This document shows positions 1-57,305 of a DNA stretch of 57,305 nt, piece after piece. Every line of letters starts with the position of its first letter. Position 1 is the stretch's first letter. The stretch is from Gemmatimonadales bacterium (GTDB lineage: Bacteria > Gemmatimonadota > Gemmatimonadetes > Gemmatimonadales > GWC2-71-9). The DNA lies in the NCBI GenBank assembly GCA_036781225.1, contig DAIQBJ010000002.1, positions 1 through 57,305 of the forward strand, in the 5' to 3' direction. The position numbers and the translations under genes were made by a program. Below the pieces are notes generated by a model. That model was not told the DNA's origin, made no database searches, and was given only the letters and a program-made list of their open reading frames with translations.

Positions 1-2
1 AT

Positions 3-206
3 TTTGCTGACTCGGTGAAGTACACGAGCAACCTGGGTACGAATTTCGCGACGACGAGCGGCGTAGTCGGCCCCACCATTACGGTGACGGCTAATGGTTG
101 GACGGCTAATGTGAGCCACACCACGACCACGAAGACGTGCTCGATCTTTGTCGGGTCGACTCCGCTGGCGCCGGCCAACAAGGAAGGCGAGCCGAAGTGT
201 GTGTAA
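3..206 (+). CDS. 3' fragment of a secreted pilin-like protein (candidate type IV pilin C-terminal region; 5' end lies outside the window)
   Basis: The frame is open from the window edge to TAA at 204-206. The sequence is Thr/Ser/Gly-rich and ends in a Cys-x19-Cys pair (TKTCSIFVGSTPLAPANKEGEPKCV), which resembles the disulfide-bonded D-region of type IVa pilins. A strong intrinsic terminator follows. The N-terminal pilin helix is not visible, so the family call is tentative. Confidence 0.35.
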   Translation, partial: FADSVKYTSNLGTNFATTSGVVGPTITVTANGWTANVSHTTTTKTCSIFVGSTPLAPANKEGEPKCV

Positions 207-241
207 GGTTGGGGTTCTAAGACATCGGGTGACGCAGAGGG

Positions 242-274
242 ACGGCGGGGAGAAATCCCCGCCGTTTTCTTTTT
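242..274 (+). terminator. Rho-independent terminator downstream of the pilin-like gene
   Basis: A perfect 9-bp stem, ACGGCGGGG (242-250) pairing with CCCCGCCGT (257-265), encloses a 6-nt loop AGAAAT. It is followed by the T-tract TTTCTTTTT. Confidence 0.65.
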
Positions 275-278
275 GAAG

Positions 279-351
279 CTCCCGAGGCAGGACTCGAACC
301 TGCGACCCGCCGGTTAACAGCCGGCTGCTCTACCAACTGAGCTACTCGGGA
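279..351 (-). tRNA. tRNA-Asn (anticodon GTT)
   Basis: The reverse complement folds as a 73-nt cloverleaf. Its parts are acceptor UCCCGAG/CUCGGGA, D-arm GCUC-AGUUGGUA-GAGC, anticodon arm GCCGG-CUGUUAA-CCGGC (GUU), variable loop GGGUC, T-arm GCAGG-UUCGAGU-CCUGC and discriminator G. CCA is not encoded. Confidence 0.9.
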
Positions 352-446
352 ATGAAGGGCGGAATATAGACGAGACTCGGTCGGCATGAAACCGGGGCAG
401 GCGGCGGCCCTGGGAGCCCGATCAGCATCACACGCTCGGTCGCGGT

Positions 447-1352
447 CTAGGTGTCCGGCCTGACCGGCTGAGCGGCGAGGTCTCGGGCCTCGCCCAGCAC
501 GGCAAGCACCATTCCGACGAAAATGAGTGCTGCGCCAAGCGCCTGCGTCAGCGACAGCTCTTCGCCCCAGTACAGCCAGGATGTCACCGCGGCGACGACG
601 GGCTCCAGGCACAGAAGCAGCGACGCGCGCGCCGAAGACATGTGTCGCTGCGCGCGCATCTGCCACACGAGAGCCACTGCGGTCGCGATGACCCCGGTAA
701 AGACCAATGCAGAGATCAAGCCCGCCGACCACCCAATCCGAACGGGCTCAAGCAGGAGCGTCGCGAGCGAGACTCCTACCGTGGTCCCGGCGATCTGCAA
801 CCACACGAGGCGGCGTGCCTCGTAGCGTTTCGACAGCTCGGTGACCGCAACGATGTGGCCGCCAAACACGACCGCCGTGATCATCGTCCAGAGATCCCCG
901 CGATTCAATCCGCCGGCGTCCGGCGAAGTGAGGAAGTAAATCCCGACACCCGCGATCGCGAGTGCAATGAGCACCATCCAGCCGGTGCGATGTCGGAGGG
1001 CGATCAGCGCAACGAGCGGCGCGAGCACTGATGACAAGGCAACGATAAAGGCGGAGCGCGCGGGCGTCGTATACTGCAAGCCGACGGCCTGACAGGCGAA
1101 GCCGCTCGCGAGCAAGAGGGTGAGCAGCAATCCGCCGCGCAGCTCGCCACGCGACCATGGCGCGCGAAAGTCAACCAGCGGGCTCAGTGCGAGCGTGGCC
1201 AACGCGAATCGGATACTGAGAAAAACGAGCGGCGTACTGGCACTGAGCGCCTGTTTGACGATGACAAAACTCACGCCCCAGGTGAGGGTGGCGGCGATGA
1301 GGAGGAGGTCGGCCTGGCGGGCGGGTGTGCCGGTGGGCTGGCGGCCGGTCAA
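447..1352 (-). CDS. EamA/DMT-superfamily (RhaT-type) membrane permease
   Basis: The 301-aa protein is very hydrophobic, with about ten helices arranged in two repeated halves. The N-terminal stretch LLLIAATLTWGVSFVIVKQAL is typical of EamA domains. Its TTG start overlaps the uvrA stop (TTGA). Confidence 0.8.
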   Translation of the reverse strand: MTGRQPTGTPARQADLLLIAATLTWGVSFVIVKQALSASTPLVFLSIRFALATLALSPLVDFRAPWSRGELRGGLLLTLLLASGFACQAVGLQYTTPARSAFIVALSSVLAPLVALIALRHRTGWMVLIALAIAGVGIYFLTSPDAGGLNRGDLWTMITAVVFGGHIVAVTELSKRYEARRLVWLQIAGTTVGVSLATLLLEPVRIGWSAGLISALVFTGVIATAVALVWQMRAQRHMSSARASLLLCLEPVVAAVTSWLYWGEELSLTQALGAALIFVGMVLAVLGEARDLAAQPVRPDT

Positions 1353-4192
1353 ACCGCGCTCGCGAGCGTCAGATCGCGGAGAAAGCGTCCGGTGGGTGAT
1401 TCGGGGATCGCCGCGACGTCTTCGGGGGTCCCGGCGGCGACCACCGTTCCTCCCTGATCACCCGCGCCGGGGCCGAGGTCGATCACCCAGTCGGCGCGTT
1501 TGATCACGTCGAGATTGTGCTCGATTACCACGACCGTATGGCCGGCGTCCACCAGCCGATCGAGCACCCGGCAGAGCACCCGCACGTCATCGAGGTGCAG
1601 TCCGGTCGTGGGCTCGTCGAGAATGTAGAGTTTGCGTTTTCCGCCGGAGCGCTTGCTGCTGCCTGCCTGGGACAGCTCACGGGCGATCTTGAGGCGCTGT
1701 GCTTCGCCACCCGAGAGTGTCGTCGCGGATTGGCCCAGGTGCAAATATCCCAGACCCACTTGTTGCAAATACCACAGGCAGCGCGCCAGTCGTGGGTGGC
1801 GGTGGAGTTTTTGAATCGCCTGATCGACCGTCCAGTCGAGCGCCTGCGCGATATTGACGCCCTGCATTTTGACGTCGAGCACCTCGCGCTTGAAGCGCGT
1901 CCCGCCGCACACCTCGCAGGGCACGAAGACGTTGGCGAGGAAGACCATTTCGATGATGACGTGCCCGGCGCCTTCACAGGTCTCGCACCGTCCGCCCGCC
2001 ACATTGAATGAAAACGTGCTCGGCGCATAGCCGCGCGCTCTCGCCAGCGGCTCGTTGGCGAACAGCGCGCGCAGCTCGTCGAACGCCTTCACGTAGGTCA
2101 CGGGATTCGACCGCGGCGTGCGACCGATGGGGGCCTGGTCGATGCAGACCACATCCTCGAGCGCCTCCCACCCCTTCAACTCTTTGATCATGCCGACGGG
2201 CTCGCCAAGGTGCCGTTTGGCGGTGTGCTCGCCCTTGAGGCGCGCTTCGAGCTGCCGGTACAGGACGTCATGGACGAGCGTCGACTTGCCCGAGCCCGAT
2301 ACGCCCGTTACAGCCGTGAAGGTGCCCAGCGGAATGCGAACGTCCACACCGGCGAGATTATGCAGCCGAGCCCCTTTGATCTCGAGCCAGCGCGCCGCGG
2401 GCCGCCGTGCCGACGGCACGCCGATCCGCTTTTCGCCCGACAGATACTGCCCTGTGAGCGTGCCCGCCTCGCGCACGGCGGCGGCGGGGCCCTGATAGAC
2501 GAGCTGACCACCGTTCGCGCCACTCGCGGGTCCGAGCTCTACCATCCAGTCGGCGGCCCGCATGGCGGCCGGATCGTGCTCGACGACGACGACGGTGTTC
2601 CCTGCGTCTGAGAGCCGGCGCAACAGTCCGAGCAGGCGATCGACGTCGGCGGGATGCAGGCCGATCGACGGCTCGTCGAGCACATAGATCGTGTCGACGA
2701 GATGCGAGCCGAGTGCGTTGGAGAGCGCGATCCGCTGCGCCTCGCCGCCGGAGAGCGTGCGCGTTTGCCGGTCGAGCGTGAGATAGCCGAGGCCGACGTC
2801 GTTCACGAACCCCACGCGGGCTCGCAGCTCGCCGAGGATGTGGTCAGCCACCTGTTGCTGGAACGAGGGTAATTGGAGCTGCTCCATCCAGGCAGCGAGA
2901 TCAGCGGCTGTCAGCGCGGCGGCTTCGGCAATCGTCTTTCCAGCGACGCGCACGGCGAGCGATTCAGGCTTCAACCGGGCGCCATTGCAGCCGGGGCAGG
3001 TCTTGGCGAGCTGGTACTGCCGCAGGAAGACGCGGATGTACTGCTTGTACCGTTTTGCTTCGAGCCGCTCCAGGAACGGGAAGATCCCGAGATAGCGGCC
3101 ACCCTTGTTATGCAGCAGGAAGTGGCGCTCGCGCGCCGGGATGTCGCGCCAGGACGCGTCGAAGTCGATGCTCCGGGCACGGGCCGTCTCGCGCAGCAGT
3201 CGCCGCCGTCCTTCGTACCGTGGTTTCGTCCAGGGATCGAGCGCGCCGTCGGCGAGGGAGCGGCGCGGATCGGGCACGATGAGGGACTCGTCGTACTCGA
3301 GCACTGCGCCGAAGCCGTTGCAGGTCGGACACGCGCCGCGCGGATTATTGAAGGAAAAGAGCGTTGGGGTCAGCAGTGGGGCGGCGCAGCCGCAGGATGA
3401 GCATGCGGGGTGCTCGGAGAAGCGCCGCCGGTCGCCATTGTTGAGCGCCAACGCGACGCCCTCGCCTTCGCTGAAGGCCGTGGCGATCGCATCGGCCAGG
3501 CGACCGCGATTCTCGACGGTTGGCGCGATGCGATCGACCAGTACGAGAACGTCCGTGCCCGTCCGCACCCGTCCTTCCGCGCCCTCCTCATCGAGACGCA
3601 CGACAGCGCCGTCGACCTGGGCGCGCACGAATCCCGCCGCGCGTAGTTGCGCGGCAATCTCGACTTCAGGACGTTGGGCGGATTGGGGCAGGGGGAATGC
3701 GACGATCACGTTTCCCGTATCGCCTGTGCCGTGTCCCGGGTCTCCAGACCGGTTTCCCGACAGTACGTCATCCACCGCTTCCTGCACGGTATCGCGTTTC
3801 ACCTCGTGACCGCATTGCAGGCAGCTCTGCGTGCCGGCGCGGGCCCACAGCAAGCGGAGGAAATCAGCAATTTCGGTGGCTGTACCGACGGTGGATCGGC
3901 TTGACGTCGTGGGGTTTTTCTGTTCGATCGCGACCGCCGGCGAAATGCCTTCCATCGCATCGACCAAAGGCTTAGGCATCCGCTCGAGAAATTGCTTCGC
4001 ATACGTCGAGAGCGATTCGATGTAACGCCGCTGGCCCTCCGCATAGAGGGTATCGAATGCGAGCGAGCTCTTTCCCGACCCCGATGGACCCGTGACGACC
4101 GACAGCGCCCGGCGCGGGAACTCGACCGTGATCCCCTTCAGATTATGCTGGCGTACGTTGCGGAGAACGATCCGTTGAGGGGCGCGATGCAT
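1349..4192 (-). CDS. uvrA: Excinuclease ABC subunit A (UvrA family)
   Basis: The protein is 947 aa. It has a first Walker A and ABC module ([34 protein letters not shown]) and a second Walker A ([10 protein letters not shown]). Two LSGGE signature motifs are present. Zn-module Cys pairs are [28 protein letters not shown] and CEVCGG. Confidence 0.9.
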
Positions 4193-4214
4193 AACCAGCT
4201 AAGATAACCCAATA

Positions 4215-4270
4215 GGTGCTAGGTGTCTGGTGTCAGGGGGTTCGCGGCTGACACCAGAAACCCGACACCT
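4215..4270. promoter_or_regulatory. Repeat array and inverted repeat in the uvrA divergent intergenic region (candidate operator)
   Basis: Three tandem heptads GGTGCTA-GGTGTCT-GGTGTCA occupy 4215-4235. A perfect 10-bp inverted repeat pairs CTGGTGTCAG (4227-4236) with CTGACACCAG (4248-4257) across an 11-nt spacer. An outer pair AGGTGTC (4221-4227) and GACACCT (4264-4270) flanks it. The array lies 23-78 nt from the uvrA start codon. Confidence 0.4.
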
Positions 4271-4303
4271 GTCCAAATCCACCAATCTTTTCTAGTTTCG
4301 CGC

Positions 4304-5386
4304 GTGCCCCTAGCGCTCACCCCCCGCCTCCTCCGTCGAGGCCTCGAGCTGTTCGCCATCATCTCCCTGTGCGGGGTCGCCCTCCTCGTTGGCTACTATC
4401 TCATTCGTTTCGGCGACCGGGCGGACGTTTTCCTGACGCCGTTCCTGCGGCTGCATTGGAGTTGGGTGGCCGTTGGGTTGGTACTGGCGTCGATGGACTG
4501 GGTGGGCGGGGGTCTGCGACTGTGGGTCTGTACCCGCCACATCTATCCGGGCGTCAGGCTGCGCGACATGATCGTGGCAGGCGGGTTCGGCGCATACGGC
4601 GCCTATCTCACGCCGTTTCAGTCGGGCTCGGCCCCGATGTCCGTGTGGGTCATGAAGCGCGCCGGGGTCCCTGTCCCCGTGGCCTTGAGCGCCATCTTCG
4701 TGACATTCATCGCGACGGTGGCTTTTTTTGCGATCGCCGGTCCACTCGCAGTCTGGTTCGGCGCCGGCAAGTCGTTAGCGCAGCACGGACTGATCCTCGG
4801 CATCACCCTCTACGACCTTTTCAAAACCAGCCTCACGATCTTCGGCATCATCGGGGTGCTGATGTTCATGGCCGTCGTCTTTCCGGGCGTCGTGAAGCGC
4901 TTGATTCAGCGACTCGCCACGCGGATCGGTCGCCGGAACGCGCGGGCCGCGGCGCGAATGGAGAAGCTGTCGGGCGGCGTGGACCGGGCCCACGACTGCA
5001 TGGTCGCGTTCGGATCGCCGAAAGGACTGCTCACGCTGCTGCTCGCGGTCGTCATCTCGGCGCCGTCGCACGCAAACAAGTTACTGGCCGGCTATGTCAC
5101 CATGCGGATCCTGGGTATTCCAGCTGACTTTGCCGACATCCTCCTTCTGCAGACCCTCATCTCGTTCCTGCTGTACTTTGCTCCCACGCCGGGAGCCTCG
5201 GGCCTCGCGGAATTGACCTCCGCCGCCGTCATGTCGCTGTATGTCCCGCGCGAGCTGACACCGAGCTACACGCTGATCTGGCGATTCATCAACAGCTACG
5301 CGACGGTCATCGTCGGCTCTCTGATCTTCTGGTACTGGCTGCGCAGCGGGCTCATCGGACGTGAAGAATCGGTGGGGATCACATAA
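4304..5386 (+). CDS. Polytopic inner-membrane protein, candidate UPF0104 / lysyl-PG-synthase-TM (flippase-like) family
   Basis: The ORF track opens at GTG 4223. I prefer GTG 4304 (MPLALTPRLLRRGLELFAIISL...) because 4223-4270 is occupied by the repeat array. The protein has about 8 hydrophobic helices and a basic N-terminus. Its size and layout fit flippase-like domain proteins. The family call is by resemblance only. Confidence 0.55.
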   Translation: MPLALTPRLLRRGLELFAIISLCGVALLVGYYLIRFGDRADVFLTPFLRLHWSWVAVGLVLASMDWVGGGLRLWVCTRHIYPGVRLRDMIVAGGFGAYGAYLTPFQSGSAPMSVWVMKRAGVPVPVALSAIFVTFIATVAFFAIAGPLAVWFGAGKSLAQHGLILGITLYDLFKTSLTIFGIIGVLMFMAVVFPGVVKRLIQRLATRIGRRNARAAARMEKLSGGVDRAHDCMVAFGSPKGLLTLLLAVVISAPSHANKLLAGYVTMRILGIPADFADILLLQTLISFLLYFAPTPGASGLAELTSAAVMSLYVPRELTPSYTLIWRFINSYATVIVGSLIFWYWLRSGLIGREESVGIT

Positions 5387-5483
5387 CATCTGCGTAGGGG
5401 TCACCTAACTTCTGGTTCCTTGCCCAGTTATACGCACGGGCGTAACTTCTCGGGCCTGGTCACGGACGCGGGAGCGAGCTTAC

Positions 5484-6893
5484 ATGGCGTTGCTTGAGTT
5501 GGGAGGGCGGGGGGGCCAAAAGTTTGCACTCCCGCAGGGCGAGGTGTTACTCGGTGCAGATGCTTCCTGCGCCATCCCGTTAGCTGCTCCAGGTGTCCTC
5601 CCGCGTCACGCCACATTCAAAACCCAATCCGATGGACAAGTCGTCATCAGCAAGGCCGTTCCCGAGGCCGAAGTGCTCATCAACGGCGTCCGCCTGGGCG
5701 CCGAGCCCACCCCCCTGTTGCATGGCGACAAGGTGGAAGTGGGAGGCCAGGAGCTGACGTTCGTCGACGAGCGACGCAGCGGCAGCACGCAGTACGTGAA
5801 GGCGATGAGCATGCCCCAAGCACAGGCCAAAGGGGAGGGAAAAGGAGGCAAGGCCACCGGCAACACGGGTGGTCGCGTGGTATCCCTGACGGACGGCCGC
5901 GAGTACGCGATCACGGGGTCGTCGCTGGTGTTCGGTCGTGACGCATCGTGCGATGTGGTTGTTCCGGGTAAGGACGTGTCCCGCCGCCACGCCGAGATCG
6001 TCCAGACTCCAAAGGGATACTTGCTGGTCGATTCCAGCACGAACGGGACGTCGGTCAACGACGTTCGACTCGAGGGACAGCGCCTGCTGGCGCGAGCCGA
6101 CGTAATCACGATCGGAGAAGAGAAGTTCCGGTTCTATGCCGATACGTTGGTGGCTGAGGCAGCCCCATCGGTCGGCCAGGCCTCGAAGCCCGTCGCGCCT
6201 CCCCCTCCCCCTCCCGCTCCCCCCACCCCTCCCCCTCCCGCACCGGGCGCCGGGCGCCTCCGCGAAACCGTGCATGGCATCCCCTCTGCCGCGGCAGCAC
6301 CCGGAGCCCCTAGGCCAGCCAGCGGTCCCCTGGCGAGCTTTATCGTCAAGAGCGGGGCCCTGAAGGGGCAGCGACTGGCCGTCAAGACGCCGGTCGTGAA
6401 CATCGGGCGGGCGGACTACAATGATCTGGTCTTGCCCGACGAGTCCGTCTCCACGACGCATGCGAAGCTGCAGCGTCGCGAAGGTGTATGGGTGTTGGTA
6501 GACCTCGATTCGACCAACGGGACATTCGTCGATGGGGACCAGGTGAAGGGCGAGACGCCACTCGCGCCTGGGGCGACCGTCCGGTTCGGCGAAATCGGGT
6601 TGGTGTTCGAGCCGACGGATGATGCGGCGGCCGTCGCCAAGGGCGGCAGCACCCGGATGATGGAAGTGATGACGATGGAGCCCGCGCCGAAGCCCAAGGC
6701 GCAGCCGGCCGCACCGAAGCCTGCAGCCCCACGGCCGGTCGCGGCAAAGCCTGTGGCGGCGAAGCCTGCCGCCGCAAAACCGAAGGGAGCCAAGGCGCCG
6801 GTTGCTCAGCAAAAGAAAGGTAGCGGCTGCGGTGGCAGCGCCGCCGTCCTTCTCCTGATGATAGTCGGATTGGTTTACTGGGTGTTCATCTAG
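5484..6893 (+). CDS. Triple-FHA-domain protein with Pro-rich linkers and a C-terminal transmembrane anchor
   Basis: There are three FHA-like modules. FHA2 is FGRDASCDVVV..SRRHAEI..STNGTSVND. FHA3 is IGRADYNDLVL..STTHAKL..STNGTFVDG. FHA1 (LGADASCAIPL..LPRHATF..INGVRL) lacks the conserved Arg and Ser. A PPPPPPAPPTPPPPAP linker and (A/P)AKP repeats follow. The C-terminus is the hydrophobic stretch AAVLLLMIVGLVYWVFI. Confidence 0.85.
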   Translation: MALLELGGRGGQKFALPQGEVLLGADASCAIPLAAPGVLPRHATFKTQSDGQVVISKAVPEAEVLINGVRLGAEPTPLLHGDKVEVGGQELTFVDERRSGSTQYVKAMSMPQAQAKGEGKGGKATGNTGGRVVSLTDGREYAITGSSLVFGRDASCDVVVPGKDVSRRHAEIVQTPKGYLLVDSSTNGTSVNDVRLEGQRLLARADVITIGEEKFRFYADTLVAEAAPSVGQASKPVAPPPPPPAPPTPPPPAPGAGRLRETVHGIPSAAAAPGAPRPASGPLASFIVKSGALKGQRLAVKTPVVNIGRADYNDLVLPDESVSTTHAKLQRREGVWVLVDLDSTNGTFVDGDQVKGETPLAPGATVRFGEIGLVFEPTDDAAAVAKGGSTRMMEVMTMEPAPKPKAQPAAPKPAAPRPVAAKPVAAKPAAAKPKGAKAPVAQQKKGSGCGGSAAVLLLMIVGLVYWVFI

Positions 6894-6900
6894 ACAACAC

Positions 6901-7686
6901 GTGCATATCACAAGCGCTGGACGCACCGATGTCGGCGTCATCCGGTCGGGGAATGAGGATAGCTACCTCATGGTGCCCGACCGCGGCATCTTCGTCGTTG
7001 CCGACGGCATGGGTGGGCACGCCGCGGGCGAGGTGGCCAGTGAAATGGCCGTGCGCTTCGTGGCGCGAGAGCTCGACTCGCTGCGCGGGCTGGGCGACGA
7101 GCAGGTAGCGGAGCGGATGCGCGGGGCGATCCGCGCCGCCAACGGCGCGATCTTCCAACGCACACTCACCGAGCACGACAAGCGCGGCATGGGGACCACG
7201 GTCACCGCGCTGACGCTGTTCGAGACGCGATTCCTGATCGGCCAGGTGGGCGACAGTCGTGCGTACCTGTTGCGCGATACCCGCCTCAGCCAGCTCACGA
7301 AAGATCACTCCTACGTCCAAGAGCAGGTGGATGCCGGATATCTGACGCCGGAGCAGGCGCGGACGCATCCGTACAGCAACGTGATCACGCGCTGCGTGGG
7401 CGCGAACAGCGATGTGATGCCGGACATCTATGTCGGCACGGTCAAGCCGAAGGACGTTTTCCTGTTGGCGTCCGACGGCCTCACCGGGATGCTGGAGGAC
7501 TATCAGCTGCAGGATCTGTTGTCGCCCGACCGTATGCCGCAGGACGAGGTCGACGCGCTGATCGCCGAGGCCAATCGGCATGGTGGGCTCGACAACATCA
7601 CGGCGATCATCGTGCGGGTCGATTCGGTCGATCCAGCGCCGCAGGAGGACGTGAAGACTCAGGCGCCGACGCGCAGCAAGCCCTGA
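6901..7686 (+). CDS. PP2C-family Ser/Thr protein phosphatase (Stp/PstP-like, catalytic domain only)
   Basis: The protein is 261 aa. Diagnostic PPM motifs are GRTDVGVIRSGNEDS, VADGMGGHAAGEVAS, LASDGL and GGLDNITAIIV. Confidence 0.9.
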   Translation: MHITSAGRTDVGVIRSGNEDSYLMVPDRGIFVVADGMGGHAAGEVASEMAVRFVARELDSLRGLGDEQVAERMRGAIRAANGAIFQRTLTEHDKRGMGTTVTALTLFETRFLIGQVGDSRAYLLRDTRLSQLTKDHSYVQEQVDAGYLTPEQARTHPYSNVITRCVGANSDVMPDIYVGTVKPKDVFLLASDGLTGMLEDYQLQDLLSPDRMPQDEVDALIAEANRHGGLDNITAIIVRVDSVDPAPQEDVKTQAPTRSKP

Positions 7687-8858
7687 TCGGCATTCAGCCG
7701 CGCTTCCACTTCGCTCCGCGGCCACGTTACCAGCTCCACGATCGCCCGCGCTGGAATCTCCACCGCCTCCAACACGAACACCCGCAGCCGCTGCGCCGAA
7801 CGATGCAGCTCGCTCGCGACGCGTGGCAGGCCCAGGTATTCGCTGGCGCTGCCGGGCCGGCCGACAACGGGCACGGTCACCTCGAGCATATCGGGCTTCG
7901 ACGGGAAATCGAGAAACAGGTGATCGGCGCCGAGTCCCAGCTCGCGTGCCAGACGCGCTTCCACCCGTTCCAGTAGATCGGGATCGCGTGACGGCCAGTC
8001 GGCCGTCTCCGCCGGCAGCTCCGTCGCCGGAATGTCGAGAGCGCGCTTTGCGAGCCGGCGGTCGCGCAACGCGCGCGCGAGCCCCCCCCCGGTCGCGTCG
8101 CTCAATTGTAGCTCGTGGCTCAGCCCATCGTCGGTCGCCAGCGCGATCTCGTCCGGAGATACGCGACGCGCGGCGATGGCCCGGCGCACGAGCCGCTTGA
8201 ACATCGCGGTCGCGCTGCGTACCGCGTGATGCCAGTAGACGTTGCGGTACATCTGGTATTTGGCGAACAACAGCGACTCGAGTGCGGCGAGGCCCTTGGC
8301 GTGGAGCGCGACCCCCTGCGGTCCGATCGTCAGCGAAGTCAGCAGCCGGTCGACGTCGATCACGCCATACGGCACGCCGCACATGGTCGCGTCGCGCGAG
8401 AGGTAATCGAGCTTATCGACGTCCAGTGAGCCGGCGACCACGCCAGAAAGTGGCGAAGGGCTCCTGCCTTGAATCAGCTGCAGCACCCGCTCGACGGAAA
8501 CGCCCAGCCCCTCGAGCACGCCGGCCAGTGGACCGCTGCGCAGATGACGTGTGGCCAGCGTTTCGTGGCGAGGCAACCCGGCTTCCTCGAGCGCATGGGA
8601 AAACGGATAGTGGCCGATGTCGTGCAGCAGCGCGGCGAGCCTGATGTCGCGATCCTGAGTCACGCGACCGGCCAGGTGATAGGTGCCGAGCGCATGCTCG
8701 AACCGCGTATGCGTGGCGCCGGGGTAGACCAGGAACGCGTGGCCGAGCTGCCGCACATACCGCAGCCGCTGGAACGCGGGCGTGTCGATTACGGCGAGAG
8801 CCTCTGGCTCGAGGCGGATGTTGTTCCAGAGCGGGTCGCGGACGACCTCGAAGGACAC
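7659..8858 (-). CDS. HD-domain metal-dependent phosphohydrolase (COG1078 / SAMHD1-dGTPase-like superfamily)
   Basis: The N-terminus FQRLRYVRQLG..VYPGATHTRFEHALGTYHL followed by LLHDIGHYPFSHALEE gives the H..HD..D signature. The 3' end overlaps the convergent PP2C gene by 28 nt. Confidence 0.8.
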   Translation of the reverse strand: MSFEVVRDPLWNNIRLEPEALAVIDTPAFQRLRYVRQLGHAFLVYPGATHTRFEHALGTYHLAGRVTQDRDIRLAALLHDIGHYPFSHALEEAGLPRHETLATRHLRSGPLAGVLEGLGVSVERVLQLIQGRSPSPLSGVVAGSLDVDKLDYLSRDATMCGVPYGVIDVDRLLTSLTIGPQGVALHAKGLAALESLLFAKYQMYRNVYWHHAVRSATAMFKRLVRRAIAARRVSPDEIALATDDGLSHELQLSDATGGGLARALRDRRLAKRALDIPATELPAETADWPSRDPDLLERVEARLARELGLGADHLFLDFPSKPDMLEVTVPVVGRPGSASEYLGLPRVASELHRSAQRLRVFVLEAVEIPARAIVELVTWPRSEVEARLNADQGLLRVGA

Positions 8859-8867
8859 GCGACTGGC

Positions 8868-10424
8868 CTAGGCGGTTGGGCCCGCACCTCGAACTGCTGG
8901 CGAGACCGAATCCGCGAATTGCTCGAAGTTCTTCCGGAAGAGCGTGGTGAGCTTCCCGGCTTGAGCGTCGTACGCCGCCGGATCCTTCCAGGTCTGGCGT
9001 GGATCAAGCAGTTGATCGGCCACACCCGCGACGTGTTGCGGCACCGCGAGCCCGAACACCGGCTCGCGTCGCGTGGAGACTTTGTCCAGCAGTCCTGCCA
9101 GCGCGGCGCGAATCATGGCTCGCGTGCTCTTCAGATCCATCCGATGACCGATTCCATACGGCCCGCTCGTCCACCCCGTATTCACGAGCCAGCACTGCAC
9201 GGCATGTCGCTCGATGCGCTGTCCGAGCATCCTGGCGTAGACGGCGGGAGGCAGCGGCAGGAACGGCGCGCCAAAGCAGGCCGAGAACGTCTCTTTGGGC
9301 TCCGTGACCCCGCGCTCCGTGCCCGCGACTTTGGCGGTATACCCCGACAGGAAGTGATACATCGCCTGCTCGGGGGTGAGCTTCGCAATCGGCGGCATCA
9401 CCCCGAAGGCATCGCACGTGAGGAAAACGACGTGGCGCGGATGTCCCGCCATTCCCTCCGGCACGTGGTTCGGGATGTAGTGAATCGGATACGAGGCACG
9501 GGTATTCTCGGTAATGCGCGCCGAATCGAGATCGATCGCCCCGCTCCGCGGGTCGATGTCGACGTTTTCCAGCACGGTTCCGAACATCTCGGTGGTGGCG
9601 TAGATCTCCGGCTCACCGGCGCGCGACAGTTTGATGACTTTGGCGTAGCAGCCGCCTTCGAAGTTGAAGATCCCCTCGTCCGACCATCCATGTTCGTCAT
9701 CACCTATCAACTGGCGTTCCGGATCCGCTGAAAGAGTGGTTTTGCCGGTGCCGGAGAGGCCAAAGAAGAGGGCCGTGTCGCCGTCCCGGCCAACGTTTGC
9801 CGAGCAATGCATCGAGAGCACGCCCTGCTGCGGCAACAGGTAGTTGAGGATCGTGAAGATCGACTTCTTCAGCTCGCCGGCATAGCGGGTGCCACCGATC
9901 AGGATTGTGCGCTGCGCGAGACTGACGATGATGAACGTGCCCGACTTGGTGCCGTGCACGGCGGGGTCGGCATGGAATTCCGGAGCGTGCAGGACCTCGA
10001 ATCCCGGATCGAAGCGGGCAAGGTCTCCATCGCTGGGCCGCAGGAACATGTTGTAGACAAACAGCGCGTGCCAGGCATTCGGCGTGATGAACCGAATCGG
10101 CAAGCGGTAATCGGGATCGGCGCCGGCGTACACGTCGCGAATGAAGAGCTCCTGGCCCTGCAGGTGGGCTTCGACGTCCGCCTTGAGTCGCTCGAACAGC
10201 TTCGGATCGATCGGTTGGTTGACCTTGCCCCACCAGATCTGGTCGCTCGATGCGGGCTCCCGCACGATGAACTTGTCGTTCGGGCTGCGGCCGGTGTGCG
10301 GCGACGTCACCACGGCAAAAGGACCGGATGGCGTCACGACGCCCTCGCGGCGCCGGACGGCGTGCTCGTACAACTGGGAGGGCGTCAGATTCCTATAGAC
10401 ACGCTGCTCGAGAGAAATCGTCAC
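8868..10424 (-). CDS. pckA: Phosphoenolpyruvate carboxykinase (ATP)
   Basis: The 518-aa protein carries the kinase-1a motif FFGLSGTGKTTLS. Typical PckA blocks are LIGDDEHGW, GGCYAK and PNAWHALFVYNMF. Confidence 0.92.
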   Translation of the reverse strand: MTISLEQRVYRNLTPSQLYEHAVRRREGVVTPSGPFAVVTSPHTGRSPNDKFIVREPASSDQIWWGKVNQPIDPKLFERLKADVEAHLQGQELFIRDVYAGADPDYRLPIRFITPNAWHALFVYNMFLRPSDGDLARFDPGFEVLHAPEFHADPAVHGTKSGTFIIVSLAQRTILIGGTRYAGELKKSIFTILNYLLPQQGVLSMHCSANVGRDGDTALFFGLSGTGKTTLSADPERQLIGDDEHGWSDEGIFNFEGGCYAKVIKLSRAGEPEIYATTEMFGTVLENVDIDPRSGAIDLDSARITENTRASYPIHYIPNHVPEGMAGHPRHVVFLTCDAFGVMPPIAKLTPEQAMYHFLSGYTAKVAGTERGVTEPKETFSACFGAPFLPLPPAVYARMLGQRIERHAVQCWLVNTGWTSGPYGIGHRMDLKSTRAMIRAALAGLLDKVSTRREPVFGLAVPQHVAGVADQLLDPRQTWKDPAAYDAQAGKLTTLFRKNFEQFADSVSPAVRGAGPTA

Positions 10425-12700
10425 GATCGCTCGGTCGTTGGCCGCGCGTGGCGGCGATGCTCTAAAGCGTCCACGGCGGCTATCACCGCCATGTTTACGA
10501 TATCGGGGACTTCGGACAGCCTTTGCAAGACATGGACCGGTTGGTCCATTCCCACAAGGATAGGCCCGATCGCCTGAGCGTCGCCAAGGCGGGCCAGCAG
10601 CTTGTACGCGATGTTCGCAGCATCTAAGTCAGGGAATATCAATATGTTAGCTGGGCCGCGCAGCCTGGCGAAGGGATACACCCGGGTCAGGATCCGCTCC
10701 ACCACGGCCGTATCCGCCTGCATTTCGCCATCCACCTGGAGGTCGGGCTCGCGTTCCTGCAAAAGTGCGACGGCGCGCTGCACTTTTGCTGCAGCCGGAT
10801 GCTTCACCGAGCCGAAGTTCGAGAAGGACAGCATGGCGACTCGCGGCTCGATACCCAGCCTGGACACGAACTTCGCGGTCGCCGAGGCGATCTCGGCGAG
10901 GGTTTCGGCGTCCGGCTCGATGTTGACCGTGGTGTCGGCGAAGAAGAAGGTCTGCTGGCGGACGATCATCATATAGATGCCGCTGGCATGCTTGCGTCCC
11001 GGCTCGACACCGATCACCTCGAGGGCGGGGCGCACGGCATCGGGATAGTCGATCTCCTCACCGGCGACGAGGGCGTCGACGCGGCCGCCGCGCAGCATCA
11101 GCAACCCGTAATACATCGGGTCGAGCACGCGCCGTTGCGCTTCCCGCAGCGTCATGCCGCGCCGCTGGCGCCGCTGCCACAACTCTCGTCCCATCGCCTC
11201 GCGGTCGGCGGCGCTCGCCGGATTGACCAGCTCGAGATCCTCGAGCGTGAGCGACGCGTCATCGGCCTGGCGCCGAATCGCGTCGAGGTCGCCCAGCAGG
11301 ATCGGCCGCGCGATTCCCTCATCGGCGAGAATGCGCGCCGCCCGCAGGATCCGGGGGTCGTCGCCCTCGGGAAACACGACGCGCGGCGGATCCTGTTGTG
11401 CCCGGCTGATGAGCCCGCGCATCACCTGACGTTCGGGCCCGAGCCGCGCTTCGAGCTCGGCGCGGTATTCCTCCACGTCGATGATGCGTCCGGCGATTCC
11501 GGAAGCGACGGCGGCCCATGCCACGGCCGGAGCCACCCAGAGGAGCACCCGAGGATCGAACGGCTTGGGAATCAGGTAGTCGGGTCCGAACTTGAGCTTA
11601 TCGATGCCGTAGGCGCGCGTGACCGATTCGGGGACTTCTTCCTTGGCGAGGGCGGCCAGCGCGCGCGTCGCCGCCATCTCCATCTCGTCGTTGATTTTCT
11701 TGGCGCGCACGTCGAGCGCTCCCCGAAAGATGAAAGGGAAGCCGAGGACGTTGTTCACCTGGTTGGGAAAGTCCGAGCGACCCGTTGCGACAATCGCGTC
11801 GGGCCGCGCTTTCCTGGCTTCGTCCGGCATGATCTCCGGCGTCGGATTGGCGAGCGCAAAGATCACCGGCCGCTTCGCCATGCCTTGGAGCATCTCGCCC
11901 GTCACGATCCCCGCCACCGACAATCCCACAAATACATCCGCGCCTTGCAGGGCCTCCGCGAGCGACCTCGCTTTTGTATCACCGGCAAAACGTTGCTTGA
12001 ACTCGTCGAGTCCCTCGCGACCCTGGTAGATCACGCCCTTGTGATCGCACATGACGATATTCTCGCGCGTTACCCCGAGCCGCACGTAATGCTCGGCGGT
12101 GGCGATCGCCGCCGCACCGGCCCCGGCAAACACGACCTTGATCCTGGCGATGTCCTTCTGGACGAGCGTCAGCGCGTTGAGCAGCGCCGCGCCCGAAATG
12201 ATCGCGGTGCCATGCTGGTCGTCGTGAAAAACGGGTATGCCGAGCGTGTCACGGAGCTTCCGCTCGATGTAGAAACAATCGGGTGAGCGGATATCTTCGA
12301 GGTTGATTCCACCGACGGTCGGCTCGAGCAGCTGGCAGAACCGGATCACATCGTCGGGGTCTTCAGAGCCCACTTCGAGGTCGAACACGTCGATGTCGGC
12401 GAACGCCTTGAAGAGGATGCCTTTTCCTTCCATGACCGGCTTGCCGGCCAGGGCGCCGATGTTGCCCAGGCCGAGGACCGCGGTGCCGTTGCTGACGACG
12501 GCGACGAGGTTGCCCTTGGCGGTGTAGACGTAGGCATCGTCGGGGCGTTTCGCGATCTCCAGGCACGGCTCCGCGACCCCCGGGGTGTACGCGAGGGAAA
12601 GGTCTCGCTGATCCTTGAACGGCTTTGTGGGCGTGACCTGGATCTTCCCAGGGCGGCCCTGGGCGTGATAGTCGAGGGCCTCCTGGCGGCGGGTGGACAA
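10421..12700 (-). CDS. maeB: NADP-dependent malic enzyme with C-terminal phosphate-acetyltransferase-like domain (MaeB type)
   Basis: The protein is 759 aa. The N-terminus reads [23 protein letters not shown], and the Rossmann motif is [10 protein letters not shown]. The C-terminal roughly 330 aa is PTA-like. The stop overlaps the pckA start. Confidence 0.92.
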
Positions 12701-12752
12701 GAACAGAAGTCCTTTTTTGAGAAGGGGTTATGCTAAGACGACGTGACTCGGG

Positions 12753-12780
12753 CTGTCAAGGTCGAGTCTCGACTTATATT
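12753..12780 (+). promoter_or_regulatory. Candidate promoter with an operator palindrome in the spacer
   Basis: A -35-like CTGTCA (12753-12758) and a -10-like TATATT (12775-12780) are separated by 16 nt. The spacer contains the perfect palindrome GTCGAG-T-CTCGAC (12761-12773). This is one of the few AT-rich patches in the window. Confidence 0.35.
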
Positions 12781-13128
12781 ATGCCGCCGATGCAGAAACG
12801 CTCGCCCATGGTGCGCACGACGCTGCTTCTCCTGACGCTGTTGCAGTTCGGCGTCCCGGCCGCCGCTGCATGGGCGGACGCTCGCCTCGAGCAGCGCAGC
12901 GGTCCCACGCACATCGAGTCGCACTCCACCGACGTCTGCGTCCGCATCCATCCGGCCGATTGCGCGTTCCATCGTTTCCTGAGCGCGCCGCTCGCGCGTA
13001 CCTCCCCGATTGTTGTGCGAATTCGCGAGGGGCTGGGAATGCGGTGGACGGCGCGAGCTCCTCGCGCCGCATGGGTTTCGTCGGGCGTCAACCTTCCCGA
13101 TTCGCGCGCTCCTCCGACGCTCTCCTGA
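12781..13128 (+). CDS. Small secreted His/Cys-motif protein, copy A (paralog of 21567-21902)
   Basis: The signal peptide is MVRTTLLLLTLLQFGVPAAAAWA, followed by the core ESHSTDVCVRIHPADCAFH and the C-terminal tail SRAPPTLS. The start is ambiguous: ATG 12781, 12790 or 12808, and the ORF track opens at 12730. Support for coding comes from paralogy with copy B and from its position 5' of the receptor gene. Confidence 0.55.
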   Translation: MPPMQKRSPMVRTTLLLLTLLQFGVPAAAAWADARLEQRSGPTHIESHSTDVCVRIHPADCAFHRFLSAPLARTSPIVVRIREGLGMRWTARAPRAAWVSSGVNLPDSRAPPTLS

Positions 13129-13230
13129 GTAACGGCGCCGCGTTCGCGGCGACCGCAATCCCATCGATCCAGCCGGCGCCGCGCGCTCGCACCGAGTGCG
13201 TGCGCCGAGGATTATGACCAGGAGAGCGCC

Positions 13231-15423
13231 ATGCATTTCCTTTCATTGCTTACGGCATTGCTGTCCGCGAGCACCGGGGTGGTATCCGGTCGTGTGACTG
13301 CGTCTGCCGGCGGACCCGTCGCCGACGTCCAGGTGTCCATTCCCGATCTACATCGATCCACCACGACTGACAGCGCTGGGCGCTACTCGATTACGGGTGT
13401 GCCGGCCGGATCATTCACCATCACGTTTCAACGCATCGGCTACGCGCCGGCGGTCCGTCGCATTGTTTCCACCGGTGCGGATGTCAGCGCCGACGTCACG
13501 ATGAAGGAATCGGTCGTCGAGCTGACCGGCATTCAGGTCACGGCGAGCGCCAATGCCACGAGCGCGCTCAACTCGCCGCAGCCGACGAGTATCGTGGCGG
13601 GGGACGAGCTGCGACAGGCTCAGTCACCGAGCCTGGGGGAGACGCTCCAAGGCATCGCCGGCGTGCACAGCTGGAGTACCGGCGTGGGCATCGGCAAACC
13701 GGTCATTCGCGGACTCACCTCCAACCGCGTGCTTGTCCTGGACGACGGTCAACGCCTCGAGACCCAGCAATGGGGTGATGAGCACAGTCCCAACATCGAG
13801 ACCGCCAATGCCGAACGGATCGAAGTGATCCGCGGGCCGGCGAGCGTGCTGTACGGCTCGGACGCCCTGGGCGGCGTGATCAATGTGGTCGAGAAAGACC
13901 TGCCCGACGCACAGGGCATGCGTGGCAGCGCGAGCGCCGCATACGGCAGCGCCAACAGCCTGTGGGACGGCTCACTCGACTTGGAGGGCAGTAGCGGCAG
14001 CGTCGCCTTTCGGGGCAGTCTGAGTGGTCGGCGCAGCAGCGACGTCCATACCCCGGAGTACGTGTTGTGGAACAGCGGGAACGAGGCTGTCGGCGGCAGC
14101 GGGACGATCGGATCGCGGGGATCGTGGGGCAGCCTCTCGGCAACGTTCTCACAGCGCAACGAGCGCATCTCCATGACGGACGAAGATCCAACGGCAACCC
14201 CGACACAGCGGATGACCACCAGTCATGGCCGCGTGGACTTCGCCGCACCGCTCGGCGCGGCTCGCCTGGAGGTGTCGACCGGGTATGAACGCAGCCGCCG
14301 GCGCGAGTTCGAGGATGATACGACGACCACCGTGGGATTGGGATTGCTGTCGCAGACCTACCTCGCGGATGTCCACTATCATCACGAGCCGATCGGCCAG
14401 TTCTCGGGCTTGCTCGGCTTTTCAGGATTGCGGACGACGTTCGACAAATTCGGCGAGGAAACACTGATCCCGCCGAGCCAGGTCAACAATGCGGGCCTGT
14501 ACGTGTTCGAGCAGTCTGAAGGACGGCGCACCAACCTCTCGTTCGGCGCGCGGTACGATTACCGGCACCTGGACGTCGACGCCGATCCAGCCCTGGGTAA
14601 CGGCGCCCGAATCCACACGTGGAACTCATTGATCGGGAATCTGGGTCTCCTGTTCCACCTCAGCGAGCCAACGGCGCTCGTGATCAACGTTGGCCGTGGC
14701 TTTCGTGCTCCCTCCTCGTTTGATCTCTATTCGAACGGTGTGCACGAAGGGACGGTGGCGTTCGAACGGGGCAATCCAAACCTGAAGACCGAAAAATCGA
14801 TCAACACCGATGTCGCGCTGCGTGCACAGTCGTCGCGCCTGTCGCTCGAGGTTGGCACGTTCCTGAACCTGATTCAGGATTACATCTACACGTTCCCGAC
14901 TGGCACGGTCGACAGTGCGTCCGGATTCCAGATCTATGACGTGACCCAGGGCGACGCACGTCTCACCGGCGTTGAAGCAGCGCTCCAGTGGCACCCGATG
15001 TCATACCTGCACATTCAAGGCACCGCCGACTATGTGAATGGACAGAACACGAGCACAAATCAGCCGCTGCCCAACATGCCGCCGTTGCGGGCGACCTGGA
15101 CCGTGCGGTATGAGCGTGGCGAGCGAGCCTATATATCCGTCGGCGGGGAATCCAACGCGCGCCAGTCGCGACTCGATCCTGCCGAGCGTCAGTTTTATGC
15201 GGATGCTTTTGGTGGAGCGGGGTATCAATCTCAACCCTACACACTGGTGAATTTCGGCGCCGGCGCCGGTTGGATCGTGGGAGCGCGCACCCTCAAGGTG
15301 GACCTGTCGTTGCGCAACGCGTTCGACAAGCGCTACGCGGATTACCTGAGTCGCATCAAGACCAACGCGATCGATCCAGGCATGGGACGCTCACTCATCG
15401 CACGCGTAACGACGGAGTTCTAA
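13231..15423 (+). CDS. TonB-dependent outer-membrane receptor with N-terminal carboxypeptidase-regulatory-like domain
   Basis: After the signal peptide comes a CarboxypepD_reg-like module (GRVTASAGGPVADVQVSIPDL..TDSAGRYSITGVPAGSFTITFQRIGYAP). Plug motifs are GIGKPVIRGLTSNRVLVLDDGQR and IEVIRGPASVLYGSDALGGVINVV. The beta-barrel ends in a terminal Phe. Confidence 0.9.
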   Translation: MHFLSLLTALLSASTGVVSGRVTASAGGPVADVQVSIPDLHRSTTTDSAGRYSITGVPAGSFTITFQRIGYAPAVRRIVSTGADVSADVTMKESVVELTGIQVTASANATSALNSPQPTSIVAGDELRQAQSPSLGETLQGIAGVHSWSTGVGIGKPVIRGLTSNRVLVLDDGQRLETQQWGDEHSPNIETANAERIEVIRGPASVLYGSDALGGVINVVEKDLPDAQGMRGSASAAYGSANSLWDGSLDLEGSSGSVAFRGSLSGRRSSDVHTPEYVLWNSGNEAVGGSGTIGSRGSWGSLSATFSQRNERISMTDEDPTATPTQRMTTSHGRVDFAAPLGAARLEVSTGYERSRRREFEDDTTTTVGLGLLSQTYLADVHYHHEPIGQFSGLLGFSGLRTTFDKFGEETLIPPSQVNNAGLYVFEQSEGRRTNLSFGARYDYRHLDVDADPALGNGARIHTWNSLIGNLGLLFHLSEPTALVINVGRGFRAPSSFDLYSNGVHEGTVAFERGNPNLKTEKSINTDVALRAQSSRLSLEVGTFLNLIQDYIYTFPTGTVDSASGFQIYDVTQGDARLTGVEAALQWHPMSYLHIQGTADYVNGQNTSTNQPLPNMPPLRATWTVRYERGERAYISVGGESNARQSRLDPAERQFYADAFGGAGYQSQPYTLVNFGAGAGWIVGARTLKVDLSLRNAFDKRYADYLSRIKTNAIDPGMGRSLIARVTTEF

Positions 15424-15424
15424 A

Positions 15425-17092
15425 GTGGCCGTGATCTCGCGAATCTCGACAATAGCGGCGGCCGGGGGTCTGGCCCTGGTCGCCGCGTGCGTCCATGACT
15501 CTCCTGGTCCCAGCCAGGGCGCCTGTACAGCACACGGAACCGACATCGCGCTCGCCGTTGCGGCGTATCAGTCGATCGATCCCGTGAGCGACTCCGGATG
15601 CGTCAACTTCCCGGCAAACGCTTCGACGATCGATTCGGCCGAGTACTTGGTGCTCCCGTGGTCGGCGGCGACGACGCCGATCGTTTCCGCGCCATTCTCG
15701 CTGGTCTCAGAGATGCCCGCCGCGTCGATCGCGATTCCGCAGATGGCATCGTTTGCGGGGGGAAGTCATGGCGAGGCGGCAGCAGCCTTCGACTATTTCC
15801 TCCGGGGGATGGCGCGGTCGCGGCGCTATCCGGTTGACCCCCGGTTCGCAGCAGCGCCGAGCGCTGGGCCGCTGGCAGCTACGACCGCCGGTCCCCCCAC
15901 TGTGGGGAGCGTGCGGACGTTCAAGGTCTGCTCGAATTTCACCTGTTCCAGCTTCGCGAGCGTCGGTGCCCGAGTACAGTCCGTCGGCCTGCACATCGCC
16001 ATCTATGTCGACACCACGGCGCCATCGCCCGGCCTTGCGACGGCCGACTTCGACTCCTTGCGGCAAGTCTTTGATACGCGGCTGTATCCCATCGATACGG
16101 TGGCGTTTGGGCATGTTTCCGATATCGACTCGAACACCGTCGCGATCGTGCTGATGACCGGTGTGGTGAACAAACTCGTCACCAAGTCGCGCTGCCACAG
16201 CAGCGGCTACATCGCCGGATTCTTCTTCTCCGGCGATCTGGACCCCATTGCCGCGCCGCAGTTCAACAACGGCGAAATCTTTTATTCGATTGTCGCCGAT
16301 CCGGATAGCACGCTGAGCTGCGCGCACTCCGCGCAGGACGTCATCCATACCACGCCCGTCACGTTCACGCACGAATTCCAGCACATGATCAACTTTGTGG
16401 AGCACGTGAGGGTGAAATCGGCGAACTCCGAGGAGGGGTGGCTCGATGAGGGGCTCTCGAAGTATGCGGAGGAGATCGCGGGGCGCAGTTATCTCGCCCA
16501 AGGCGATACGGCAACCTTCAGCCGCTACGCCATCGGATCGGTCTTTGATGCGTACCAGTACTTGCTCGCTCCCGGCAGTTCACCACTGCTGATTCCCGAG
16601 GACACCGGGTCGCTCGCGGAGATCGGAGCGAGCTGGCTCTTTGTTCGCTACATCGTCGATCAATTCGGGGATTCGTTACCAGGCAAACTGGTGCAGAGCA
16701 ATCTCACCGGGGCGGCGAATGTGCAGGGAAAAACGGGCCAGCCATTCGATCAGACAGTGAGCAGGTGGGCGTTGGCGAACTACGTCGCCGATCTCGCAGG
16801 CTTCACCGCCCCACCCGAGCTGCAGTACACGACGTGGCACTTCCACCGCACGTTTGCGTCGTTGCATACCCAGGACCCCACCGACTTTCCACGGGCGTAT
16901 CCGCTAGTGCCTCTCGTATCGGCAGGCAGCGCTCTCAACTTCACTGGTACGCTCCACTCCGGATCGGGCGAATACGTGCGAGCGGTGCAGCGACCGGGCG
17001 GCGCCGCATTCAGGTTGCATTTCAGCGGCCCCGGAGGCGCGCCGTTCCCGGCGACGATCGTTGCGCGCCTGGTGGTCGCGCGGATTCGCTAG
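15425..17092 (+). CDS. Lipoprotein with gluzincin (HExxH + E) metallopeptidase motif, M30/M1-like
   Basis: A lipobox (LALVAAC) is present. The motif HEFQHMINF..EEGWLDEGLSKYAEE resembles the M1-type HExxH..WLNEG Glu ligand. The GTG start lies 1 nt after the receptor stop. The stop overlaps the convergent gene stop (CTAG). Confidence 0.65.
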   Translation: MAVISRISTIAAAGGLALVAACVHDSPGPSQGACTAHGTDIALAVAAYQSIDPVSDSGCVNFPANASTIDSAEYLVLPWSAATTPIVSAPFSLVSEMPAASIAIPQMASFAGGSHGEAAAAFDYFLRGMARSRRYPVDPRFAAAPSAGPLAATTAGPPTVGSVRTFKVCSNFTCSSFASVGARVQSVGLHIAIYVDTTAPSPGLATADFDSLRQVFDTRLYPIDTVAFGHVSDIDSNTVAIVLMTGVVNKLVTKSRCHSSGYIAGFFFSGDLDPIAAPQFNNGEIFYSIVADPDSTLSCAHSAQDVIHTTPVTFTHEFQHMINFVEHVRVKSANSEEGWLDEGLSKYAEEIAGRSYLAQGDTATFSRYAIGSVFDAYQYLLAPGSSPLLIPEDTGSLAEIGASWLFVRYIVDQFGDSLPGKLVQSNLTGAANVQGKTGQPFDQTVSRWALANYVADLAGFTAPPELQYTTWHFHRTFASLHTQDPTDFPRAYPLVPLVSAGSALNFTGTLHSGSGEYVRAVQRPGGAAFRLHFSGPGGAPFPATIVARLVVARIR

Positions 17093-17715
17093 CGGGGGGC
17101 GGGCGCGATCGTCGGCGCGGTGTGATACAGCACCTGGACCGTCTGACGATCGCGGCCACTCGGCGCCGACACCTGCACGGCGGAATACATGATGTCTTGC
17201 TGTGCGGGACTTTCCTGTAACAATCCCAGCGTGTGCCCTAGTTCGTGAATCGTCACGCGCTGTAAACAGGCAGAAACCTGCGCGGCAGTGTAGACCTGCG
17301 CCGTCGTGATACGGATTTGCGTGTGAATCGGTTCCGCGAGCGCCGTGCCGGCACTGTCCAGCTGTAGGGTCGTGACGCCGTCGCACGCGAACACGGGCGG
17401 GCCGTTATCCGGCGGCACGTTCGGCGGCACGCTATCGAACCATGTCACGATCACGTCGGCCACGGTGGAATCGTTGACCATGTCACCCGAGAATTCGCCG
17501 TACAGGAGTTGATTCTCCCACGCCCCGATGGCGCGCGCGACAAGGTCGCGCATGTTGCTCCGTGTGTCGGCATAGTAGCGCACGGGCACCCGGCTCTCGG
17601 GCCAGCGGAACACGTCACCCGCAAAGTCGAAGCCATACCAGGCCATACGGTCGGGCGCAGCCGGCTCACTGCACGCCACCAGGAGCACGGCGCCGATGAT
17701 CAGTCGCCGTTTCAT
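17089..17715 (-). CDS. Small lipoprotein, matrixin/metzincin-like zinc protease fold with an atypical third ligand
   Basis: A lipobox (AVLLVAC) is present. The motif is IHELGHTLGLLQESPAQQDIMYS, that is HExxHxxGxxQ in place of HExxHxxGxxH/D. A Met-turn-like IMY follows. Confidence 0.6.
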   Translation of the reverse strand: MKRRLIIGAVLLVACSEPAAPDRMAWYGFDFAGDVFRWPESRVPVRYYADTRSNMRDLVARAIGAWENQLLYGEFSGDMVNDSTVADVIVTWFDSVPPNVPPDNGPPVFACDGVTTLQLDSAGTALAEPIHTQIRITTAQVYTAAQVSACLQRVTIHELGHTLGLLQESPAQQDIMYSAVQVSAPSGRDRQTVQVLYHTAPTIAPAPR

Positions 17716-18347
17716 GGCGCGGTTGCGCCTTTCCCGAGAATGCGCATCCCGATCCCCAGCGACAGGCGATGCACCAGCTGCGTCGAAGTGAATCCGTCGG
17801 CATGCAACGCCGCAGTCGAGAACCGGTGCACGTCATAGCGCAGCGACAGGCCGATGTCGTGTGCCACGCCGGCCGCCGCGGGCGTCCAGTAGAGGCTCGC
17901 GGTGCCGAGGGCCCACAATCCGGTACCGGCCCGAAACATTCCGATTGCTTCGCTCGGCAGATGCTTGATGGCGCCGAAACCCGCGCGTGCCGTGAGACCG
18001 TGGGCGATCTCGCGACGGACGCCGACGGTGAACGCGATCGTGGTCACCGAATTGAACTTGCTCGTGGTACCGCTCTCGTGGCGCTGCAGCGACGACCACG
18101 ACACGTCGAGATTGGCGTCGGGCGTCCACGGGCTGCTGCTGCGCTGACTGATGGCCAGCGCGAGCGCCGGGCCGACGGCGGCCTGCACGTCGACTGGAAC
18201 CACGATCGAATCGTGCACGAGCGGCGAGGTGTAGCGGGCGGCGACGGTGGCGTGGAGAGAGACCTGAGCGGTTAGGTGGTCAGGCAGAAAGGCGGTTAGT
18301 AAAGTGGCGATGGCAGCGCAACCGCCCAGCCCAACCATCCAGCTCAC
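17712..18347 (-). CDS. Small outer-membrane beta-barrel-like protein (hypothetical)
   Basis: The 211-aa protein has an N-terminal hydrophobic leader and alternating hydrophobic beta-strand patterns (ISQRSS..NLDVSWS, TIAFTVGVRREI, LSLRYDVHRF, HRLSLGIGMRI). Both its start and its stop overlap the neighbouring genes by 4 nt. Confidence 0.5.
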   Translation of the reverse strand: MSWMVGLGGCAAIATLLTAFLPDHLTAQVSLHATVAARYTSPLVHDSIVVPVDVQAAVGPALALAISQRSSSPWTPDANLDVSWSSLQRHESGTTSKFNSVTTIAFTVGVRREIAHGLTARAGFGAIKHLPSEAIGMFRAGTGLWALGTASLYWTPAAAGVAHDIGLSLRYDVHRFSTAALHADGFTSTQLVHRLSLGIGMRILGKGATAP

Positions 18348-19174
18348 GAACTCACCGCGGCATCACCGACACCCAGCTTCCGCAACACGCCGGCACCAAC
18401 CAGGACCAACCCATACATGCACACGATCAGCGGCCCTGTCGGGAAGTTGCCAACGTAGGAGATGTATAGTCCGAGCGCGGATGCGAGGGCGCCGGTACCC
18501 CATGAAATGAGCACCATCTTCTTGATGTCTCGGCTAAACAGGAAGGCCACGACCGCGGGCACGACGAGCATCGTGAACACCAGCAGCACGCCAGCGACGG
18601 GCACCGACATCGTGACGGCTACGCCGAACGACACGTAGAACAGAAAGTCCCACGCGCGAATGTGCCAGCCTTCGCGCTCCGCCTCGTCGGGGTGGAAAGA
18701 GATCTTGAGAAACTGTTTGCGCAAGGCGAAATGGAGCAATCCCAACCCCGCATACGCGGCCCCCTTCTTGACGATCGTGGGCCACGTGATCCAGATGATC
18801 GAGCCTTCCAGCACGTCGTGCAGCGCTTCCGCGCCGCGCGGGGCTTTGTCGGCGACCAGAATGGCCGCCGCCGACGCGGCCACGTATACGATGCCGATGA
18901 TGGCCTCATGTGGGACCCGCCCTTTCCCGCGGGTCCGGGTCAGCGCGAATAATGCCGCACCGATGCACGTAAACACGAGAGAGAAGATGAATGCCGTTCG
19001 TGAATCCGGCGCGACGCCATAGAGCAGGGCCACGACGCTTCCCAATCCCGCCATCTGTGCCAGGGACAGGTCGACGAAGATGACCTCCCGCGCGATGACA
19101 TGCAGGCCGAGGTACGAGTGAATGGCAACCAGCACCATGCACGCGACGAACGGCGCAAACATGAATTGCAACAC
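18344..19174 (-). CDS. Metal ABC transporter permease (ABC-3 / ZnuB-MntB-TroC type)
   Basis: The protein is hydrophobic with about 8-9 helices. The N-terminus FAPFVACMVLVAIHSYLGLHVIAREVIFVDLSLAQMAGLG fits ABC-3 permeases. I chose GTG 19174 as the start because it follows a GAGGGAGA Shine-Dalgarno-like sequence. The ORF-track start at 19252 would overlap the upstream gene. Confidence 0.75.
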   Translation of the reverse strand: MLQFMFAPFVACMVLVAIHSYLGLHVIAREVIFVDLSLAQMAGLGSVVALLYGVAPDSRTAFIFSLVFTCIGAALFALTRTRGKGRVPHEAIIGIVYVAASAAAILVADKAPRGAEALHDVLEGSIIWITWPTIVKKGAAYAGLGLLHFALRKQFLKISFHPDEAEREGWHIRAWDFLFYVSFGVAVTMSVPVAGVLLVFTMLVVPAVVAFLFSRDIKKMVLISWGTGALASALGLYISYVGNFPTGPLIVCMYGLVLVGAGVLRKLGVGDAAVSS

Positions 19175-19199
19175 GATTGTTCTCCCTCTCGGGTGGTGA

Positions 19200-20243
19200 C
19201 TAGCGGCCGGTGGTGGCGGTCGCCGTGAACGCCTCGGCGAGCGAGCCGACAATGGTGTTGATCAAATCGAAGAACGTATTCACGCCGGGCGCGCCACCGA
19301 CATTCGAAGGCACGATCACCGCCTTGGCCCCCGTGCGCTCGGCAACCTGGCGAATCTGGTTGTGGTCGAAGTATCCGGGGGACAACAGCACACGTACATG
19401 CCGCTGCTGCATCAGGTCGATCAGCTCGCGGACGTGCTTTGGCGTGGGCGGAATGCCGGGCTTCGGCTCGATGTAGTCGACGCAGGGAATCCCGAACTCG
19501 CGCGAGAAGTAATCCCATTCCTTGTGGTAGCACGCCATCTCGCTGCCGCGGAATACCATGCCCTGCTTGAGCCAGCCGCCGAGCCGGTCGGTGAGCGGGG
19601 CGCCCTTGTAGCGCCGCTGACTCAGGAAGTCGAACAACTTCCCCTGGCGGTCGAGATCAGCCAGTGTCTGGCCGCCGAGGAGGGAGACCAGCTCCTCGCC
19701 ATACAACGCGCGGTACACACGATCCTCGAAGTCCCGTTCACGGCTGGTGAAATAATCAGCGTTCTCCGGCGATACGCGCTTCAGTCCCGTGAGAATGTTA
19801 CGCGCGATCTGCACGCCGTTGAGCGGCTCGGTCCAGATATGGGGATTCCCGAATACGTGAATGTCCCCCTGCGTGCGGGAGTAGCTCGCCGGTACATCGA
19901 GCAGCTGGACACCGCTGTACGCGGCGACGTAGCCCGGCCCGCCTTCCGTCACCTTCGGGTTGCCGGCTTTGTCGAGCAGGGCGGGGACCCAGAGCTCGAG
20001 ATCGAGACCGGTGGTGACGAAGACGTCGGCGTTGGCGAGCAGCGGTACGAAGCTGGGCTTCGGCTGCACGTAGTGGGGGTTTTCGTCGCCCGTGGCGATC
20101 GCGTTGACCTCGCCGCGGTCGCCCACGATCTCGCGGGCGATGGCGGCATATGTCGTCAGCGAGGTCACGACCTTCACGGGTGCCGCGTGCGGCGGCGTAG
20201 GGCCGCCGGACAAACTCAGCAGCAAAGGAATGATGTGTATCAT
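19200..20243 (-). CDS. Cluster-A metal ABC transporter substrate-binding protein (ZnuA/TroA-like)
   Basis: Blocks VKVVTSLTTYAAIAREIVGD..AIATGDENPHYVQPKPS and IHVFGNPHIWTEP give the His ligand-type motifs. The start ATG 20243 (MIHIIPLLL...) overlaps the upstream stop by 1 nt. Confidence 0.8.
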   Translation of the reverse strand: MIHIIPLLLSLSGGPTPPHAAPVKVVTSLTTYAAIAREIVGDRGEVNAIATGDENPHYVQPKPSFVPLLANADVFVTTGLDLELWVPALLDKAGNPKVTEGGPGYVAAYSGVQLLDVPASYSRTQGDIHVFGNPHIWTEPLNGVQIARNILTGLKRVSPENADYFTSRERDFEDRVYRALYGEELVSLLGGQTLADLDRQGKLFDFLSQRRYKGAPLTDRLGGWLKQGMVFRGSEMACYHKEWDYFSREFGIPCVDYIEPKPGIPPTPKHVRELIDLMQQRHVRVLLSPGYFDHNQIRQVAERTGAKAVIVPSNVGGAPGVNTFFDLINTIVGSLAEAFTATATTGR

Positions 20244-21499
20244 CAGTAGGTCTCGTGTTTGTGTGGACCGATGGCCCAGACCGCCTGCAACGCGAACTGG
20301 TTGGTGGCGTTCACGCCCTCCACCTTCTCCCATCGATATTGAGCGCGCAGGAACACCCACTCGCTTTCCCACCATGTGAGCGTCGGGATGACCTGCTGCG
20401 TGATGGTGCCGAATTCGGGCGACTCGACGTAATCATACCGTACGCCGGCAATCCAGCGCTGGTCGAGCTTGTACGTGCTGCTGACGTAGCCGCCGAGGCG
20501 CGTCGGTCCGGTGCCGGCGATCTGCTTGCGGAGTGCGAGGAGCTCGCCTCGCAGCGTCCATTCGCGATACAGCGCCTGTGCAGGCGGTCGCCACGTGAGA
20601 CGGAAGTCGAGCCCCCCGACGCCGGTCTTCATCGTCGAGTCCGGATTGGTGCCATACAGCGCACTCGCTCCGATCTGCATGTACGTCGAGCGGCTGAGCT
20701 GCCAGAAGTTCAGCAAGTGCCCGAGATAGGTTGGCCGCCCGCTGCCGCCGAACAGCTCCGCGTCGCTCTCGCTGAGCGTCATTTGCACCGTCAGCTCGTG
20801 CGTGCCGAAGCCGCTGAACGCCCGGTACAGCGACAGTCCCGTGCCGGCGAGGCCATCCTCGCCGAGAAACGTTTTCAGCACGAGCGGATATTCGGTTTCC
20901 GGAACGGCGTGGAGATGCCAGCGATTCAGCTCGCCGAACTGCTGCCGGTACTTTCCGAGATCCAGACGCAAGTGGCCGGGCAGACCGGTCCAGTAGGCGT
21001 ATCCCTCCTCCACGCCCACGCTGCCGTTCTCGAACGACAGGAAGATCTTCGTGTGTGAGTAGGGATCGAGCGCTGACTGAAACCCGATCTCGAATTCTCG
21101 TGGCTCGAAGTTGTTGTGCTGGAGCTCACCGGTCGTGGCATATGCGCGCACATCGCCGGTGGCGCTGATTTCGGGGTTGAGCTGCGATTGATTTCGCTCA
21201 CGACCGACGAATTGACGCGCCGATGAGGTATCGGCGCGCTGCGTCGTGTCCTTGCCGATGACCCCGGCGGCGGCGGCCCGCAATGCGGCGATGTCGGTGT
21301 CTGCCGCAGCACGCGTCGTATCCGGCCGTATGCCGGAGCGGACCAGCGCCGCCCGCAGCGAGTCGAGGCGCGCACGGAGTGCGCGCACTTCGGCCGCCAG
21401 CGAATCCAGCTGCCGCTGTGCGGGTTGCTGCGCGCCTAGCTGGGTGGTGCAACACGCGGCTGCCAGCAATGCCGCGCATAGAGTGCGTGTCATGTTCAC
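20243..21499 (-). CDS. Outer-membrane porin-like beta-barrel protein with N-terminal coiled coil
   Basis: A signal peptide (MNMTRTLCAALLAAACCTTQLGAQQ) is followed by the heptad-like region LDSLAAEVRALRARLDSLRAAL. A long stretch of amphipathic beta-strand pattern follows, ending in an aromatic residue (..HETY). Confidence 0.6.
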   Translation of the reverse strand: MNMTRTLCAALLAAACCTTQLGAQQPAQRQLDSLAAEVRALRARLDSLRAALVRSGIRPDTTRAAADTDIAALRAAAAGVIGKDTTQRADTSSARQFVGRERNQSQLNPEISATGDVRAYATTGELQHNNFEPREFEIGFQSALDPYSHTKIFLSFENGSVGVEEGYAYWTGLPGHLRLDLGKYRQQFGELNRWHLHAVPETEYPLVLKTFLGEDGLAGTGLSLYRAFSGFGTHELTVQMTLSESDAELFGGSGRPTYLGHLLNFWQLSRSTYMQIGASALYGTNPDSTMKTGVGGLDFRLTWRPPAQALYREWTLRGELLALRKQIAGTGPTRLGGYVSSTYKLDQRWIAGVRYDYVESPEFGTITQQVIPTLTWWESEWVFLRAQYRWEKVEGVNATNQFALQAVWAIGPHKHETY

Positions 21500-21566
21500 T
21501 GTCCTCTCCTGTCATTACGAAGGACTGCTGAGCGCTCCGCGAGTCTGCGAAGCGGTCGCGACGACG

Positions 21567-21902
21567 TCAGGAGAGGAGCGTGGGTGGGGCTCGAGCGGGG
21601 GCCGCGAGTCTGGAAACCGAGCGGACGGATACAAACGACTGAGTGTGCGTGAACCGCACCCCGGCGAGTGGGATCTCGACGGTGAAAACCTGCTGCGCCA
21701 CAACGCGCGCGTTGGCGTAGTGGCAGAGCGCGCAGCGCAACTCGTCGTGCAGGATGGCGCACCGCGCGCTGTGGCTCGCTTCGACACCGGGGGGTGCCGC
21801 CACCACGTCGCGCGCATGCGCGAGCGTGACGGCGCCGCCGCCCAGCACCTGAATCGCGAGCAGCATCCCCAGCGCAGTACGTTTCAGCATGGTCTCCTTC
21901 AT
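21567..21902 (-). CDS. Small secreted His/Cys-motif protein, copy B (paralog of 12781-13128)
   Basis: The signal peptide is MLKRTALGMLLAIQVLGGGAVTLAHA, followed by the core EASHSARCAILHDELRCALCHY and the C-terminal tail ARAPPTLLS. The start overlaps the nfo stop (ATGA). Confidence 0.55.
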   Translation of the reverse strand: MKETMLKRTALGMLLAIQVLGGGAVTLAHARDVVAAPPGVEASHSARCAILHDELRCALCHYANARVVAQQVFTVEIPLAGVRFTHTQSFVSVRSVSRLAAPARAPPTLLS

Positions 21903-22765
21903 ACGCCCGCGGCGGCGCGTGTGTTGCCGCGCGCATACGCGCGCAGCCGCCGGAGCATCCGCCGGTCGTGCCGCAGCGGGTCATCCCGCTTTGGCGTTTC
22001 GATAATTTTAATGACTCGCGCGAGACCAGGGTCTCGCATGATCCGCCGGAACGGCTCGGGGCCGATCTTGCCCTCCGCGATCCATTCGTGGCGGTCCACC
22101 CGCGAACCGGCCGCCGCGCGTGAGTCATTGAGATGCAAGCACTTAAGCAACTCCAGCCCGATCACGCGATCGAACTCCTCCCACACCCGCTCCACGTGTG
22201 CCAGATCGTAGCCCACCGCGTGCAAATGCGCCGTGTCGAGGCAGAATCCCACGCGCGTCCGGAATGCGTCAGGCAGCGCGTTGCGCAGCTCGCGCAGCTG
22301 CTCGAACGTCGCCCCCAACGCTGTCCCCGATCCCGCCGTGCCTTCGATCCACACTTGCACGTCACCGGGGACCCCCGCGAGGCACTCGGCGTAGGCGGCG
22401 GCGTTCCGTTCGAGTCCCGCGTCGCGGTCGTCCATGTAGTTCCCCGGATGCGACACGACCGCCCGCAGGCCGAGCGCACGCGATCGGTCCAACTCGCTCG
22501 TGAAGCTCTGCATGCTGCGCGCGCGCAATACGGGATCGGGCGAGGCCAGATTGATCAAGTAACTGTCGTGTGCGACGACGGCCTCCAAGCGATGGCGACT
22601 GACCTCACTCCTGAATTGCTCGACGGTTGCCGTCGCGAGCGCCGGTTCGCGCCACTGGCTCGGCGTCTTGGTGAAGAGCTGGATCGCGGTGGCGCGTAAC
22701 GCACCGCCGCGTGCCGGCGCGGCCGCCACGCCGCCCTGGCTCGAGACATGGGCCCCGAGCATCAC
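21899..22765 (-). CDS. nfo: Deoxyribonuclease IV / AP endonuclease family 2
   Basis: The protein is 288 aa. Motifs are MLGAHVS..GG, AHDSYLINLASPD, VVSHPG, CLDTAHL and CLHLNDS..GSRVDRHEWIAEG. Confidence 0.9.
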   Translation of the reverse strand: MMLGAHVSSQGGVAAAPARGGALRATAIQLFTKTPSQWREPALATATVEQFRSEVSRHRLEAVVAHDSYLINLASPDPVLRARSMQSFTSELDRSRALGLRAVVSHPGNYMDDRDAGLERNAAAYAECLAGVPGDVQVWIEGTAGSGTALGATFEQLRELRNALPDAFRTRVGFCLDTAHLHAVGYDLAHVERVWEEFDRVIGLELLKCLHLNDSRAAAGSRVDRHEWIAEGKIGPEPFRRIMRDPGLARVIKIIETPKRDDPLRHDRRMLRRLRAYARGNTRAAAGV

Positions 22766-23445
22766 AGCTCTTCCGTGAACGCGAGCCGGGAGATCAGCGG
22801 CACGAACCGAACTCCACCGGCTCCGCGCTGCTGCACGGCACCGCCATTCGGCGGCCGTTCCAGGATGACCAGCTCTTGTGCTAAGAGGTCACCGATGGGG
22901 ATGACCAGGCGGCCTCCGGGTGCGAGTTGAACGACGAGGGGTCCGGGGATACGCGGCGCCGCAGCCGCCACGATGATGCCGTTGAATGGCGCTTGCTCCG
23001 CCCAGCCCTGGGCGCCATCGGCGAGCTGCGTCTCGATGTTGGTGAGGCCCAGGCGGCGGAAGCGTTCTTCGGCTTCGACCAGTAGATCGGGAAGACGCTC
23101 GATCGTGAAGATCTTGCCCGAAGGGACGAGGCGCGACAGCACGGCCGTTTGATACCCCGAGCCCGTGCCGATTTCGAGGATGCGGTCCGAGCGGCGAGGG
23201 GCGAGCTCGTGGGTCATGAGCGCGACCACGTAGGGCTGCGAAATCGTCTGCCCGTTCCCGATGGGGAGTGGCGCGTCGCTGTAAGCCTCGGCGGCAAGGT
23301 GAGGCGGCAGGAACCATTCGCGGGGCACCCACCGCATCGCGGCCAGTACCCGTTGATCCCGAATTCCCCGGCCCGCGAGCTGGCGCATGACCATCCGCGT
23401 CCGGGCGTCGAGTGTCTCCAACGCGGGATGTGCTTGCCCGGGCAT
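22762..23445 (-). CDS. pcm: Protein-L-isoaspartate O-methyltransferase
   Basis: Blocks GQTISQPYVVALMTH and the SAM-binding ILEIGTGSGYQTAVLS are present, with a C-terminal GGRLVIPIG block. Confidence 0.9.
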   Translation of the reverse strand: MPGQAHPALETLDARTRMVMRQLAGRGIRDQRVLAAMRWVPREWFLPPHLAAEAYSDAPLPIGNGQTISQPYVVALMTHELAPRRSDRILEIGTGSGYQTAVLSRLVPSGKIFTIERLPDLLVEAEERFRRLGLTNIETQLADGAQGWAEQAPFNGIIVAAAAPRIPGPLVVQLAPGGRLVIPIGDLLAQELVILERPPNGGAVQQRGAGGVRFVPLISRLAFTEEL

Positions 23446-23491
23446 GCGCTGAACTATACCTTGGCCCCGGCCCCTGCGCGCGAGAGCCGCT

Positions 23492-24904
23492 GTGCCGGAC
23501 CTCTTTCGTCATCGCATTCTCCTGCTCGGGAATCCCACGAGCCGGCCCGAAGGTCTCGAGCGCGTGCTCGTCGGAGGCGGTTTCCAGGTAACCGAAACCG
23601 CGGCAGGCCCTCCACCCGATTTCATTTTGTACACTCCCGATCCCGGCCTCACCAGCATCGCCGACGAAGTGCGCGCGCTCGTGACGCGCCCGGAGTACGG
23701 CGGCGCGCCGCTGTTCGTGCTGCTGGGCGCGGGCCGCTTCAACACGGCGACTGAAGCGCTCCTGGCCGGTGCGCGCGACGCCCTGGTTGCTCCCATTCAC
23801 CTCCCCGAGCTGCGCGCGCGACTGGACGTCCACATCCGCATGCGCACCGAGGTCCGCGAGGCGCAGGAAGCGCTGCGCGCCCGCGATCTGCTGTTCGACA
23901 TTTTTCAGGAGGTGTCCTCGGCGCTCCGCGCCGATGAGATCTTTCAAACACTGGTGCGGCGCGTCGGCCAGGCGTTTGGCCTGTCGCACTGCTCGTTCGT
24001 ACTGACGGCACCGGGGGAAGACAAGGGCAGAGTCGTGGCGGTGTACGAGAACCCGGCGATCCGCGATCTGCGCGTCGATCTTGCGCGCTATCCCGAAATT
24101 CAAGAGGCGATCCGCACGGAACGTCCCGTCGTGATTCACAATGTGCACGAGGATCCGCTGTTCGCGACGATCCGCCGGCATTGGAGCCAGCAGCACGTCG
24201 AGGTGAACGTGCAGGCCGCTGTGGCGCTGCCGGTGTTCGTGCAGGGGCGCGCGGCCGGCGTCTTCTTTTTGCGCACCGAGAAGGGCGATCCGCAGCTCAG
24301 GGCGGCGGACGTCGCCTTCGCGAATACGATCGCGCAGGCGGCGGCGCGGGTGCTCGAGAACGAAGAGCGGCGGTCGGCGATTTATCGCCGGCAGATCAGC
24401 GCCGGGACCACGGACGAGCTGACGGGGTGCGCCTCACTCGACGCGCTCGATCGGCGGCTGCGCGATGAATTCGAGCGCGCGCGCCGCTACTCGCTTCACT
24501 TCGCACTCGTGCTGATCGACATCGACCGCCTGCGGGACATCAACGAGCGTCAGGGCCAACCCGCCGGCGATCGCGTGCTCGGTGAGATCGGCGCGATTCT
24601 GCAGCGTGAGCTGCGGGCGCCGGACTTCGTCGCTCGCTACGGTGGTGACGAGTTCGCCTGTGTGCTTCCGGAGACGGATGGACCGGGTGGCCGCCGGTTC
24701 ATCGAACGGCTGCGCCAGGTTTTCACCCGTCATACGTTTGCGGATCTCGGTCCCACCAAGACGCCGACGATTTCCGCGGGCGTCGTGGCGTATCCCCACA
24801 GCGAGGTGCTCCGGCCCGAGGATCTGTTCACGCTTGGGGAAGGAGCGCTCCAGAACGCCAAGGACGCGCCCGACCGGATCGCGGTCGTGGGGGACACAAG
24901 TTAA
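23492..24904 (+). CDS. Diguanylate cyclase: pseudo-receiver, GAF and GGDEF domains
   Basis: The N-terminal receiver-like fold lacks the acidic pair (LLLGNPTS) and the conserved Lys (LVAPI). A central GAF-like region follows. The C-terminal GGDEF domain has an intact active site (ARYGGDEFACVL) and an RxxD I-site (RAPD) five residues upstream. Confidence 0.85.
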   Translation: MPDLFRHRILLLGNPTSRPEGLERVLVGGGFQVTETAAGPPPDFILYTPDPGLTSIADEVRALVTRPEYGGAPLFVLLGAGRFNTATEALLAGARDALVAPIHLPELRARLDVHIRMRTEVREAQEALRARDLLFDIFQEVSSALRADEIFQTLVRRVGQAFGLSHCSFVLTAPGEDKGRVVAVYENPAIRDLRVDLARYPEIQEAIRTERPVVIHNVHEDPLFATIRRHWSQQHVEVNVQAAVALPVFVQGRAAGVFFLRTEKGDPQLRAADVAFANTIAQAAARVLENEERRSAIYRRQISAGTTDELTGCASLDALDRRLRDEFERARRYSLHFALVLIDIDRLRDINERQGQPAGDRVLGEIGAILQRELRAPDFVARYGGDEFACVLPETDGPGGRRFIERLRQVFTRHTFADLGPTKTPTISAGVVAYPHSEVLRPEDLFTLGEGALQNAKDAPDRIAVVGDTS

Positions 24905-26010
24905 TCCAGCGTCTTCTGGAATCGCCTCACCGAAAGCGCAATGAGCAGCGTCGCCATGAACAACAGGATCGCGATCTCCCGCCACAGCTCGGGTAAGCCG
25001 ACCCCCTTCAGCAGGATTCCGCGCAGCACTTTAAGGAAATGCGTCAGCGGCAGCACTGCCCCAATCCATTGGAATACTGCAGGCATCGCCTGACGCGGAA
25101 ACATGAATCCTGACAGCAGGATGTTGGGGAGTACGAAAAAGAACGCGGCTTGCATTGCCTGCTGCTGTGTGCGTACGAGCGTCGAGACAAACAGCCCCAT
25201 CGCCAGACTCGCGACAATGAAGATGAACGCGATGGTGTAAAGCAGGAGCACGTTACCAGTCAGCGGCACATCGAAGACGAATCGGCCGAGCAGCAGCACC
25301 GTCGTCATCTGGACGAGGCCAACCCCGACGTAGGGCGCGATCTTGCCGAGCATGAGCTCTGTCTTTGTGATCGGTGTGACGATGAGCTGTTCCAGCGTGC
25401 CGCGCTCGCGCTCACGCACGATCGCCATGGCGGTTACCAGGACCAACGTCATGGTGAGAATCACGCCGACGAGACCCGGCACGATGTAGTTCGGGCTGCG
25501 TAAGCCCGGGTTGTAGCGCGGCCGCACTCGCGTTTCGAGCGGCAGCTCCGTGCGGTGCGCCGCGGCCGACAGGATCGCCAGGTTACGGATCTGGGCGACG
25601 CCGGCTGCTGCCGCCAGGGCCGCCTGCGACGACAACGGATCGGAGGCGTCAACGACGACCTGGATCGTCGCGGTCGTGCCGCGCGCCAGATCGCGCGGGA
25701 AGTCGTGCGGAATCGCGATGCCCGCCTGCGCGTCGCCCTTCCCGATCCACTCGTCGAGCGCATCGCGTCCGTCCACGTGCGCCACGATGCGGAAGTTGCC
25801 CGTGTTTTCGAATGCGGCGATCAGGTCGCGACTGGTCGGCGTACGCGATTCGTCGAAGACGACCGTCGGGATGTGACGCACGTCGGTCTGGATCGCGAAC
25901 CCAAACATCATCAGCTGGATGACGGGGACACCGACCATGATGCCCAGCGTGAGCCGGTCGCGGCGCATCTGAATGAATTCCTTGCGGAACATCGGGATGA
26001 AGAGCCTCAC
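24901..26010 (-). CDS. ABC-2 type exporter permease (YbhS/YhhJ-like)
   Basis: The 369-aa protein has one N-terminal TM helix, a large periplasmic loop and then five C-terminal TM helices. It is coupled to the ATPase gene by a 4-nt overlap. Confidence 0.8.
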   Translation of the reverse strand: MRLFIPMFRKEFIQMRRDRLTLGIMVGVPVIQLMMFGFAIQTDVRHIPTVVFDESRTPTSRDLIAAFENTGNFRIVAHVDGRDALDEWIGKGDAQAGIAIPHDFPRDLARGTTATIQVVVDASDPLSSQAALAAAAGVAQIRNLAILSAAAHRTELPLETRVRPRYNPGLRSPNYIVPGLVGVILTMTLVLVTAMAIVRERERGTLEQLIVTPITKTELMLGKIAPYVGVGLVQMTTVLLLGRFVFDVPLTGNVLLLYTIAFIFIVASLAMGLFVSTLVRTQQQAMQAAFFFVLPNILLSGFMFPRQAMPAVFQWIGAVLPLTHFLKVLRGILLKGVGLPELWREIAILLFMATLLIALSVRRFQKTLD

Positions 26011-26756
26011 GTTTGCTGCTCCTGCTCGTCCCGCTGCTGCAGAATGATGAACGCATCCTCGAGGTCCTGGCCGCCGACCTGCTGCGCGACTTCATCGGGC
26101 GTTCCCAGCGCAATCAGATGCCCCTGGCTGAGCAACGCGACGCGCCCGCACCGACCCGCCTCGTCCATGTAATGGGTCGTGACGATCACGGTGGTGCCTT
26201 GTTCCGTAGCCAGCCGATGGATGGTCTGCCAGAAGCCGCGGCGGGCCGCGGGGTCGACGCCGGCGGTCGGCTCGTCGAGGAACAGCACGCTCGGCTGGTG
26301 CATGAGGGCACACGCCAACCCCAGCCGTTGCTTCCAACCGCCTGACAGCGTTCCGGCGAGCTGGTCGAGACGGCGGTCCAATCCGAGAAACGCGACCACC
26401 TCGGCGATGCGGCCGCGGCGGCTGGGACCCTCGAGCCCGTAGATCCCGCCGTAGAAATCCATGTTCTCGGCGACCGTCAGGTCCTCGTACAGGCCGAACC
26501 GCTGCGACATATAGCCGATCAGCTCTTTGATCTTGTCGGGCGCTTCGCGGACGTCGACGCCGGCGACGATGGCCGTGCCCTCGGTGGGGGCAATCAGGCC
26601 GCACAACATCCGAATGGTCGTGGTCTTGCCCGATCCGTTGGGCCCCAGCAGTCCGAAGACTTCGCCTTTGGCGATGCTGAGATTCAGATCGCGCACGGCG
26701 ACGATGGGACCGTAGCGGCGGGTGAGGTGGCGAGTTTCGACGGCGACGTCGTTCAC
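26007..26756 (-). CDS. ABC transporter ATP-binding protein
   Basis: It has Walker A GPNGSGKTT, signature LSGGWKQRL, Walker B VLFLDEPTAGVD and an H-loop TTHYMDE. Confidence 0.92.
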   Translation of the reverse strand: MNDVAVETRHLTRRYGPIVAVRDLNLSIAKGEVFGLLGPNGSGKTTTIRMLCGLIAPTEGTAIVAGVDVREAPDKIKELIGYMSQRFGLYEDLTVAENMDFYGGIYGLEGPSRRGRIAEVVAFLGLDRRLDQLAGTLSGGWKQRLGLACALMHQPSVLFLDEPTAGVDPAARRGFWQTIHRLATEQGTTVIVTTHYMDEAGRCGRVALLSQGHLIALGTPDEVAQQVGGQDLEDAFIILQQRDEQEQQT

Positions 26757-27541
26757 GGCAACAGCGGTATTTCGACCCGTACCGGCATGCCGGCCTTCAG
26801 GCGTCCACCGGTGTCATCGATCGCGACTTTGATTCCGAACACGAGATCCGCGCGCTCCCGCTCGGTCAGGGCGGCGCGCGGCGTGAATTCGGCGCGTGGC
26901 GCGATTTCCGTGATGTGTCCGGGGAACGGCGCGCCGGGGTAGCCGTCCACATGGATCGTCACGGCCATGCCGGTCTTGAGCCGAGCCACGAACCGCTCGC
27001 CCACGTAGGCGCGGACCCACGGGGCCTTTACCAGGCCGATCGAAACGACGGGCACCCCGGCGGTGATCATCTCGCCGCGCTCGGCGAAGCGCGTCAGCAC
27101 GATCCCGTCGGCGGGAGCGACCAGCGTCAACTCGTCGCGGATCGACTCGGTGACTTCGGTGGCGGCATGGGCGGCCTGGGACTCGCGGACCGATGCACGC
27201 ACGGACTGCAAGCGCGCGGCGGTGGCCGCGGCGGCCGACTCCATGCGCTCGAGCTCCTGCGGTGAAGCAATCCCCTGTCTCGCCAGGACGCGCGCCCGCG
27301 CCAGGTCATTGGCCGTGCGCTGGCTGTCCGCCTGGGCGGCGAGGATTTCGGCGGTGCGCGTCGACGCGGCGTCGGCAAGCGCGCGGCGCTGTTCGATCAG
27401 GGCCGAGAGGCCGGGCTGGTTAAGAACCGCGACCGTGTCCCCCGCGTGCACCGAATCCCCTTCATCCTTGAGCAGGCGCTCCAGGCGCCCGGACGCGAGC
27501 GGACTGAGCCGGACTTCGCGGATTTCGACCGTGCCGGCCAC
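26753..27541 (-). CDS. HlyD/YbhG-type periplasmic adaptor, probably a lipoprotein with an upstream non-canonical start
   Basis: Barrel-sandwich and coiled-coil layout is present (VAGTVEIREVRLSP..GDTVAVL.., then a long helical hairpin). The in-frame upstream sequence encodes ..TTLALAAAALLVACGG (a lipobox), but the only possible initiator there is CTG at 27644-27646. The first canonical start is GTG 27541. Confidence 0.8.
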   Translation of the reverse strand: MAGTVEIREVRLSPLASGRLERLLKDEGDSVHAGDTVAVLNQPGLSALIEQRRALADAASTRTAEILAAQADSQRTANDLARARVLARQGIASPQELERMESAAAATAARLQSVRASVRESQAAHAATEVTESIRDELTLVAPADGIVLTRFAERGEMITAGVPVVSIGLVKAPWVRAYVGERFVARLKTGMAVTIHVDGYPGAPFPGHITEIAPRAEFTPRAALTERERADLVFGIKVAIDDTGGRLKAGMPVRVEIPLLP

Positions 27542-27597
27542 GGTGAGGACATTGCTCGCGCCACCGCATGCAACCAGCAGGGCGGCGGCCGCGAGTG

Positions 27598-28812
27598 CTA
27601 GCGTGGTGTCGAGGGCCGAGCGGTGCGAGAAGGGGGGCGTAGCCAGTTGCCCGGATCCAGCGCGATGCCGCCTTGGCCCCGGATCTCGAAGTGTAAATGC
27701 GGACCTTCATCGCTCGATTCGCCACCGACATGACCGATGACCTGGCCGCGGATCACGCGATCACCCTGCTTGACGGTCGCGTCGTTGAGATACGCGTAGA
27801 CCGTGTAATAACCGCCGCCATGGTCGATCAGCACGGACGTGAGATAGAGACCGAGTGATCCCGCGAGACTCACCGTACCCGGCGCGACGGCCCGAACCGC
27901 GGTGCCCACTGGCGCCCGGATTCCGATACCGTGGCGTGGAATACGCGTCTTGTTGGGGCCGGTCGTCGTACCGAACGGATAGATGATCATCCCCTCGACG
28001 GGCCAATCGAGTCCTCCCAGGTCGGCGGTCGTGATCGACCCCGTGGCGCTCGCCGCGCCGCGGGACTCGGCTTCCCGGCGCGCCCGCTCGAGCGCTTCGA
28101 CCCGGTCATTCAGCGCGCGCTCGTCCTTCTCGAGCCGCGAGAGCCGCTGTTCGGCCTGGCGGGCGTTGCGGCGCGTTTCGCGCAGGTTCGCTTCCCGCTC
28201 CTGCTCGAGCGCGAGGTAGCGGCCCAGCTCGTCCGTCCGCTCGCGCCGCCGCCTGGCCAGCGCCTCCCGCGCCTCGACGAGCAGCTGCCGCTGCCGCGCC
28301 ACCCGGTCCTGCAGCTTGTGCATGTCGTTGGTGAGCAGCCGGTCCTGCCGGCTCACCAGGAAGAGGTATTTGTAGCGCGACAACAGATCGCCGAAGCTCG
28401 CCGCTGCGAACAACACCTGCCAGCTGTAGAGCGGCCCGCGCTTGTAGATATCGACGAAGCGGCGTTCCAGGACCGCGCGCTTCTCGAGCAACGCATCCTG
28501 CGCGATCAGGAGATCGACGGTGATCTGATCGATTTGCCCGCCGAGGCCGGTGATCTGGCGGTCCAGTTCGTTGACGATGCGATTGGTGCTCTGCTTCTGC
28601 TGCTCGATGTTGGAGATCTCATCGGTGAGCGAGTGGGCCTGCGTGCGCAACCGCGACAGCTCTTGCTCGACTTCCGACCGCTCGCGTTTGATGTCCTCGA
28701 GCCGGCGCTGGTTGTCCTGCATCTGCTGCTGATACGTCGGGCGCTGGGCCGCTAGGGGCGGTGCTGTGAGCAGAGCAACCACGCACCAGGCACCACGCAC
28801 GGCTTTTTTCAT
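27598..28812 (-). CDS. envC: Coiled-coil murein hydrolase activator with C-terminal M23/LytM domain (EnvC-like)
   Basis: A signal peptide is followed by about 230 aa of coiled coil (QQMQDNQRRLEDIKRERSEVEQEL...). The C-terminal M23 domain reads GIGIRAPVGTAVRAVAPGTV..GPHLHFEIR. The gene sits immediately downstream of ftsEX. Confidence 0.8.
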   Translation of the reverse strand: MKKAVRGAWCVVALLTAPPLAAQRPTYQQQMQDNQRRLEDIKRERSEVEQELSRLRTQAHSLTDEISNIEQQKQSTNRIVNELDRQITGLGGQIDQITVDLLIAQDALLEKRAVLERRFVDIYKRGPLYSWQVLFAAASFGDLLSRYKYLFLVSRQDRLLTNDMHKLQDRVARQRQLLVEAREALARRRRERTDELGRYLALEQEREANLRETRRNARQAEQRLSRLEKDERALNDRVEALERARREAESRGAASATGSITTADLGGLDWPVEGMIIYPFGTTTGPNKTRIPRHGIGIRAPVGTAVRAVAPGTVSLAGSLGLYLTSVLIDHGGGYYTVYAYLNDATVKQGDRVIRGQVIGHVGGESSDEGPHLHFEIRGQGGIALDPGNWLRPPSRTARPSTPR

Positions 28813-29666
28813 ACGCGCTTGAGGTGTCGACCCACGCTCGTGGCGCTGCCGAGCAATCCGATCAGCGCGCCGAAACCGACGATGGCGAGGGCCTGCCCCC
28901 GCGTGAAGAATGCGGATTGCAGGAGATACCGATTGATCAGGAGGTACGCACCAAAGGAGAGGCCGACCGCGACCAGCCCACCGAGCAGCCCCTTGATGGT
29001 GCCCTGCAGGAGGAACGGACGGCGGATGAACCCGTCGGTCGCGCCCACGAGCCGCATGATGGCGATCTCGCGGCTGCGCTGCAGCACCGCCATGCGGATC
29101 GTCGTGCCGATGATGATGATCGCCACCACTGCGAATGCCGCGCCGACGACGATCCCCACCGCCGCGGCTAGGCCACGCAGGCGGTCGACGTTCTCCACCC
29201 AGTCGCGGCCAAAGCGGACGTCGTCCACGAATCCAAAGCCACGCATCCGCTCCGCCACGATGCTGACGTGATCGGCGTCGCGAAATCCCGGCTTGAGCTT
29301 CACTTCGATCGACGCGGGCAGCGGATTGCGCTCCAACTCCTCCATCACATCCCGCAGCTCCACCAGCTCCGCCCGCGCGCGGGCGAGCGCGTCATCCTCG
29401 GACACGTAGTTGGCCGCCTGCACTTCTGGAAAGGCCTGGATGTCCTTGAGCGCCTGCGCCGTGGCTTCGGCCGGCGTTCCCGGCAGGATATAGGCGACGA
29501 TCTCGACGCGCTCCTCGATGGCCCGCAGGGCGTCCTGGAGGTTCACGACGACGAGCCCGAACAAGCCGAGGACGAAGAGCGAAAACGCGATCGTCGTGAC
29601 CGAGAGCGCGGAGAGGAGCGGAGCCCGCTTGAATGTGAGCATCGCTTCCCGCAGGGTGAGGTTCAT
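28809..29666 (-). CDS. ftsX: Cell-division ABC transporter permease FtsX
   Basis: The protein is 285 aa. The N-terminus LREAMLTFKRAPLLSALSVTTIAF is followed by a periplasmic domain and three C-terminal TM helices. Both ends overlap the neighbours (ftsE and envC) by 4 nt. Confidence 0.88.
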   Translation of the reverse strand: MNLTLREAMLTFKRAPLLSALSVTTIAFSLFVLGLFGLVVVNLQDALRAIEERVEIVAYILPGTPAEATAQALKDIQAFPEVQAANYVSEDDALARARAELVELRDVMEELERNPLPASIEVKLKPGFRDADHVSIVAERMRGFGFVDDVRFGRDWVENVDRLRGLAAAVGIVVGAAFAVVAIIIIGTTIRMAVLQRSREIAIMRLVGATDGFIRRPFLLQGTIKGLLGGLVAVGLSFGAYLLINRYLLQSAFFTRGQALAIVGFGALIGLLGSATSVGRHLKRV

Positions 29667-30358
29667 GGCGCCGCGGCCTGGTCACGCGGTTCATCGACCG
29701 CGGAGTCGTAGACCAGCGCTCCTTCCTGGAGCTCGATGACGCGGTAGGGTGCCTGGCGCACGAGGTCGAGGTCGTGCGTCGCCATGACGACGGCCGTGCC
29801 GCTCGCGTTGATGTCGCGCAGCAGCTGGAAGACGCCACGCGTGGCGCGCTCGTCGAGGTTGCCGGTCGGCTCGTCCGCGAGCAGCACCGTCGGCTCATTC
29901 ACCAGCGCGCGGGCGATGGCGACGCGCTGCTGCTCCCCGCCCGAGAGCTCGCGGGGGTAAGCCTGCGCCTTGGCGGCCAGGCCGACCTGCGTAAGCACCC
30001 GCATGACGCGCGCCGCGATCGTGGAGCTGCGCGCGCCGGTGACCTCGAGTGCAAACGCGACGTTCTCCTCGGCGGTGCGATCCTCGAGCAGCCGGAAATC
30101 CTGAAAGACGATGCCGAGCTTGCGGCGGAGCAGGGGGACGTCGCGCGGGCGCATCTCGTTCACGTTGTACCCGGACACGCGGACCTCGCCCGACGTGGGA
30201 CGCTCCTCGGCGTAAATGAGCTTCATGACCGTCGACTTCCCGGCGCCGGAGTGACCGGTGAGAAAGGCGAATTCGCCTTTGGCGACGTGGAAGGAGACGT
30301 CCTTGAGCGCCAGGCCCCCCTTCGGGAAGGCCTTGAAGACGTTCGTGAACTTGATCAC
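29663..30358 (-). CDS. ftsE: Cell-division ATP-binding protein FtsE
   Basis: The N-terminus is [14 protein letters not shown]. It has Walker [10 protein letters not shown], signature [15 protein letters not shown] and Walker [13 protein letters not shown]. Confidence 0.92.
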
Positions 30359-31516
30359 TTAATGTCGCGCCAGAGCCTGGGCGAAGTCCGCGATGAGATC
30401 ATCGGGATCCTCCAGTCCCAGGGAAAATCTCAGGAATCCGTCGGGAATGCCAGCCTGCGCGCGCTGGTCGGCGGTGAGGCTCGCGTGCGACGTGAGGCGC
30501 GGCTCCGATACGAGCGTTTCCACGCCACCCAGGCTCGGCGCGTGCGCCGCGATCGTCAGCGCCTTGAGGAACCGCTCCACCGCGCGCACGCCGCCCTTCA
30601 ATTCGATGCCGAGCATGCCGCCGAATCCACCCAGGATGCGTTTCGCCAGTTCGTGATCGGGGTGCTGGGGCAACCCGGGATAATGCACCTTCGTGATCGA
30701 GTCCTGTTTGGCACACCACTCCGCGACCGCGACACCGATTTCATTCTGCCGCTGCACGCGAACGGTCAGCGTCCGCAAGCCCCGATCGATCAGCCAGGCC
30801 GCGAACGGGTCGATGGCCTGCCCCCACACCTGCATCAGGCGCCGCACCTCGTCCACGACCTGGTCCGTCCCGGCCACGGCGCCCGCGATGACATCGCTAT
30901 GGCCGTTGAGGTATTTCGTCGCCGAGTGGATCACGAGGTCGGCCCCGTGTTCGAGCGGGCGCAGGTTCACGGGCGAGGCAAACGTCGAATCGACGATGAG
31001 CGCCAGTCCTTCTTCCTTGCACAGCGCCGCGATCGGCTCGAGGTCGATGACGCGCATCAACGGGTTGGTGGGTGTCTCGAGGAAAACCGCGCGCGTGGTC
31101 TTGCGCATCGCGCGCTTCCACGTGCGCTGCTGCGTGGGATTCACGAACGACACGTCGATGCCGAGTTTGCCGAACTCCTCGCGGAACAGGCGGTATACGC
31201 CGCCGTAGATCCATTCGCTCGCGAGCAGGTGGTCGCCCGGCCGGAGCACGGCGAGGTGCGCGAGCGCCACGGCGCCCATGCCGCTCGCCACGAACAGCGC
31301 CGCATCGGCCCCCTCCAGCAGCGCGAGCTTCTTGCCGATGTCGACCTGATTGGGGTTGTTGCCGTAGCGGCTGTAGAGAACTTCGGCGGTCGAGCCGACC
31401 GGGTTCGTGAAGGTGGCGCTTTGATACAGCGGCGGGGCGACGGCGGTCCAGTCGGCGAGAGCTTTCGGGTCCCCGTGAATGGCGCGGGTGGAGAGGCCCA
31501 GCCGGCGGCGTTTCAC
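30359..31516 (-). CDS. PLP-dependent trans-sulfuration enzyme (cystathionine gamma-synthase / beta-lyase family)
   Basis: The protein is 385 aa. Motifs are STRAIHGD, YSRYGNPN and the PLP-lysine block HSATKYLNGHSDV. Confidence 0.88.
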   Translation of the reverse strand: MKRRRLGLSTRAIHGDPKALADWTAVAPPLYQSATFTNPVGSTAEVLYSRYGNNPNQVDIGKKLALLEGADAALFVASGMGAVALAHLAVLRPGDHLLASEWIYGGVYRLFREEFGKLGIDVSFVNPTQQRTWKRAMRKTTRAVFLETPTNPLMRVIDLEPIAALCKEEGLALIVDSTFASPVNLRPLEHGADLVIHSATKYLNGHSDVIAGAVAGTDQVVDEVRRLMQVWGQAIDPFAAWLIDRGLRTLTVRVQRQNEIGVAVAEWCAKQDSITKVHYPGLPQHPDHELAKRILGGFGGMLGIELKGGVRAVERFLKALTIAAHAPSLGGVETLVSEPRLTSHASLTADQRAQAGIPDGFLRFSLGLEDPDDLIADFAQALARH

Positions 31517-31929
31517 GCCGCGGTGAAGCGGATGGAGCCTCCGGGATTGCGCGCGGCCAGTCGCCGCTCGACCAGCTCGTCCAGCAGGGCCGGCGCCGGT
31601 TCACTCGCCCCCAGACCTTCGAGCGCGCCGTCCGGCCGCTCGCAGAGCACCGCGAGGCCGGCACCCGCCAGGACGGGCTCGATGGCCTCCCGGTGAGCCT
31701 CCGTGAGCCCGCGCAGGAGCAGCACTTTCACTTTATCGCGCACCAGCTTCGCGACGATCTCGTCGGCGCAAGAGTAATCGAGGCAGCCCACGCCGGTAAA
31801 GTCCATCACCGCGATGGTGCCGGGAGCGAGGTCGCGCTCGATGTTTTCACGAACTGCGCGTCCGGTGGGCCGAGTGACGAGGTCGGTATAGAACCCGGAG
31901 ACCGATTGCCGGAGCACGGCCTGAACCAT
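31513..31929 (-). CDS. STAS-like small protein (DUF4325 / anti-sigma-antagonist-like fold candidate)
   Basis: The 138-aa version starts at ATG 31929 (MVQAVLRQSVSGFYTDLVTRPTGRAVRENIERDL..). The core IAVMDFTGVGCLDYSCADEIVAKL matches the STAS D-F-x-x-V-x-x-[IL]-D-S-S pattern. The ORF-track upstream extension is Arg-rich and overlaps the upstream gene. Confidence 0.6.
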   Translation of the reverse strand: MVQAVLRQSVSGFYTDLVTRPTGRAVRENIERDLAPGTIAVMDFTGVGCLDYSCADEIVAKLVRDKVKVLLLRGLTEAHREAIEPVLAGAGLAVLCERPDGALEGLGASEPAPALLDELVERRLAARNPGGSIRFTAA

Positions 31930-31940
31930 GATATGAGGAA

Positions 31941-32858
31941 TCACTGCTGCGACGACCCTCCCCCCCCTCCAGACTCTTGCTCCGGAATGATCAGCAGGAC
32001 CTGCGAACCCGGAAACGCCGGCAACCCATCCTTCAACGGCACGTCGTCGTCCCAGCGGGGGACGATCGCGATGCGCGCGGTGCCGCTGCGGATCGCGACC
32101 TTGCCTTCCCAACGGGCGAGATAGCGGCGGATGCCCGCGAGACCTTGCCCGCGGCCGGGGTCACGGAATCGGCTCGTGCCTTGAATCAACGCCGCTTCCA
32201 GCGCCGCCGCGTCGCCCCACCGCTCGCCGAATCGTTTGGCCTGCGTGGGCTCCAAAGAATGCCGGAAGCCCACACCGGCGTCTGCGACCGCGATCACGAC
32301 CACCCGGCGCGCCAGCTTGCGCCGCCAGTTGTACGCCTGCACGGCAACCCAGCCGCCGGTGCCGGCGTGCTCCACAATATTCTGACATGACTCCGAAAGC
32401 GCCATAGCGAATCCCATCGTCGCCTTCGGATCGAGTCCCAGCTCGGAGCTCAGGATCGCGGACGCGCGCTGCTGGATGGTGCTGACGACGGCGTGCACGT
32501 CCTCCGCAGCCCGCACCGGTGTCACGGGCAGCAACACGTCACTCTCCACCGCCGGCCTGGTCCTGGGCACCTTGCCGTGGACTTCGAACAGGTCGCCCGC
32601 CTCACGAAAGAATCCGGCGCGGGCCCAGTAGCTCACGACATCCGGATTGGCGGGCGCGGTCAGCAACGGCCGCTCGCCGTGGCGAGCCGCGGCCTCGCCC
32701 GCCGCCAGCAATCCCACGAGCCCGTACGGTGACGCCCACTCGGCGGCGTGCGCGTCGAAGAGCAGTCGCTCGCCGTCGGTTGCTTGAGCGTACGCGGCGG
32801 CGAATTGGTCAAAGGAGCGATCGTCGAACTGCGTCGGCACCTCGACGAGTCGCGTCAT
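31941..32858 (-). CDS. GHKL (Bergerat-fold) ATPase / RsbW-like serine-kinase-type protein with an uncharacterised N-terminal domain
   Basis: The start ATG 32858 (MTRLVEVPTQ..) overlaps the upstream stop (ATGA). It has an N-box ESCQNIVEHAG, a G1 box VADAGVGF and a G2 box GRGQGLAG. There is no HisKA H-box. The first roughly 135 aa are unassigned. Confidence 0.7.
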   Translation of the reverse strand: MTRLVEVPTQFDDRSFDQFAAAYAQATDGERLLFDAHAAEWASPYGLVGLLAAGEAAARHGERPLLTAPANPDVVSYWARAGFFREAGDLFEVHGKVPRTRPAVESDVLLPVTPVRAAEDVHAVVSTIQQRASAILSSELGLDPKATMGFAMALSESCQNIVEHAGTGGWVAVQAYNWRRKLARRVVVIAVADAGVGFRHSLEPTQAKRFGERWGDAAALEAALIQGTSRFRDPGRGQGLAGIRRYLARWEGKVAIRSGTARIAIVPRWDDDVPLKDGLPAFPGSQVLLIIPEQESGGGGGSSQQ

Positions 32859-33769
32859 GCCACCGAGAGCTTTCCCATGAGATGATCCCGGAGCCCGGTG
32901 GCGCCGCGATGGGTCAGGTTTCTCGTGCCGAGCCGGGTGCCCGCGCGCACAGCGTCTTCGAGTGCGGCGCCGGAGAGCAGCGCCGCCACGACGGCGCCGC
33001 CAAACACGTCGCCACATCCGGTGGGATCGTTCACCTGGGTGAACGCCGGTGGATCGATTGGAGGGGCGGGAATCCGTTCGGTGCGGATCGGATCGCCGGT
33101 GAAGTAGGCCGCGCCACGAGACCCGAGCGTCACGCACAGTGACATGCAGCCGTGACGCAGCGCCTCCGCCGCGGTGGCCAGCGGATCACTGCCCAGCTGT
33201 CCCATTTCGTCTTCGTTCAGCTGCACAACATCGAAGCAGCTGAACCAGTCGGCAGCCTGAGGCAGCTGCCGCGGCACACGCAGGCCGTCCGGCTGGCGTC
33301 CGAGGAACAGGCTGTGCAGGTCCGCGTAGATGAAGCCCGGAAAGCCACGGCGCAGCATCTGCGCCGTCTCGAGCGTCATCTCGAAACCCGAGATGAAGTT
33401 GATGTAGAGCGCGTCGACGTCGCGAATCAGCGGGCCCAGCTCCGGCCAAGTCCAGGGGGAAACGCCGCCGCTCATATGCTCGCAGCGCCGCTCCACCGAT
33501 TCATAGCGGAGCGTGACGCGGTTGTTGGGCTCGGGGACTTCCACAAAACGGGCGGCGCGTGGCACGTGGTGGAGCGTCCGAAGGAATTCATTTGCTTTCG
33601 TGGCGAGATCACGGCCCACTTTGATGAGCGGCACGATCTCCCGGTCGTCAGGGAGCGAGGCATCCAGTGCGGAGAGTGCGTAGGAGATGCCGCCCCATTC
33701 CTGGACCGCCGGCTGCGCGGGATCGCGACCATAGATCGTGTCCCACACCATCGACCCGATGACGCCCAC
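32855..33769 (-). CDS. PfkB-family carbohydrate kinase, specificity unknown
   Basis: The start is GTG 33769 (VGVIGSMVWDTIYG). The PfkB signature-2 is DPTGCGDVFGGAVVAALL. The 520-aa ORF-track version overlaps the ROK gene, so I rejected it. Confidence 0.8.
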   Translation of the reverse strand: MGVIGSMVWDTIYGRDPAQPAVQEWGGISYALSALDASLPDDREIVPLIKVGRDLATKANEFLRTLHHVPRAARFVEVPEPNNRVTLRYESVERRCEHMSGGVSPWTWPELGPLIRDVDALYINFISGFEMTLETAQMLRRGFPGFIYADLHSLFLGRQPDGLRVPRQLPQAADWFSCFDVVQLNEDEMGQLGSDPLATAAEALRHGCMSLCVTLGSRGAAYFTGDPIRTERIPAPPIDPPAFTQVNDPTGCGDVFGGAVVAALLSGAALEDAVRAGTRLGTRNLTHRGATGLRDHLMGKLSVA

Positions 33770-33774
33770 GCGCT

Positions 33775-34770
33775 TCAGCGCTTGCCTCCGTCCCCGAGCC
33801 CCCCGAGCCCCCCGAGCCCCCAGTGCTTTTGGATGAAGACGGCGGCGGCGCCAAACACACCCGCGGTGCCGGGCAGGGTGCCCGGCACGATGCGACAGGC
33901 CTCCCACGCCGGCTTGAACGCGCGTCGCTTCACTTCCCAGCGGAGTGGATTGAAGAGCCGGTCGCCCGCTTGCGTGACCCCGCCGCAGATCACCACGACT
34001 TCGGGATTGAAGATGTTCAGAAAGCTCGCCACGGCGGCGCCCAGCAGCGACGCCGTCTCCCGCACCACCTCGAGCGCCCACTCGTCGCCGTCGTTCGCGG
34101 CCTCGTAGACGATCTGTGCCGTGATTTTGGTGAGATCGCCGTTGACGTATTGCCCGAGCGACGTCTCGGTGCCGGACTCGATGCCTTCGATCGCGCGCTG
34201 CGCGATCGCGGGGCCGGACGCATAGGCTTCGATGCAGCCGTAGTTCCCGCACTTGCAGTGCCGGCCGTTCGCGTCGATCGAGACGTGCCCGAATTCGCCG
34301 GCGACATCGGTGACGCCATGGTAGATCTCGCCGTCGATGACGATGCCGCCGCCGATACCGGTGCCCAGCGTGAGCCCGATGACGTACTTCGCGCCCTGCG
34401 CGGCGCCGCGCCACCACTCCCCATAGATGGCGCAGTTGGCGTCGTTATCGAGCGTCGCGGGGAGACCGAGGCCTTCGCTCACCCGGTCCCGCAGCGGCAT
34501 GTTGGTCCAGCCGAGATTGGGCGTGAGCAGGACCACGCCGGTCTTGGTGTTCAGCGGACCGGGTGAGCCGATCCCCACACCCTCGACCTTTTTTCCGGCC
34601 TCCTTGATCGACGCCTTTGCGAGCTTGACGATGCGCGCGATCACCGGATCCGCGCCCTGCGCGGCCAAGGTCGGTTCGGAGACGACACCATGGATCTCGG
34701 AGCCGTCCTCGGCGAGGACTCCGGCGACCAGGTTCGTTCCACCGACATCAACTCCGACGACGTAGCGCAC
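33775..34770 (-). CDS. ROK-family glucokinase
   Basis: The N-terminus is VVGVDVGGTNLVAGV. The ROK Zn motif is HVSIDANGRHCKCGNYGCIEAY. A GLGGLGGLG tail is encoded by a 9-bp tandem repeat. Confidence 0.88.
   Translation of the reverse strand: MRYVVGVDVGGTNLVAGVLAEDGSEIHGVVSEPTLAAQGADPVIARIVKLAKASIKEAGKKVEGVGIGSPGPLNTKTGVVLLTPNLGWTNMPLRDRVSEGLGLPATLDNDANCAIYGEWWRGAAQGAKYVIGLTLGTGIGGGIVIDGEIYHGVTDVAGEFGHVSIDANGRHCKCGNYGCIEAYASGPAIAQRAIEGIESGTETSLGQYVNGDLTKITAQIVYEAANDGDEWALEVVRETASLLGAAVASFLNIFNPEVVVICGGVTQAGDRLFNPLRWEVKRRAFKPAWEACRIVPGTLPGTAGVFGAAAVFIQKHWGLGGLGGLGDGGKR
33792..33818. repeat. Perfect 3 x 9-bp tandem repeat (CCCCGAGCC)
   Basis: The repeat is read directly as CCCCGAGCC at 33792-33800, 33801-33809 and 33810-33818. 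It encodes the GLGGLGGLG tail of the ROK kinase on the minus strand. Confidence 0.95.
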
Positions 34771-35746
34771 CGATCTCCTCGATTGCTGCGATCACGGCCT
34801 CGACGCTGAGGTCACGCATGCAGCGATGATGTCCCAACGGGCAATGCAATGGTCCATGGGGCGAACACGGCCGGCACAGCAATCCTTCCACCCCCAGCGC
34901 GACGTCGCCAGCGCGCAGCGGCCCGAATCCGAACTCGGTGACGGTCGGTCCAAACAGCGCCACGATCGGAACGCCCATTGCGGTTGCGAGATGCAATGGC
35001 GCGCTGTCGTTCGTCACGAGCACCGCGGCACGGCCAATCAGAGCTGCGGATTGTCGCAGCGTCAATCGCCCACACGTATTGACGGCCGGTCGACCCGACG
35101 CCCGGACGGCCCCCACGATCTCATCTCCCAACCCAACGTCATCCTGGCCCCCGACGGCAACGACCGTCACGCGCTCTGCCAGCTTGGTGGCGAGCGCTGC
35201 GTAATACGGCCAGCGTTTACTGCCCCAGATCGATCCGGGTGCCAGGGCCACAAACTCTCCCTGAACGAGGCCGGCCGCTACTCGCTCATCCTCCGCCGTA
35301 GGGCGTAGCTGGGGACGATAGGCCGCCGGAGGCTCCTCCGCGAGGGCCAGCAACCGGTCGCTCTCGTGCCCGGCTCTCGGCTTGGGGCGTGACTCTGTAT
35401 AGAGGAAAGACCACGTACCCGAATACCCAATCCGCGAAGGGATTCGGGCTAGCCATGCGAGCGCAGCGGTCCGCAGCGAACGGTGCGGGATATACGCGTG
35501 GCGGTACCGCTCGACACTGAGAAGCCCCGCCAGCTTCCGTAAGCCGTCCCAGCCACGATCGACCCCGCGCTTGTCGTAGGGAATCACCTGCCTGACGGCT
35601 GGATGCGTTTCGATCAGCGGCGCGGCGATCGGCGTCGTGACGACATCGACGGGTCCGGAACGTGCCGCGAGTGCCGACAACAATGGAGTCGTCAGCACGA
35701 CATCGCCCAGGAACGCCGTTTGAATGACGAGGGTCTGCGAACTCAA
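34748..35746 (-). CDS. Glycosyltransferase family 9 (ADP-heptose:LPS heptosyltransferase-like)
   Basis: The TTG start at 35746 overlaps the upstream stop (TTGA). The N-terminus is LVIQTAFLGDVVLTTPLLSAL. Later blocks are GSIWGSKRWP and VTNDSAPLHLATAMGVPIVALFGPT. Confidence 0.85.
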   Translation of the reverse strand: MSSQTLVIQTAFLGDVVLTTPLLSALAARSGPVDVVTTPIAAPLIETHPAVRQVIPYDKRGVDRGWDGLRKLAGLLSVERYRHAYIPHRSLRTAALAWLARIPSRIGYSGTWSFLYTESRPKPRAGHESDRLLALAEEPPAAYRPQLRPTAEDERVAAGLVQGEFVALAPGSIWGSKRWPYYAALATKLAERVTVVAVGGQDDVGLGDEIVGAVRASGRPAVNTCGRLTLRQSAALIGRAAVLVTNDSAPLHLATAMGVPIVALFGPTVTEFGFGPLRAGDVALGVEGLLCRPCSPHGPLHCPLGHHRCMRDLSVEAVIAAIEEIGALRRRS

Positions 35747-36558
35747 GGAAGCCGCGCCACGGCCCACACCGGGTCGTGGTCGCTTGTGCCGAGCGTGTCG
35801 CGCACGATCCCGGTGACCTTGGTGCTCCGGGGCTCGGGCGTGCTGAAGCCCTTCAGGAAAATGTGATCCCAGTTGAAGAATGTACTGGTAAAGCCGTTGT
35901 GTTCGGTCGGCCATTGATAGCCGCCCGCCACGAATTCTTTCCCGATGCCGTGATTGTTCATGTCACCGGCGACGATGACGAACGGATATGCGGCGGCATC
36001 GGCGATGATCATGTCCGCCTGATCACGCCGCTTCGAGGGGCGAATGTCGCTGAGCGTCCCGAGGTGCGTACCATAGACACGAACCTTGAGCGTATCGACC
36101 AGCACCGTGACCGCCGTGGCGGTGCGTTGCGCGTGTCGCTGCCCGGCGATGTGCGGGAGCATCAGCTTTTCGTCCGCGACAATCGGCCAGCGCGAGAGGA
36201 CCGCATTCCCGAAGTCCTGGCGCGCCGCCTTGGGGTGAACCACGGCGGGATAGTAGACCCACGACATCCCCAGCGCCTCGGCGATGCGTCGCGTGCCCTC
36301 AGCGTCCATCTCCTGGAGCACGACGATGTCCGCACCCGGCAGCGGGGCGCGCGTCGTGAGCACGTTGATCGCCCGATCGATGTGCTTGCCCCACTGCACG
36401 TTGTAGGTCACCACGCGCAACACGCGCGACCCAAGCGCTGAGTCCGGCCGCGCAGGCGCCACGCCGGTGTACCGCGGGCCCAGGCGGCTCGGGTAATTGA
36501 GCACCGGGCTGCACCCGGTGATGGCGAGGACGAGTAGTCCAACCACGCGCCTAGTCAA
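35743..36558 (-). CDS. Endonuclease/exonuclease/phosphatase (EEP) family lipoprotein
   Basis: A lipobox (LAITGCS) is present. EEP motifs are [24 protein letters not shown] and SDHDPV. Confidence 0.8.
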
Positions 36559-38350
36559 CTTGCAGCACCGCGAGAAATGCTTCTTGTGGAATCTCCACTG
36601 TGCCTACCTGCTTCATGCGTTTCTTCCCCTCTCGCTGCTTCTCGAGCAGCTTGCGTTTACGGGTAACGTCACCGCCGTAGCACTTGGCTGTGACGTTCTT
36701 GCGCAGCGGCCGTATCGATTCGCGGGCGATGACTTTCGTGCCGATCGCCGCTTGAATGACGACCTCGAATAACTGGCGCGGAATCAGTTCCTTCAGCTTT
36801 TCCGCGATCTTGCGGCCCCACTCGTACGCCTTGTCCCGGTGGATAATAACGCTGAACGCGTCCACCGCTTCACCGTTCAGCAGCATATCGAGCTTCACGA
36901 GCTCGCCCGGCCGGTACGCGAGAAACTCGTAGTCGAGCGAGGCGTAGCCGCGCGAGATCGTCTTCAGCTTGTCGTAGAAATCGAGAATGATCTCCCCGAG
37001 CGGGAACTCCCAATCGAACTCGACGCGCGTGGGATCGAGATACTGCATCCCCCGATAGACGCCGCGCCGTTCCTGGCCGAGCTTCATGATGCCGCCGATA
37101 TAGTCCGATGGCGCGAATATCCGTGCCTTCACATACGGCTCCTCGATTCGATCCACTTCCGAGCCATGCGGCAGGAGGCTGGGGTTCTCGACCAGCTCCA
37201 TCGTTCCGTCGGTCCGGTAGACGTGGTACTCCACGTTCGGAACCGTGCTGATCAGGTCGAGATCGAATTCGCGCTCCAGCCGTTCGCGCACGATCTCCAT
37301 GTGCAGCAAGCCCAGGAAGCCGCACCGAAAACCGAATCCCAACGCGACCGACGTCTCCGGCTCATAATGGAGTGACGCGTCGTTCAGCTGCAGCTTTGCG
37401 AGCGCGTCCCGCAGCTCCTCGTACTGCTCCGCATTGGTAGGGTAGAGACCCGCAAACACCATCGACTGGATGTCGCGGTAGCCGGGGAGCAACGGGACGT
37501 CGCGATGCTCCGCGTCGAACACCGTGTCGCCCGGCCGGGTCTCGCGCACGCCGCGCACGTTGGCGACGACGTAACCGACCTCTCCTGCCTCGAGCTGCTC
37601 GGCCGGCTTGTGCCCCAACTGCAGATACCCCACTTCGTCGACCTCATAGACGTCGTCGCGATGGGCGCCGAAGGCGATCTTCATGCCGGGCTTGATCACC
37701 CCATCGACTACCCGAATCGAGGGAATGGCGCCACGGTAGCGGTCGTAATAGGAGTCGAAAATGAGGGCCCGCAGGGGGGCCTCATGGGTGCCGCGGGGGG
37801 CCGGCACCCTGCGCACCACTGCCTCGAGGAGCTCCGGGACGCCACGCCCCTCCTTGGCCGAAATCCTCAGGATCTCGTCCGGTTTGGTGCCGATCAGATC
37901 GTGGATCTCGTGGGCCCGCTTCTCGGGCTCGGCCCCCGGTAGATCGATCTTGTTCAGGACGGGTATGATTTCCAGCCCTGCATCCATGGCAAGCAGTAGA
38001 TTGGACAGGGTTTGTGCCTGGATCCCCTGAGACGCGTCCACGACCAGAATCGCACCCTCGCAGGCAACCAGGGACCGCGACACCTCGTACGTAAAGTCGA
38101 CGTGCCCGGGCGTATCGATGAGGTTCAGCTCGTACAATTGGCCATCTTTGGCGTGATAACTCATCCGTACGGCGTTCAGCTTGATCGTAATGCCACGCTC
38201 GCGCTCCAGGTCCATCGTATCGAGGACCTGGTCACGCATGAGCCGCTTGTCGAGGGTGCCGGTGAGCTCGATCAGCCTGTCAGCGAGGGTAGATTTGCCG
38301 TGGTCGATGTGCGCCACGATGCAGAAGTTGCGGATGTGATCCTGTCGCAT
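36551..38350 (-). CDS. lepA: Translation elongation factor 4
   Basis: The 599-aa protein has an N-terminal GTPase domain ([33 protein letters not shown]). The LepA-specific C-terminal domain reads ..[26 protein letters not shown]. Confidence 0.95.
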
Positions 38351-38394
38351 GCGGCGGTAAATATAGCCAGCAGTGATCTGTCATCGGCTGGCGG

Positions 38395-39495
38395 ATGCTC
38401 TATCTTTCTTCCCGGTACCCACCCCGCATGGCTCCGATAACCGGTTGGTTTGATCCTTCGCAGAAGGGCGGCGCGCTCCGCCTGGCGGCGAACAGCTATC
38501 TCCCCGCGAAGGGGGATCCGCCGGTTCGCATGCCCGGCCTGCGGCGCGGCGATCTGATCGTTCTCGAGAATGGCCAGGTCACCACCGTCAACGGTCTTCC
38601 CGCCGCGCAGCTCGATGGCCGGCCCGACTTCGCGTCGCTCGGCGCGGTCCACCCGAGCCGTCCTCTCACATTGGAAACGGAGCGTGCCTCGAGCCCGCGC
38701 ACGGCGGACATCCAGCGCGTCGTGGATCTCGTCTGCCCGTTCGGATTTGGCCAGCGCGCGCTCATCGTTTCGCCGCCCAAGGCGGGAAAGACGATGATGC
38801 TGCAGGCGATCGCGGAGGCGGTCGCGGAAAACCACCCGCAGGCGTTGCTGCTGATTCTGCTGGTCGATGAACGGCCCGAAGAAGTCACCGAGATGGTCGA
38901 TTGGGGCAGGGGAGAGGTGATCGCATCGAGCTTCGACCTGCCCCACGAGCGCCACGTCGCCGCGGCCGAGATGGTGTTCGATCACGCCCGCCGCCAGGTC
39001 GAGCTGCAGCGGGACGTCGTAATCGTACTCGACTCCCTGACGCGCCTCGCCCGCTCGCACAACACGACAGGGCGAGGAAGTGGCCGCACGATGACAGGCG
39101 GGCTCGACGCGAATGCGCTGGCGAAGCCGAAGGCGCTGTTCGGAGCGGCGCGCGCGGTGCCCCCCCCCGGTGGCGGATCGCTCACCGTGATCGCGACGGC
39201 GCTCGTCGAAACCGAGAGCCGGATGGACGACATCATCTTCGAGGAGTTCAAGGGGACGGGTAACGCGGAGCTGCGGCTGACGCGTGATCTGGCGGACCGG
39301 CGCATCTATCCGGCCGTGGACATCGCCGCGAGCGGCACGCGACGCGAAGAGCTGCTCGCCGATGCCAAAACCATCGAGGCGAAACACAAACTCCGGCGGG
39401 CCCTGGTGGGGCTGCCGCCGGAGCAGGCGATGCAATCGTTACTACAGCAGATGAAACGCGCGACTACGAATGCTACTTTGTTGAATGCTTTTTAG
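38395..39495 (+). CDS. rho: Transcription termination factor Rho with a minimised N-terminal domain
   Basis: It has Walker A PPKAGKT and the blocks LLVDERPEEVTEM, DSLTRLARSHN, SLTVIATALVETESRMDDIIFEEFKGTGNAEL and IYPAVDI..SGTRREELL. An in-frame TGA at 38374-38376 prevents any longer N-terminus. An alternative start is ATG 38428. Confidence 0.85.
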   Translation: MLYLSSRYPPRMAPITGWFDPSQKGGALRLAANSYLPAKGDPPVRMPGLRRGDLIVLENGQVTTVNGLPAAQLDGRPDFASLGAVHPSRPLTLETERASSPRTADIQRVVDLVCPFGFGQRALIVSPPKAGKTMMLQAIAEAVAENHPQALLLILLVDERPEEVTEMVDWGRGEVIASSFDLPHERHVAAAEMVFDHARRQVELQRDVVIVLDSLTRLARSHNTTGRGSGRTMTGGLDANALAKPKALFGAARAVPPPGGGSLTVIATALVETESRMDDIIFEEFKGTGNAELRLTRDLADRRIYPAVDIAASGTRREELLADAKTIEAKHKLRRALVGLPPEQAMQSLLQQMKRATTNATLLNAF

Positions 39496-39808
39496 ACGAC
39501 GAAGCCGCCGACACCGAGACGATGTGGCCGGTCATCGCATTGATAGTCACCCGCTCGACGTTGTTCTTGCCGTTCGCTTTGATGCCGAACACCCAGTCTA
39601 GCTTTCCACTCTTCTCGTACAGCTTGACGCCTTCGACGGTCCCCGGAACACGCTTCAGAGCGATTCCGCGAGCCGAATCCTCACTGACCTTGGCCTTCCC
39701 GACGAGACTGTCGGGAACCTGCCGCATTGGCTGCTGAGCCGAGAGGCTGGCCGTCCCTGCTACGAGGGAGAGTCCGGCAATGAGGGCGATCTTGTTGATA
39801 ACACGCAT
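39473..39808 (-). CDS. Secreted PepSY-domain protein
   Basis: The ATG at 39808 is preceded by GGAG 8 nt upstream. A signal peptide (MRVINKIALIAGLSLVAGTASLSAQ) is followed by the PepSY-like core ISEDSARGIALKRVPGTVEGVKLYEKSGKLDWVFGIK..VTINAMTGHIV. Confidence 0.7.
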   Translation of the reverse strand: MRVINKIALIAGLSLVAGTASLSAQQPMRQVPDSLVGKAKVSEDSARGIALKRVPGTVEGVKLYEKSGKLDWVFGIKANGKNNVERVTINAMTGHIVSVSAASSSKKHSTK

Positions 39809-39872
39809 GGTGCAAACTCCAGGAATGAGGGTGGTCGTGTCGCCATTTGAGACCACCGCACTCCCGGGATGG

Positions 39873-42800
39873 TCACTGCAGCCTGAAATCCCGTCCCCGG
39901 ATCGCGACCAGCAGTGTCGGCACAGCGAACAGAGTGATCGGGGTCGAAAGGACTAACCCTCCGATCACGGCCAGCGCCAGCGGCCGTTGCAGCTCGCTTC
40001 CCGCTCCGATTCCCAGCGCGAGCGGCAGGAGCCCGAACAGGGTGCAGAGCGTCGTCATCAGGATTGGGCGGAGACGCACCCTCGCCGCCTCACGAATTGC
40101 CACGTCGAGCGTTACGCGTTCTTTACGCATCTGCAAGCGTGTGAAGTCCAGCAGGATGATGCCGTTCTTGACGATGAGTCCCACCAGCAGAATCAGCCCC
40201 ATGAACGAGGCGACGTTGAGGGCAGTCCCCGTGATCAGCAACAGCAGGAGCGCGCCTACGAAGGACACCGGGGCGACCAGCAGCACGACCAACGGCTCGA
40301 CGAACGACTCGAACTGCACGACCATCACCGCACACACGCTGACGACGGCGAGGAACAGCACGAGCAGTAACGCGCGGAAGGCCTCCTGCTGGCTCTCATA
40401 CTGGCCGCCGAGGGCGACGCGAATCCCGGCGGGTGCCGGTTGCTGGGCGAGCACCCGCCGCACATCGCCCATCACGCCGCCGAGCGAGCGGCCGCTCACG
40501 TCCGCGGTGATCGCGATCATCTGCTGCTGGTTCTCGCGCTCGAGATTCATGCGCGCTTCAGCGGTCGTGAAGGTCGCGAGACTGCCGAGCGGCGTGCTAC
40601 CCGTAACGGGCAGGGCGCGCAGTCGCAGGGGATCGAAGCGTACCGAGTCCGGAGCGCGCACGCGCACCGCAACGGGTCGGTCCTCACTCCTGATCTCGCC
40701 CGCGTGCGTGCCGAGCAGCGCGCCGCTCACGACATCGCCGATATCCTGCGGCGTCAGACCGACGCGACCAGCCTCCGCCTGATTGACACGCATCAAGAGT
40801 TCGGGCGACGGCTCGCTCACGCCGTTGTACAAGTCCTCCAGCCCCGCAACGCTGTCGAGGCCCGGTTCCAGCCGGCGCGCGTACGCTTCGAGCGAGTCCA
40901 GCCGTTCCCCGAACAGTTTGATCTCGACCGGCTTCGCGTTGCCGGCCAGGTCGTTGATCACGTCCGACAGAATCTGCACGAACTCGATACGCATTCGCGG
41001 GACAGCGGCGGTGATTTCCTCGCGCACGTCGTCGATGACCGCAAAGATGTCGCGCGACCGACGACCGGGTGGTTTCAGGCGCGCGACGATGTCGCCTGTG
41101 TTCTGCGCCGTCGCGAACAGCCCCAGCTCGGCGCCGGTACGGCGCGAGGTGCCTTCGACCTCCGGCGTGGCAGCGAGGATGCGCTCTGCGATGTTGACTT
41201 CGCGGTCGGTTTCCGCCAGCGCCGTCCCGCCGGGCGTGAAGTAGTCGAGCACGAAGGCCCCTTCGTCCATCTCGGGGAGAAAGCCGGTCTCGACGAGCTG
41301 CCACAGTCCGATGCCGACGACGACGAGTGCCACCGCTGCGATCACGATCCGGCGCGTATGCCGCAGCACCGATCTCAAAGCCCCCTCATAGCGGTCGCCC
41401 AGGGTATCCAGTGCCGCCTGCGCTCTCGCGAGCAACCCGGCGCGTGTCGGCTCGACTTCATGAGCCGTCACGAACTGCTCGGCCAGTAACGGGATGATGG
41501 TGAGCGCGAGGATCAACGAAACGAGCACGGCGACCGTCAGCGTGGTGGCCAGGGCGGCGAAGAACTGGCCGACGACCCCCTGTAAGAGACCGAGCGGCAG
41601 AAACACGACCACCGTCGTGAGCGTGGACGTCGTGACCGGCCAGATGAGCTCCTGCACCGCGCTTCGAATCGCCTGTTCCCGATCCTCCCCCCCCGTCAGG
41701 CGCAGGTGACGGGCGATGTTCTCGGTGATGACTACCGCGTCGTCGATGACCAGGCCGATCGCGATGGCCATCGCGCCCAGGGTCATCAGGTTGAAGGTCT
41801 GCCCGAGCATGCGCATGACGAACACCGTGATGGCGAGCGTCAGCGGGATAGAAGTGGCGCTGATGGCGGTAATTCGGCCGTGCCGCAAAAACACGAGCAG
41901 GACCAGCACCGCGAGCGCCGCGCCGACGAGCATCGCGTCGCGCACGGAATGGACCGCGGCGCGAACGAGCTGGGCTTGGTCGTAGACCGGTTTGAGGTGA
42001 ACGCCAGGAGGAAGCGTGGGGGCGATCGCTGCCGTGATCCGCGCAACGCTGTCGGCGATGGCCAAGGTATTGCCGCCCAGCTGGCGGGTGATGTTGATGA
42101 GCGCAGCCGGCCGGCCGTCGCCGGCGATGATGCGGACATGGTCTTCGGTCCCGACCTGCACCGTGGCCAAGTCCCGCACGTGCAATCCACCACGCACGAC
42201 CACGTCGCCGATGTCAGCGACAGCGTGGGCTTCCTGGTCGGTGACGATGAGATATTGCCGGTAGTCCTGGGCGACCCGACCGACGGCCTGAACGGTGATG
42301 GCCCGCCGGATCGCGTCGGCGAGATCGCCATAGGAGATTCCGTGCGCGATGAGTCGCGCCGGATCGGCAATCACCTCGATCTCGCGCACGTCCGAGCCCT
42401 GGACGTCGACTCGGCCCACGCCGGGCACCCGCGAGATCAACGGTTTGATCTCGTAGCGCGCGAGGTCGTACAGTGCTGCCGCGTCGCCACCCTCGACGTT
42501 GTAGGAGAGGATCGGAAACAGGGAGGGCGTCTGCTGCTCGATCTGGATGTCCAGGTCGCTCGGCAACGCCCCCTGGATCTGGTTCACGCGCGCGCGCACT
42601 AGTTGCAGCGCGCGATCCATGTCGGAGGCGGGCGTGAAGGTGACGGCGATCTCGGCCGCGCCGCGAATCGTGTGCGAGCGCACGCGGCTAACTCCGGGAA
42701 CGATGCTGACCGCCTCCTCCAGCGGACGAGTGATGCTGAAGACGATCTGCCGAGCCCCCAGCGGGGACCCCTGCGCGACGATCGTGATGCGTGAAAACCG

Positions 42801-42920
42801 CAGCTCAGGATAGATGGCGGAGGGGAGCCGCAGCGCGGCCCAGATCCCGGCCGCACTGAGGATGCCGACGACGAGGTAGACGAAGCGTCGCTGCCGGCTG
42901 AGGATATCGAACAGGCTCAC
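39873..42920 (-). CDS. RND efflux transporter inner-membrane permease (AcrB/CzcA superfamily; substrate unassigned)
   Basis: The protein is 1015 aa with a 12-TM layout and two large periplasmic loops. The TM4 motif is AIAIGLVIDDAVVITENI. Confidence 0.92.
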   Translation of the reverse strand: MSLFDILSRQRRFVYLVVGILSAAGIWAALRLPSAIYPELRFSRITIVAQGSPLGARQIVFSITRPLEEAVSIVPGVSRVRSHTIRGAAEIAVTFTPASDMDRALQLVRARVNQIQGALPSDLDIQIEQQTPSLFPILSYNVEGGDAAALYDLARYEIKPLISRVPGVGRVDVQGSDVREIEVIADPARLIAHGISYGDLADAIRRAITVQAVGRVAQDYRQYLIVTDQEAHAVADIGDVVVRGGLHVRDLATVQVGTEDHVRIIAGDGRPAALINITRQLGGNTLAIADSVARITAAIAPTLPPGVHLKPVYDQAQLVRAAVHSVRDAMLVGAALAVLVLLVFLRHGRITAISATSIPLTLAITVFVMRMLGQTFNLMTLGAMAIAIGLVIDDAVVITENIARHLRLTGGEDREQAIRSAVQELIWPVTTSTLTTVVVFLPLGLLQGVVGQFFAALATTLTVAVLVSLILALTIIPLLAEQFVTAHEVEPTRAGLLARAQAALDTLGDRYEGALRSVLRHTRRIVIAAVALVVVGIGLWQLVETGFLPEMDEGAFVLDYFTPGGTALAETDREVNIAERILAATPEVEGTSRRTGAELGLFATAQNTGDIVARLKPPGRRSRDIFAVIDDVREEITAAVPRMRIEFVQILSDVINDLAGNAKPVEIKLFGERLDSLEAYARRLEPGLDSVAGLEDLYNGVSEPSPELLMRVNQAEAGRVGLTPQDIGDVVSGALLGTHAGEIRSEDRPVAVRVRAPDSVRFDPLRLRALPVTGSTPLGSLATFTTAEARMNLERENQQQMIAITADVSGRSLGGVMGDVRRVLAQQPAPAGIRVALGGQYESQQEAFRALLLVLFLAVVSVCAVMVVQFESFVEPLVVLLVAPVSFVGALLLLLITGTALNVASFMGLILLVGLIVKNGIILLDFTRLQMRKERVTLDVAIREAARVRLRPILMTTLCTLFGLLPLALGIGAGSELQRPLALAVIGGLVLSTPITLFAVPTLLVAIRGRDFRLQ

Positions 42921-43963
42921 GGCTTGGACGCGCGCACCTTCACGCTGTCGGTGACGCCGTAGGCACCCGTCGTCACGACGGTCTCGCCCGCCTCGAGGCC
43001 GCTCGTGATCTCCGCCCGGTTCTCGCTCCGCGCCCCCACGGTGACCGGACGCGCGTGCGCGATGCCGGCCGAGTCGACGACGTAGACGCGGAATCCCTCA
43101 CCTTCGGGCACCAGCGCCTCGATCGGAATGGTGACCGAGTTCGCGTGCACCCCCGTCACGATATGTCCGGACACCGATTCGCCGATGCGGAGCGCTCGCT
43201 CCCGGGACGTCCGGGTCACACGCGCGCGCACCGCAACGGCGCGCGATGCGGAGTCGACCGCACCCCCGATGTTCGTGATCTCAGCGGAACCGAGATCTTC
43301 CGCGCCGGTGCCTTCACCGCTTTTCAGAGAGAGCGTGTCACCGGCGTGAATGCGCGCTGCCTCGGCCGGCGAAACGTTGAAGAGCACGTCGAGCGCGGTG
43401 GGATCGGCTACCTCGACGAGAGTCTGGGCCGCATCGACGGACGCGCCCATCACGGCGCTCATGCGCGTGACCACGCCCGCGAGCGGTGCGCGGAGGGTGG
43501 CGAGCTCTTGCGCCCGCCGGGCCGTGACGGCGGCCGACTGCGCAACGGCCAGGTCGGCCGCGGCCTGGTCGGCGTCCTTCTGGGGCAGGATGCCTGCCTG
43601 GACGAGGCGTTGGGCGCGGGCGGCGGCGCGCTCGGCATTCGCCAGAGTCGCCCCCGCGCTCTGCGCCGCGGCATCGAACGGCGCGTGCTCGAACTCGATG
43701 AGCGAGTCACCCTTGGCCACATGCTGGCCCGCGACTACGAAGATGTGTGCGACACGAGTCGGTCCGGGCGGAGCGAGCGCGGCGTAGCGGCCCGGCCGCG
43801 CGCCGACTGTCCCGATTGCATTGATCGACTGTGGGAACGCCTCTCGAGTAGTCACTGCCGTTCCCACGCCTACCGCGGTCGCCTCCACGGCGTCCTGTTT
43901 CGCCCCGCCTTTGCAGGCAGTGACGACCAGCAGTACAAACACGATTCCTGATGATCTGCTCAT
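42917..43963 (-). CDS. RND efflux periplasmic adaptor (membrane fusion protein)
   Basis: A lipobox-like N-terminus (LLVVTACKG) is present. The layout is lipoyl/barrel-sandwich plus an alpha-hairpin rich in A/Q. Both ends overlap the neighbours by 4 nt. Confidence 0.85.
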   Translation of the reverse strand: MSRSSGIVFVLLVVTACKGGAKQDAVEATAVGVGTAVTTREAFPQSINAIGTVGARPGRYAALAPPGPTRVAHIFVVAGQHVAKGDSLIEFEHAPFDAAAQSAGATLANAERAAARAQRLVQAGILPQKDADQAAADLAVAQSAAVTARRAQELATLRAPLAGVVTRMSAVMGASVDAAQTLVEVADPTALDVLFNVSPAEAARIHAGDTLSLKSGEGTGAEDLGSAEITNIGGAVDSASRAVAVRARVTRTSRERALRIGESVSGHIVTGVHANSVTIPIEALVPEGEGFRVYVVDSAGIAHARPVTVGARSENRAEITSGLEAGETVVTTGAYGVTDSVKVRASKP

Positions 43964-45162
43964 GGCTCGCCAGGTCCAGTGGTCAGCCAGCGCAACATCC
44001 GCGCGGCTGTGTCCGTTGCCGCCAGGTCGTCGATGTAGCGCGCCACGATCTCCCGCGCATTGCGCTGCGCTTCGAGGACGTTCGCGAGCGGGACGGCCCC
44101 TTCGCTGTATGCCTGCAGAGACATCGCGGCAACGCGACTGGCGCTCTCCACGAGCGCCGCCGAGCGACGCAGGCGGTCCCGCGCCGCAGCCAATTCGCGG
44201 CGCGCCCGCGTCACCGCCGCGTCGCTCTCACGACGCGCGAGCTCCAGCTCGGCGCGCGCTCGATCGCGCTCGGCCACCGCGCGGGTCACCTCACCGCCAC
44301 TCCAGTTGAAGAGGGGGACGGGCAGCGAGAAGCCGATCACCGGCAACAGCTGGCTGGGTGTCGAGCTGCCAGGATCGCCTTTGTCGAAGCCAATCTCGAA
44401 GCTCGGCGCAAACAGGCTTGCTCGCGTGAACCTGACGGTTCGCTCCGCCGAGCGCAGCGAGGCGGCGGCCGCAGCGACCGGGAACAGCTCGCCGGTGGCT
44501 GGGGAGAGTGAAGAATCGGGAGAGGGGGGAGCAACGAGCGTGTCACGCAGCGTGATCGCCGGGGCGTCACCCGTCAGCCCCATCTGCAGCTGGAGCGACA
44601 GGAGCGTCGTGAGCGCGGCGAGCGAATCATCGAGCGCCACATTCTCGAGCTGGCCGGCATTCACCGCCGCCAGTAGCACATCGAGCTCGCTCACGTCGCC
44701 GACGTCGCGCCGGAGCTCGGCAATCTTGTGAAGACTGTCGGCATCATCAGCGGTGCGACGCGACAGGCGCGCATGCAGGGCGGTCGCGAGGCTGCGCGTA
44801 TAGGTGGTGTCGACGTCGAAGCGAATCGCGGCACGCTCGTAAGCAAATCGATAGCCCGCCGCATCGCGGGCAGCCTCGGCGGCGCCGATCCGCGGCGATC
44901 GCAGCCACGGCATATCGAGCGGCAGATCGGCCAGCGCATGATAGTTCGGCGGGTCCTTCGTGTAGCTGCCGGAGAAGATCGGGTTGGGAAACGCGCGAGC
45001 GGCTCGCACGCCGCCCAGCGCAGCGGTCGTGTCTGCCCGGCCCACGGCGATGCGCGCGCCGCGCGCGAGCGCGGCAGCGACCGCGTCGACGCGGCTCACC
45101 GGCTGCTGCGCGCACAACAGCACCGGGGCAACAATGAACAGAAGGGAAACGGCTTCCCGCAT
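43960..45162 (-). CDS. TolC-family outer-membrane efflux protein
   Basis: The 400-aa protein has a signal peptide and a two-fold repeated helical/beta pattern typical of OMF proteins. It is the first gene of an OMF-MFP-RND triplet. Confidence 0.85.
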   Translation of the reverse strand: MREAVSLLFIVAPVLLCAQQPVSRVDAVAAALARGARIAVGRADTTAALGGVRAARAFPNPIFSGSYTKDPPNYHALADLPLDMPWLRSPRIGAAEAARDAAGYRFAYERAAIRFDVDTTYTRSLATALHARLSRRTADDADSLHKIAELRRDVGDVSELDVLLAAVNAGQLENVALDDSLAALTTLLSLQLQMGLTGDAPAITLRDTLVAPPSPDSSLSPATGELFPVAAAAASLRSAERTVRFTRASLFAPSFEIGFDKGDPGSSTPSQLLPVIGFSLPVPLFNWSGGEVTRAVAERDRARAELELARRESDAAVTRARRELAAARDRLRRSAALVESASRVAAMSLQAYSEGAVPLANVLEAQRNAREIVARYIDDLAATDTAARMLRWLTTGPGEP

Positions 45163-45182
45163 GGCGAGAAACCTACGAGTCG

Positions 45183-45201
45183 AACCTTACGGCAACCTTA
45201 C
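45183..45201 (-). promoter_or_regulatory. Direct repeat GTAAGGTT-N3-GTAAGGTT upstream of the efflux operon (candidate response-regulator site)
   Basis: On the plus strand, AACCTTAC occurs at 45183-45190 and again at 45194-45201, an 11-bp periodicity. A third degenerate copy AACCTAC lies at 45170-45176. The array sits 8-40 nt upstream of the OMF start codon and overlaps the kinase stop codon. Confidence 0.3.
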
Positions 45202-46460
45202 ACGGCGGCAGGGAAATCGATCTGAACGCGCGTGCCGGTCATGTCCGATGCAACGCCGATCCGGGCGCCGTGTAGATCCGCGATCCACCTCGCGATCGGC
45301 AGGCCAAGTCCGGCGCCCTCTGATTGGCTGCGCGCGTTCTCGCCCCGATAGAACCGCTCGAAGATCCGCGGCAGCTGATCGGCCGGAATCCCGATGCCGC
45401 TGTCGGACACGACCACCGAGCGCCGCCCGTCGCGAGCTGTCACGTCCAGCCGGACGTTACCGCCGGGCGGCGTGTACTTGATGGCGTTGTCGAGTACGAT
45501 GAGCACCAGCCGCTCTACCAGGTCCGCGTCCCCGAGGATCCGCGACTCCTCGAAGGAGCCGACGGTGAGCGACACGCCTTTGCGCTCCGCCAACGCTCGT
45601 GCGGCGGCGACTGCCTGGGACGCGATGTCGTCCAGGTACAGCGATCCGCGCACCACTTTGCGCTCGCCGGCGTCCGCCCGCGCCAGAGTCAGCAGGTCGC
45701 CGACGATTCCTCCCAGCCGTTCGGCTTCACGCCCAATCGCCTGGAAGGCGGCCGCGTCTCGGCCGGCATCGCGGGGCTGTCCCAGCGCGACCTCTGTACG
45801 GGTACGAAGAATCGTGACCGGCGTGCGGAGCTCGTGCGCTGCGTCGGCCATAAAACGCCGCCCCCGCTCCATCGAGAGGGCGATGGGGGTCGTGGACTCG
45901 CGGACCAGGAGATAGCCGCCGCCGGCGACGAGCAACAGCGCGACAAGCGCGGCGGCAGCGAATGTCACGATGAGTGAGCCGTACGCTTCTTCGAGCTCCT
46001 GGCGGTCGGCCACGCTCACTGCGACATATGCGGTCCCGGTGCCACCGGTAAAACGCTCGGCGTGCAGACGCAGCTCGGGCCCGCCCGGCTCGTCGAGATC
46101 CACGTCGGCCGCTCCCTCCAGTGTCGCCTGCCGAGCTGCGCTTTCGATCCAGGCGTCCGCTTGGGGGGGGACGAGCGAATTCCCGGCGGTGTCGAACAGG
46201 TAGAGCGTGCGTTCGGGGATCCGGAGCTCGGCGACGGCATCGGCGACGCCGGCGTGCGCGTGAACGCGCTCCACCTCACGGATCAACGTCGCCTGCATCA
46301 CCGCCGCTGTGGCCGCTCTGAGGGACGCATCGAGCCGCTTCGACATCTGATGTCGCACTGCGGCAAAAATGCCGCCTCCCAGCAGCGCGACGATCAATGT
46401 CAGCACCCCCGTGTACCAGAGCGTCAGCCGCAGTCGCAGGCGATCGAGGGGTTGCGTCAT
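45198..46460 (-). CDS. Sensor histidine kinase (two TM helices, HAMP, HisKA, HATPase_c)
   Basis: It has an H-box FMADAAHELRTPVT, an N-box VLDNAIKYT, a G1 box SDSGIGI and a G2 box GAGLGLPIA. Confidence 0.88.
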   Translation of the reverse strand: MTQPLDRLRLRLTLWYTGVLTLIVALLGGGIFAAVRHQMSKRLDASLRAATAAVMQATLIREVERVHAHAGVADAVAELRIPERTLYLFDTAGNSLVPPQADAWIESAARQATLEGAADVDLDEPGGPELRLHAERFTGGTGTAYVAVSVADRQELEEAYGSLIVTFAAAALVALLLVAGGGYLLVRESTTPIALSMERGRRFMADAAHELRTPVTILRTRTEVALGQPRDAGRDAAAFQAIGREAERLGGIVGDLLTLARADAGERKVVRGSLYLDDIASQAVAAARALAERKGVSLTVGSFEESRILGDADLVERLVLIVLDNAIKYTPPGGNVRLDVTARDGRRSVVVSDSGIGIPADQLPRIFERFYRGENARSQSEGAGLGLPIARWIADLHGARIGVASDMTGTRVQIDFPAAV

Positions 46461-46467
46461 GTGTCGA

Positions 46468-47139
46468 TCAGCCCCCTAATCGGTAACCGGCTCCACGAAC
46501 GGTCGTGATCAGCTTGAGCTCAAAGCCATCATCGATCTTGCCGCGCAGCCGGCGCACCAGCACCTCGAGCACGTTTGCGAACGGATCGTGATTGCTGTCC
46601 CAGATGTGCGCGGTGATCGAGCTGCGATCGATCACCTGGCCGGGATGGCGCAGCAACAACTCGAGCAGCGCGAACTCCTTCGCGGTCAGATCGATGGCGC
46701 GACCGGAGCGCCATACCCGTCGGGAGGCCACGTCAACCTCGAGATCCGCCACGCGCACGACGGCGGGCGCGACGGCGAGCGCGCGGCGACGCGCCAGCGC
46801 ATGCAACCGGGCGACTAATTCCCGGAATGCAAATGGCTTGGTGAGATAATCGTCGGCGCCGACGGCTAGGCCGCGCACACGATCGTCAACTGCGTCGAGA
46901 GCCGTGAGCATGAGCACGGGCACGCTGACGCCGCTGCGTCGTAGTTCCGCACACAATTCGAACCCCGTCCCTCCAGGCAGCCGCACATCGAGAATCACGA
47001 CGTCGTAGTCGCCCGCGAGCGCCTGATCGCGTCCGTCGGAGAAGCTCGGCGCGACAGTGGGATCGATGCGGTGCTCGCGCAACCCGTCACGCAGCAAACC
47101 GGCGAGCTCCGGGTCGTCTTCTACGACCAGCACCCGCAC
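46468..47139 (-). CDS. OmpR/PhoB-family response regulator
   Basis: The receiver domain reads MRVLVVEDDPEL..VVILDVRLPG..LTKPF. The C-terminal winged-helix domain reads LTAKEFALLELLLRHPGQV..TVRGAGYRL. Confidence 0.92.
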   Translation of the reverse strand: MRVLVVEDDPELAGLLRDGLREHRIDPTVAPSFSDGRDQALAGDYDVVILDVRLPGGTGFELCAELRRSGVSVPVLMLTALDAVDDRVRGLAVGADDYLTKPFAFRELVARLHALARRRALAVAPAVVRVADLEVDVASRRVWRSGRAIDLTAKEFALLELLLRHPGQVIDRSSITAHIWDSNHDPFANVLEVLVRRLRGKIDDGFELKLITTVRGAGYRLGG

Positions 47140-47160
47140 GGGACCACCTTTTTTAGAGCC

Positions 47161-48705
47161 TCACTGGCTCGTCACGATCTGCTTGTAGCTGTCCGGATTC
47201 CATTGGGGGCGCGCCGCCGCATTGGCTACGTCGAGACCAAGATAGAATATCAGACGGGCAATGCGCGACTCCTTCTCGGCATCGATCTTGTCCGGCGAGT
47301 CACCCGGACGGTGGTAGTCGGCGTGCGTGCCGCTGAAGAAGAAGAGAATCGGGACACCCTTGCGCGCGAAGTTGTAGTGATCGGACCGGAAGTAGAAGTT
47401 CTCCTGCGGCCAGATGTCATCGATGGCGTGCATATTGAGCTCGGGATGCGCCGCCGCAACCCGATTCAGCGTGGCGCCCAGGTCCGAGTGCTCCTTCCCG
47501 ATTGCCACGATCGTGTCTTTCCAGTTGCGACCGATCATATCGATGTTGAGATCGGCGACGATGTTTTGCATCGGCACCGGCGTATGCTCCGCGAAGTACG
47601 CGCTTCCCCACAGCCCTTTCTCCTCGCCGCTCACGTTCAGGAAAATGAGCGAGCGCTTCGGGCGTGGACTGAGCCGGGCGAACGCTTTCGCCAACTCGAC
47701 AACCGCGACCGTCCCCGAGCCGTCGTCATCGGCGCCGTTGCAAATCGAGTCGGCACCTTGCGCGCGACAACCGCCGCTCCCCCGGGGGCCCGCGACGCCG
47801 ATATGGTCCATGTGGGCGCTGAAGACGATGTACTCGTTCTTGAGCTGCGGGTCACTACCTTCGAGGACGGCGACGACATTGGGCGCGGAGTTGCGCTCCA
47901 CAGACTGAATGCGCGCGTGGACGTGCAGCTGGGCGCCGCCCAAGGATTTCACCGTGAACGTGCTGCCGGATTGCGTCGCAGCGAAATCGGCGCCGAGCCG
48001 CGCGACCAGCGGCTGGAGCGCCGCACCGCGCACCGCGATAAGCAGGGGTGAGCTGACGGGACGGCTGGGATCTCGCAGCCCGGGACGTGTGGTCCTGGCG
48101 ACGAACTGAGACCAGATGGAATCGGACGCCGGGCTTGCCAGCACGATTCCCGCCGGCTTCCAGCCGAGGACGCGTTGCCGCTCGCCGCGGTTGCGGGGGC
48201 CGGTCGCCAGGATGATCATCTTGCCCGCCAGGGCGGCCGTGTCCGCGGGCAGCGCGCCCCCCACCGCCCCGGAGACAAGCACGAGCTCGCCCGCGTAATC
48301 CCCGTTCTCGAACTGATTGTCGCCGAAGACGAAGTCCGTGCCGTACGTAAGCGAGGCATCACCGCCGCCATGCACGAGCACGACCGAGCTCTCGGGCACG
48401 ATCTGCACGCGATCCAGCGAATAGCGCTGTTCGAAGTGCCCGCTGTCGCCGGCCGGCTTTAGCCCGAAACGCCGATACTCACCGGCGATATAGGCTGCGA
48501 CCTTGTCGAGCTCCGGGCTGGGCGTGTCACGCCCGCGCATCGAATCGTCGGCGATGATTCCGATACGCCGCCCGATGTCTGCGGTCGTAATGGACTGCAC
48601 CGCCTTCTGCACGGCCGCGTTCGTGGACGTCTGACCCGCGATCACAGTTGGCAACGGCAGCGACAACGCGACGGAGAGGAGAAGGAGGCGATGCGAATGA
48701 CGCAC
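47161..48705 (-). CDS. M28-family metallopeptidase (aminopeptidase) with PA-like insert
   Basis: A signal peptide is present. The co-catalytic metal ligand blocks are FSAHMDHIG, NGADDDGSGT, SGEEKGLWGS, DMIG and SDHYNF. Confidence 0.85.
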   Translation of the reverse strand: MRHSHRLLLLSVALSLPLPTVIAGQTSTNAAVQKAVQSITTADIGRRIGIIADDSMRGRDTPSPELDKVAAYIAGEYRRFGLKPAGDSGHFEQRYSLDRVQIVPESSVVLVHGGGDASLTYGTDFVFGDNQFENGDYAGELVLVSGAVGGALPADTAALAGKMIILATGPRNRGERQRVLGWKPAGIVLASPASDSIWSQFVARTTRPGLRDPSRPVSSPLLIAVRGAALQPLVARLGADFAATQSGSTFTVKSLGGAQLHVHARIQSVERNSAPNVVAVLEGSDPQLKNEYIVFSAHMDHIGVAGPRGSGGCRAQGADSICNGADDDGSGTVAVVELAKAFARLSPRPKRSLIFLNVSGEEKGLWGSAYFAEHTPVPMQNIVADLNIDMIGRNWKDTIVAIGKEHSDLGATLNRVAAAHPELNMHAIDDIWPQENFYFRSDHYNFARKGVPILFFFSGTHADYHRPGDSPDKIDAEKESRIARLIFYLGLDVANAAARPQWNPDSYKQIVTSQ

Positions 48706-48741
48706 GGTGACCCCAGATAAGGGAAAGGGACCGAAAGCTAA

Positions 48742-48775
48742 CGCGCCCGACCGTCTGAGACTACGATCGGGCGCG
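48742..48775 (-). terminator. Candidate intrinsic terminator after the DUF4384-like gene
   Basis: A 9-bp stem pairs CGCGCCCGA (48742-48750) with TCGGGCGCG (48767-48775) across a 16-nt loop. On the minus strand it is followed by the moderately T-rich TTAGCTTTCGGTCCCTTTCCC. Confidence 0.4.
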
Positions 48776-48794
48776 TCCGGCTTGAGTCTGAGGT

Positions 48795-50156
48795 TCAGGG
48801 CTTGCGGCGCCGGACCTCTGGCTCGTTGCGAGCAGGTGGTGGTGGCGGAGGCGGCGACTCCCTCCGGGGCTCGGCTCGCGGTTGATTCCGCGGTTGCTCG
48901 GTGCGTGGCTCTGCGGGGCGAGGCTCCTCGCGGCGAGGCTCTGCACGTGGCTCCACCCGGCGCGGCTCGTCGCGCCGCGGCTCCGCTCGGGGCTCGACGC
49001 GCTGCGGCTGGTCGCGACGAGTGTCCTCCCGTCGCGGCTCGACGACACGGGGTTCGATCCGCCGCTGATCATCACCGCGGACCGTCGGCTGAATGCGTGG
49101 CTGCTCCAGCTTAGTCGCATCATCGGTCCGGTCGCGCCGCTCCGACCGATCTCCCTTGTTCAGATTATCCCGACGATCAGGGCGGTCCTGACCGCGGCCG
49201 GGCTCGTTATCGCGAGTACTGCGGATGCCGCCATTGTTAACGTCGCGGCCGCGGAGGTCGCTGCCCCTGCGGGTGCCGTTGTCGCCACCGCGTACGTTAG
49301 GCGGAGGAATGATCCCGGCACCGCCGAGGTCGCGTCCGGTTACGCCCCGACGCGTGTTGTCGTTGACCGGGCGCTCGCGCTCGCGAGTGACGAACTCCTC
49401 GCGGTTCGGCCGGCTGTTGCCCCAGTCCTTGAAGATGAAGCGTGGCTGGGGGCGATAGGGCCGCACGAAGACGACGCGATCGCCGCCATAGTAGCGATAT
49501 GGGTAGTACCAGGGATCGTCGTACACGTACATCCGGAAACGCACGCACGACGTGTAATAGGGGTCCCAGTACGAGTAGCTGACGTACGAGTGGCAGTCAT
49601 AGCACAAGAACCGCGGATAGTCATAGTGCCGCTCGACATTATACGACACGACGTCATAGTCCCAGTCGACGTAGCCTTCTGGCACAATACGCTGCGCCAG
49701 ATCGGTCATGGCGACGTACGGATCGCCGCGGACGCGACCGTCCGCGATTACGCGGTAGTCCCAGTGCTCATTGGCCTCGATGTCATCGTACCTGAAGGGA
49801 TCGGCGGACGCGACGGCAAACAGATAGCCGACGCCCGGATAATCATCGATCGAAAAAGCCTCACTGCTCAGCTGGTGGCCGTCGACCTCGAATTCCCTGC
49901 CGCCGCGGGCGAAGTTGTCTTCCCACGGTTCACGAGGAAACAGAACCCGGACACGACCATCCGTATCCACGCGGAAGATGGTGACGTAGGCGTCCTGATC
50001 GAGTTGGAAGTACACGCGGACGCGCTCGCCGCGGGTATAGACGGCGTTGTCGCCGCGGCCCGTGGACAGCTCGATACGGGGTCGGTAAACCGTGGAGTAC
50101 CGGTGGGTTGGAGCCGGTACCAGAGCAAGACCGAGTAGCGCGATGTGACTGAGCAT
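48795..50156 (-). CDS. Secreted protein: DUF4384-like N-terminal domain, Tyr/Cys-rich middle, long Arg/Pro/Glu repeat tail
   Basis: A short leader (MLSHIALLGLALVPAP) is followed by YTRGERVRVYFQLDQDAYVTIFRVDTDGRVRVLFP, which is DUF4384-like. The middle reads RFLCYDCHSYVSYSYWDPYYTSCVRF. The C-terminal roughly 170 aa is low complexity and ends with (V/A)EPR(R) repeats and PPPPPPP. Confidence 0.6.
   Translation of the reverse strand: MLSHIALLGLALVPAPTHRYSTVYRPRIELSTGRGDNAVYTRGERVRVYFQLDQDAYVTIFRVDTDGRVRVLFPREPWEDNFARGGREFEVDGHQLSSEAFSIDDYPGVGYLFAVASADPFRYDDIEANEHWDYRVIADGRVRGDPYVAMTDLAQRIVPEGYVDWDYDVVSYNVERHYDYPRFLCYDCHSYVSYSYWDPYYTSCVRFRMYVYDDPWYYPYRYYGGDRVVFVRPYRPQPRFIFKDWGNSRPNREEFVTRERERPVNDNTRRGVTGRDLGGAGIIPPPNVRGGDNGTRRGSDLRGRDVNNGGIRSTRDNEPGRGQDRPDRRDNLNKGDRSERRDRTDDATKLEQPRIQPTVRGDDQRRIEPRVVEPRREDTRRDQPQRVEPRAEPRRDEPRRVEPRAEPRREEPRPAEPRTEQPRNQPRAEPRRESPPPPPPPARNEPEVRRRKP
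48798..49059 (-). repeat. Imperfect in-frame tandem repeats encoding the EPR-rich tail
   Basis: The translation shows VEPRAEPRRDEPRR followed by VEPRAEPRREEPRP, and then AEPRTEQPRNQPRAEPRR. At the DNA level these are degenerate GGCTCNNCNCG-type repeats. Confidence 0.6.
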
Positions 50157-50213
50157 AGATGCCTCCCGGCCAGCCGTTAGGCAGAGACTGTGCCAAGGCT
50201 AAAATCGACCTAA

Positions 50214-50229
50214 ATTATATTGGTATAAT
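50214..50229. promoter_or_regulatory. Back-to-back -10 elements in the AT-rich divergent region
   Basis: On the plus strand, an extended -10 TGGTATAAT lies at 50221-50229, 52 nt upstream of ATG 50281, and AAGGA lies 7 nt before that ATG. On the minus strand, TATAAT is the reverse complement of 50214-50219, upstream of the gene starting at 50156. Confidence 0.5.
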
Positions 50230-50280
50230 GACTTGCCGGTCAAACAGCCAATTGCTTCTGTCCCCAGGTAAGGACACTTC

Positions 50281-51159
50281 ATGGCGCCGCGGCTAGATCT
50301 GCTCGACCCCGCAGAAGTGGCTCGCCTGGGTGGCATCGAGATCGTCGCCGAGGGTGTGGTGGAGGGATTTCTGGCGGGCGTGCACCGTTCGCCATTCCGC
50401 GGTTTCTCCGTCGAATTCACCGAGCATCGGGCGTACCAGGCCGGCGACGAGCTGCGCTATCTCGATTGGCGCATCCTCGCCCGATCCGACCGCCTGTTTG
50501 TGAAGCAGTTCGAGGAGGAAACCAATTTGCGCGCCATGATTCTCGTCGACGCGAGTCGGTCGATGGCGTGGCGCGGGAACGCCGATCGTCTCACCAAACG
50601 CGCCTACGCCGACCGGCTGGCGGCGGCCCTTGCGCTCATCTTGCTGCGCCAGCGGGACGCGACCGGACTCGTGACGTTCGACGAGCAGGTGCGTCAAGTC
50701 ATTCCCGCGCGCGTGAAGGCCGGTCAATGGACTCGCATCGTGCGCGGGTTGCTCGACACCCCCGATGGCTTGGGTACGGCCGCACATGCCGCACTGCAGC
50801 GCTTGACGGCGTTACTCACGCGGCGGGGGATGGTCGTGCTGCTCTCTGATCTGTTGTTCGACCGCGAGCTCGCGCTGACCGCGCTCCGCTATCTGCGGCA
50901 CCGAGGTCATCAGGTGATCGTCTTTCATCTCATGGATCCGGCGGAGGTCGAGCTCGGCGGCCCTCCCGAGGTGCGATTCCGCGATCCCGAGTCAGCGGTG
51001 AGCGTCGTCGTGCGGCCACGCGAGCTCGCGCGCGCGTATGCGGATACCGTGCGCCGCGAGATCGCCGCATGGAGAACAGCGTGCCGGCGGCGCGGCATTG
51101 CGTACCACCACGTGCAGACCGACCTGCCGTTCGGCATGGCCTTGCGCCTCCTGACGTGA
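50281..51159 (+). CDS. DUF58-family protein (MoxR-associated, vWA-like)
   Basis: The block GVHRSPFRGFSVEFTEHRAYQAGDELRYLDWRILARSDRLFVKQFEEETN is the hallmark DUF58 N-terminal block. Confidence 0.85.
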   Translation: MAPRLDLLDPAEVARLGGIEIVAEGVVEGFLAGVHRSPFRGFSVEFTEHRAYQAGDELRYLDWRILARSDRLFVKQFEEETNLRAMILVDASRSMAWRGNADRLTKRAYADRLAAALALILLRQRDATGLVTFDEQVRQVIPARVKAGQWTRIVRGLLDTPDGLGTAAHAALQRLTALLTRRGMVVLLSDLLFDRELALTALRYLRHRGHQVIVFHLMDPAEVELGGPPEVRFRDPESAVSVVVRPRELARAYADTVRREIAAWRTACRRRGIAYHHVQTDLPFGMALRLLT

Positions 51160-52898
51160 CATTCGTCAATCCGCTGGCATTGCTGGGACTCGCCGCCGCG
51201 GCGATTCCGGCGCTGCTCCATTTGCTGCAGCGTCGAGTTCCGCCGGAGCTCGAGTTTCCCGCCGTGCGGTATCTGACGGTGGCAGAGCGCGAGAGCGCGC
51301 GGCGCCTGAAGCTGCGCCATCTGCTCCTTCTTATTCTGCGGACCATCCTGATCGTCGTGATCGTCCTGGGCGCGGCGCGACCACTCGTACGGATGAAGGG
51401 GGCGGGTGGCGGGGCGCACGAGCCGACGGCCGTTGTGGTCATACTCGATAACTCTCCGTCTTCCGGTGCGGTCGTGGATGGGCGACCGGTTCTCGACCGT
51501 TTGCGGGTCGCCGCGCGCGGCTCGATCGGTCGTACCACTTCCGCCGATCGTGTGTGGCTGATGTTGGCGGATGGAGTGCTCCGCGGCGGGACTCGTGAAG
51601 CACTGCTCGCCAGCGTGGACAGCATCGCCACCGGCTGGCTGCGGCTGGATCTCGTACAGGCCGTCGAGCGCGCCGCGCGTCTGGTCAATGCGCAGCCGCT
51701 TCGGGGACGCGAGGTGCAGGTGCTGAGCGACCTGCAACGGACGGCGCTGGCGGATGGTCGAGCGGACGTGCCGGGTGGCGTGCGCGTGCTGGCGCTCGAA
51801 CCGGGACGAGCGGTCCCCAACCGCGGCATCGCGGACGTGCGCGTGACCGAGGGCGCGGCGATCGTGGATCTCTCCGGCACGGCGGATGCGGCCCTGCAAC
51901 CGGTTCCGGTGACCATCAGAATCGGCGTTGGCCGTCGCGATCGCGCGGAAATCGCGGCGCGCGGGCTGGCCACGCCGGGCTCGGCGGTGACGGTCGCGTT
52001 GCCGGCGCAGTCACTTCCGGCAGGCTGGTGGGTGGGCGAAGCTGCGCTCGAGCCGGACGAGCTGCGCGCCGACGACCGCCGGCCGTTTGCATGGCGGGTC
52101 GCACCACCGGCGCGAGTGACCGCGACCCCGGGAGCGGGGGAGTTTCTGGCGGCGGCCCTGGCGGTGCTGCGCGAAGGCAAGCGTGTAACGAGTGGACCAG
52201 ACGTCGTCTTTACCGGCGGTGAGCCGCTGTCGGGGGTGCAGACCATTACGCAGCCTCCCGCGGATCCCGCGCTCGTCGGGCAGGCGAATCGAGCGCTCGT
52301 GGCGCGCGGTGTTCCGTGGCGCTGGGATCAGACCGGAACGCCGGGCCCCATTGCGGCGCCGAAGATCCCCGTCATCGAGGGCGTCGCAGTGACGCGAAGG
52401 TACCGCCTTGCGGGAGCGGTGAGCGCGGGCCAGGGAGGAGATCAAGTCCTCGCGACCGTCAATGGAGATCCATGGATTGTGCGAACGGGGAACATCGTGC
52501 TGCTGGGAAGCCGGCTCGACACGACCTGGACCGCGTTACCGGCAGCGCCGGGATTCGTGCCGTTCGTCGATGCGCTGGTGAATCGGATTGTCCGCGGTGA
52601 GGCCGACGTCGCTGCCGCGGAGGGCGCGCCGCGCGTCGAGTTCAGCGTGCGCGGAGCGGACACGATTGCTGCAACCGTGTTCGGCCCCGACCCACGAGAA
52701 TCCGATCTCACTCCGGCGCCGGCTGCGCTCGCAGTGACAGCACTAGGCGGTCGGGATCGCACCGAGGTGCTCAGCGATGCCGGATTCGCCGCTGAGCGCT
52801 TCTCCGGCACCCGGCGGGCCGACGGCAGCGGATTGCTACTCGTGCTCGCCCTGTTGTTGGCCGCCACCGAGCTGGGAGTTGCAACCCGCACGCGCTAA
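51156..52898 (+). CDS. BatA-type membrane protein with a vWA-like domain
   Basis: The GTG start overlaps the DUF58 stop (GTGA). The N-terminus is FVNPLALLGLAAAAIPALLHLLQRR (BatA_N-type double TM). A MIDAS-like VVILDNSPSS follows. A C-terminal TM helix reads LLLVLALLLAATELGV. Confidence 0.75.
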   Translation: MTFVNPLALLGLAAAAIPALLHLLQRRVPPELEFPAVRYLTVAERESARRLKLRHLLLLILRTILIVVIVLGAARPLVRMKGAGGGAHEPTAVVVILDNSPSSGAVVDGRPVLDRLRVAARGSIGRTTSADRVWLMLADGVLRGGTREALLASVDSIATGWLRLDLVQAVERAARLVNAQPLRGREVQVLSDLQRTALADGRADVPGGVRVLALEPGRAVPNRGIADVRVTEGAAIVDLSGTADAALQPVPVTIRIGVGRRDRAEIAARGLATPGSAVTVALPAQSLPAGWWVGEAALEPDELRADDRRPFAWRVAPPARVTATPGAGEFLAAALAVLREGKRVTSGPDVVFTGGEPLSGVQTITQPPADPALVGQANRALVARGVPWRWDQTGTPGPIAAPKIPVIEGVAVTRRYRLAGAVSAGQGGDQVLATVNGDPWIVRTGNIVLLGSRLDTTWTALPAAPGFVPFVDALVNRIVRGEADVAAAEGAPRVEFSVRGADTIAATVFGPDPRESDLTPAPAALAVTALGGRDRTEVLSDAGFAAERFSGTRRADGSGLLLVLALLLAATELGVATRTR

Positions 52899-55800
52899 TG
52901 CCCCTCGATTTTCTGCTGGACAGGTTCGACGAACTTCCCGCCACACGGGCGCTGCTGGAACAGCTCCCGGCCGCCGGCAAGCGCGCGGGCGTCGGCGGGC
53001 TGCCCGGTTCGAGTGCGGCGGTGCTCGTCGCGACGCTCGTGCGACGGCTGCCGCAGCGACTGTTTGCCGTCGTCGCTCCGACGCCCGCGGATGGCGAGCG
53101 CTGGCTCGCCGACTTGCAGACGCTGCTCGGGTCCGACGCTCCCGCCCTGTATCCCCAGCGCGAGTCGCTCGGCGCAGAAGAGCCGCACTACGAGCTGGCC
53201 GGTGAGCGAATCGAGACGCTGGAGGCGCTGCTCCGTCTCGGGGGCGGGGGAACCGTACGCGTCGTGGTCACCACGGCGCGTGCCAGCGCGGAGCGCACCG
53301 CGGTACCGGCGGCGCTCGCCCAGTCCCGGCTGGTACTCCAGGCGTCCAAGGAGGAACAAGGACTTACCGAGGCAACGCAGCGCCTCGGTGCGATGGGATA
53401 CGCCCGCGTTCCCACCGTGACCGAAGTCGCCCAGTACAGCGTCCGTGGCGGCATTCTGGATGTGTACGGGTTCGGGATGGCAGCGCCGGCGCGGATCGAG
53501 TGGTGGGGAGATACCATCGTCTCGGTCCGCAGCTTCGATCTGGACACGCAGCGCTCGGGTGACGCGCTGGACCGGGTCACGGTTCTGCCGGTGAAATCAG
53601 AGCACGTCACGGTCAAGGGCGATACGCAGCGCAGTAATCTGCTCGAGCTGCTGCCCTCCGACACGCTTGTCGTCGTGGATCAGGAGTCGGCGGTGGAGCG
53701 CGAGGTGGAGCGCGCCTGGCAGGATGCGGCGCATCATCTCGAGGTCGCGCGCCGCATGGGTGAAGAGCCCCCTCCGCGCGATGAGTTGTTGGTCGATCCG
53801 GTGACGTGGCGATCGGTGCTCGCTCATCTCGGCCGGCTCGCATTATCGGACGCGGAGCTCGAGCGGCGCTTTCCCCTGGCGCCGCCCGAGCACATCGACC
53901 GCGATCTGAAGCGGTTGCGGCAAGTCGTTGCGAATCCACCGCCCACCGTCATTCTCTGCGACAACGAGGGCCAGCTGGAGCGGCTCGAGGAGCTGCTGGG
54001 CACCGATCAGGCACTGCTGGCCGTCGGCGCACTCGATGGCGGATTCATCATGCCGGCGCAGCGCGTCCTCACCGACCACGAGATCTTCCGCCGAGCCAGG
54101 CGGCTGCGCCGGCCGCGCCGCTATCGCACGGCGGTCTCGACTGCGGCTTCGCGCCCGCTCACGCCCGGCGGTTATGTGGTGCATCTCGAGCACGGCATCG
54201 GCATTTACCGGGGGCTGCAGACGATCGCGGTCGGTGCGGAAGGCGAGACCCTCGACGTCGCGGTGGTCGAGTACGAAGGCGGCGCTCGCCTGAATGTGCC
54301 GCTGTACCGCATCGATCAGCTGGAGCCATATCGGACCGTCGGCAGAGACGGTGATGGGGACGCGCCGCCGCCTCGCTTGCACCGGCTGGGCGCGACGACG
54401 TGGCAGCGCCAGCGCGACAAGACCCGGGCCGCGATCCGCGCCATGGCTGCGGAGCTGCTCGATCTGTATGCGCGGAGACAGCTGGCGGTGGGCTTCGCCT
54501 TCCCGCCGGATACACCGTGGCAGCGCGAGCTGGAGTCTGCCTTCCTCTATGAAGACACGCCTGATCAGCGGCGCGCGTCTGATGAGGTGAAGCGTGACAT
54601 GGAGCGCCCGCGCCCGATGGACCGTCTGCTCGTCGGCGATGTGGGATATGGCAAGACGGAAGTCGCGGTCCGCGCGGCTTTCAAGGCGGTTCAGGCCGGC
54701 AAGCAGGTCGTGGTGCTCGTGCCCACGACGATTCTCGCGGAGCAGCACGGCCGCACGTTTCGCGAACGCCTCGCCGACTATCCCGTCCGGATCGAGGTGC
54801 TGTCACGGTTTCGCAGCACCAAAGAGACGGGCGCCCTGCTCAAGCGGATCGCGCAGGGTCAGGTCGACATCGTCATCGGCACGCACCGGCTGCTGTCTCC
54901 CGACGTCACGCTCGAGGATCTCGGCCTGCTGATCGTCGATGAAGAGCACCGCTTTGGGGTGCGGCACAAGGAGCGGTTGAAGACGCTCAAGCTCAGCGTC
55001 GATGTGTTGACGTTGACCGCGACGCCCATCCCGCGCACGCTGCATCTCTCGCTCGCGGGGCTGCGCGATCTCGCGCTACTCGAGACGGCGCCCAAGGACC
55101 GGTCGCCGGTGCTTACGTTCGTCGAGCCCTGGGACGACGCGTTGCTGGAGGAGGCGATCGCGCGGGAGCTGGACCGTGGGGGGCAGGTCTATTTCGTTCA
55201 CAATCGGATCGAGACCATCGAGACGATCGCCGCGCGCGTTCAGGCGCTCGCGCCGCGCGCGCGCCTGGCGGTTGCGCACGGGCAGATGCGCGAACAGGAC
55301 CTTGAGGCCGTGATGGGGCGATTCGTGCGGGGTGACGTTGACGTCCTCGTGTCCACGATGATCGTCGAATCGGGGCTCGACGTCCCGAACGCCAACACGA
55401 TGATCGTCGATCGGGCCGACCGCTTTGGCCTGGCGCAGCTCTACCAGTTGCGGGGGCGCGTGGGGCGCAGCCACCGCCGCGCGTTCTGCTACCTCCTCGT
55501 TCCCGACCTGGTTGATGCACAGGCGGAGGAACGTTTGCAGGTACTCGAGCATCATACGGATCTGGGATCGGGGTATCGCATCGCGCTGCGTGATCTGGAG
55601 CTGCGGGGCGCCGGTAACCTGCTGGGAGGCGAGCAGTCGGGTCATGTCCAGGCCGTCGGCTTCGACATGTATCTTCGCTGGCTGGAAGAGGCGGTGCGCG
55701 CGCTGAAGAGTGGGGACGGGGGACGGGCGAAGCGGGAAGAGTGGGCGCCGCCGGACGTCACGCTGGATGCTCCCGCGCACTTCCCCGACGATTACGTGCC

Positions 55801-56194
55801 AGATGACGACGCGAAGCTCGATTTGTATCGGCGGCTGGCGCGGGCGGAGCAAGCATGTGAGATTCAAGCCGTTCGCGAGGAGCTGCGCGATCGATTTGGA
55901 CCTCTTCCCCCGGATGCCGAGCGTTTGTTACTCGTTGCCGAACTGCGCGCGCTGGGCGCGCGGGCGGGGTTGGAAACGGTCCTCATCAAGGGTGACGAAG
56001 CGCGGCTGACGTTCCGGCGCGATGCGGCGCCGCGGCTGGCCGGACTGCAGGTGGCCCTCGAGGCCGTCCAGTTCGAAGCGGACGTGCGGCGCGCGGTGCC
56101 GCTGTCCCTCAGGCTCCGCCGGCTGGGCGGAGAAACGATCGGCCCCGGTCTGGTCCGGGCGCTCACGGCCGTTCTGCGCGATCACCACGCTTAG
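52898..56194 (+). CDS. mfd: Transcription-repair coupling factor
   Basis: The protein is 1098 aa. The CarD/RNAP-interaction block is GGYVVHLEHGIGIYRGL. SF2 helicase motifs are LLVGDVGYGKTEVA, DEEHRFG, LTATPIPRT and QLRGRVGR. A C-terminal TRG/D7 region is present. Confidence 0.95.
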   Translation: MPLDFLLDRFDELPATRALLEQLPAAGKRAGVGGLPGSSAAVLVATLVRRLPQRLFAVVAPTPADGERWLADLQTLLGSDAPALYPQRESLGAEEPHYELAGERIETLEALLRLGGGGTVRVVVTTARASAERTAVPAALAQSRLVLQASKEEQGLTEATQRLGAMGYARVPTVTEVAQYSVRGGILDVYGFGMAAPARIEWWGDTIVSVRSFDLDTQRSGDALDRVTVLPVKSEHVTVKGDTQRSNLLELLPSDTLVVVDQESAVEREVERAWQDAAHHLEVARRMGEEPPPRDELLVDPVTWRSVLAHLGRLALSDAELERRFPLAPPEHIDRDLKRLRQVVANPPPTVILCDNEGQLERLEELLGTDQALLAVGALDGGFIMPAQRVLTDHEIFRRARRLRRPRRYRTAVSTAASRPLTPGGYVVHLEHGIGIYRGLQTIAVGAEGETLDVAVVEYEGGARLNVPLYRIDQLEPYRTVGRDGDGDAPPPRLHRLGATTWQRQRDKTRAAIRAMAAELLDLYARRQLAVGFAFPPDTPWQRELESAFLYEDTPDQRRASDEVKRDMERPRPMDRLLVGDVGYGKTEVAVRAAFKAVQAGKQVVVLVPTTILAEQHGRTFRERLADYPVRIEVLSRFRSTKETGALLKRIAQGQVDIVIGTHRLLSPDVTLEDLGLLIVDEEHRFGVRHKERLKTLKLSVDVLTLTATPIPRTLHLSLAGLRDLALLETAPKDRSPVLTFVEPWDDALLEEAIARELDRGGQVYFVHNRIETIETIAARVQALAPRARLAVAHGQMREQDLEAVMGRFVRGDVDVLVSTMIVESGLDVPNANTMIVDRADRFGLAQLYQLRGRVGRSHRRAFCYLLVPDLVDAQAEERLQVLEHHTDLGSGYRIALRDLELRGAGNLLGGEQSGHVQAVGFDMYLRWLEEAVRALKSGDGGRAKREEWAPPDVTLDAPAHFPDDYVPDDDAKLDLYRRLARAEQACEIQAVREELRDRFGPLPPDAERLLLVAELRALGARAGLETVLIKGDEARLTFRRDAAPRLAGLQVALEAVQFEADVRRAVPLSLRLRRLGGETIGPGLVRALTAVLRDHHA

Positions 56195-56215
56195 TTAAGG
56201 AAAGAGGAAAACGGG

Positions 56216-57305
56216 ATGCGACGTTTGAGTCTGGTGTTGTTGGTGCTGACGCCCCTGATGGTGCTGGGATGCAACGGCCTGCGGGATGCCTTCACCCCGC
56301 GCGCCGATGTCGTCGCGCGCGCCAACGACCAGACGCTGAGCGTGGAGCGAATGGCGACATGGGCGAGCAGCGGGAAACAGGTCCCGCTCGATCCCATGGC
56401 GTTCAGCCGGTTGTCGCACATCTGGGTCGATTACTCGCTCTTCGCGCAGGCGCTGGCCGCCGGCCAGAACCTGAACGATTCGGCGACGATGCTGTCGGCC
56501 ATGTGGCCGGTGGTGTCGCAGCTCAAGTGGGAGCACTTCCACGACAAGCTGAACGCGGGGACCGACTTCAGCGACAAGCAGGTAGATTCGGCGTACGAAG
56601 CCGGGGCGATGCGCATCTTTCAGCACATTCTCTTTCAAGTGCCGCCGAACGCCGCCCCGAACGTCGACGCGCAAAAGCGCCGTCAGGCTGACCAGCTGCT
56701 GCCCCAGGCCCGATCGGCGGGCGCGCGATTCGCTCAGTTGGCGAGCCGCTATTCGGACGATCCCGGATCGAAGGTTCAGGGGGGGTCGCTCGGCCTTAGC
56801 GGCCGCGGCCAGTTCGTTGGGCCATTTGAAGACGCGGCGTGGCAGCTTGCCCCCGGCGGGGTGAGCGCGGTCATCAAGAGTCCCTTCGGCTATCACATCA
56901 TTCGCCGGCCGCCGCTCGCTGAAGTGCGGGATTCATTCCGTACCGGCATCGAGGAGCGACTGCAGTTCCACGGCGATTCAGTGTATCTCGACAGTCTGTC
57001 GATCAGGCGGCGCATCGAGCCGGTGAGCCGTGCGCCCGCTTACGTGCGCGCGGCGATGCAGGACATCGACGCCTCGCGCACGAGCGGCAGGACATTGGTC
57101 AACTACCGCGGCGGCGCGGTCCGGGTGCGCGACCTCGTGCGCTGGGTGGCAGCGATGGACCCGTCGGTCGTGCAGGCGCTGCCACAGGCCACCGACGACC
57201 AAATCAACCAGTTCCTCAAGGCGATCACGCAGCGCGAGCTGCTCGTCAAGCAGGCCGACTCCGCCAAGGTCACGCTGACGCCCGAAGATCTGCAGCAGAT
57301 TCGCA
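56216..57305 (+). CDS. Lipoprotein peptidyl-prolyl cis-trans isomerase (parvulin/PpiC domain, SurA/PrsA-like), 3'-truncated by the window end
   Basis: This gene is not in the ORF track because no stop is reached. ATG 56216 follows AAGGAAAGAGGAAAA. A lipobox is present (LMVLGCNG). I translated the frame by hand to the window end and found no stops. The parvulin block is ASRYSDDPGSKVQGGSLGL..GQFVGPFEDAAW..KSPFGYHII. Confidence 0.75.
   Translation, partial: MRRLSLVLLVLTPLMVLGCNGLRDAFTPRADVVARANDQTLSVERMATWASSGKQVPLDPMAFSRLSHIWVDYSLFAQALAAGQNLNDSATMLSAMWPVVSQLKWEHFHDKLNAGTDFSDKQVDSAYEAGAMRIFQHILFQVPPNAAPNVDAQKRRQADQLLPQARSAGARFAQLASRYSDDPGSKVQGGSLGLSGRGQFVGPFEDAAWQLAPGGVSAVIKSPFGYHIIRRPPLAEVRDSFRTGIEERLQFHGDSVYLDSLSIRRRIEPVSRAPAYVRAAMQDIDASRTSGRTLVNYRGGAVRVRDLVRWVAAMDPSVVQALPQATDDQINQFLKAITQRELLVKQADSAKVTLTPEDLQQIR

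Follow-up and report, generated by a model that had tools for sequence, protein, structure and literature searches.

The window analysed here, a 57,305-nucleotide stretch of DNA from an uncultured soil Gemmatimonadales bacterium, contains two converging operons, each headed by a short open reading frame (uORF) encoding a small exported protein. On the plus strand, uORF A (12790..13128; start probably the ATG at 12790, with in-frame alternatives at 12781 and 12730) is followed by genes for a TonB-dependent receptor with CarboxypepD_reg, Plug and barrel domains (13231..15423) and for an M30 (lugdulysin-like) HExxH+E metalloprotease lipoprotein (15425..17092). On the minus strand, uORF B (21567..21890; 107 aa, or 111 aa if translation starts at 21902) adjoins the nfo stop codon and precedes genes for a porin-like outer-membrane channel of 416-418 aa (20243..21493 or 20243..21499), a ZnuA-family (cluster A-I) binding protein (ORF 19200..20375; 19200..20243 from its probable start), an ABC-3 (ZnuB/AztB-like) permease (18344..19252), a 211-aa exported protein of unassigned family (17712..18347) and a small M10 metzincin-like lipoprotein (17089..17715). 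The stop codons of both terminal lipoprotein genes lie within CTAG at 17089-17092, and neither operon includes an ABC ATPase gene. All nine genes listed in a preliminary description of the region are present, as are the two HExxH lipoproteins, the paralogy and common tail of A and B, and the overlapping stops that it noted; its reading of the locus as one for transition-metal uptake is very probably correct.

Cargo of the two operons

Pfam and NCBIfam place the receptor in the clade of ZnuD and heme receptors. Its closest solved relative is Neisseria ZnuD (4rdr, E 7e-28), followed by PhuR (4e-18) and OprC (1e-15); among NCBIfam models, those of heme/hemoglobin receptors score highest (179 and 172 bits), and the receptor reaches 167 bits against the ZnuD equivalog, far under the 950-bit cut-off. 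The protein contains no Cys, and therefore no OprC-type Cu site. FRAP and NPNL boxes (residues 491 and 515, with a His in between) and the equal scores on heme-receptor models are features that weaken the case for zinc. The lipoprotein encoded downstream (lipobox LVAAC; HEFQH...EGWLDEG) is a homologue of lugdulysin, an M30 protease (PDB 7bb8, E 6e-9), bearing out an earlier pointer to MEROPS M30, and its motif is kept in 15 homologues.

In operon B, the porin-like protein combines N-terminal helices/coiled coil with a barrel (AF2 pLDDT 56), and Foldseek relates the model to the porins OmpT, OprP and DcaP at TM 0.4-0.5. The ZnuA-like gene, whose probable start (ATG 20243) overlaps the stop of the porin gene, encodes a PF01297 protein (E 5e-41) with the zinc protein AztC as its best NCBIfam match. 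Alignment to PsaA yields the candidate ligands His101, His179, His284 and Asp337 (ORF numbering), invariant in 33-36 homologues; a site of this TroA type can bind Mn or Fe as well as zinc. The permease matches PF00950 (E 6e-33) and, second-best within NCBIfam, AztB (68 bits), and its true start is probably near 19162-19174. The 211-aa protein, possibly a small outer-membrane barrel, has no match in Pfam, NCBIfam or PDB. The M10-like lipoprotein (lipobox LVAC, motif HELGHTLGL) scores 30.7 bits against Pfam Peptidase_M10 (PF00413; cut-off 24 bits), with a third ligand that is shifted by one residue; most homologues have His there, this protein Glu.

Gene order was compared across 25 complete loci (24 related loci plus the window). 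The conserved core consists of uORF B, the porin-like channel (always directly after uORF B), the ZnuA-like and the ZnuB-like genes, found together in every locus long enough. A-type uORFs are always followed by a TonB-receptor-like gene; this A module, where present, sits between ZnuB and maeB, is missing from 10 of the 25 loci, and in two (L043, L045) is co-directional and inside the B operon. The M30 gene occurs in 16/25 loci, in four of them without the receptor (three have the receptor without M30), and the small-barrel/M10 pair, whose two genes strictly co-occur, in 15/25; one locus (L009) has neither. Because these components vary between genomes, the mirror arrangement is incidental: the convergent layout highlighted previously is true of the window and not conserved, and the HExxH lipoproteins, earlier seen as integral, are not, the M30 gene and the small-barrel/M10 pair being dispensable accessories.

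A conserved family of small exported proteins

Alignments give A and B the same architecture. Both begin with a K/R-rich stretch, a hydrophobic core and an AxA site, and both end in an invariant RAPP, a motif with demonstrated arrest activity (PMC10951233, PMC12992588), which is followed by three (A) or four (B) residues and the stop. The RAPP codons of A (CGC GCT CCT CCG; 13105..13116, plus strand) are invariant in all homologues, and those of B (21582..21593, minus strand) in two alignments. Ahead of RAPP, at a distance of 44 (A) or 43 (B) residues from the end of the Cys motif, lies a putative metal-sensing motif: H-I-E-S-H-x4-C-x3-H-x3-C-A-F-H in A (12910..12972, plus strand; invariant columns) and E-x2-H-x3-C-x3-H-x4-C-A-L-C in B (21723..21782, minus strand; invariant or near-invariant columns). 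The A family has the invariant consensus PxHIESHxTxxCxxxHPxDCxxHR ... SRAPPxLS, in which CxxH replaces CxxC, the functional hallmark of CruR that A lacks. B retains the Cu-type CxxC, an observation that likewise weakens the case for zinc. The stretch between the His/Cys motif and RAPP is poorly conserved, and the AF2 model of B has no confident fold past the signal helix (pLDDT 55, pTM 0.21).

Both small ORFs are conserved, B having 396 relatives and A 206. The paralogy of A and B is real and beyond chance, as pairwise BLASTP (26% identity, E 7e-4) and profile-profile alignment of the families (hhalign: 91% probability, E 1.1e-6, 102 columns) agree, and the view that the two proteins tie the operons together is upheld. 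An exhaustive profile search recovered 230 clusters of the leader family; among 123 full-length representatives, Cys-RAPP spacing is 42-45 (mode 44), the tail after the motif is mostly 2-5 residues, and 112 carry RAPP and 8 RGPP as the arrest motif. Pfam DUF2946 is matched at E<=0.01 by 25 of 115 family members (best 1.4e-7, full profile spanned), and an earlier hint at this family was correct. Neither A nor B matches Pfam DUF2946 at E<=0.1 (best among close homologues, 0.28), and their membership therefore rests on transitive homology together with the common architecture. This architecture is the defining signature of CruR/CutF-type arrest peptides, and A and B, once taken for components of the uptake machinery, are most likely leader peptides of this type that stall the ribosome at the C-terminal RAPP.

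Pairing between leader ends and downstream ribosome-binding sites

[quoted passage not shown] The anti-SD of A (CTCTCCTG, within the last two codons plus stop; 13120..13127, plus strand) pairs with the SD at 13219-13226 in the minimum free energy (MFE) fold; the intergenic region between A and the receptor gene (13129..13230) is structured, with a hairpin at about 13134-13155. The anti-SD of B (CTCTCCTG, likewise in the last two codons plus stop; 21568..21575, minus strand) pairs in the MFE fold with the SD at 21504-21511, and the intergenic region between B and the porin gene (21500..21566) contains a covarying hairpin (21534-21553). The two intergenic regions are short (102 nt for A, 67 nt for B), heavily structured and balanced in G/C (35/38 and 21/21), and no known riboswitch was found in the region. 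The A-region fold, with anti-SD and SD paired, has z = -3.97; the fold of the B region, taken alone, does not differ significantly from shuffled sequences (z = -1.67).

Pairing of the leader tail with the SD is conserved over about 45 Gemmatimonadales loci. The helix appears in 46 of 58 MFE folds of related leader ends, and distant relatives with other tails also pair the leader end with the SD. Over 32 loci, 88% of cells in the anti-SD:SD helix of B are paired, as against 41-64% in slid registers. Synonymous-codon choice at the tail is strongly biased: Ser is TCC in 51/54 (17% in genes of the window), Leu is CTC in 41/47 (40% in window genes) and the stop is TGA in 50/59. The helix shows no double-sided covariation; as the SD side is constrained anyway, its support comes from conservation and codon bias in related genomes, not from independent compensatory change.

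In CruR, the ribosomal P and A sites are on the two Pro codons (PMC12992588), a position that would put the anti-SD 9-19 nt downstream, inside or at the edge of the ribosome footprint. Given the tail:SD pairing, a ribosome stalled at RAPP would thus unmask the ribosome-binding site; with the footprint blocked in silico, the SD is still predicted to be paired elsewhere in 33/58 cases.

Regulation, metal and relation to known systems

Overall, A and B probably act in cis as regulatory leader peptides of the DUF2946/CruR/CutF kind, with metal import as their cargo, and we infer the following mode of action. The leader would be translated before its operon, and the ribosome would arrest once the RAPP codons reach the peptidyl-transferase centre, when the His/Cys motif 43-44 residues upstream would just have emerged from the exit tunnel. 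The stalled ribosome would cover the leader's last codons, CUCUCCUGA, otherwise paired with the SD, and the open ribosome-binding site would allow synthesis of the TonB-dependent receptor in operon A or, in operon B, of the porin-like channel along with the translationally coupled ZnuA/ZnuB-like importer; together these would carry a transition metal across the outer membrane and on into the cytoplasm. Plentiful metal would bind the nascent His/Cys motif and release the arrest; the ribosome would then terminate, the anti-SD:SD helix re-form and expression drop. We assume this direction by analogy with CruR and from the logic of uptake; in CutF, control runs the opposite way. A common small regulator, the last of the alternatives in the preliminary description, comes closest to this reading, except that each leader would act in cis on its own operon.

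A possible though rather unlikely alternative keeps the same leaders under CruR-like control, the RAPP stall blocking Rho-dependent termination in the intergenic region instead of unmasking the ribosome-binding site; the two could operate together. Experiments have established a Rho mechanism in the closest characterised relative at the head of an uptake operon (PMC9426467), members of the family typically have long intergenic regions, and untranslated downstream RNA would be exposed to Rho regardless. However, the short, structured, G/C-balanced intergenic regions found here do not resemble a C-rich, unstructured rut site, and a purely Rho-based model has no need of conserved anti-SD:SD pairing and codon bias.

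As to the metal, we modestly favour Zn(II), given the invariant three-His-plus-Asp site of the binding protein at the PsaA ligand positions, the AztC and AztB matches, a receptor nearest ZnuD and devoid of Cys, and the CxxH for CxxC in leader A. Other metals or heme are unlikely, and copper somewhat more so. All characterised DUF2946 members handle copper: CruR and CutF sense it through Cys motifs, CxxC is kept in B and most of the family, and the classes of RAPP uORF reported to date are linked to Cu or to TonB. Yet the operons lack PepSY, YcnI, CopC, PCuAC, Sco and the OprC signature, all the Cu hallmarks listed for CruR operons, the receptor is much nearer ZnuD than OprC, the site of the binding protein consists solely of His and Asp, without Met or Cys, A has exchanged CxxC for CxxH, and DUF2946 genes also head a Zn/Cd efflux operon, czrCBA, in a Caulobacter Zur study (PMC4176598).

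We find it doubtful that the plus-strand module serves heme or protein/peptide scavenging, its receptor and M30 protease degrading hemoproteins or metalloproteins merely next to a functionally unrelated ZnuAB module. The heme/hemoglobin models that top the receptor's NCBIfam matches, its FRAP and NPNL boxes with intervening His, the apparently active M30 protease beside it and the B operons that work without an A module would fit such a role; against it, the A module always lies between ZnuB and maeB or even inside the B operon, leaders A and B are paralogues, the receptor falls in one clade with ZnuD, its best solved match, and M30 and receptor each occur without the other. That A and B are instead exported periplasmic metal-binding proteins (chaperones or metallophore-like shuttles) delivering metal to the receptor, channel or binding protein, with RAPP as a docking or sorting tag, is improbable: export signals and conserved His/Cys clusters suit this, and the peptide, exported on completion, may have a dual role, but the idea does not account for a RAPP that is invariant and stands at a set 3-4 codons from the stop, for a spacing fixed at 42-45 residues, or for the nucleotide constraint and SD pairing of the tail, and sits poorly with a linker that is weakly conserved and has no confident fold and with the regulatory role demonstrated for homologous proteins.

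The leader reading has close precedents. CruR (Bp2923) of Bordetella pertussis, a DUF2946/PF11162 protein (Roy et al. 2022, PMC9426467), is likewise small and exported, and its gene comes first in an operon with a TonB-dependent transporter; its Cys motif lies 45 residues before a RAPP that is 3 residues from the C-terminus, a spacing shown to matter, and the uptake system behind it, too, is expected to be switched off by metal. Unlike CruR, A and B fall under the Pfam threshold and have an extended sensor motif (H-x3-C-x3-H-x3/4-C-x2-C/H), their short, structured intergenic regions mask the ribosome-binding site with the leader's last codons in place of Rho termination in a 162-nt region, their cargo includes a porin and ZnuA/ZnuB and no PepSY or other Cu genes, and their phylum, Gemmatimonadota, is absent from those listed for the family. 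CutF, from cutFOG of Rhodobacter capsulatus (Ozturk et al., bioRxiv 10.1101/2025.02.05.636593, 10.1101/2022.11.11.516240), is an exported DUF2946-family leader whose C-terminal Pro-rich stall melts mRNA structure shielding the next gene's ribosome-binding site; it uses CxxxC and PPP where A and B use RAPP, senses periplasmic Cu during co-translational export, and controls a detoxifying multicopper oxidase, with metal inducing the stalling that it is expected to relieve here.

In SecM-secA and ApdA/ApdP, too, an exported leader arrests at R-A-(G/P)-P within a few codons of its stop, and the stalled ribosome opens structure hiding the downstream SD (PMC10951233, PMC7897499, PMC10987492). These peptides, however, report on the secretion machinery, and pulling by the translocon releases them, whereas A and B have a conserved motif of metal ligands, set at a constant distance from RAPP, and lie ahead of genes for metal transport. 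RAPP uORFs upstream of TonB-dependent receptors are reported to be widespread, and uORF A fits that RAPP/RGPP class exactly in its signal sequence, C-terminal RAPP and downstream TonB receptor (PMC12992588); the text of the survey names Cu- and TonB-related classes; zinc, ABC importers, porins and Gemmatimonadota go unmentioned in it, and it names no counterpart of uORF B, which precedes a porin and ZnuAB. The cargo recalls Zur-regulated ZnuD and ZnuABC (Neisseria; Caulobacter znuGHI/znuK, PMC4176598) in its ZnuD-clade receptor, cluster A-I protein and ABC-3 permease, and differs in the missing ZnuC ATPase, the dedicated porin-like channel and the optional metalloprotease lipoproteins; no Zur box was identified here, and control appears to be post-transcriptional, through leader peptides.

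The preliminary description knew of no described system of this composition. The regulatory principle is in fact published (PMC9426467; bioRxiv 10.1101/2025.02.05.636593); undescribed are the cargo (a porin with ZnuA/ZnuB, and a ZnuD-like receptor with M30), the phylum and possibly the metal, and a locus for zinc import headed by DUF2946/CruR/CutF leaders, as this one probably is, is unreported for the family.

Probable leader peptides A and B and their relatives

The two converging operons lie in a window of 65% G+C whose nearest public relatives are uncultured soil Gemmatimonadales genomes, and all nine genes listed in the preliminary description are present. On the plus strand, small ORF A (12790..13128) is followed by a TonB-dependent receptor containing CarboxypepD_reg, Plug and barrel domains (13231..15423) and a 555-aa lipoprotein (15425..17092); on the minus strand, small ORF B (21567..21890) precedes genes encoding a 418-aa barrel protein, a ZnuA-family binding protein, an ABC-3 permease, a 211-aa protein and a small lipoprotein. 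The described overlap of the two terminal stop codons is real, CTAG at 17089-17092 carrying both, and the kinship proposed for A and B is borne out: they are true paralogues (BLASTP E 7e-4; family-versus-family hhalign probability 91%, E 1.1e-6). Every one of their relatives (396 for B, 206 for A) is annotated as ‘hypothetical’.

Alignments of the A and B families reveal a common plan, comprising an export signal, an invariant His/Cys cluster, a poorly conserved stretch, an invariant R-A-P-P, and a further 3-4 residues before the stop codon. The export signals, read from the sequence, are MQKRSPMVRTTLLLLTLLQFGVPAAAAWADA in A and MLKRTALGMLLAIQVLGGGAVTLAHA in B, each followed by R; a signal peptide or N-in transmembrane segment is found in >95% of the DUF2946 (CruR-CutF) family. 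An AlphaFold2 (AF2) model of B contains a helix over residues 2-30 and no confident fold beyond this signal helix (pLDDT 55), a better fit to a nascent-chain regulator than to a stable periplasmic protein. The cluster reads E-x2-H-x3-C-x3-H-x4-C-A-L-C in B and H-I-E-S-H-x4-C-x3-H-x3-C-A-F-H in A. The CxxC of B (C53-A-L-C56) is invariant or near-invariant in the alignments; in A and all 19 aligned A-type homologues it is absent, the equivalent position being occupied by C-A-[FL]-H (CxxH). Since the leaders in the A position at two related loci, L043 and L045, retain CxxC, the CxxH of A is a derived variant. These two leaders (L043 13610-13900 and L045 13604-13830; HPPDCALCHFL) are intermediate between the A and B types. 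Interpretation of the C-A-L-C-H of B as a c-type heme attachment site (CxxCH) was rejected, as the histidine is H or Q among close homologues.

An exhaustive profile search yielded 230 clusters at 50% identity, from which 123 full-length representatives were surveyed. CxxC is present in 109 of these; as arrest motif, 112 carry RAPP and eight carry RGPP. A ends in SRAPP-TLS and B in ARAPP-TLLS, RAPP being invariant in both families; among the 123 representatives the tail is 3-4 residues long in 98, and 2-5 in most. The distance from the Cys motif to RAPP (44 in A, 43 in B) is 42-45, with a mode of 44, in 116 of the 117 motif-bearing representatives. RAPP is an established ribosome-arrest motif (PMC10951233), and it is this arrangement as a whole by which the DUF2946 family is defined. 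In the prototype, CruR of Bordetella, CxxC occupies positions 90-93 and RAPP positions 139-142, leaving three residues before the end; the CruR-type 45-residue spacing (about 45 +/- 2) is conserved in >2000 members and functionally important (PMC9426467).

Neither A nor B matches the DUF2946 profile, Pfam PF11162 (gathering score 23.7 bits), at E<=0.1, and their close homologues reach E 0.28 at best. However, of 115 relatives retrieved with the A/B profile, 25 do match PF11162 at E<=0.01 (best E 1.4e-7, covering the whole profile). Through this transitive link, A and B appear to be outlying members of the DUF2946/CruR-CutF superfamily. The placement of the leader as first gene of its operon, separated by a non-coding spacer from metal-homeostasis genes, is conserved in 46 loci; the spacer is 102 nt between A and the TonB receptor, and 67-73 nt between B and porin-ZnuA-ZnuB.

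Gene order and accessory genes among related loci

The synteny census covered 46 Gemmatimonadales loci, three loci fetched individually, and the window; because the genome scan used alignment A1, its scope is B-like leaders in Gemmatimonadales. The order pcm-nfo-B-porin-ZnuA-ZnuB is found in every locus of sufficient length. In the L051 lineage the leader is just 32% identical to B, with the core order kept and nfo replaced by an opposite-strand gene. A weak Pirellulaceae match (L048) was set aside, as it contains none of the genes of the locus.

Beyond this core, composition varies among the 25 loci (window included) that are complete between ZnuB and the flanking gene maeB. The 211-aa and M10-like (small lipoprotein) genes always occur together, in 15 of the 25, and an A-type leader is likewise found in 15, with a TonB-receptor-like gene always next. 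The gene after this leader differs from the receptor of the window in five loci (L003, L025, L035, L043 and L045), which points to non-orthologous replacement under the same A-type leader. In L003, the only locus inspected in this respect, a different 776-aa protein, weakly similar to TonB receptors, is encoded at 16593-18920 (-); in the other four, the window's receptor is missing between the A-type leader and the gene for the M30 (555-aa) lipoprotein. That lipoprotein gene is present in 16 complete loci, four of which have no A, and it is missing from three A-receptor modules. The A-receptor-M30 module of L043 and L045, its leader bearing CxxC, is inserted co-directionally in the B operon, between ZnuB and the 211-aa gene. 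Given that the presence and orientation of modules vary in this way, the mirrored layout and closing HExxH lipoproteins, initially offered as traits of the system, belong to the genome of the window and not to the system; the recurrent adjacency of the A and B modules nonetheless argues for a shared function. Neighboring genes at 23492-28812 encode a GAF-GGDEF diguanylate cyclase, an ABC-2 permease/ATPase/HlyD-type exporter and an M23 peptidase, in an order that is kept in related contigs (compare L051).

The 555-aa lipoprotein aligns with the M30 peptidase lugdulysin (PDB 7bb8; E 6e-9) across the HExxH region; the motif HEFQHMINF...EGWLDEGLS, including the catalytic residues, is conserved in 15 homologues, and in Pfam there is a weak Peptidase_MA_2 match only. 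The small lipoprotein scores 30.7 bits against PF00413 (matrixin, M10; cut-off 24), displaying HExxHxxG and a D-I-M-Y Met-turn, with the third ligand one residue later than in the canonical HExxHxxGxxH/D, and has no sequence relatives in the PDB. As this ligand (gene at 17089-17715 (-)), the window and its nearest relatives have Glu (HELGHTLGLLQES), and most other homologues have His (HELGHTLGILTHS). The 211-aa protein has no match in Pfam, NCBIfam or the PDB. The accessory proteases might free metal from proteins or process envelope components; the system is also found in genomes without them.

Transport proteins and the candidate metal

The binding protein and permease of the B operon belong to PF01297 (E 5e-41) and PF00950 (E 6e-33), respectively. 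Alignment places a candidate metal site of the binding protein at His101, His179, His284 and Asp337, corresponding to PsaA His67, His139, Glu205 and Asp280, and all four residues are invariant in 33-36 homologues. Zinc-type cluster A-I sites consist of three His plus Asp, Glu or water, and the Mn/Fe type of two His, Glu and Asp, a rule that is not absolute, as TroA binds several metals. The best NCBIfam match of the binding protein is the zinc protein AztC; for the permease, AztB (zinc) comes second, after an anchored-repeat ABC permease model. No ABC_tran gene that could encode the ABC ATPase (ZnuC) was detected in the operon, in the window (18344-21499 (-)) or in any related locus examined, and the sole ATPase nearby (26007-26756) is part of the ABC-2/HlyD exporter; the ABC ATPase must be encoded elsewhere.

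By far the closest solved relative of the TonB-dependent receptor is Neisseria ZnuD (E 7e-28, compared with 4e-18 for PhuR and 1e-15 for OprC). At 167 bits on the ZnuD model NF038289, below the equivalog cut-off of 950, the receptor is placed by its sequence in the same broad clade as ZnuD, but not as an equivalog.

For the 418-aa protein, AF2 predicts N-terminal helices and a barrel of ∼16-18 strands with moderate confidence (pLDDT 56), and Foldseek retrieves porins, including the coiled-coil porin DcaP (TM 0.4-0.5); in view of these values we refer to it as a ‘porin-like barrel’ and nothing finer. Its gene (20243-21493 (-)) specifies invariant motifs that contain His, NRWHLHA(V)PETEYP and, at the C terminus, GPHKHETY, which could line a metal-selective channel.

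Taken with the ligand set and model matches of the importer, the kinship of the receptor to ZnuD leads us to regard zinc as the somewhat favored substrate. Several features speak against certainty: heme-receptor models give the receptor scores just as high, and it contains FRAP and NPNL boxes; sites of three His plus Asp can accommodate other metals; B retains CxxC; and all model scores fall far below equivalog cut-offs. Transport of other metals or of heme is given some weight as an outside prospect. Copper, the metal of both characterized leaders, is a little less probable again: the receptor contains no cysteine and therefore lacks an OprC-like Cu site, and the two operons lack all of the copper genes that typify CruR operons. 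DUF2946 genes have also been described adjoining the Zn/Cd efflux operon czrCBA in Caulobacter (PMC4176598).

Leader tails, ribosome-binding sites and proposed regulation

The 3′ end of each leader was folded together with its intergenic region (minimum free energy (MFE) structures, with shuffled sequences as control). In both operons, the last two codons and stop of the leader (CUC-UCC-UGA) act as an anti-Shine-Dalgarno (anti-SD), pairing with the SD of the next gene (CAGGAGAG) in a helix that encloses structured hairpins; relative to shuffles, the A region folds with z = -3.97 and the B region with z = -1.67. Codon usage in the tail is strongly biased among 59 distinct leader ends, which, like the other sequences in these RNA tests, are mutually related: the final Ser is encoded by TCC in 51 of 54 (vs. 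17% in window genes), the penultimate Leu CTC in 41 of 47 (vs. 40%), and the stop codon TGA in 50 of 59. At least four of six SD bases pair with the leader tail in 46 of 58 MFE folds, and in an alignment of 32 sequences 88% of cells in the tail:SD helix are paired, compared with 41-64% when the partner is slid. An explicit test of these 32 sequences found no double-sided covariation in the long tail:SD helix, which is supported by conservation only, and RNAalifold on the B intergenic alignment recovers the central hairpin only; real covariation is seen in the B intergenic hairpin just 3′ of the stop. G+C-rich hairpins directly follow the stop codon of each leader, at 13134-13155 (+) and 21534-21553 (-), the latter 98% paired over 32 loci, with two covarying pairs; they would stabilize the helix that encloses them. 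In distant relatives with other tails, RAPP or tail codons still pair with the region ahead of the next start codon. The locus matches no Rfam family; the sole Rfam match in the window is a tRNA gene at 279-351 (-) (RF00005, 71.6 bits).

CruR arrests with two Pro codons in the ribosomal P and A sites (PMC12992588), a geometry that would put the anti-SD 9-19 nt downstream of the Pro codon in the P site, inside the ribosome footprint or at its margin. Blocking this footprint in silico frees the SD in some cases, not all. In silico, the SD is sequestered by a helix whose partner strand is within reach of a stalled ribosome.

Signature, homology, synteny and anti-SD pairing being computational results, we infer for arrest, metal response and release the following course. 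Translation of the leader would proceed as far as RAPP and arrest there. Under metal scarcity, the stall would persist and keep the ribosome-binding site (RBS) of the next gene open, allowing production of the receptor (operon A), or of the porin-like channel and translationally coupled ZnuA/ZnuB (operon B). When metal is sufficient, it would bind the His/Cys motif, 43-60 residues from the peptidyl-transferase center and just outside the exit tunnel, and the resulting compaction would free the arrest; the ribosome would then terminate, and the anti-SD:SD helix close. The direction of this response, with metal relieving the stall, is suggested by the logic of uptake and the CruR precedent, and is the opposite of that in CutF of Rhodobacter capsulatus. 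Opening of an RBS by a stalled ribosome has been shown for CutF-cutO and SecM-secA. The sensing compartment differs between the two precedents, CruR sensing in the cytoplasm and CutF being coupled to export.

Control of the operons by a Rho-dependent mechanism, as demonstrated for CruR, ranks below RBS unmasking, because a balanced G/C content and strong structure set these intergenic regions apart from a Rho loading site; both mechanisms may act. A Zur/Fur-type operator was also considered upstream of A, in the form of the palindrome GTCGAGTCTCGAC (12761-12773), and dropped: it is not enriched in the window, and in other loci only its GAGTC core is conserved, the greater part of what is conserved there belonging to the divergent maeB promoter.

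The two leaders differ in their upstream regions. In the region 12753-12792, the A start codon (ATG 12790) is preceded by no SD, and a conserved -10-like element, TAATAT/TATATT, stops 7-9 nt short of this codon. The element overlaps, in face-to-face orientation, a promoter-like site of maeB on the minus strand (TTGACA-18-TAGCAT). A has a promoter region to itself, and the mRNA from which it is translated may be leaderless or near-leaderless. The start region of B (21890-21902 (-)) adjoins or overlaps the stop codon of nfo (endonuclease IV), and there is no promoter-like site in front of B. The B leader may thus be the main control point of its operon, which may share a transcript with the housekeeping genes pcm-nfo. 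In L051, the gene upstream of the B-type leader is on the other strand.

To our knowledge, the study of metal-sensing arrest peptides is very recent and confined to CruR and CutF, both copper-responsive and both from Proteobacteria. A literature search returned no zinc-responsive arrest peptide, and neither Gemmatimonadota nor porins nor ABC importers feature in a survey of RAPP uORFs (PMC12992588). The closest known systems are CruR, CutF, SecM/ApdA-type arrest peptides, RAPP uORFs preceding TonB receptors (PMC12992588), of which uORF A is essentially a new member with a CxxH variant, and ZnuD together with ZnuABC. The proposal of an undescribed acquisition system is therefore largely accounted for by recent literature; what stands is a possible extension of nascent-chain metal sensing from copper to zinc, as a concrete, testable lead. 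The association of uORF B with porin-ZnuA-ZnuB cargo, the pairing of paralogous leaders at one locus, the use of the final leader codons as anti-SD, and the setting in Gemmatimonadota are new. In the most far-reaching reading, somewhat less likely than not, A and B could be the first zinc-responsive arrest peptides, paralogous nascent-chain Zn sensors (CxxC and derived CxxH) that together, and possibly instead of Zur-type control, gate complete zinc import from outer membrane to cytoplasm (ZnuD-like receptor, porin-like channel, ZnuA/ZnuB) through RBS unmasking by the last codons of the leader.

The design of these leaders (an export signal, then a ligand motif, a spacer fixed at 43-45 residues, RAPP and a short tail) extends to a poorly studied phylum, beyond the reach of Pfam, and is coupled there to another cargo, namely a cluster A-I ABC importer accompanied by a porin-like channel. 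Such conserved ‘hypothetical proteins’ should be labelled regulatory leaders, and the anti-SD tail provides a simple sequence criterion by which further examples can be recognized. One genome holds a natural CxxC/CxxH pair; if the metal is zinc, this pair would be a compact natural system for understanding how the chemistry of the ligands at the tunnel exit determines metal specificity and relieves RAPP arrest, and nascent-chain sensing would be a general strategy of metal homeostasis rather than a copper speciality.
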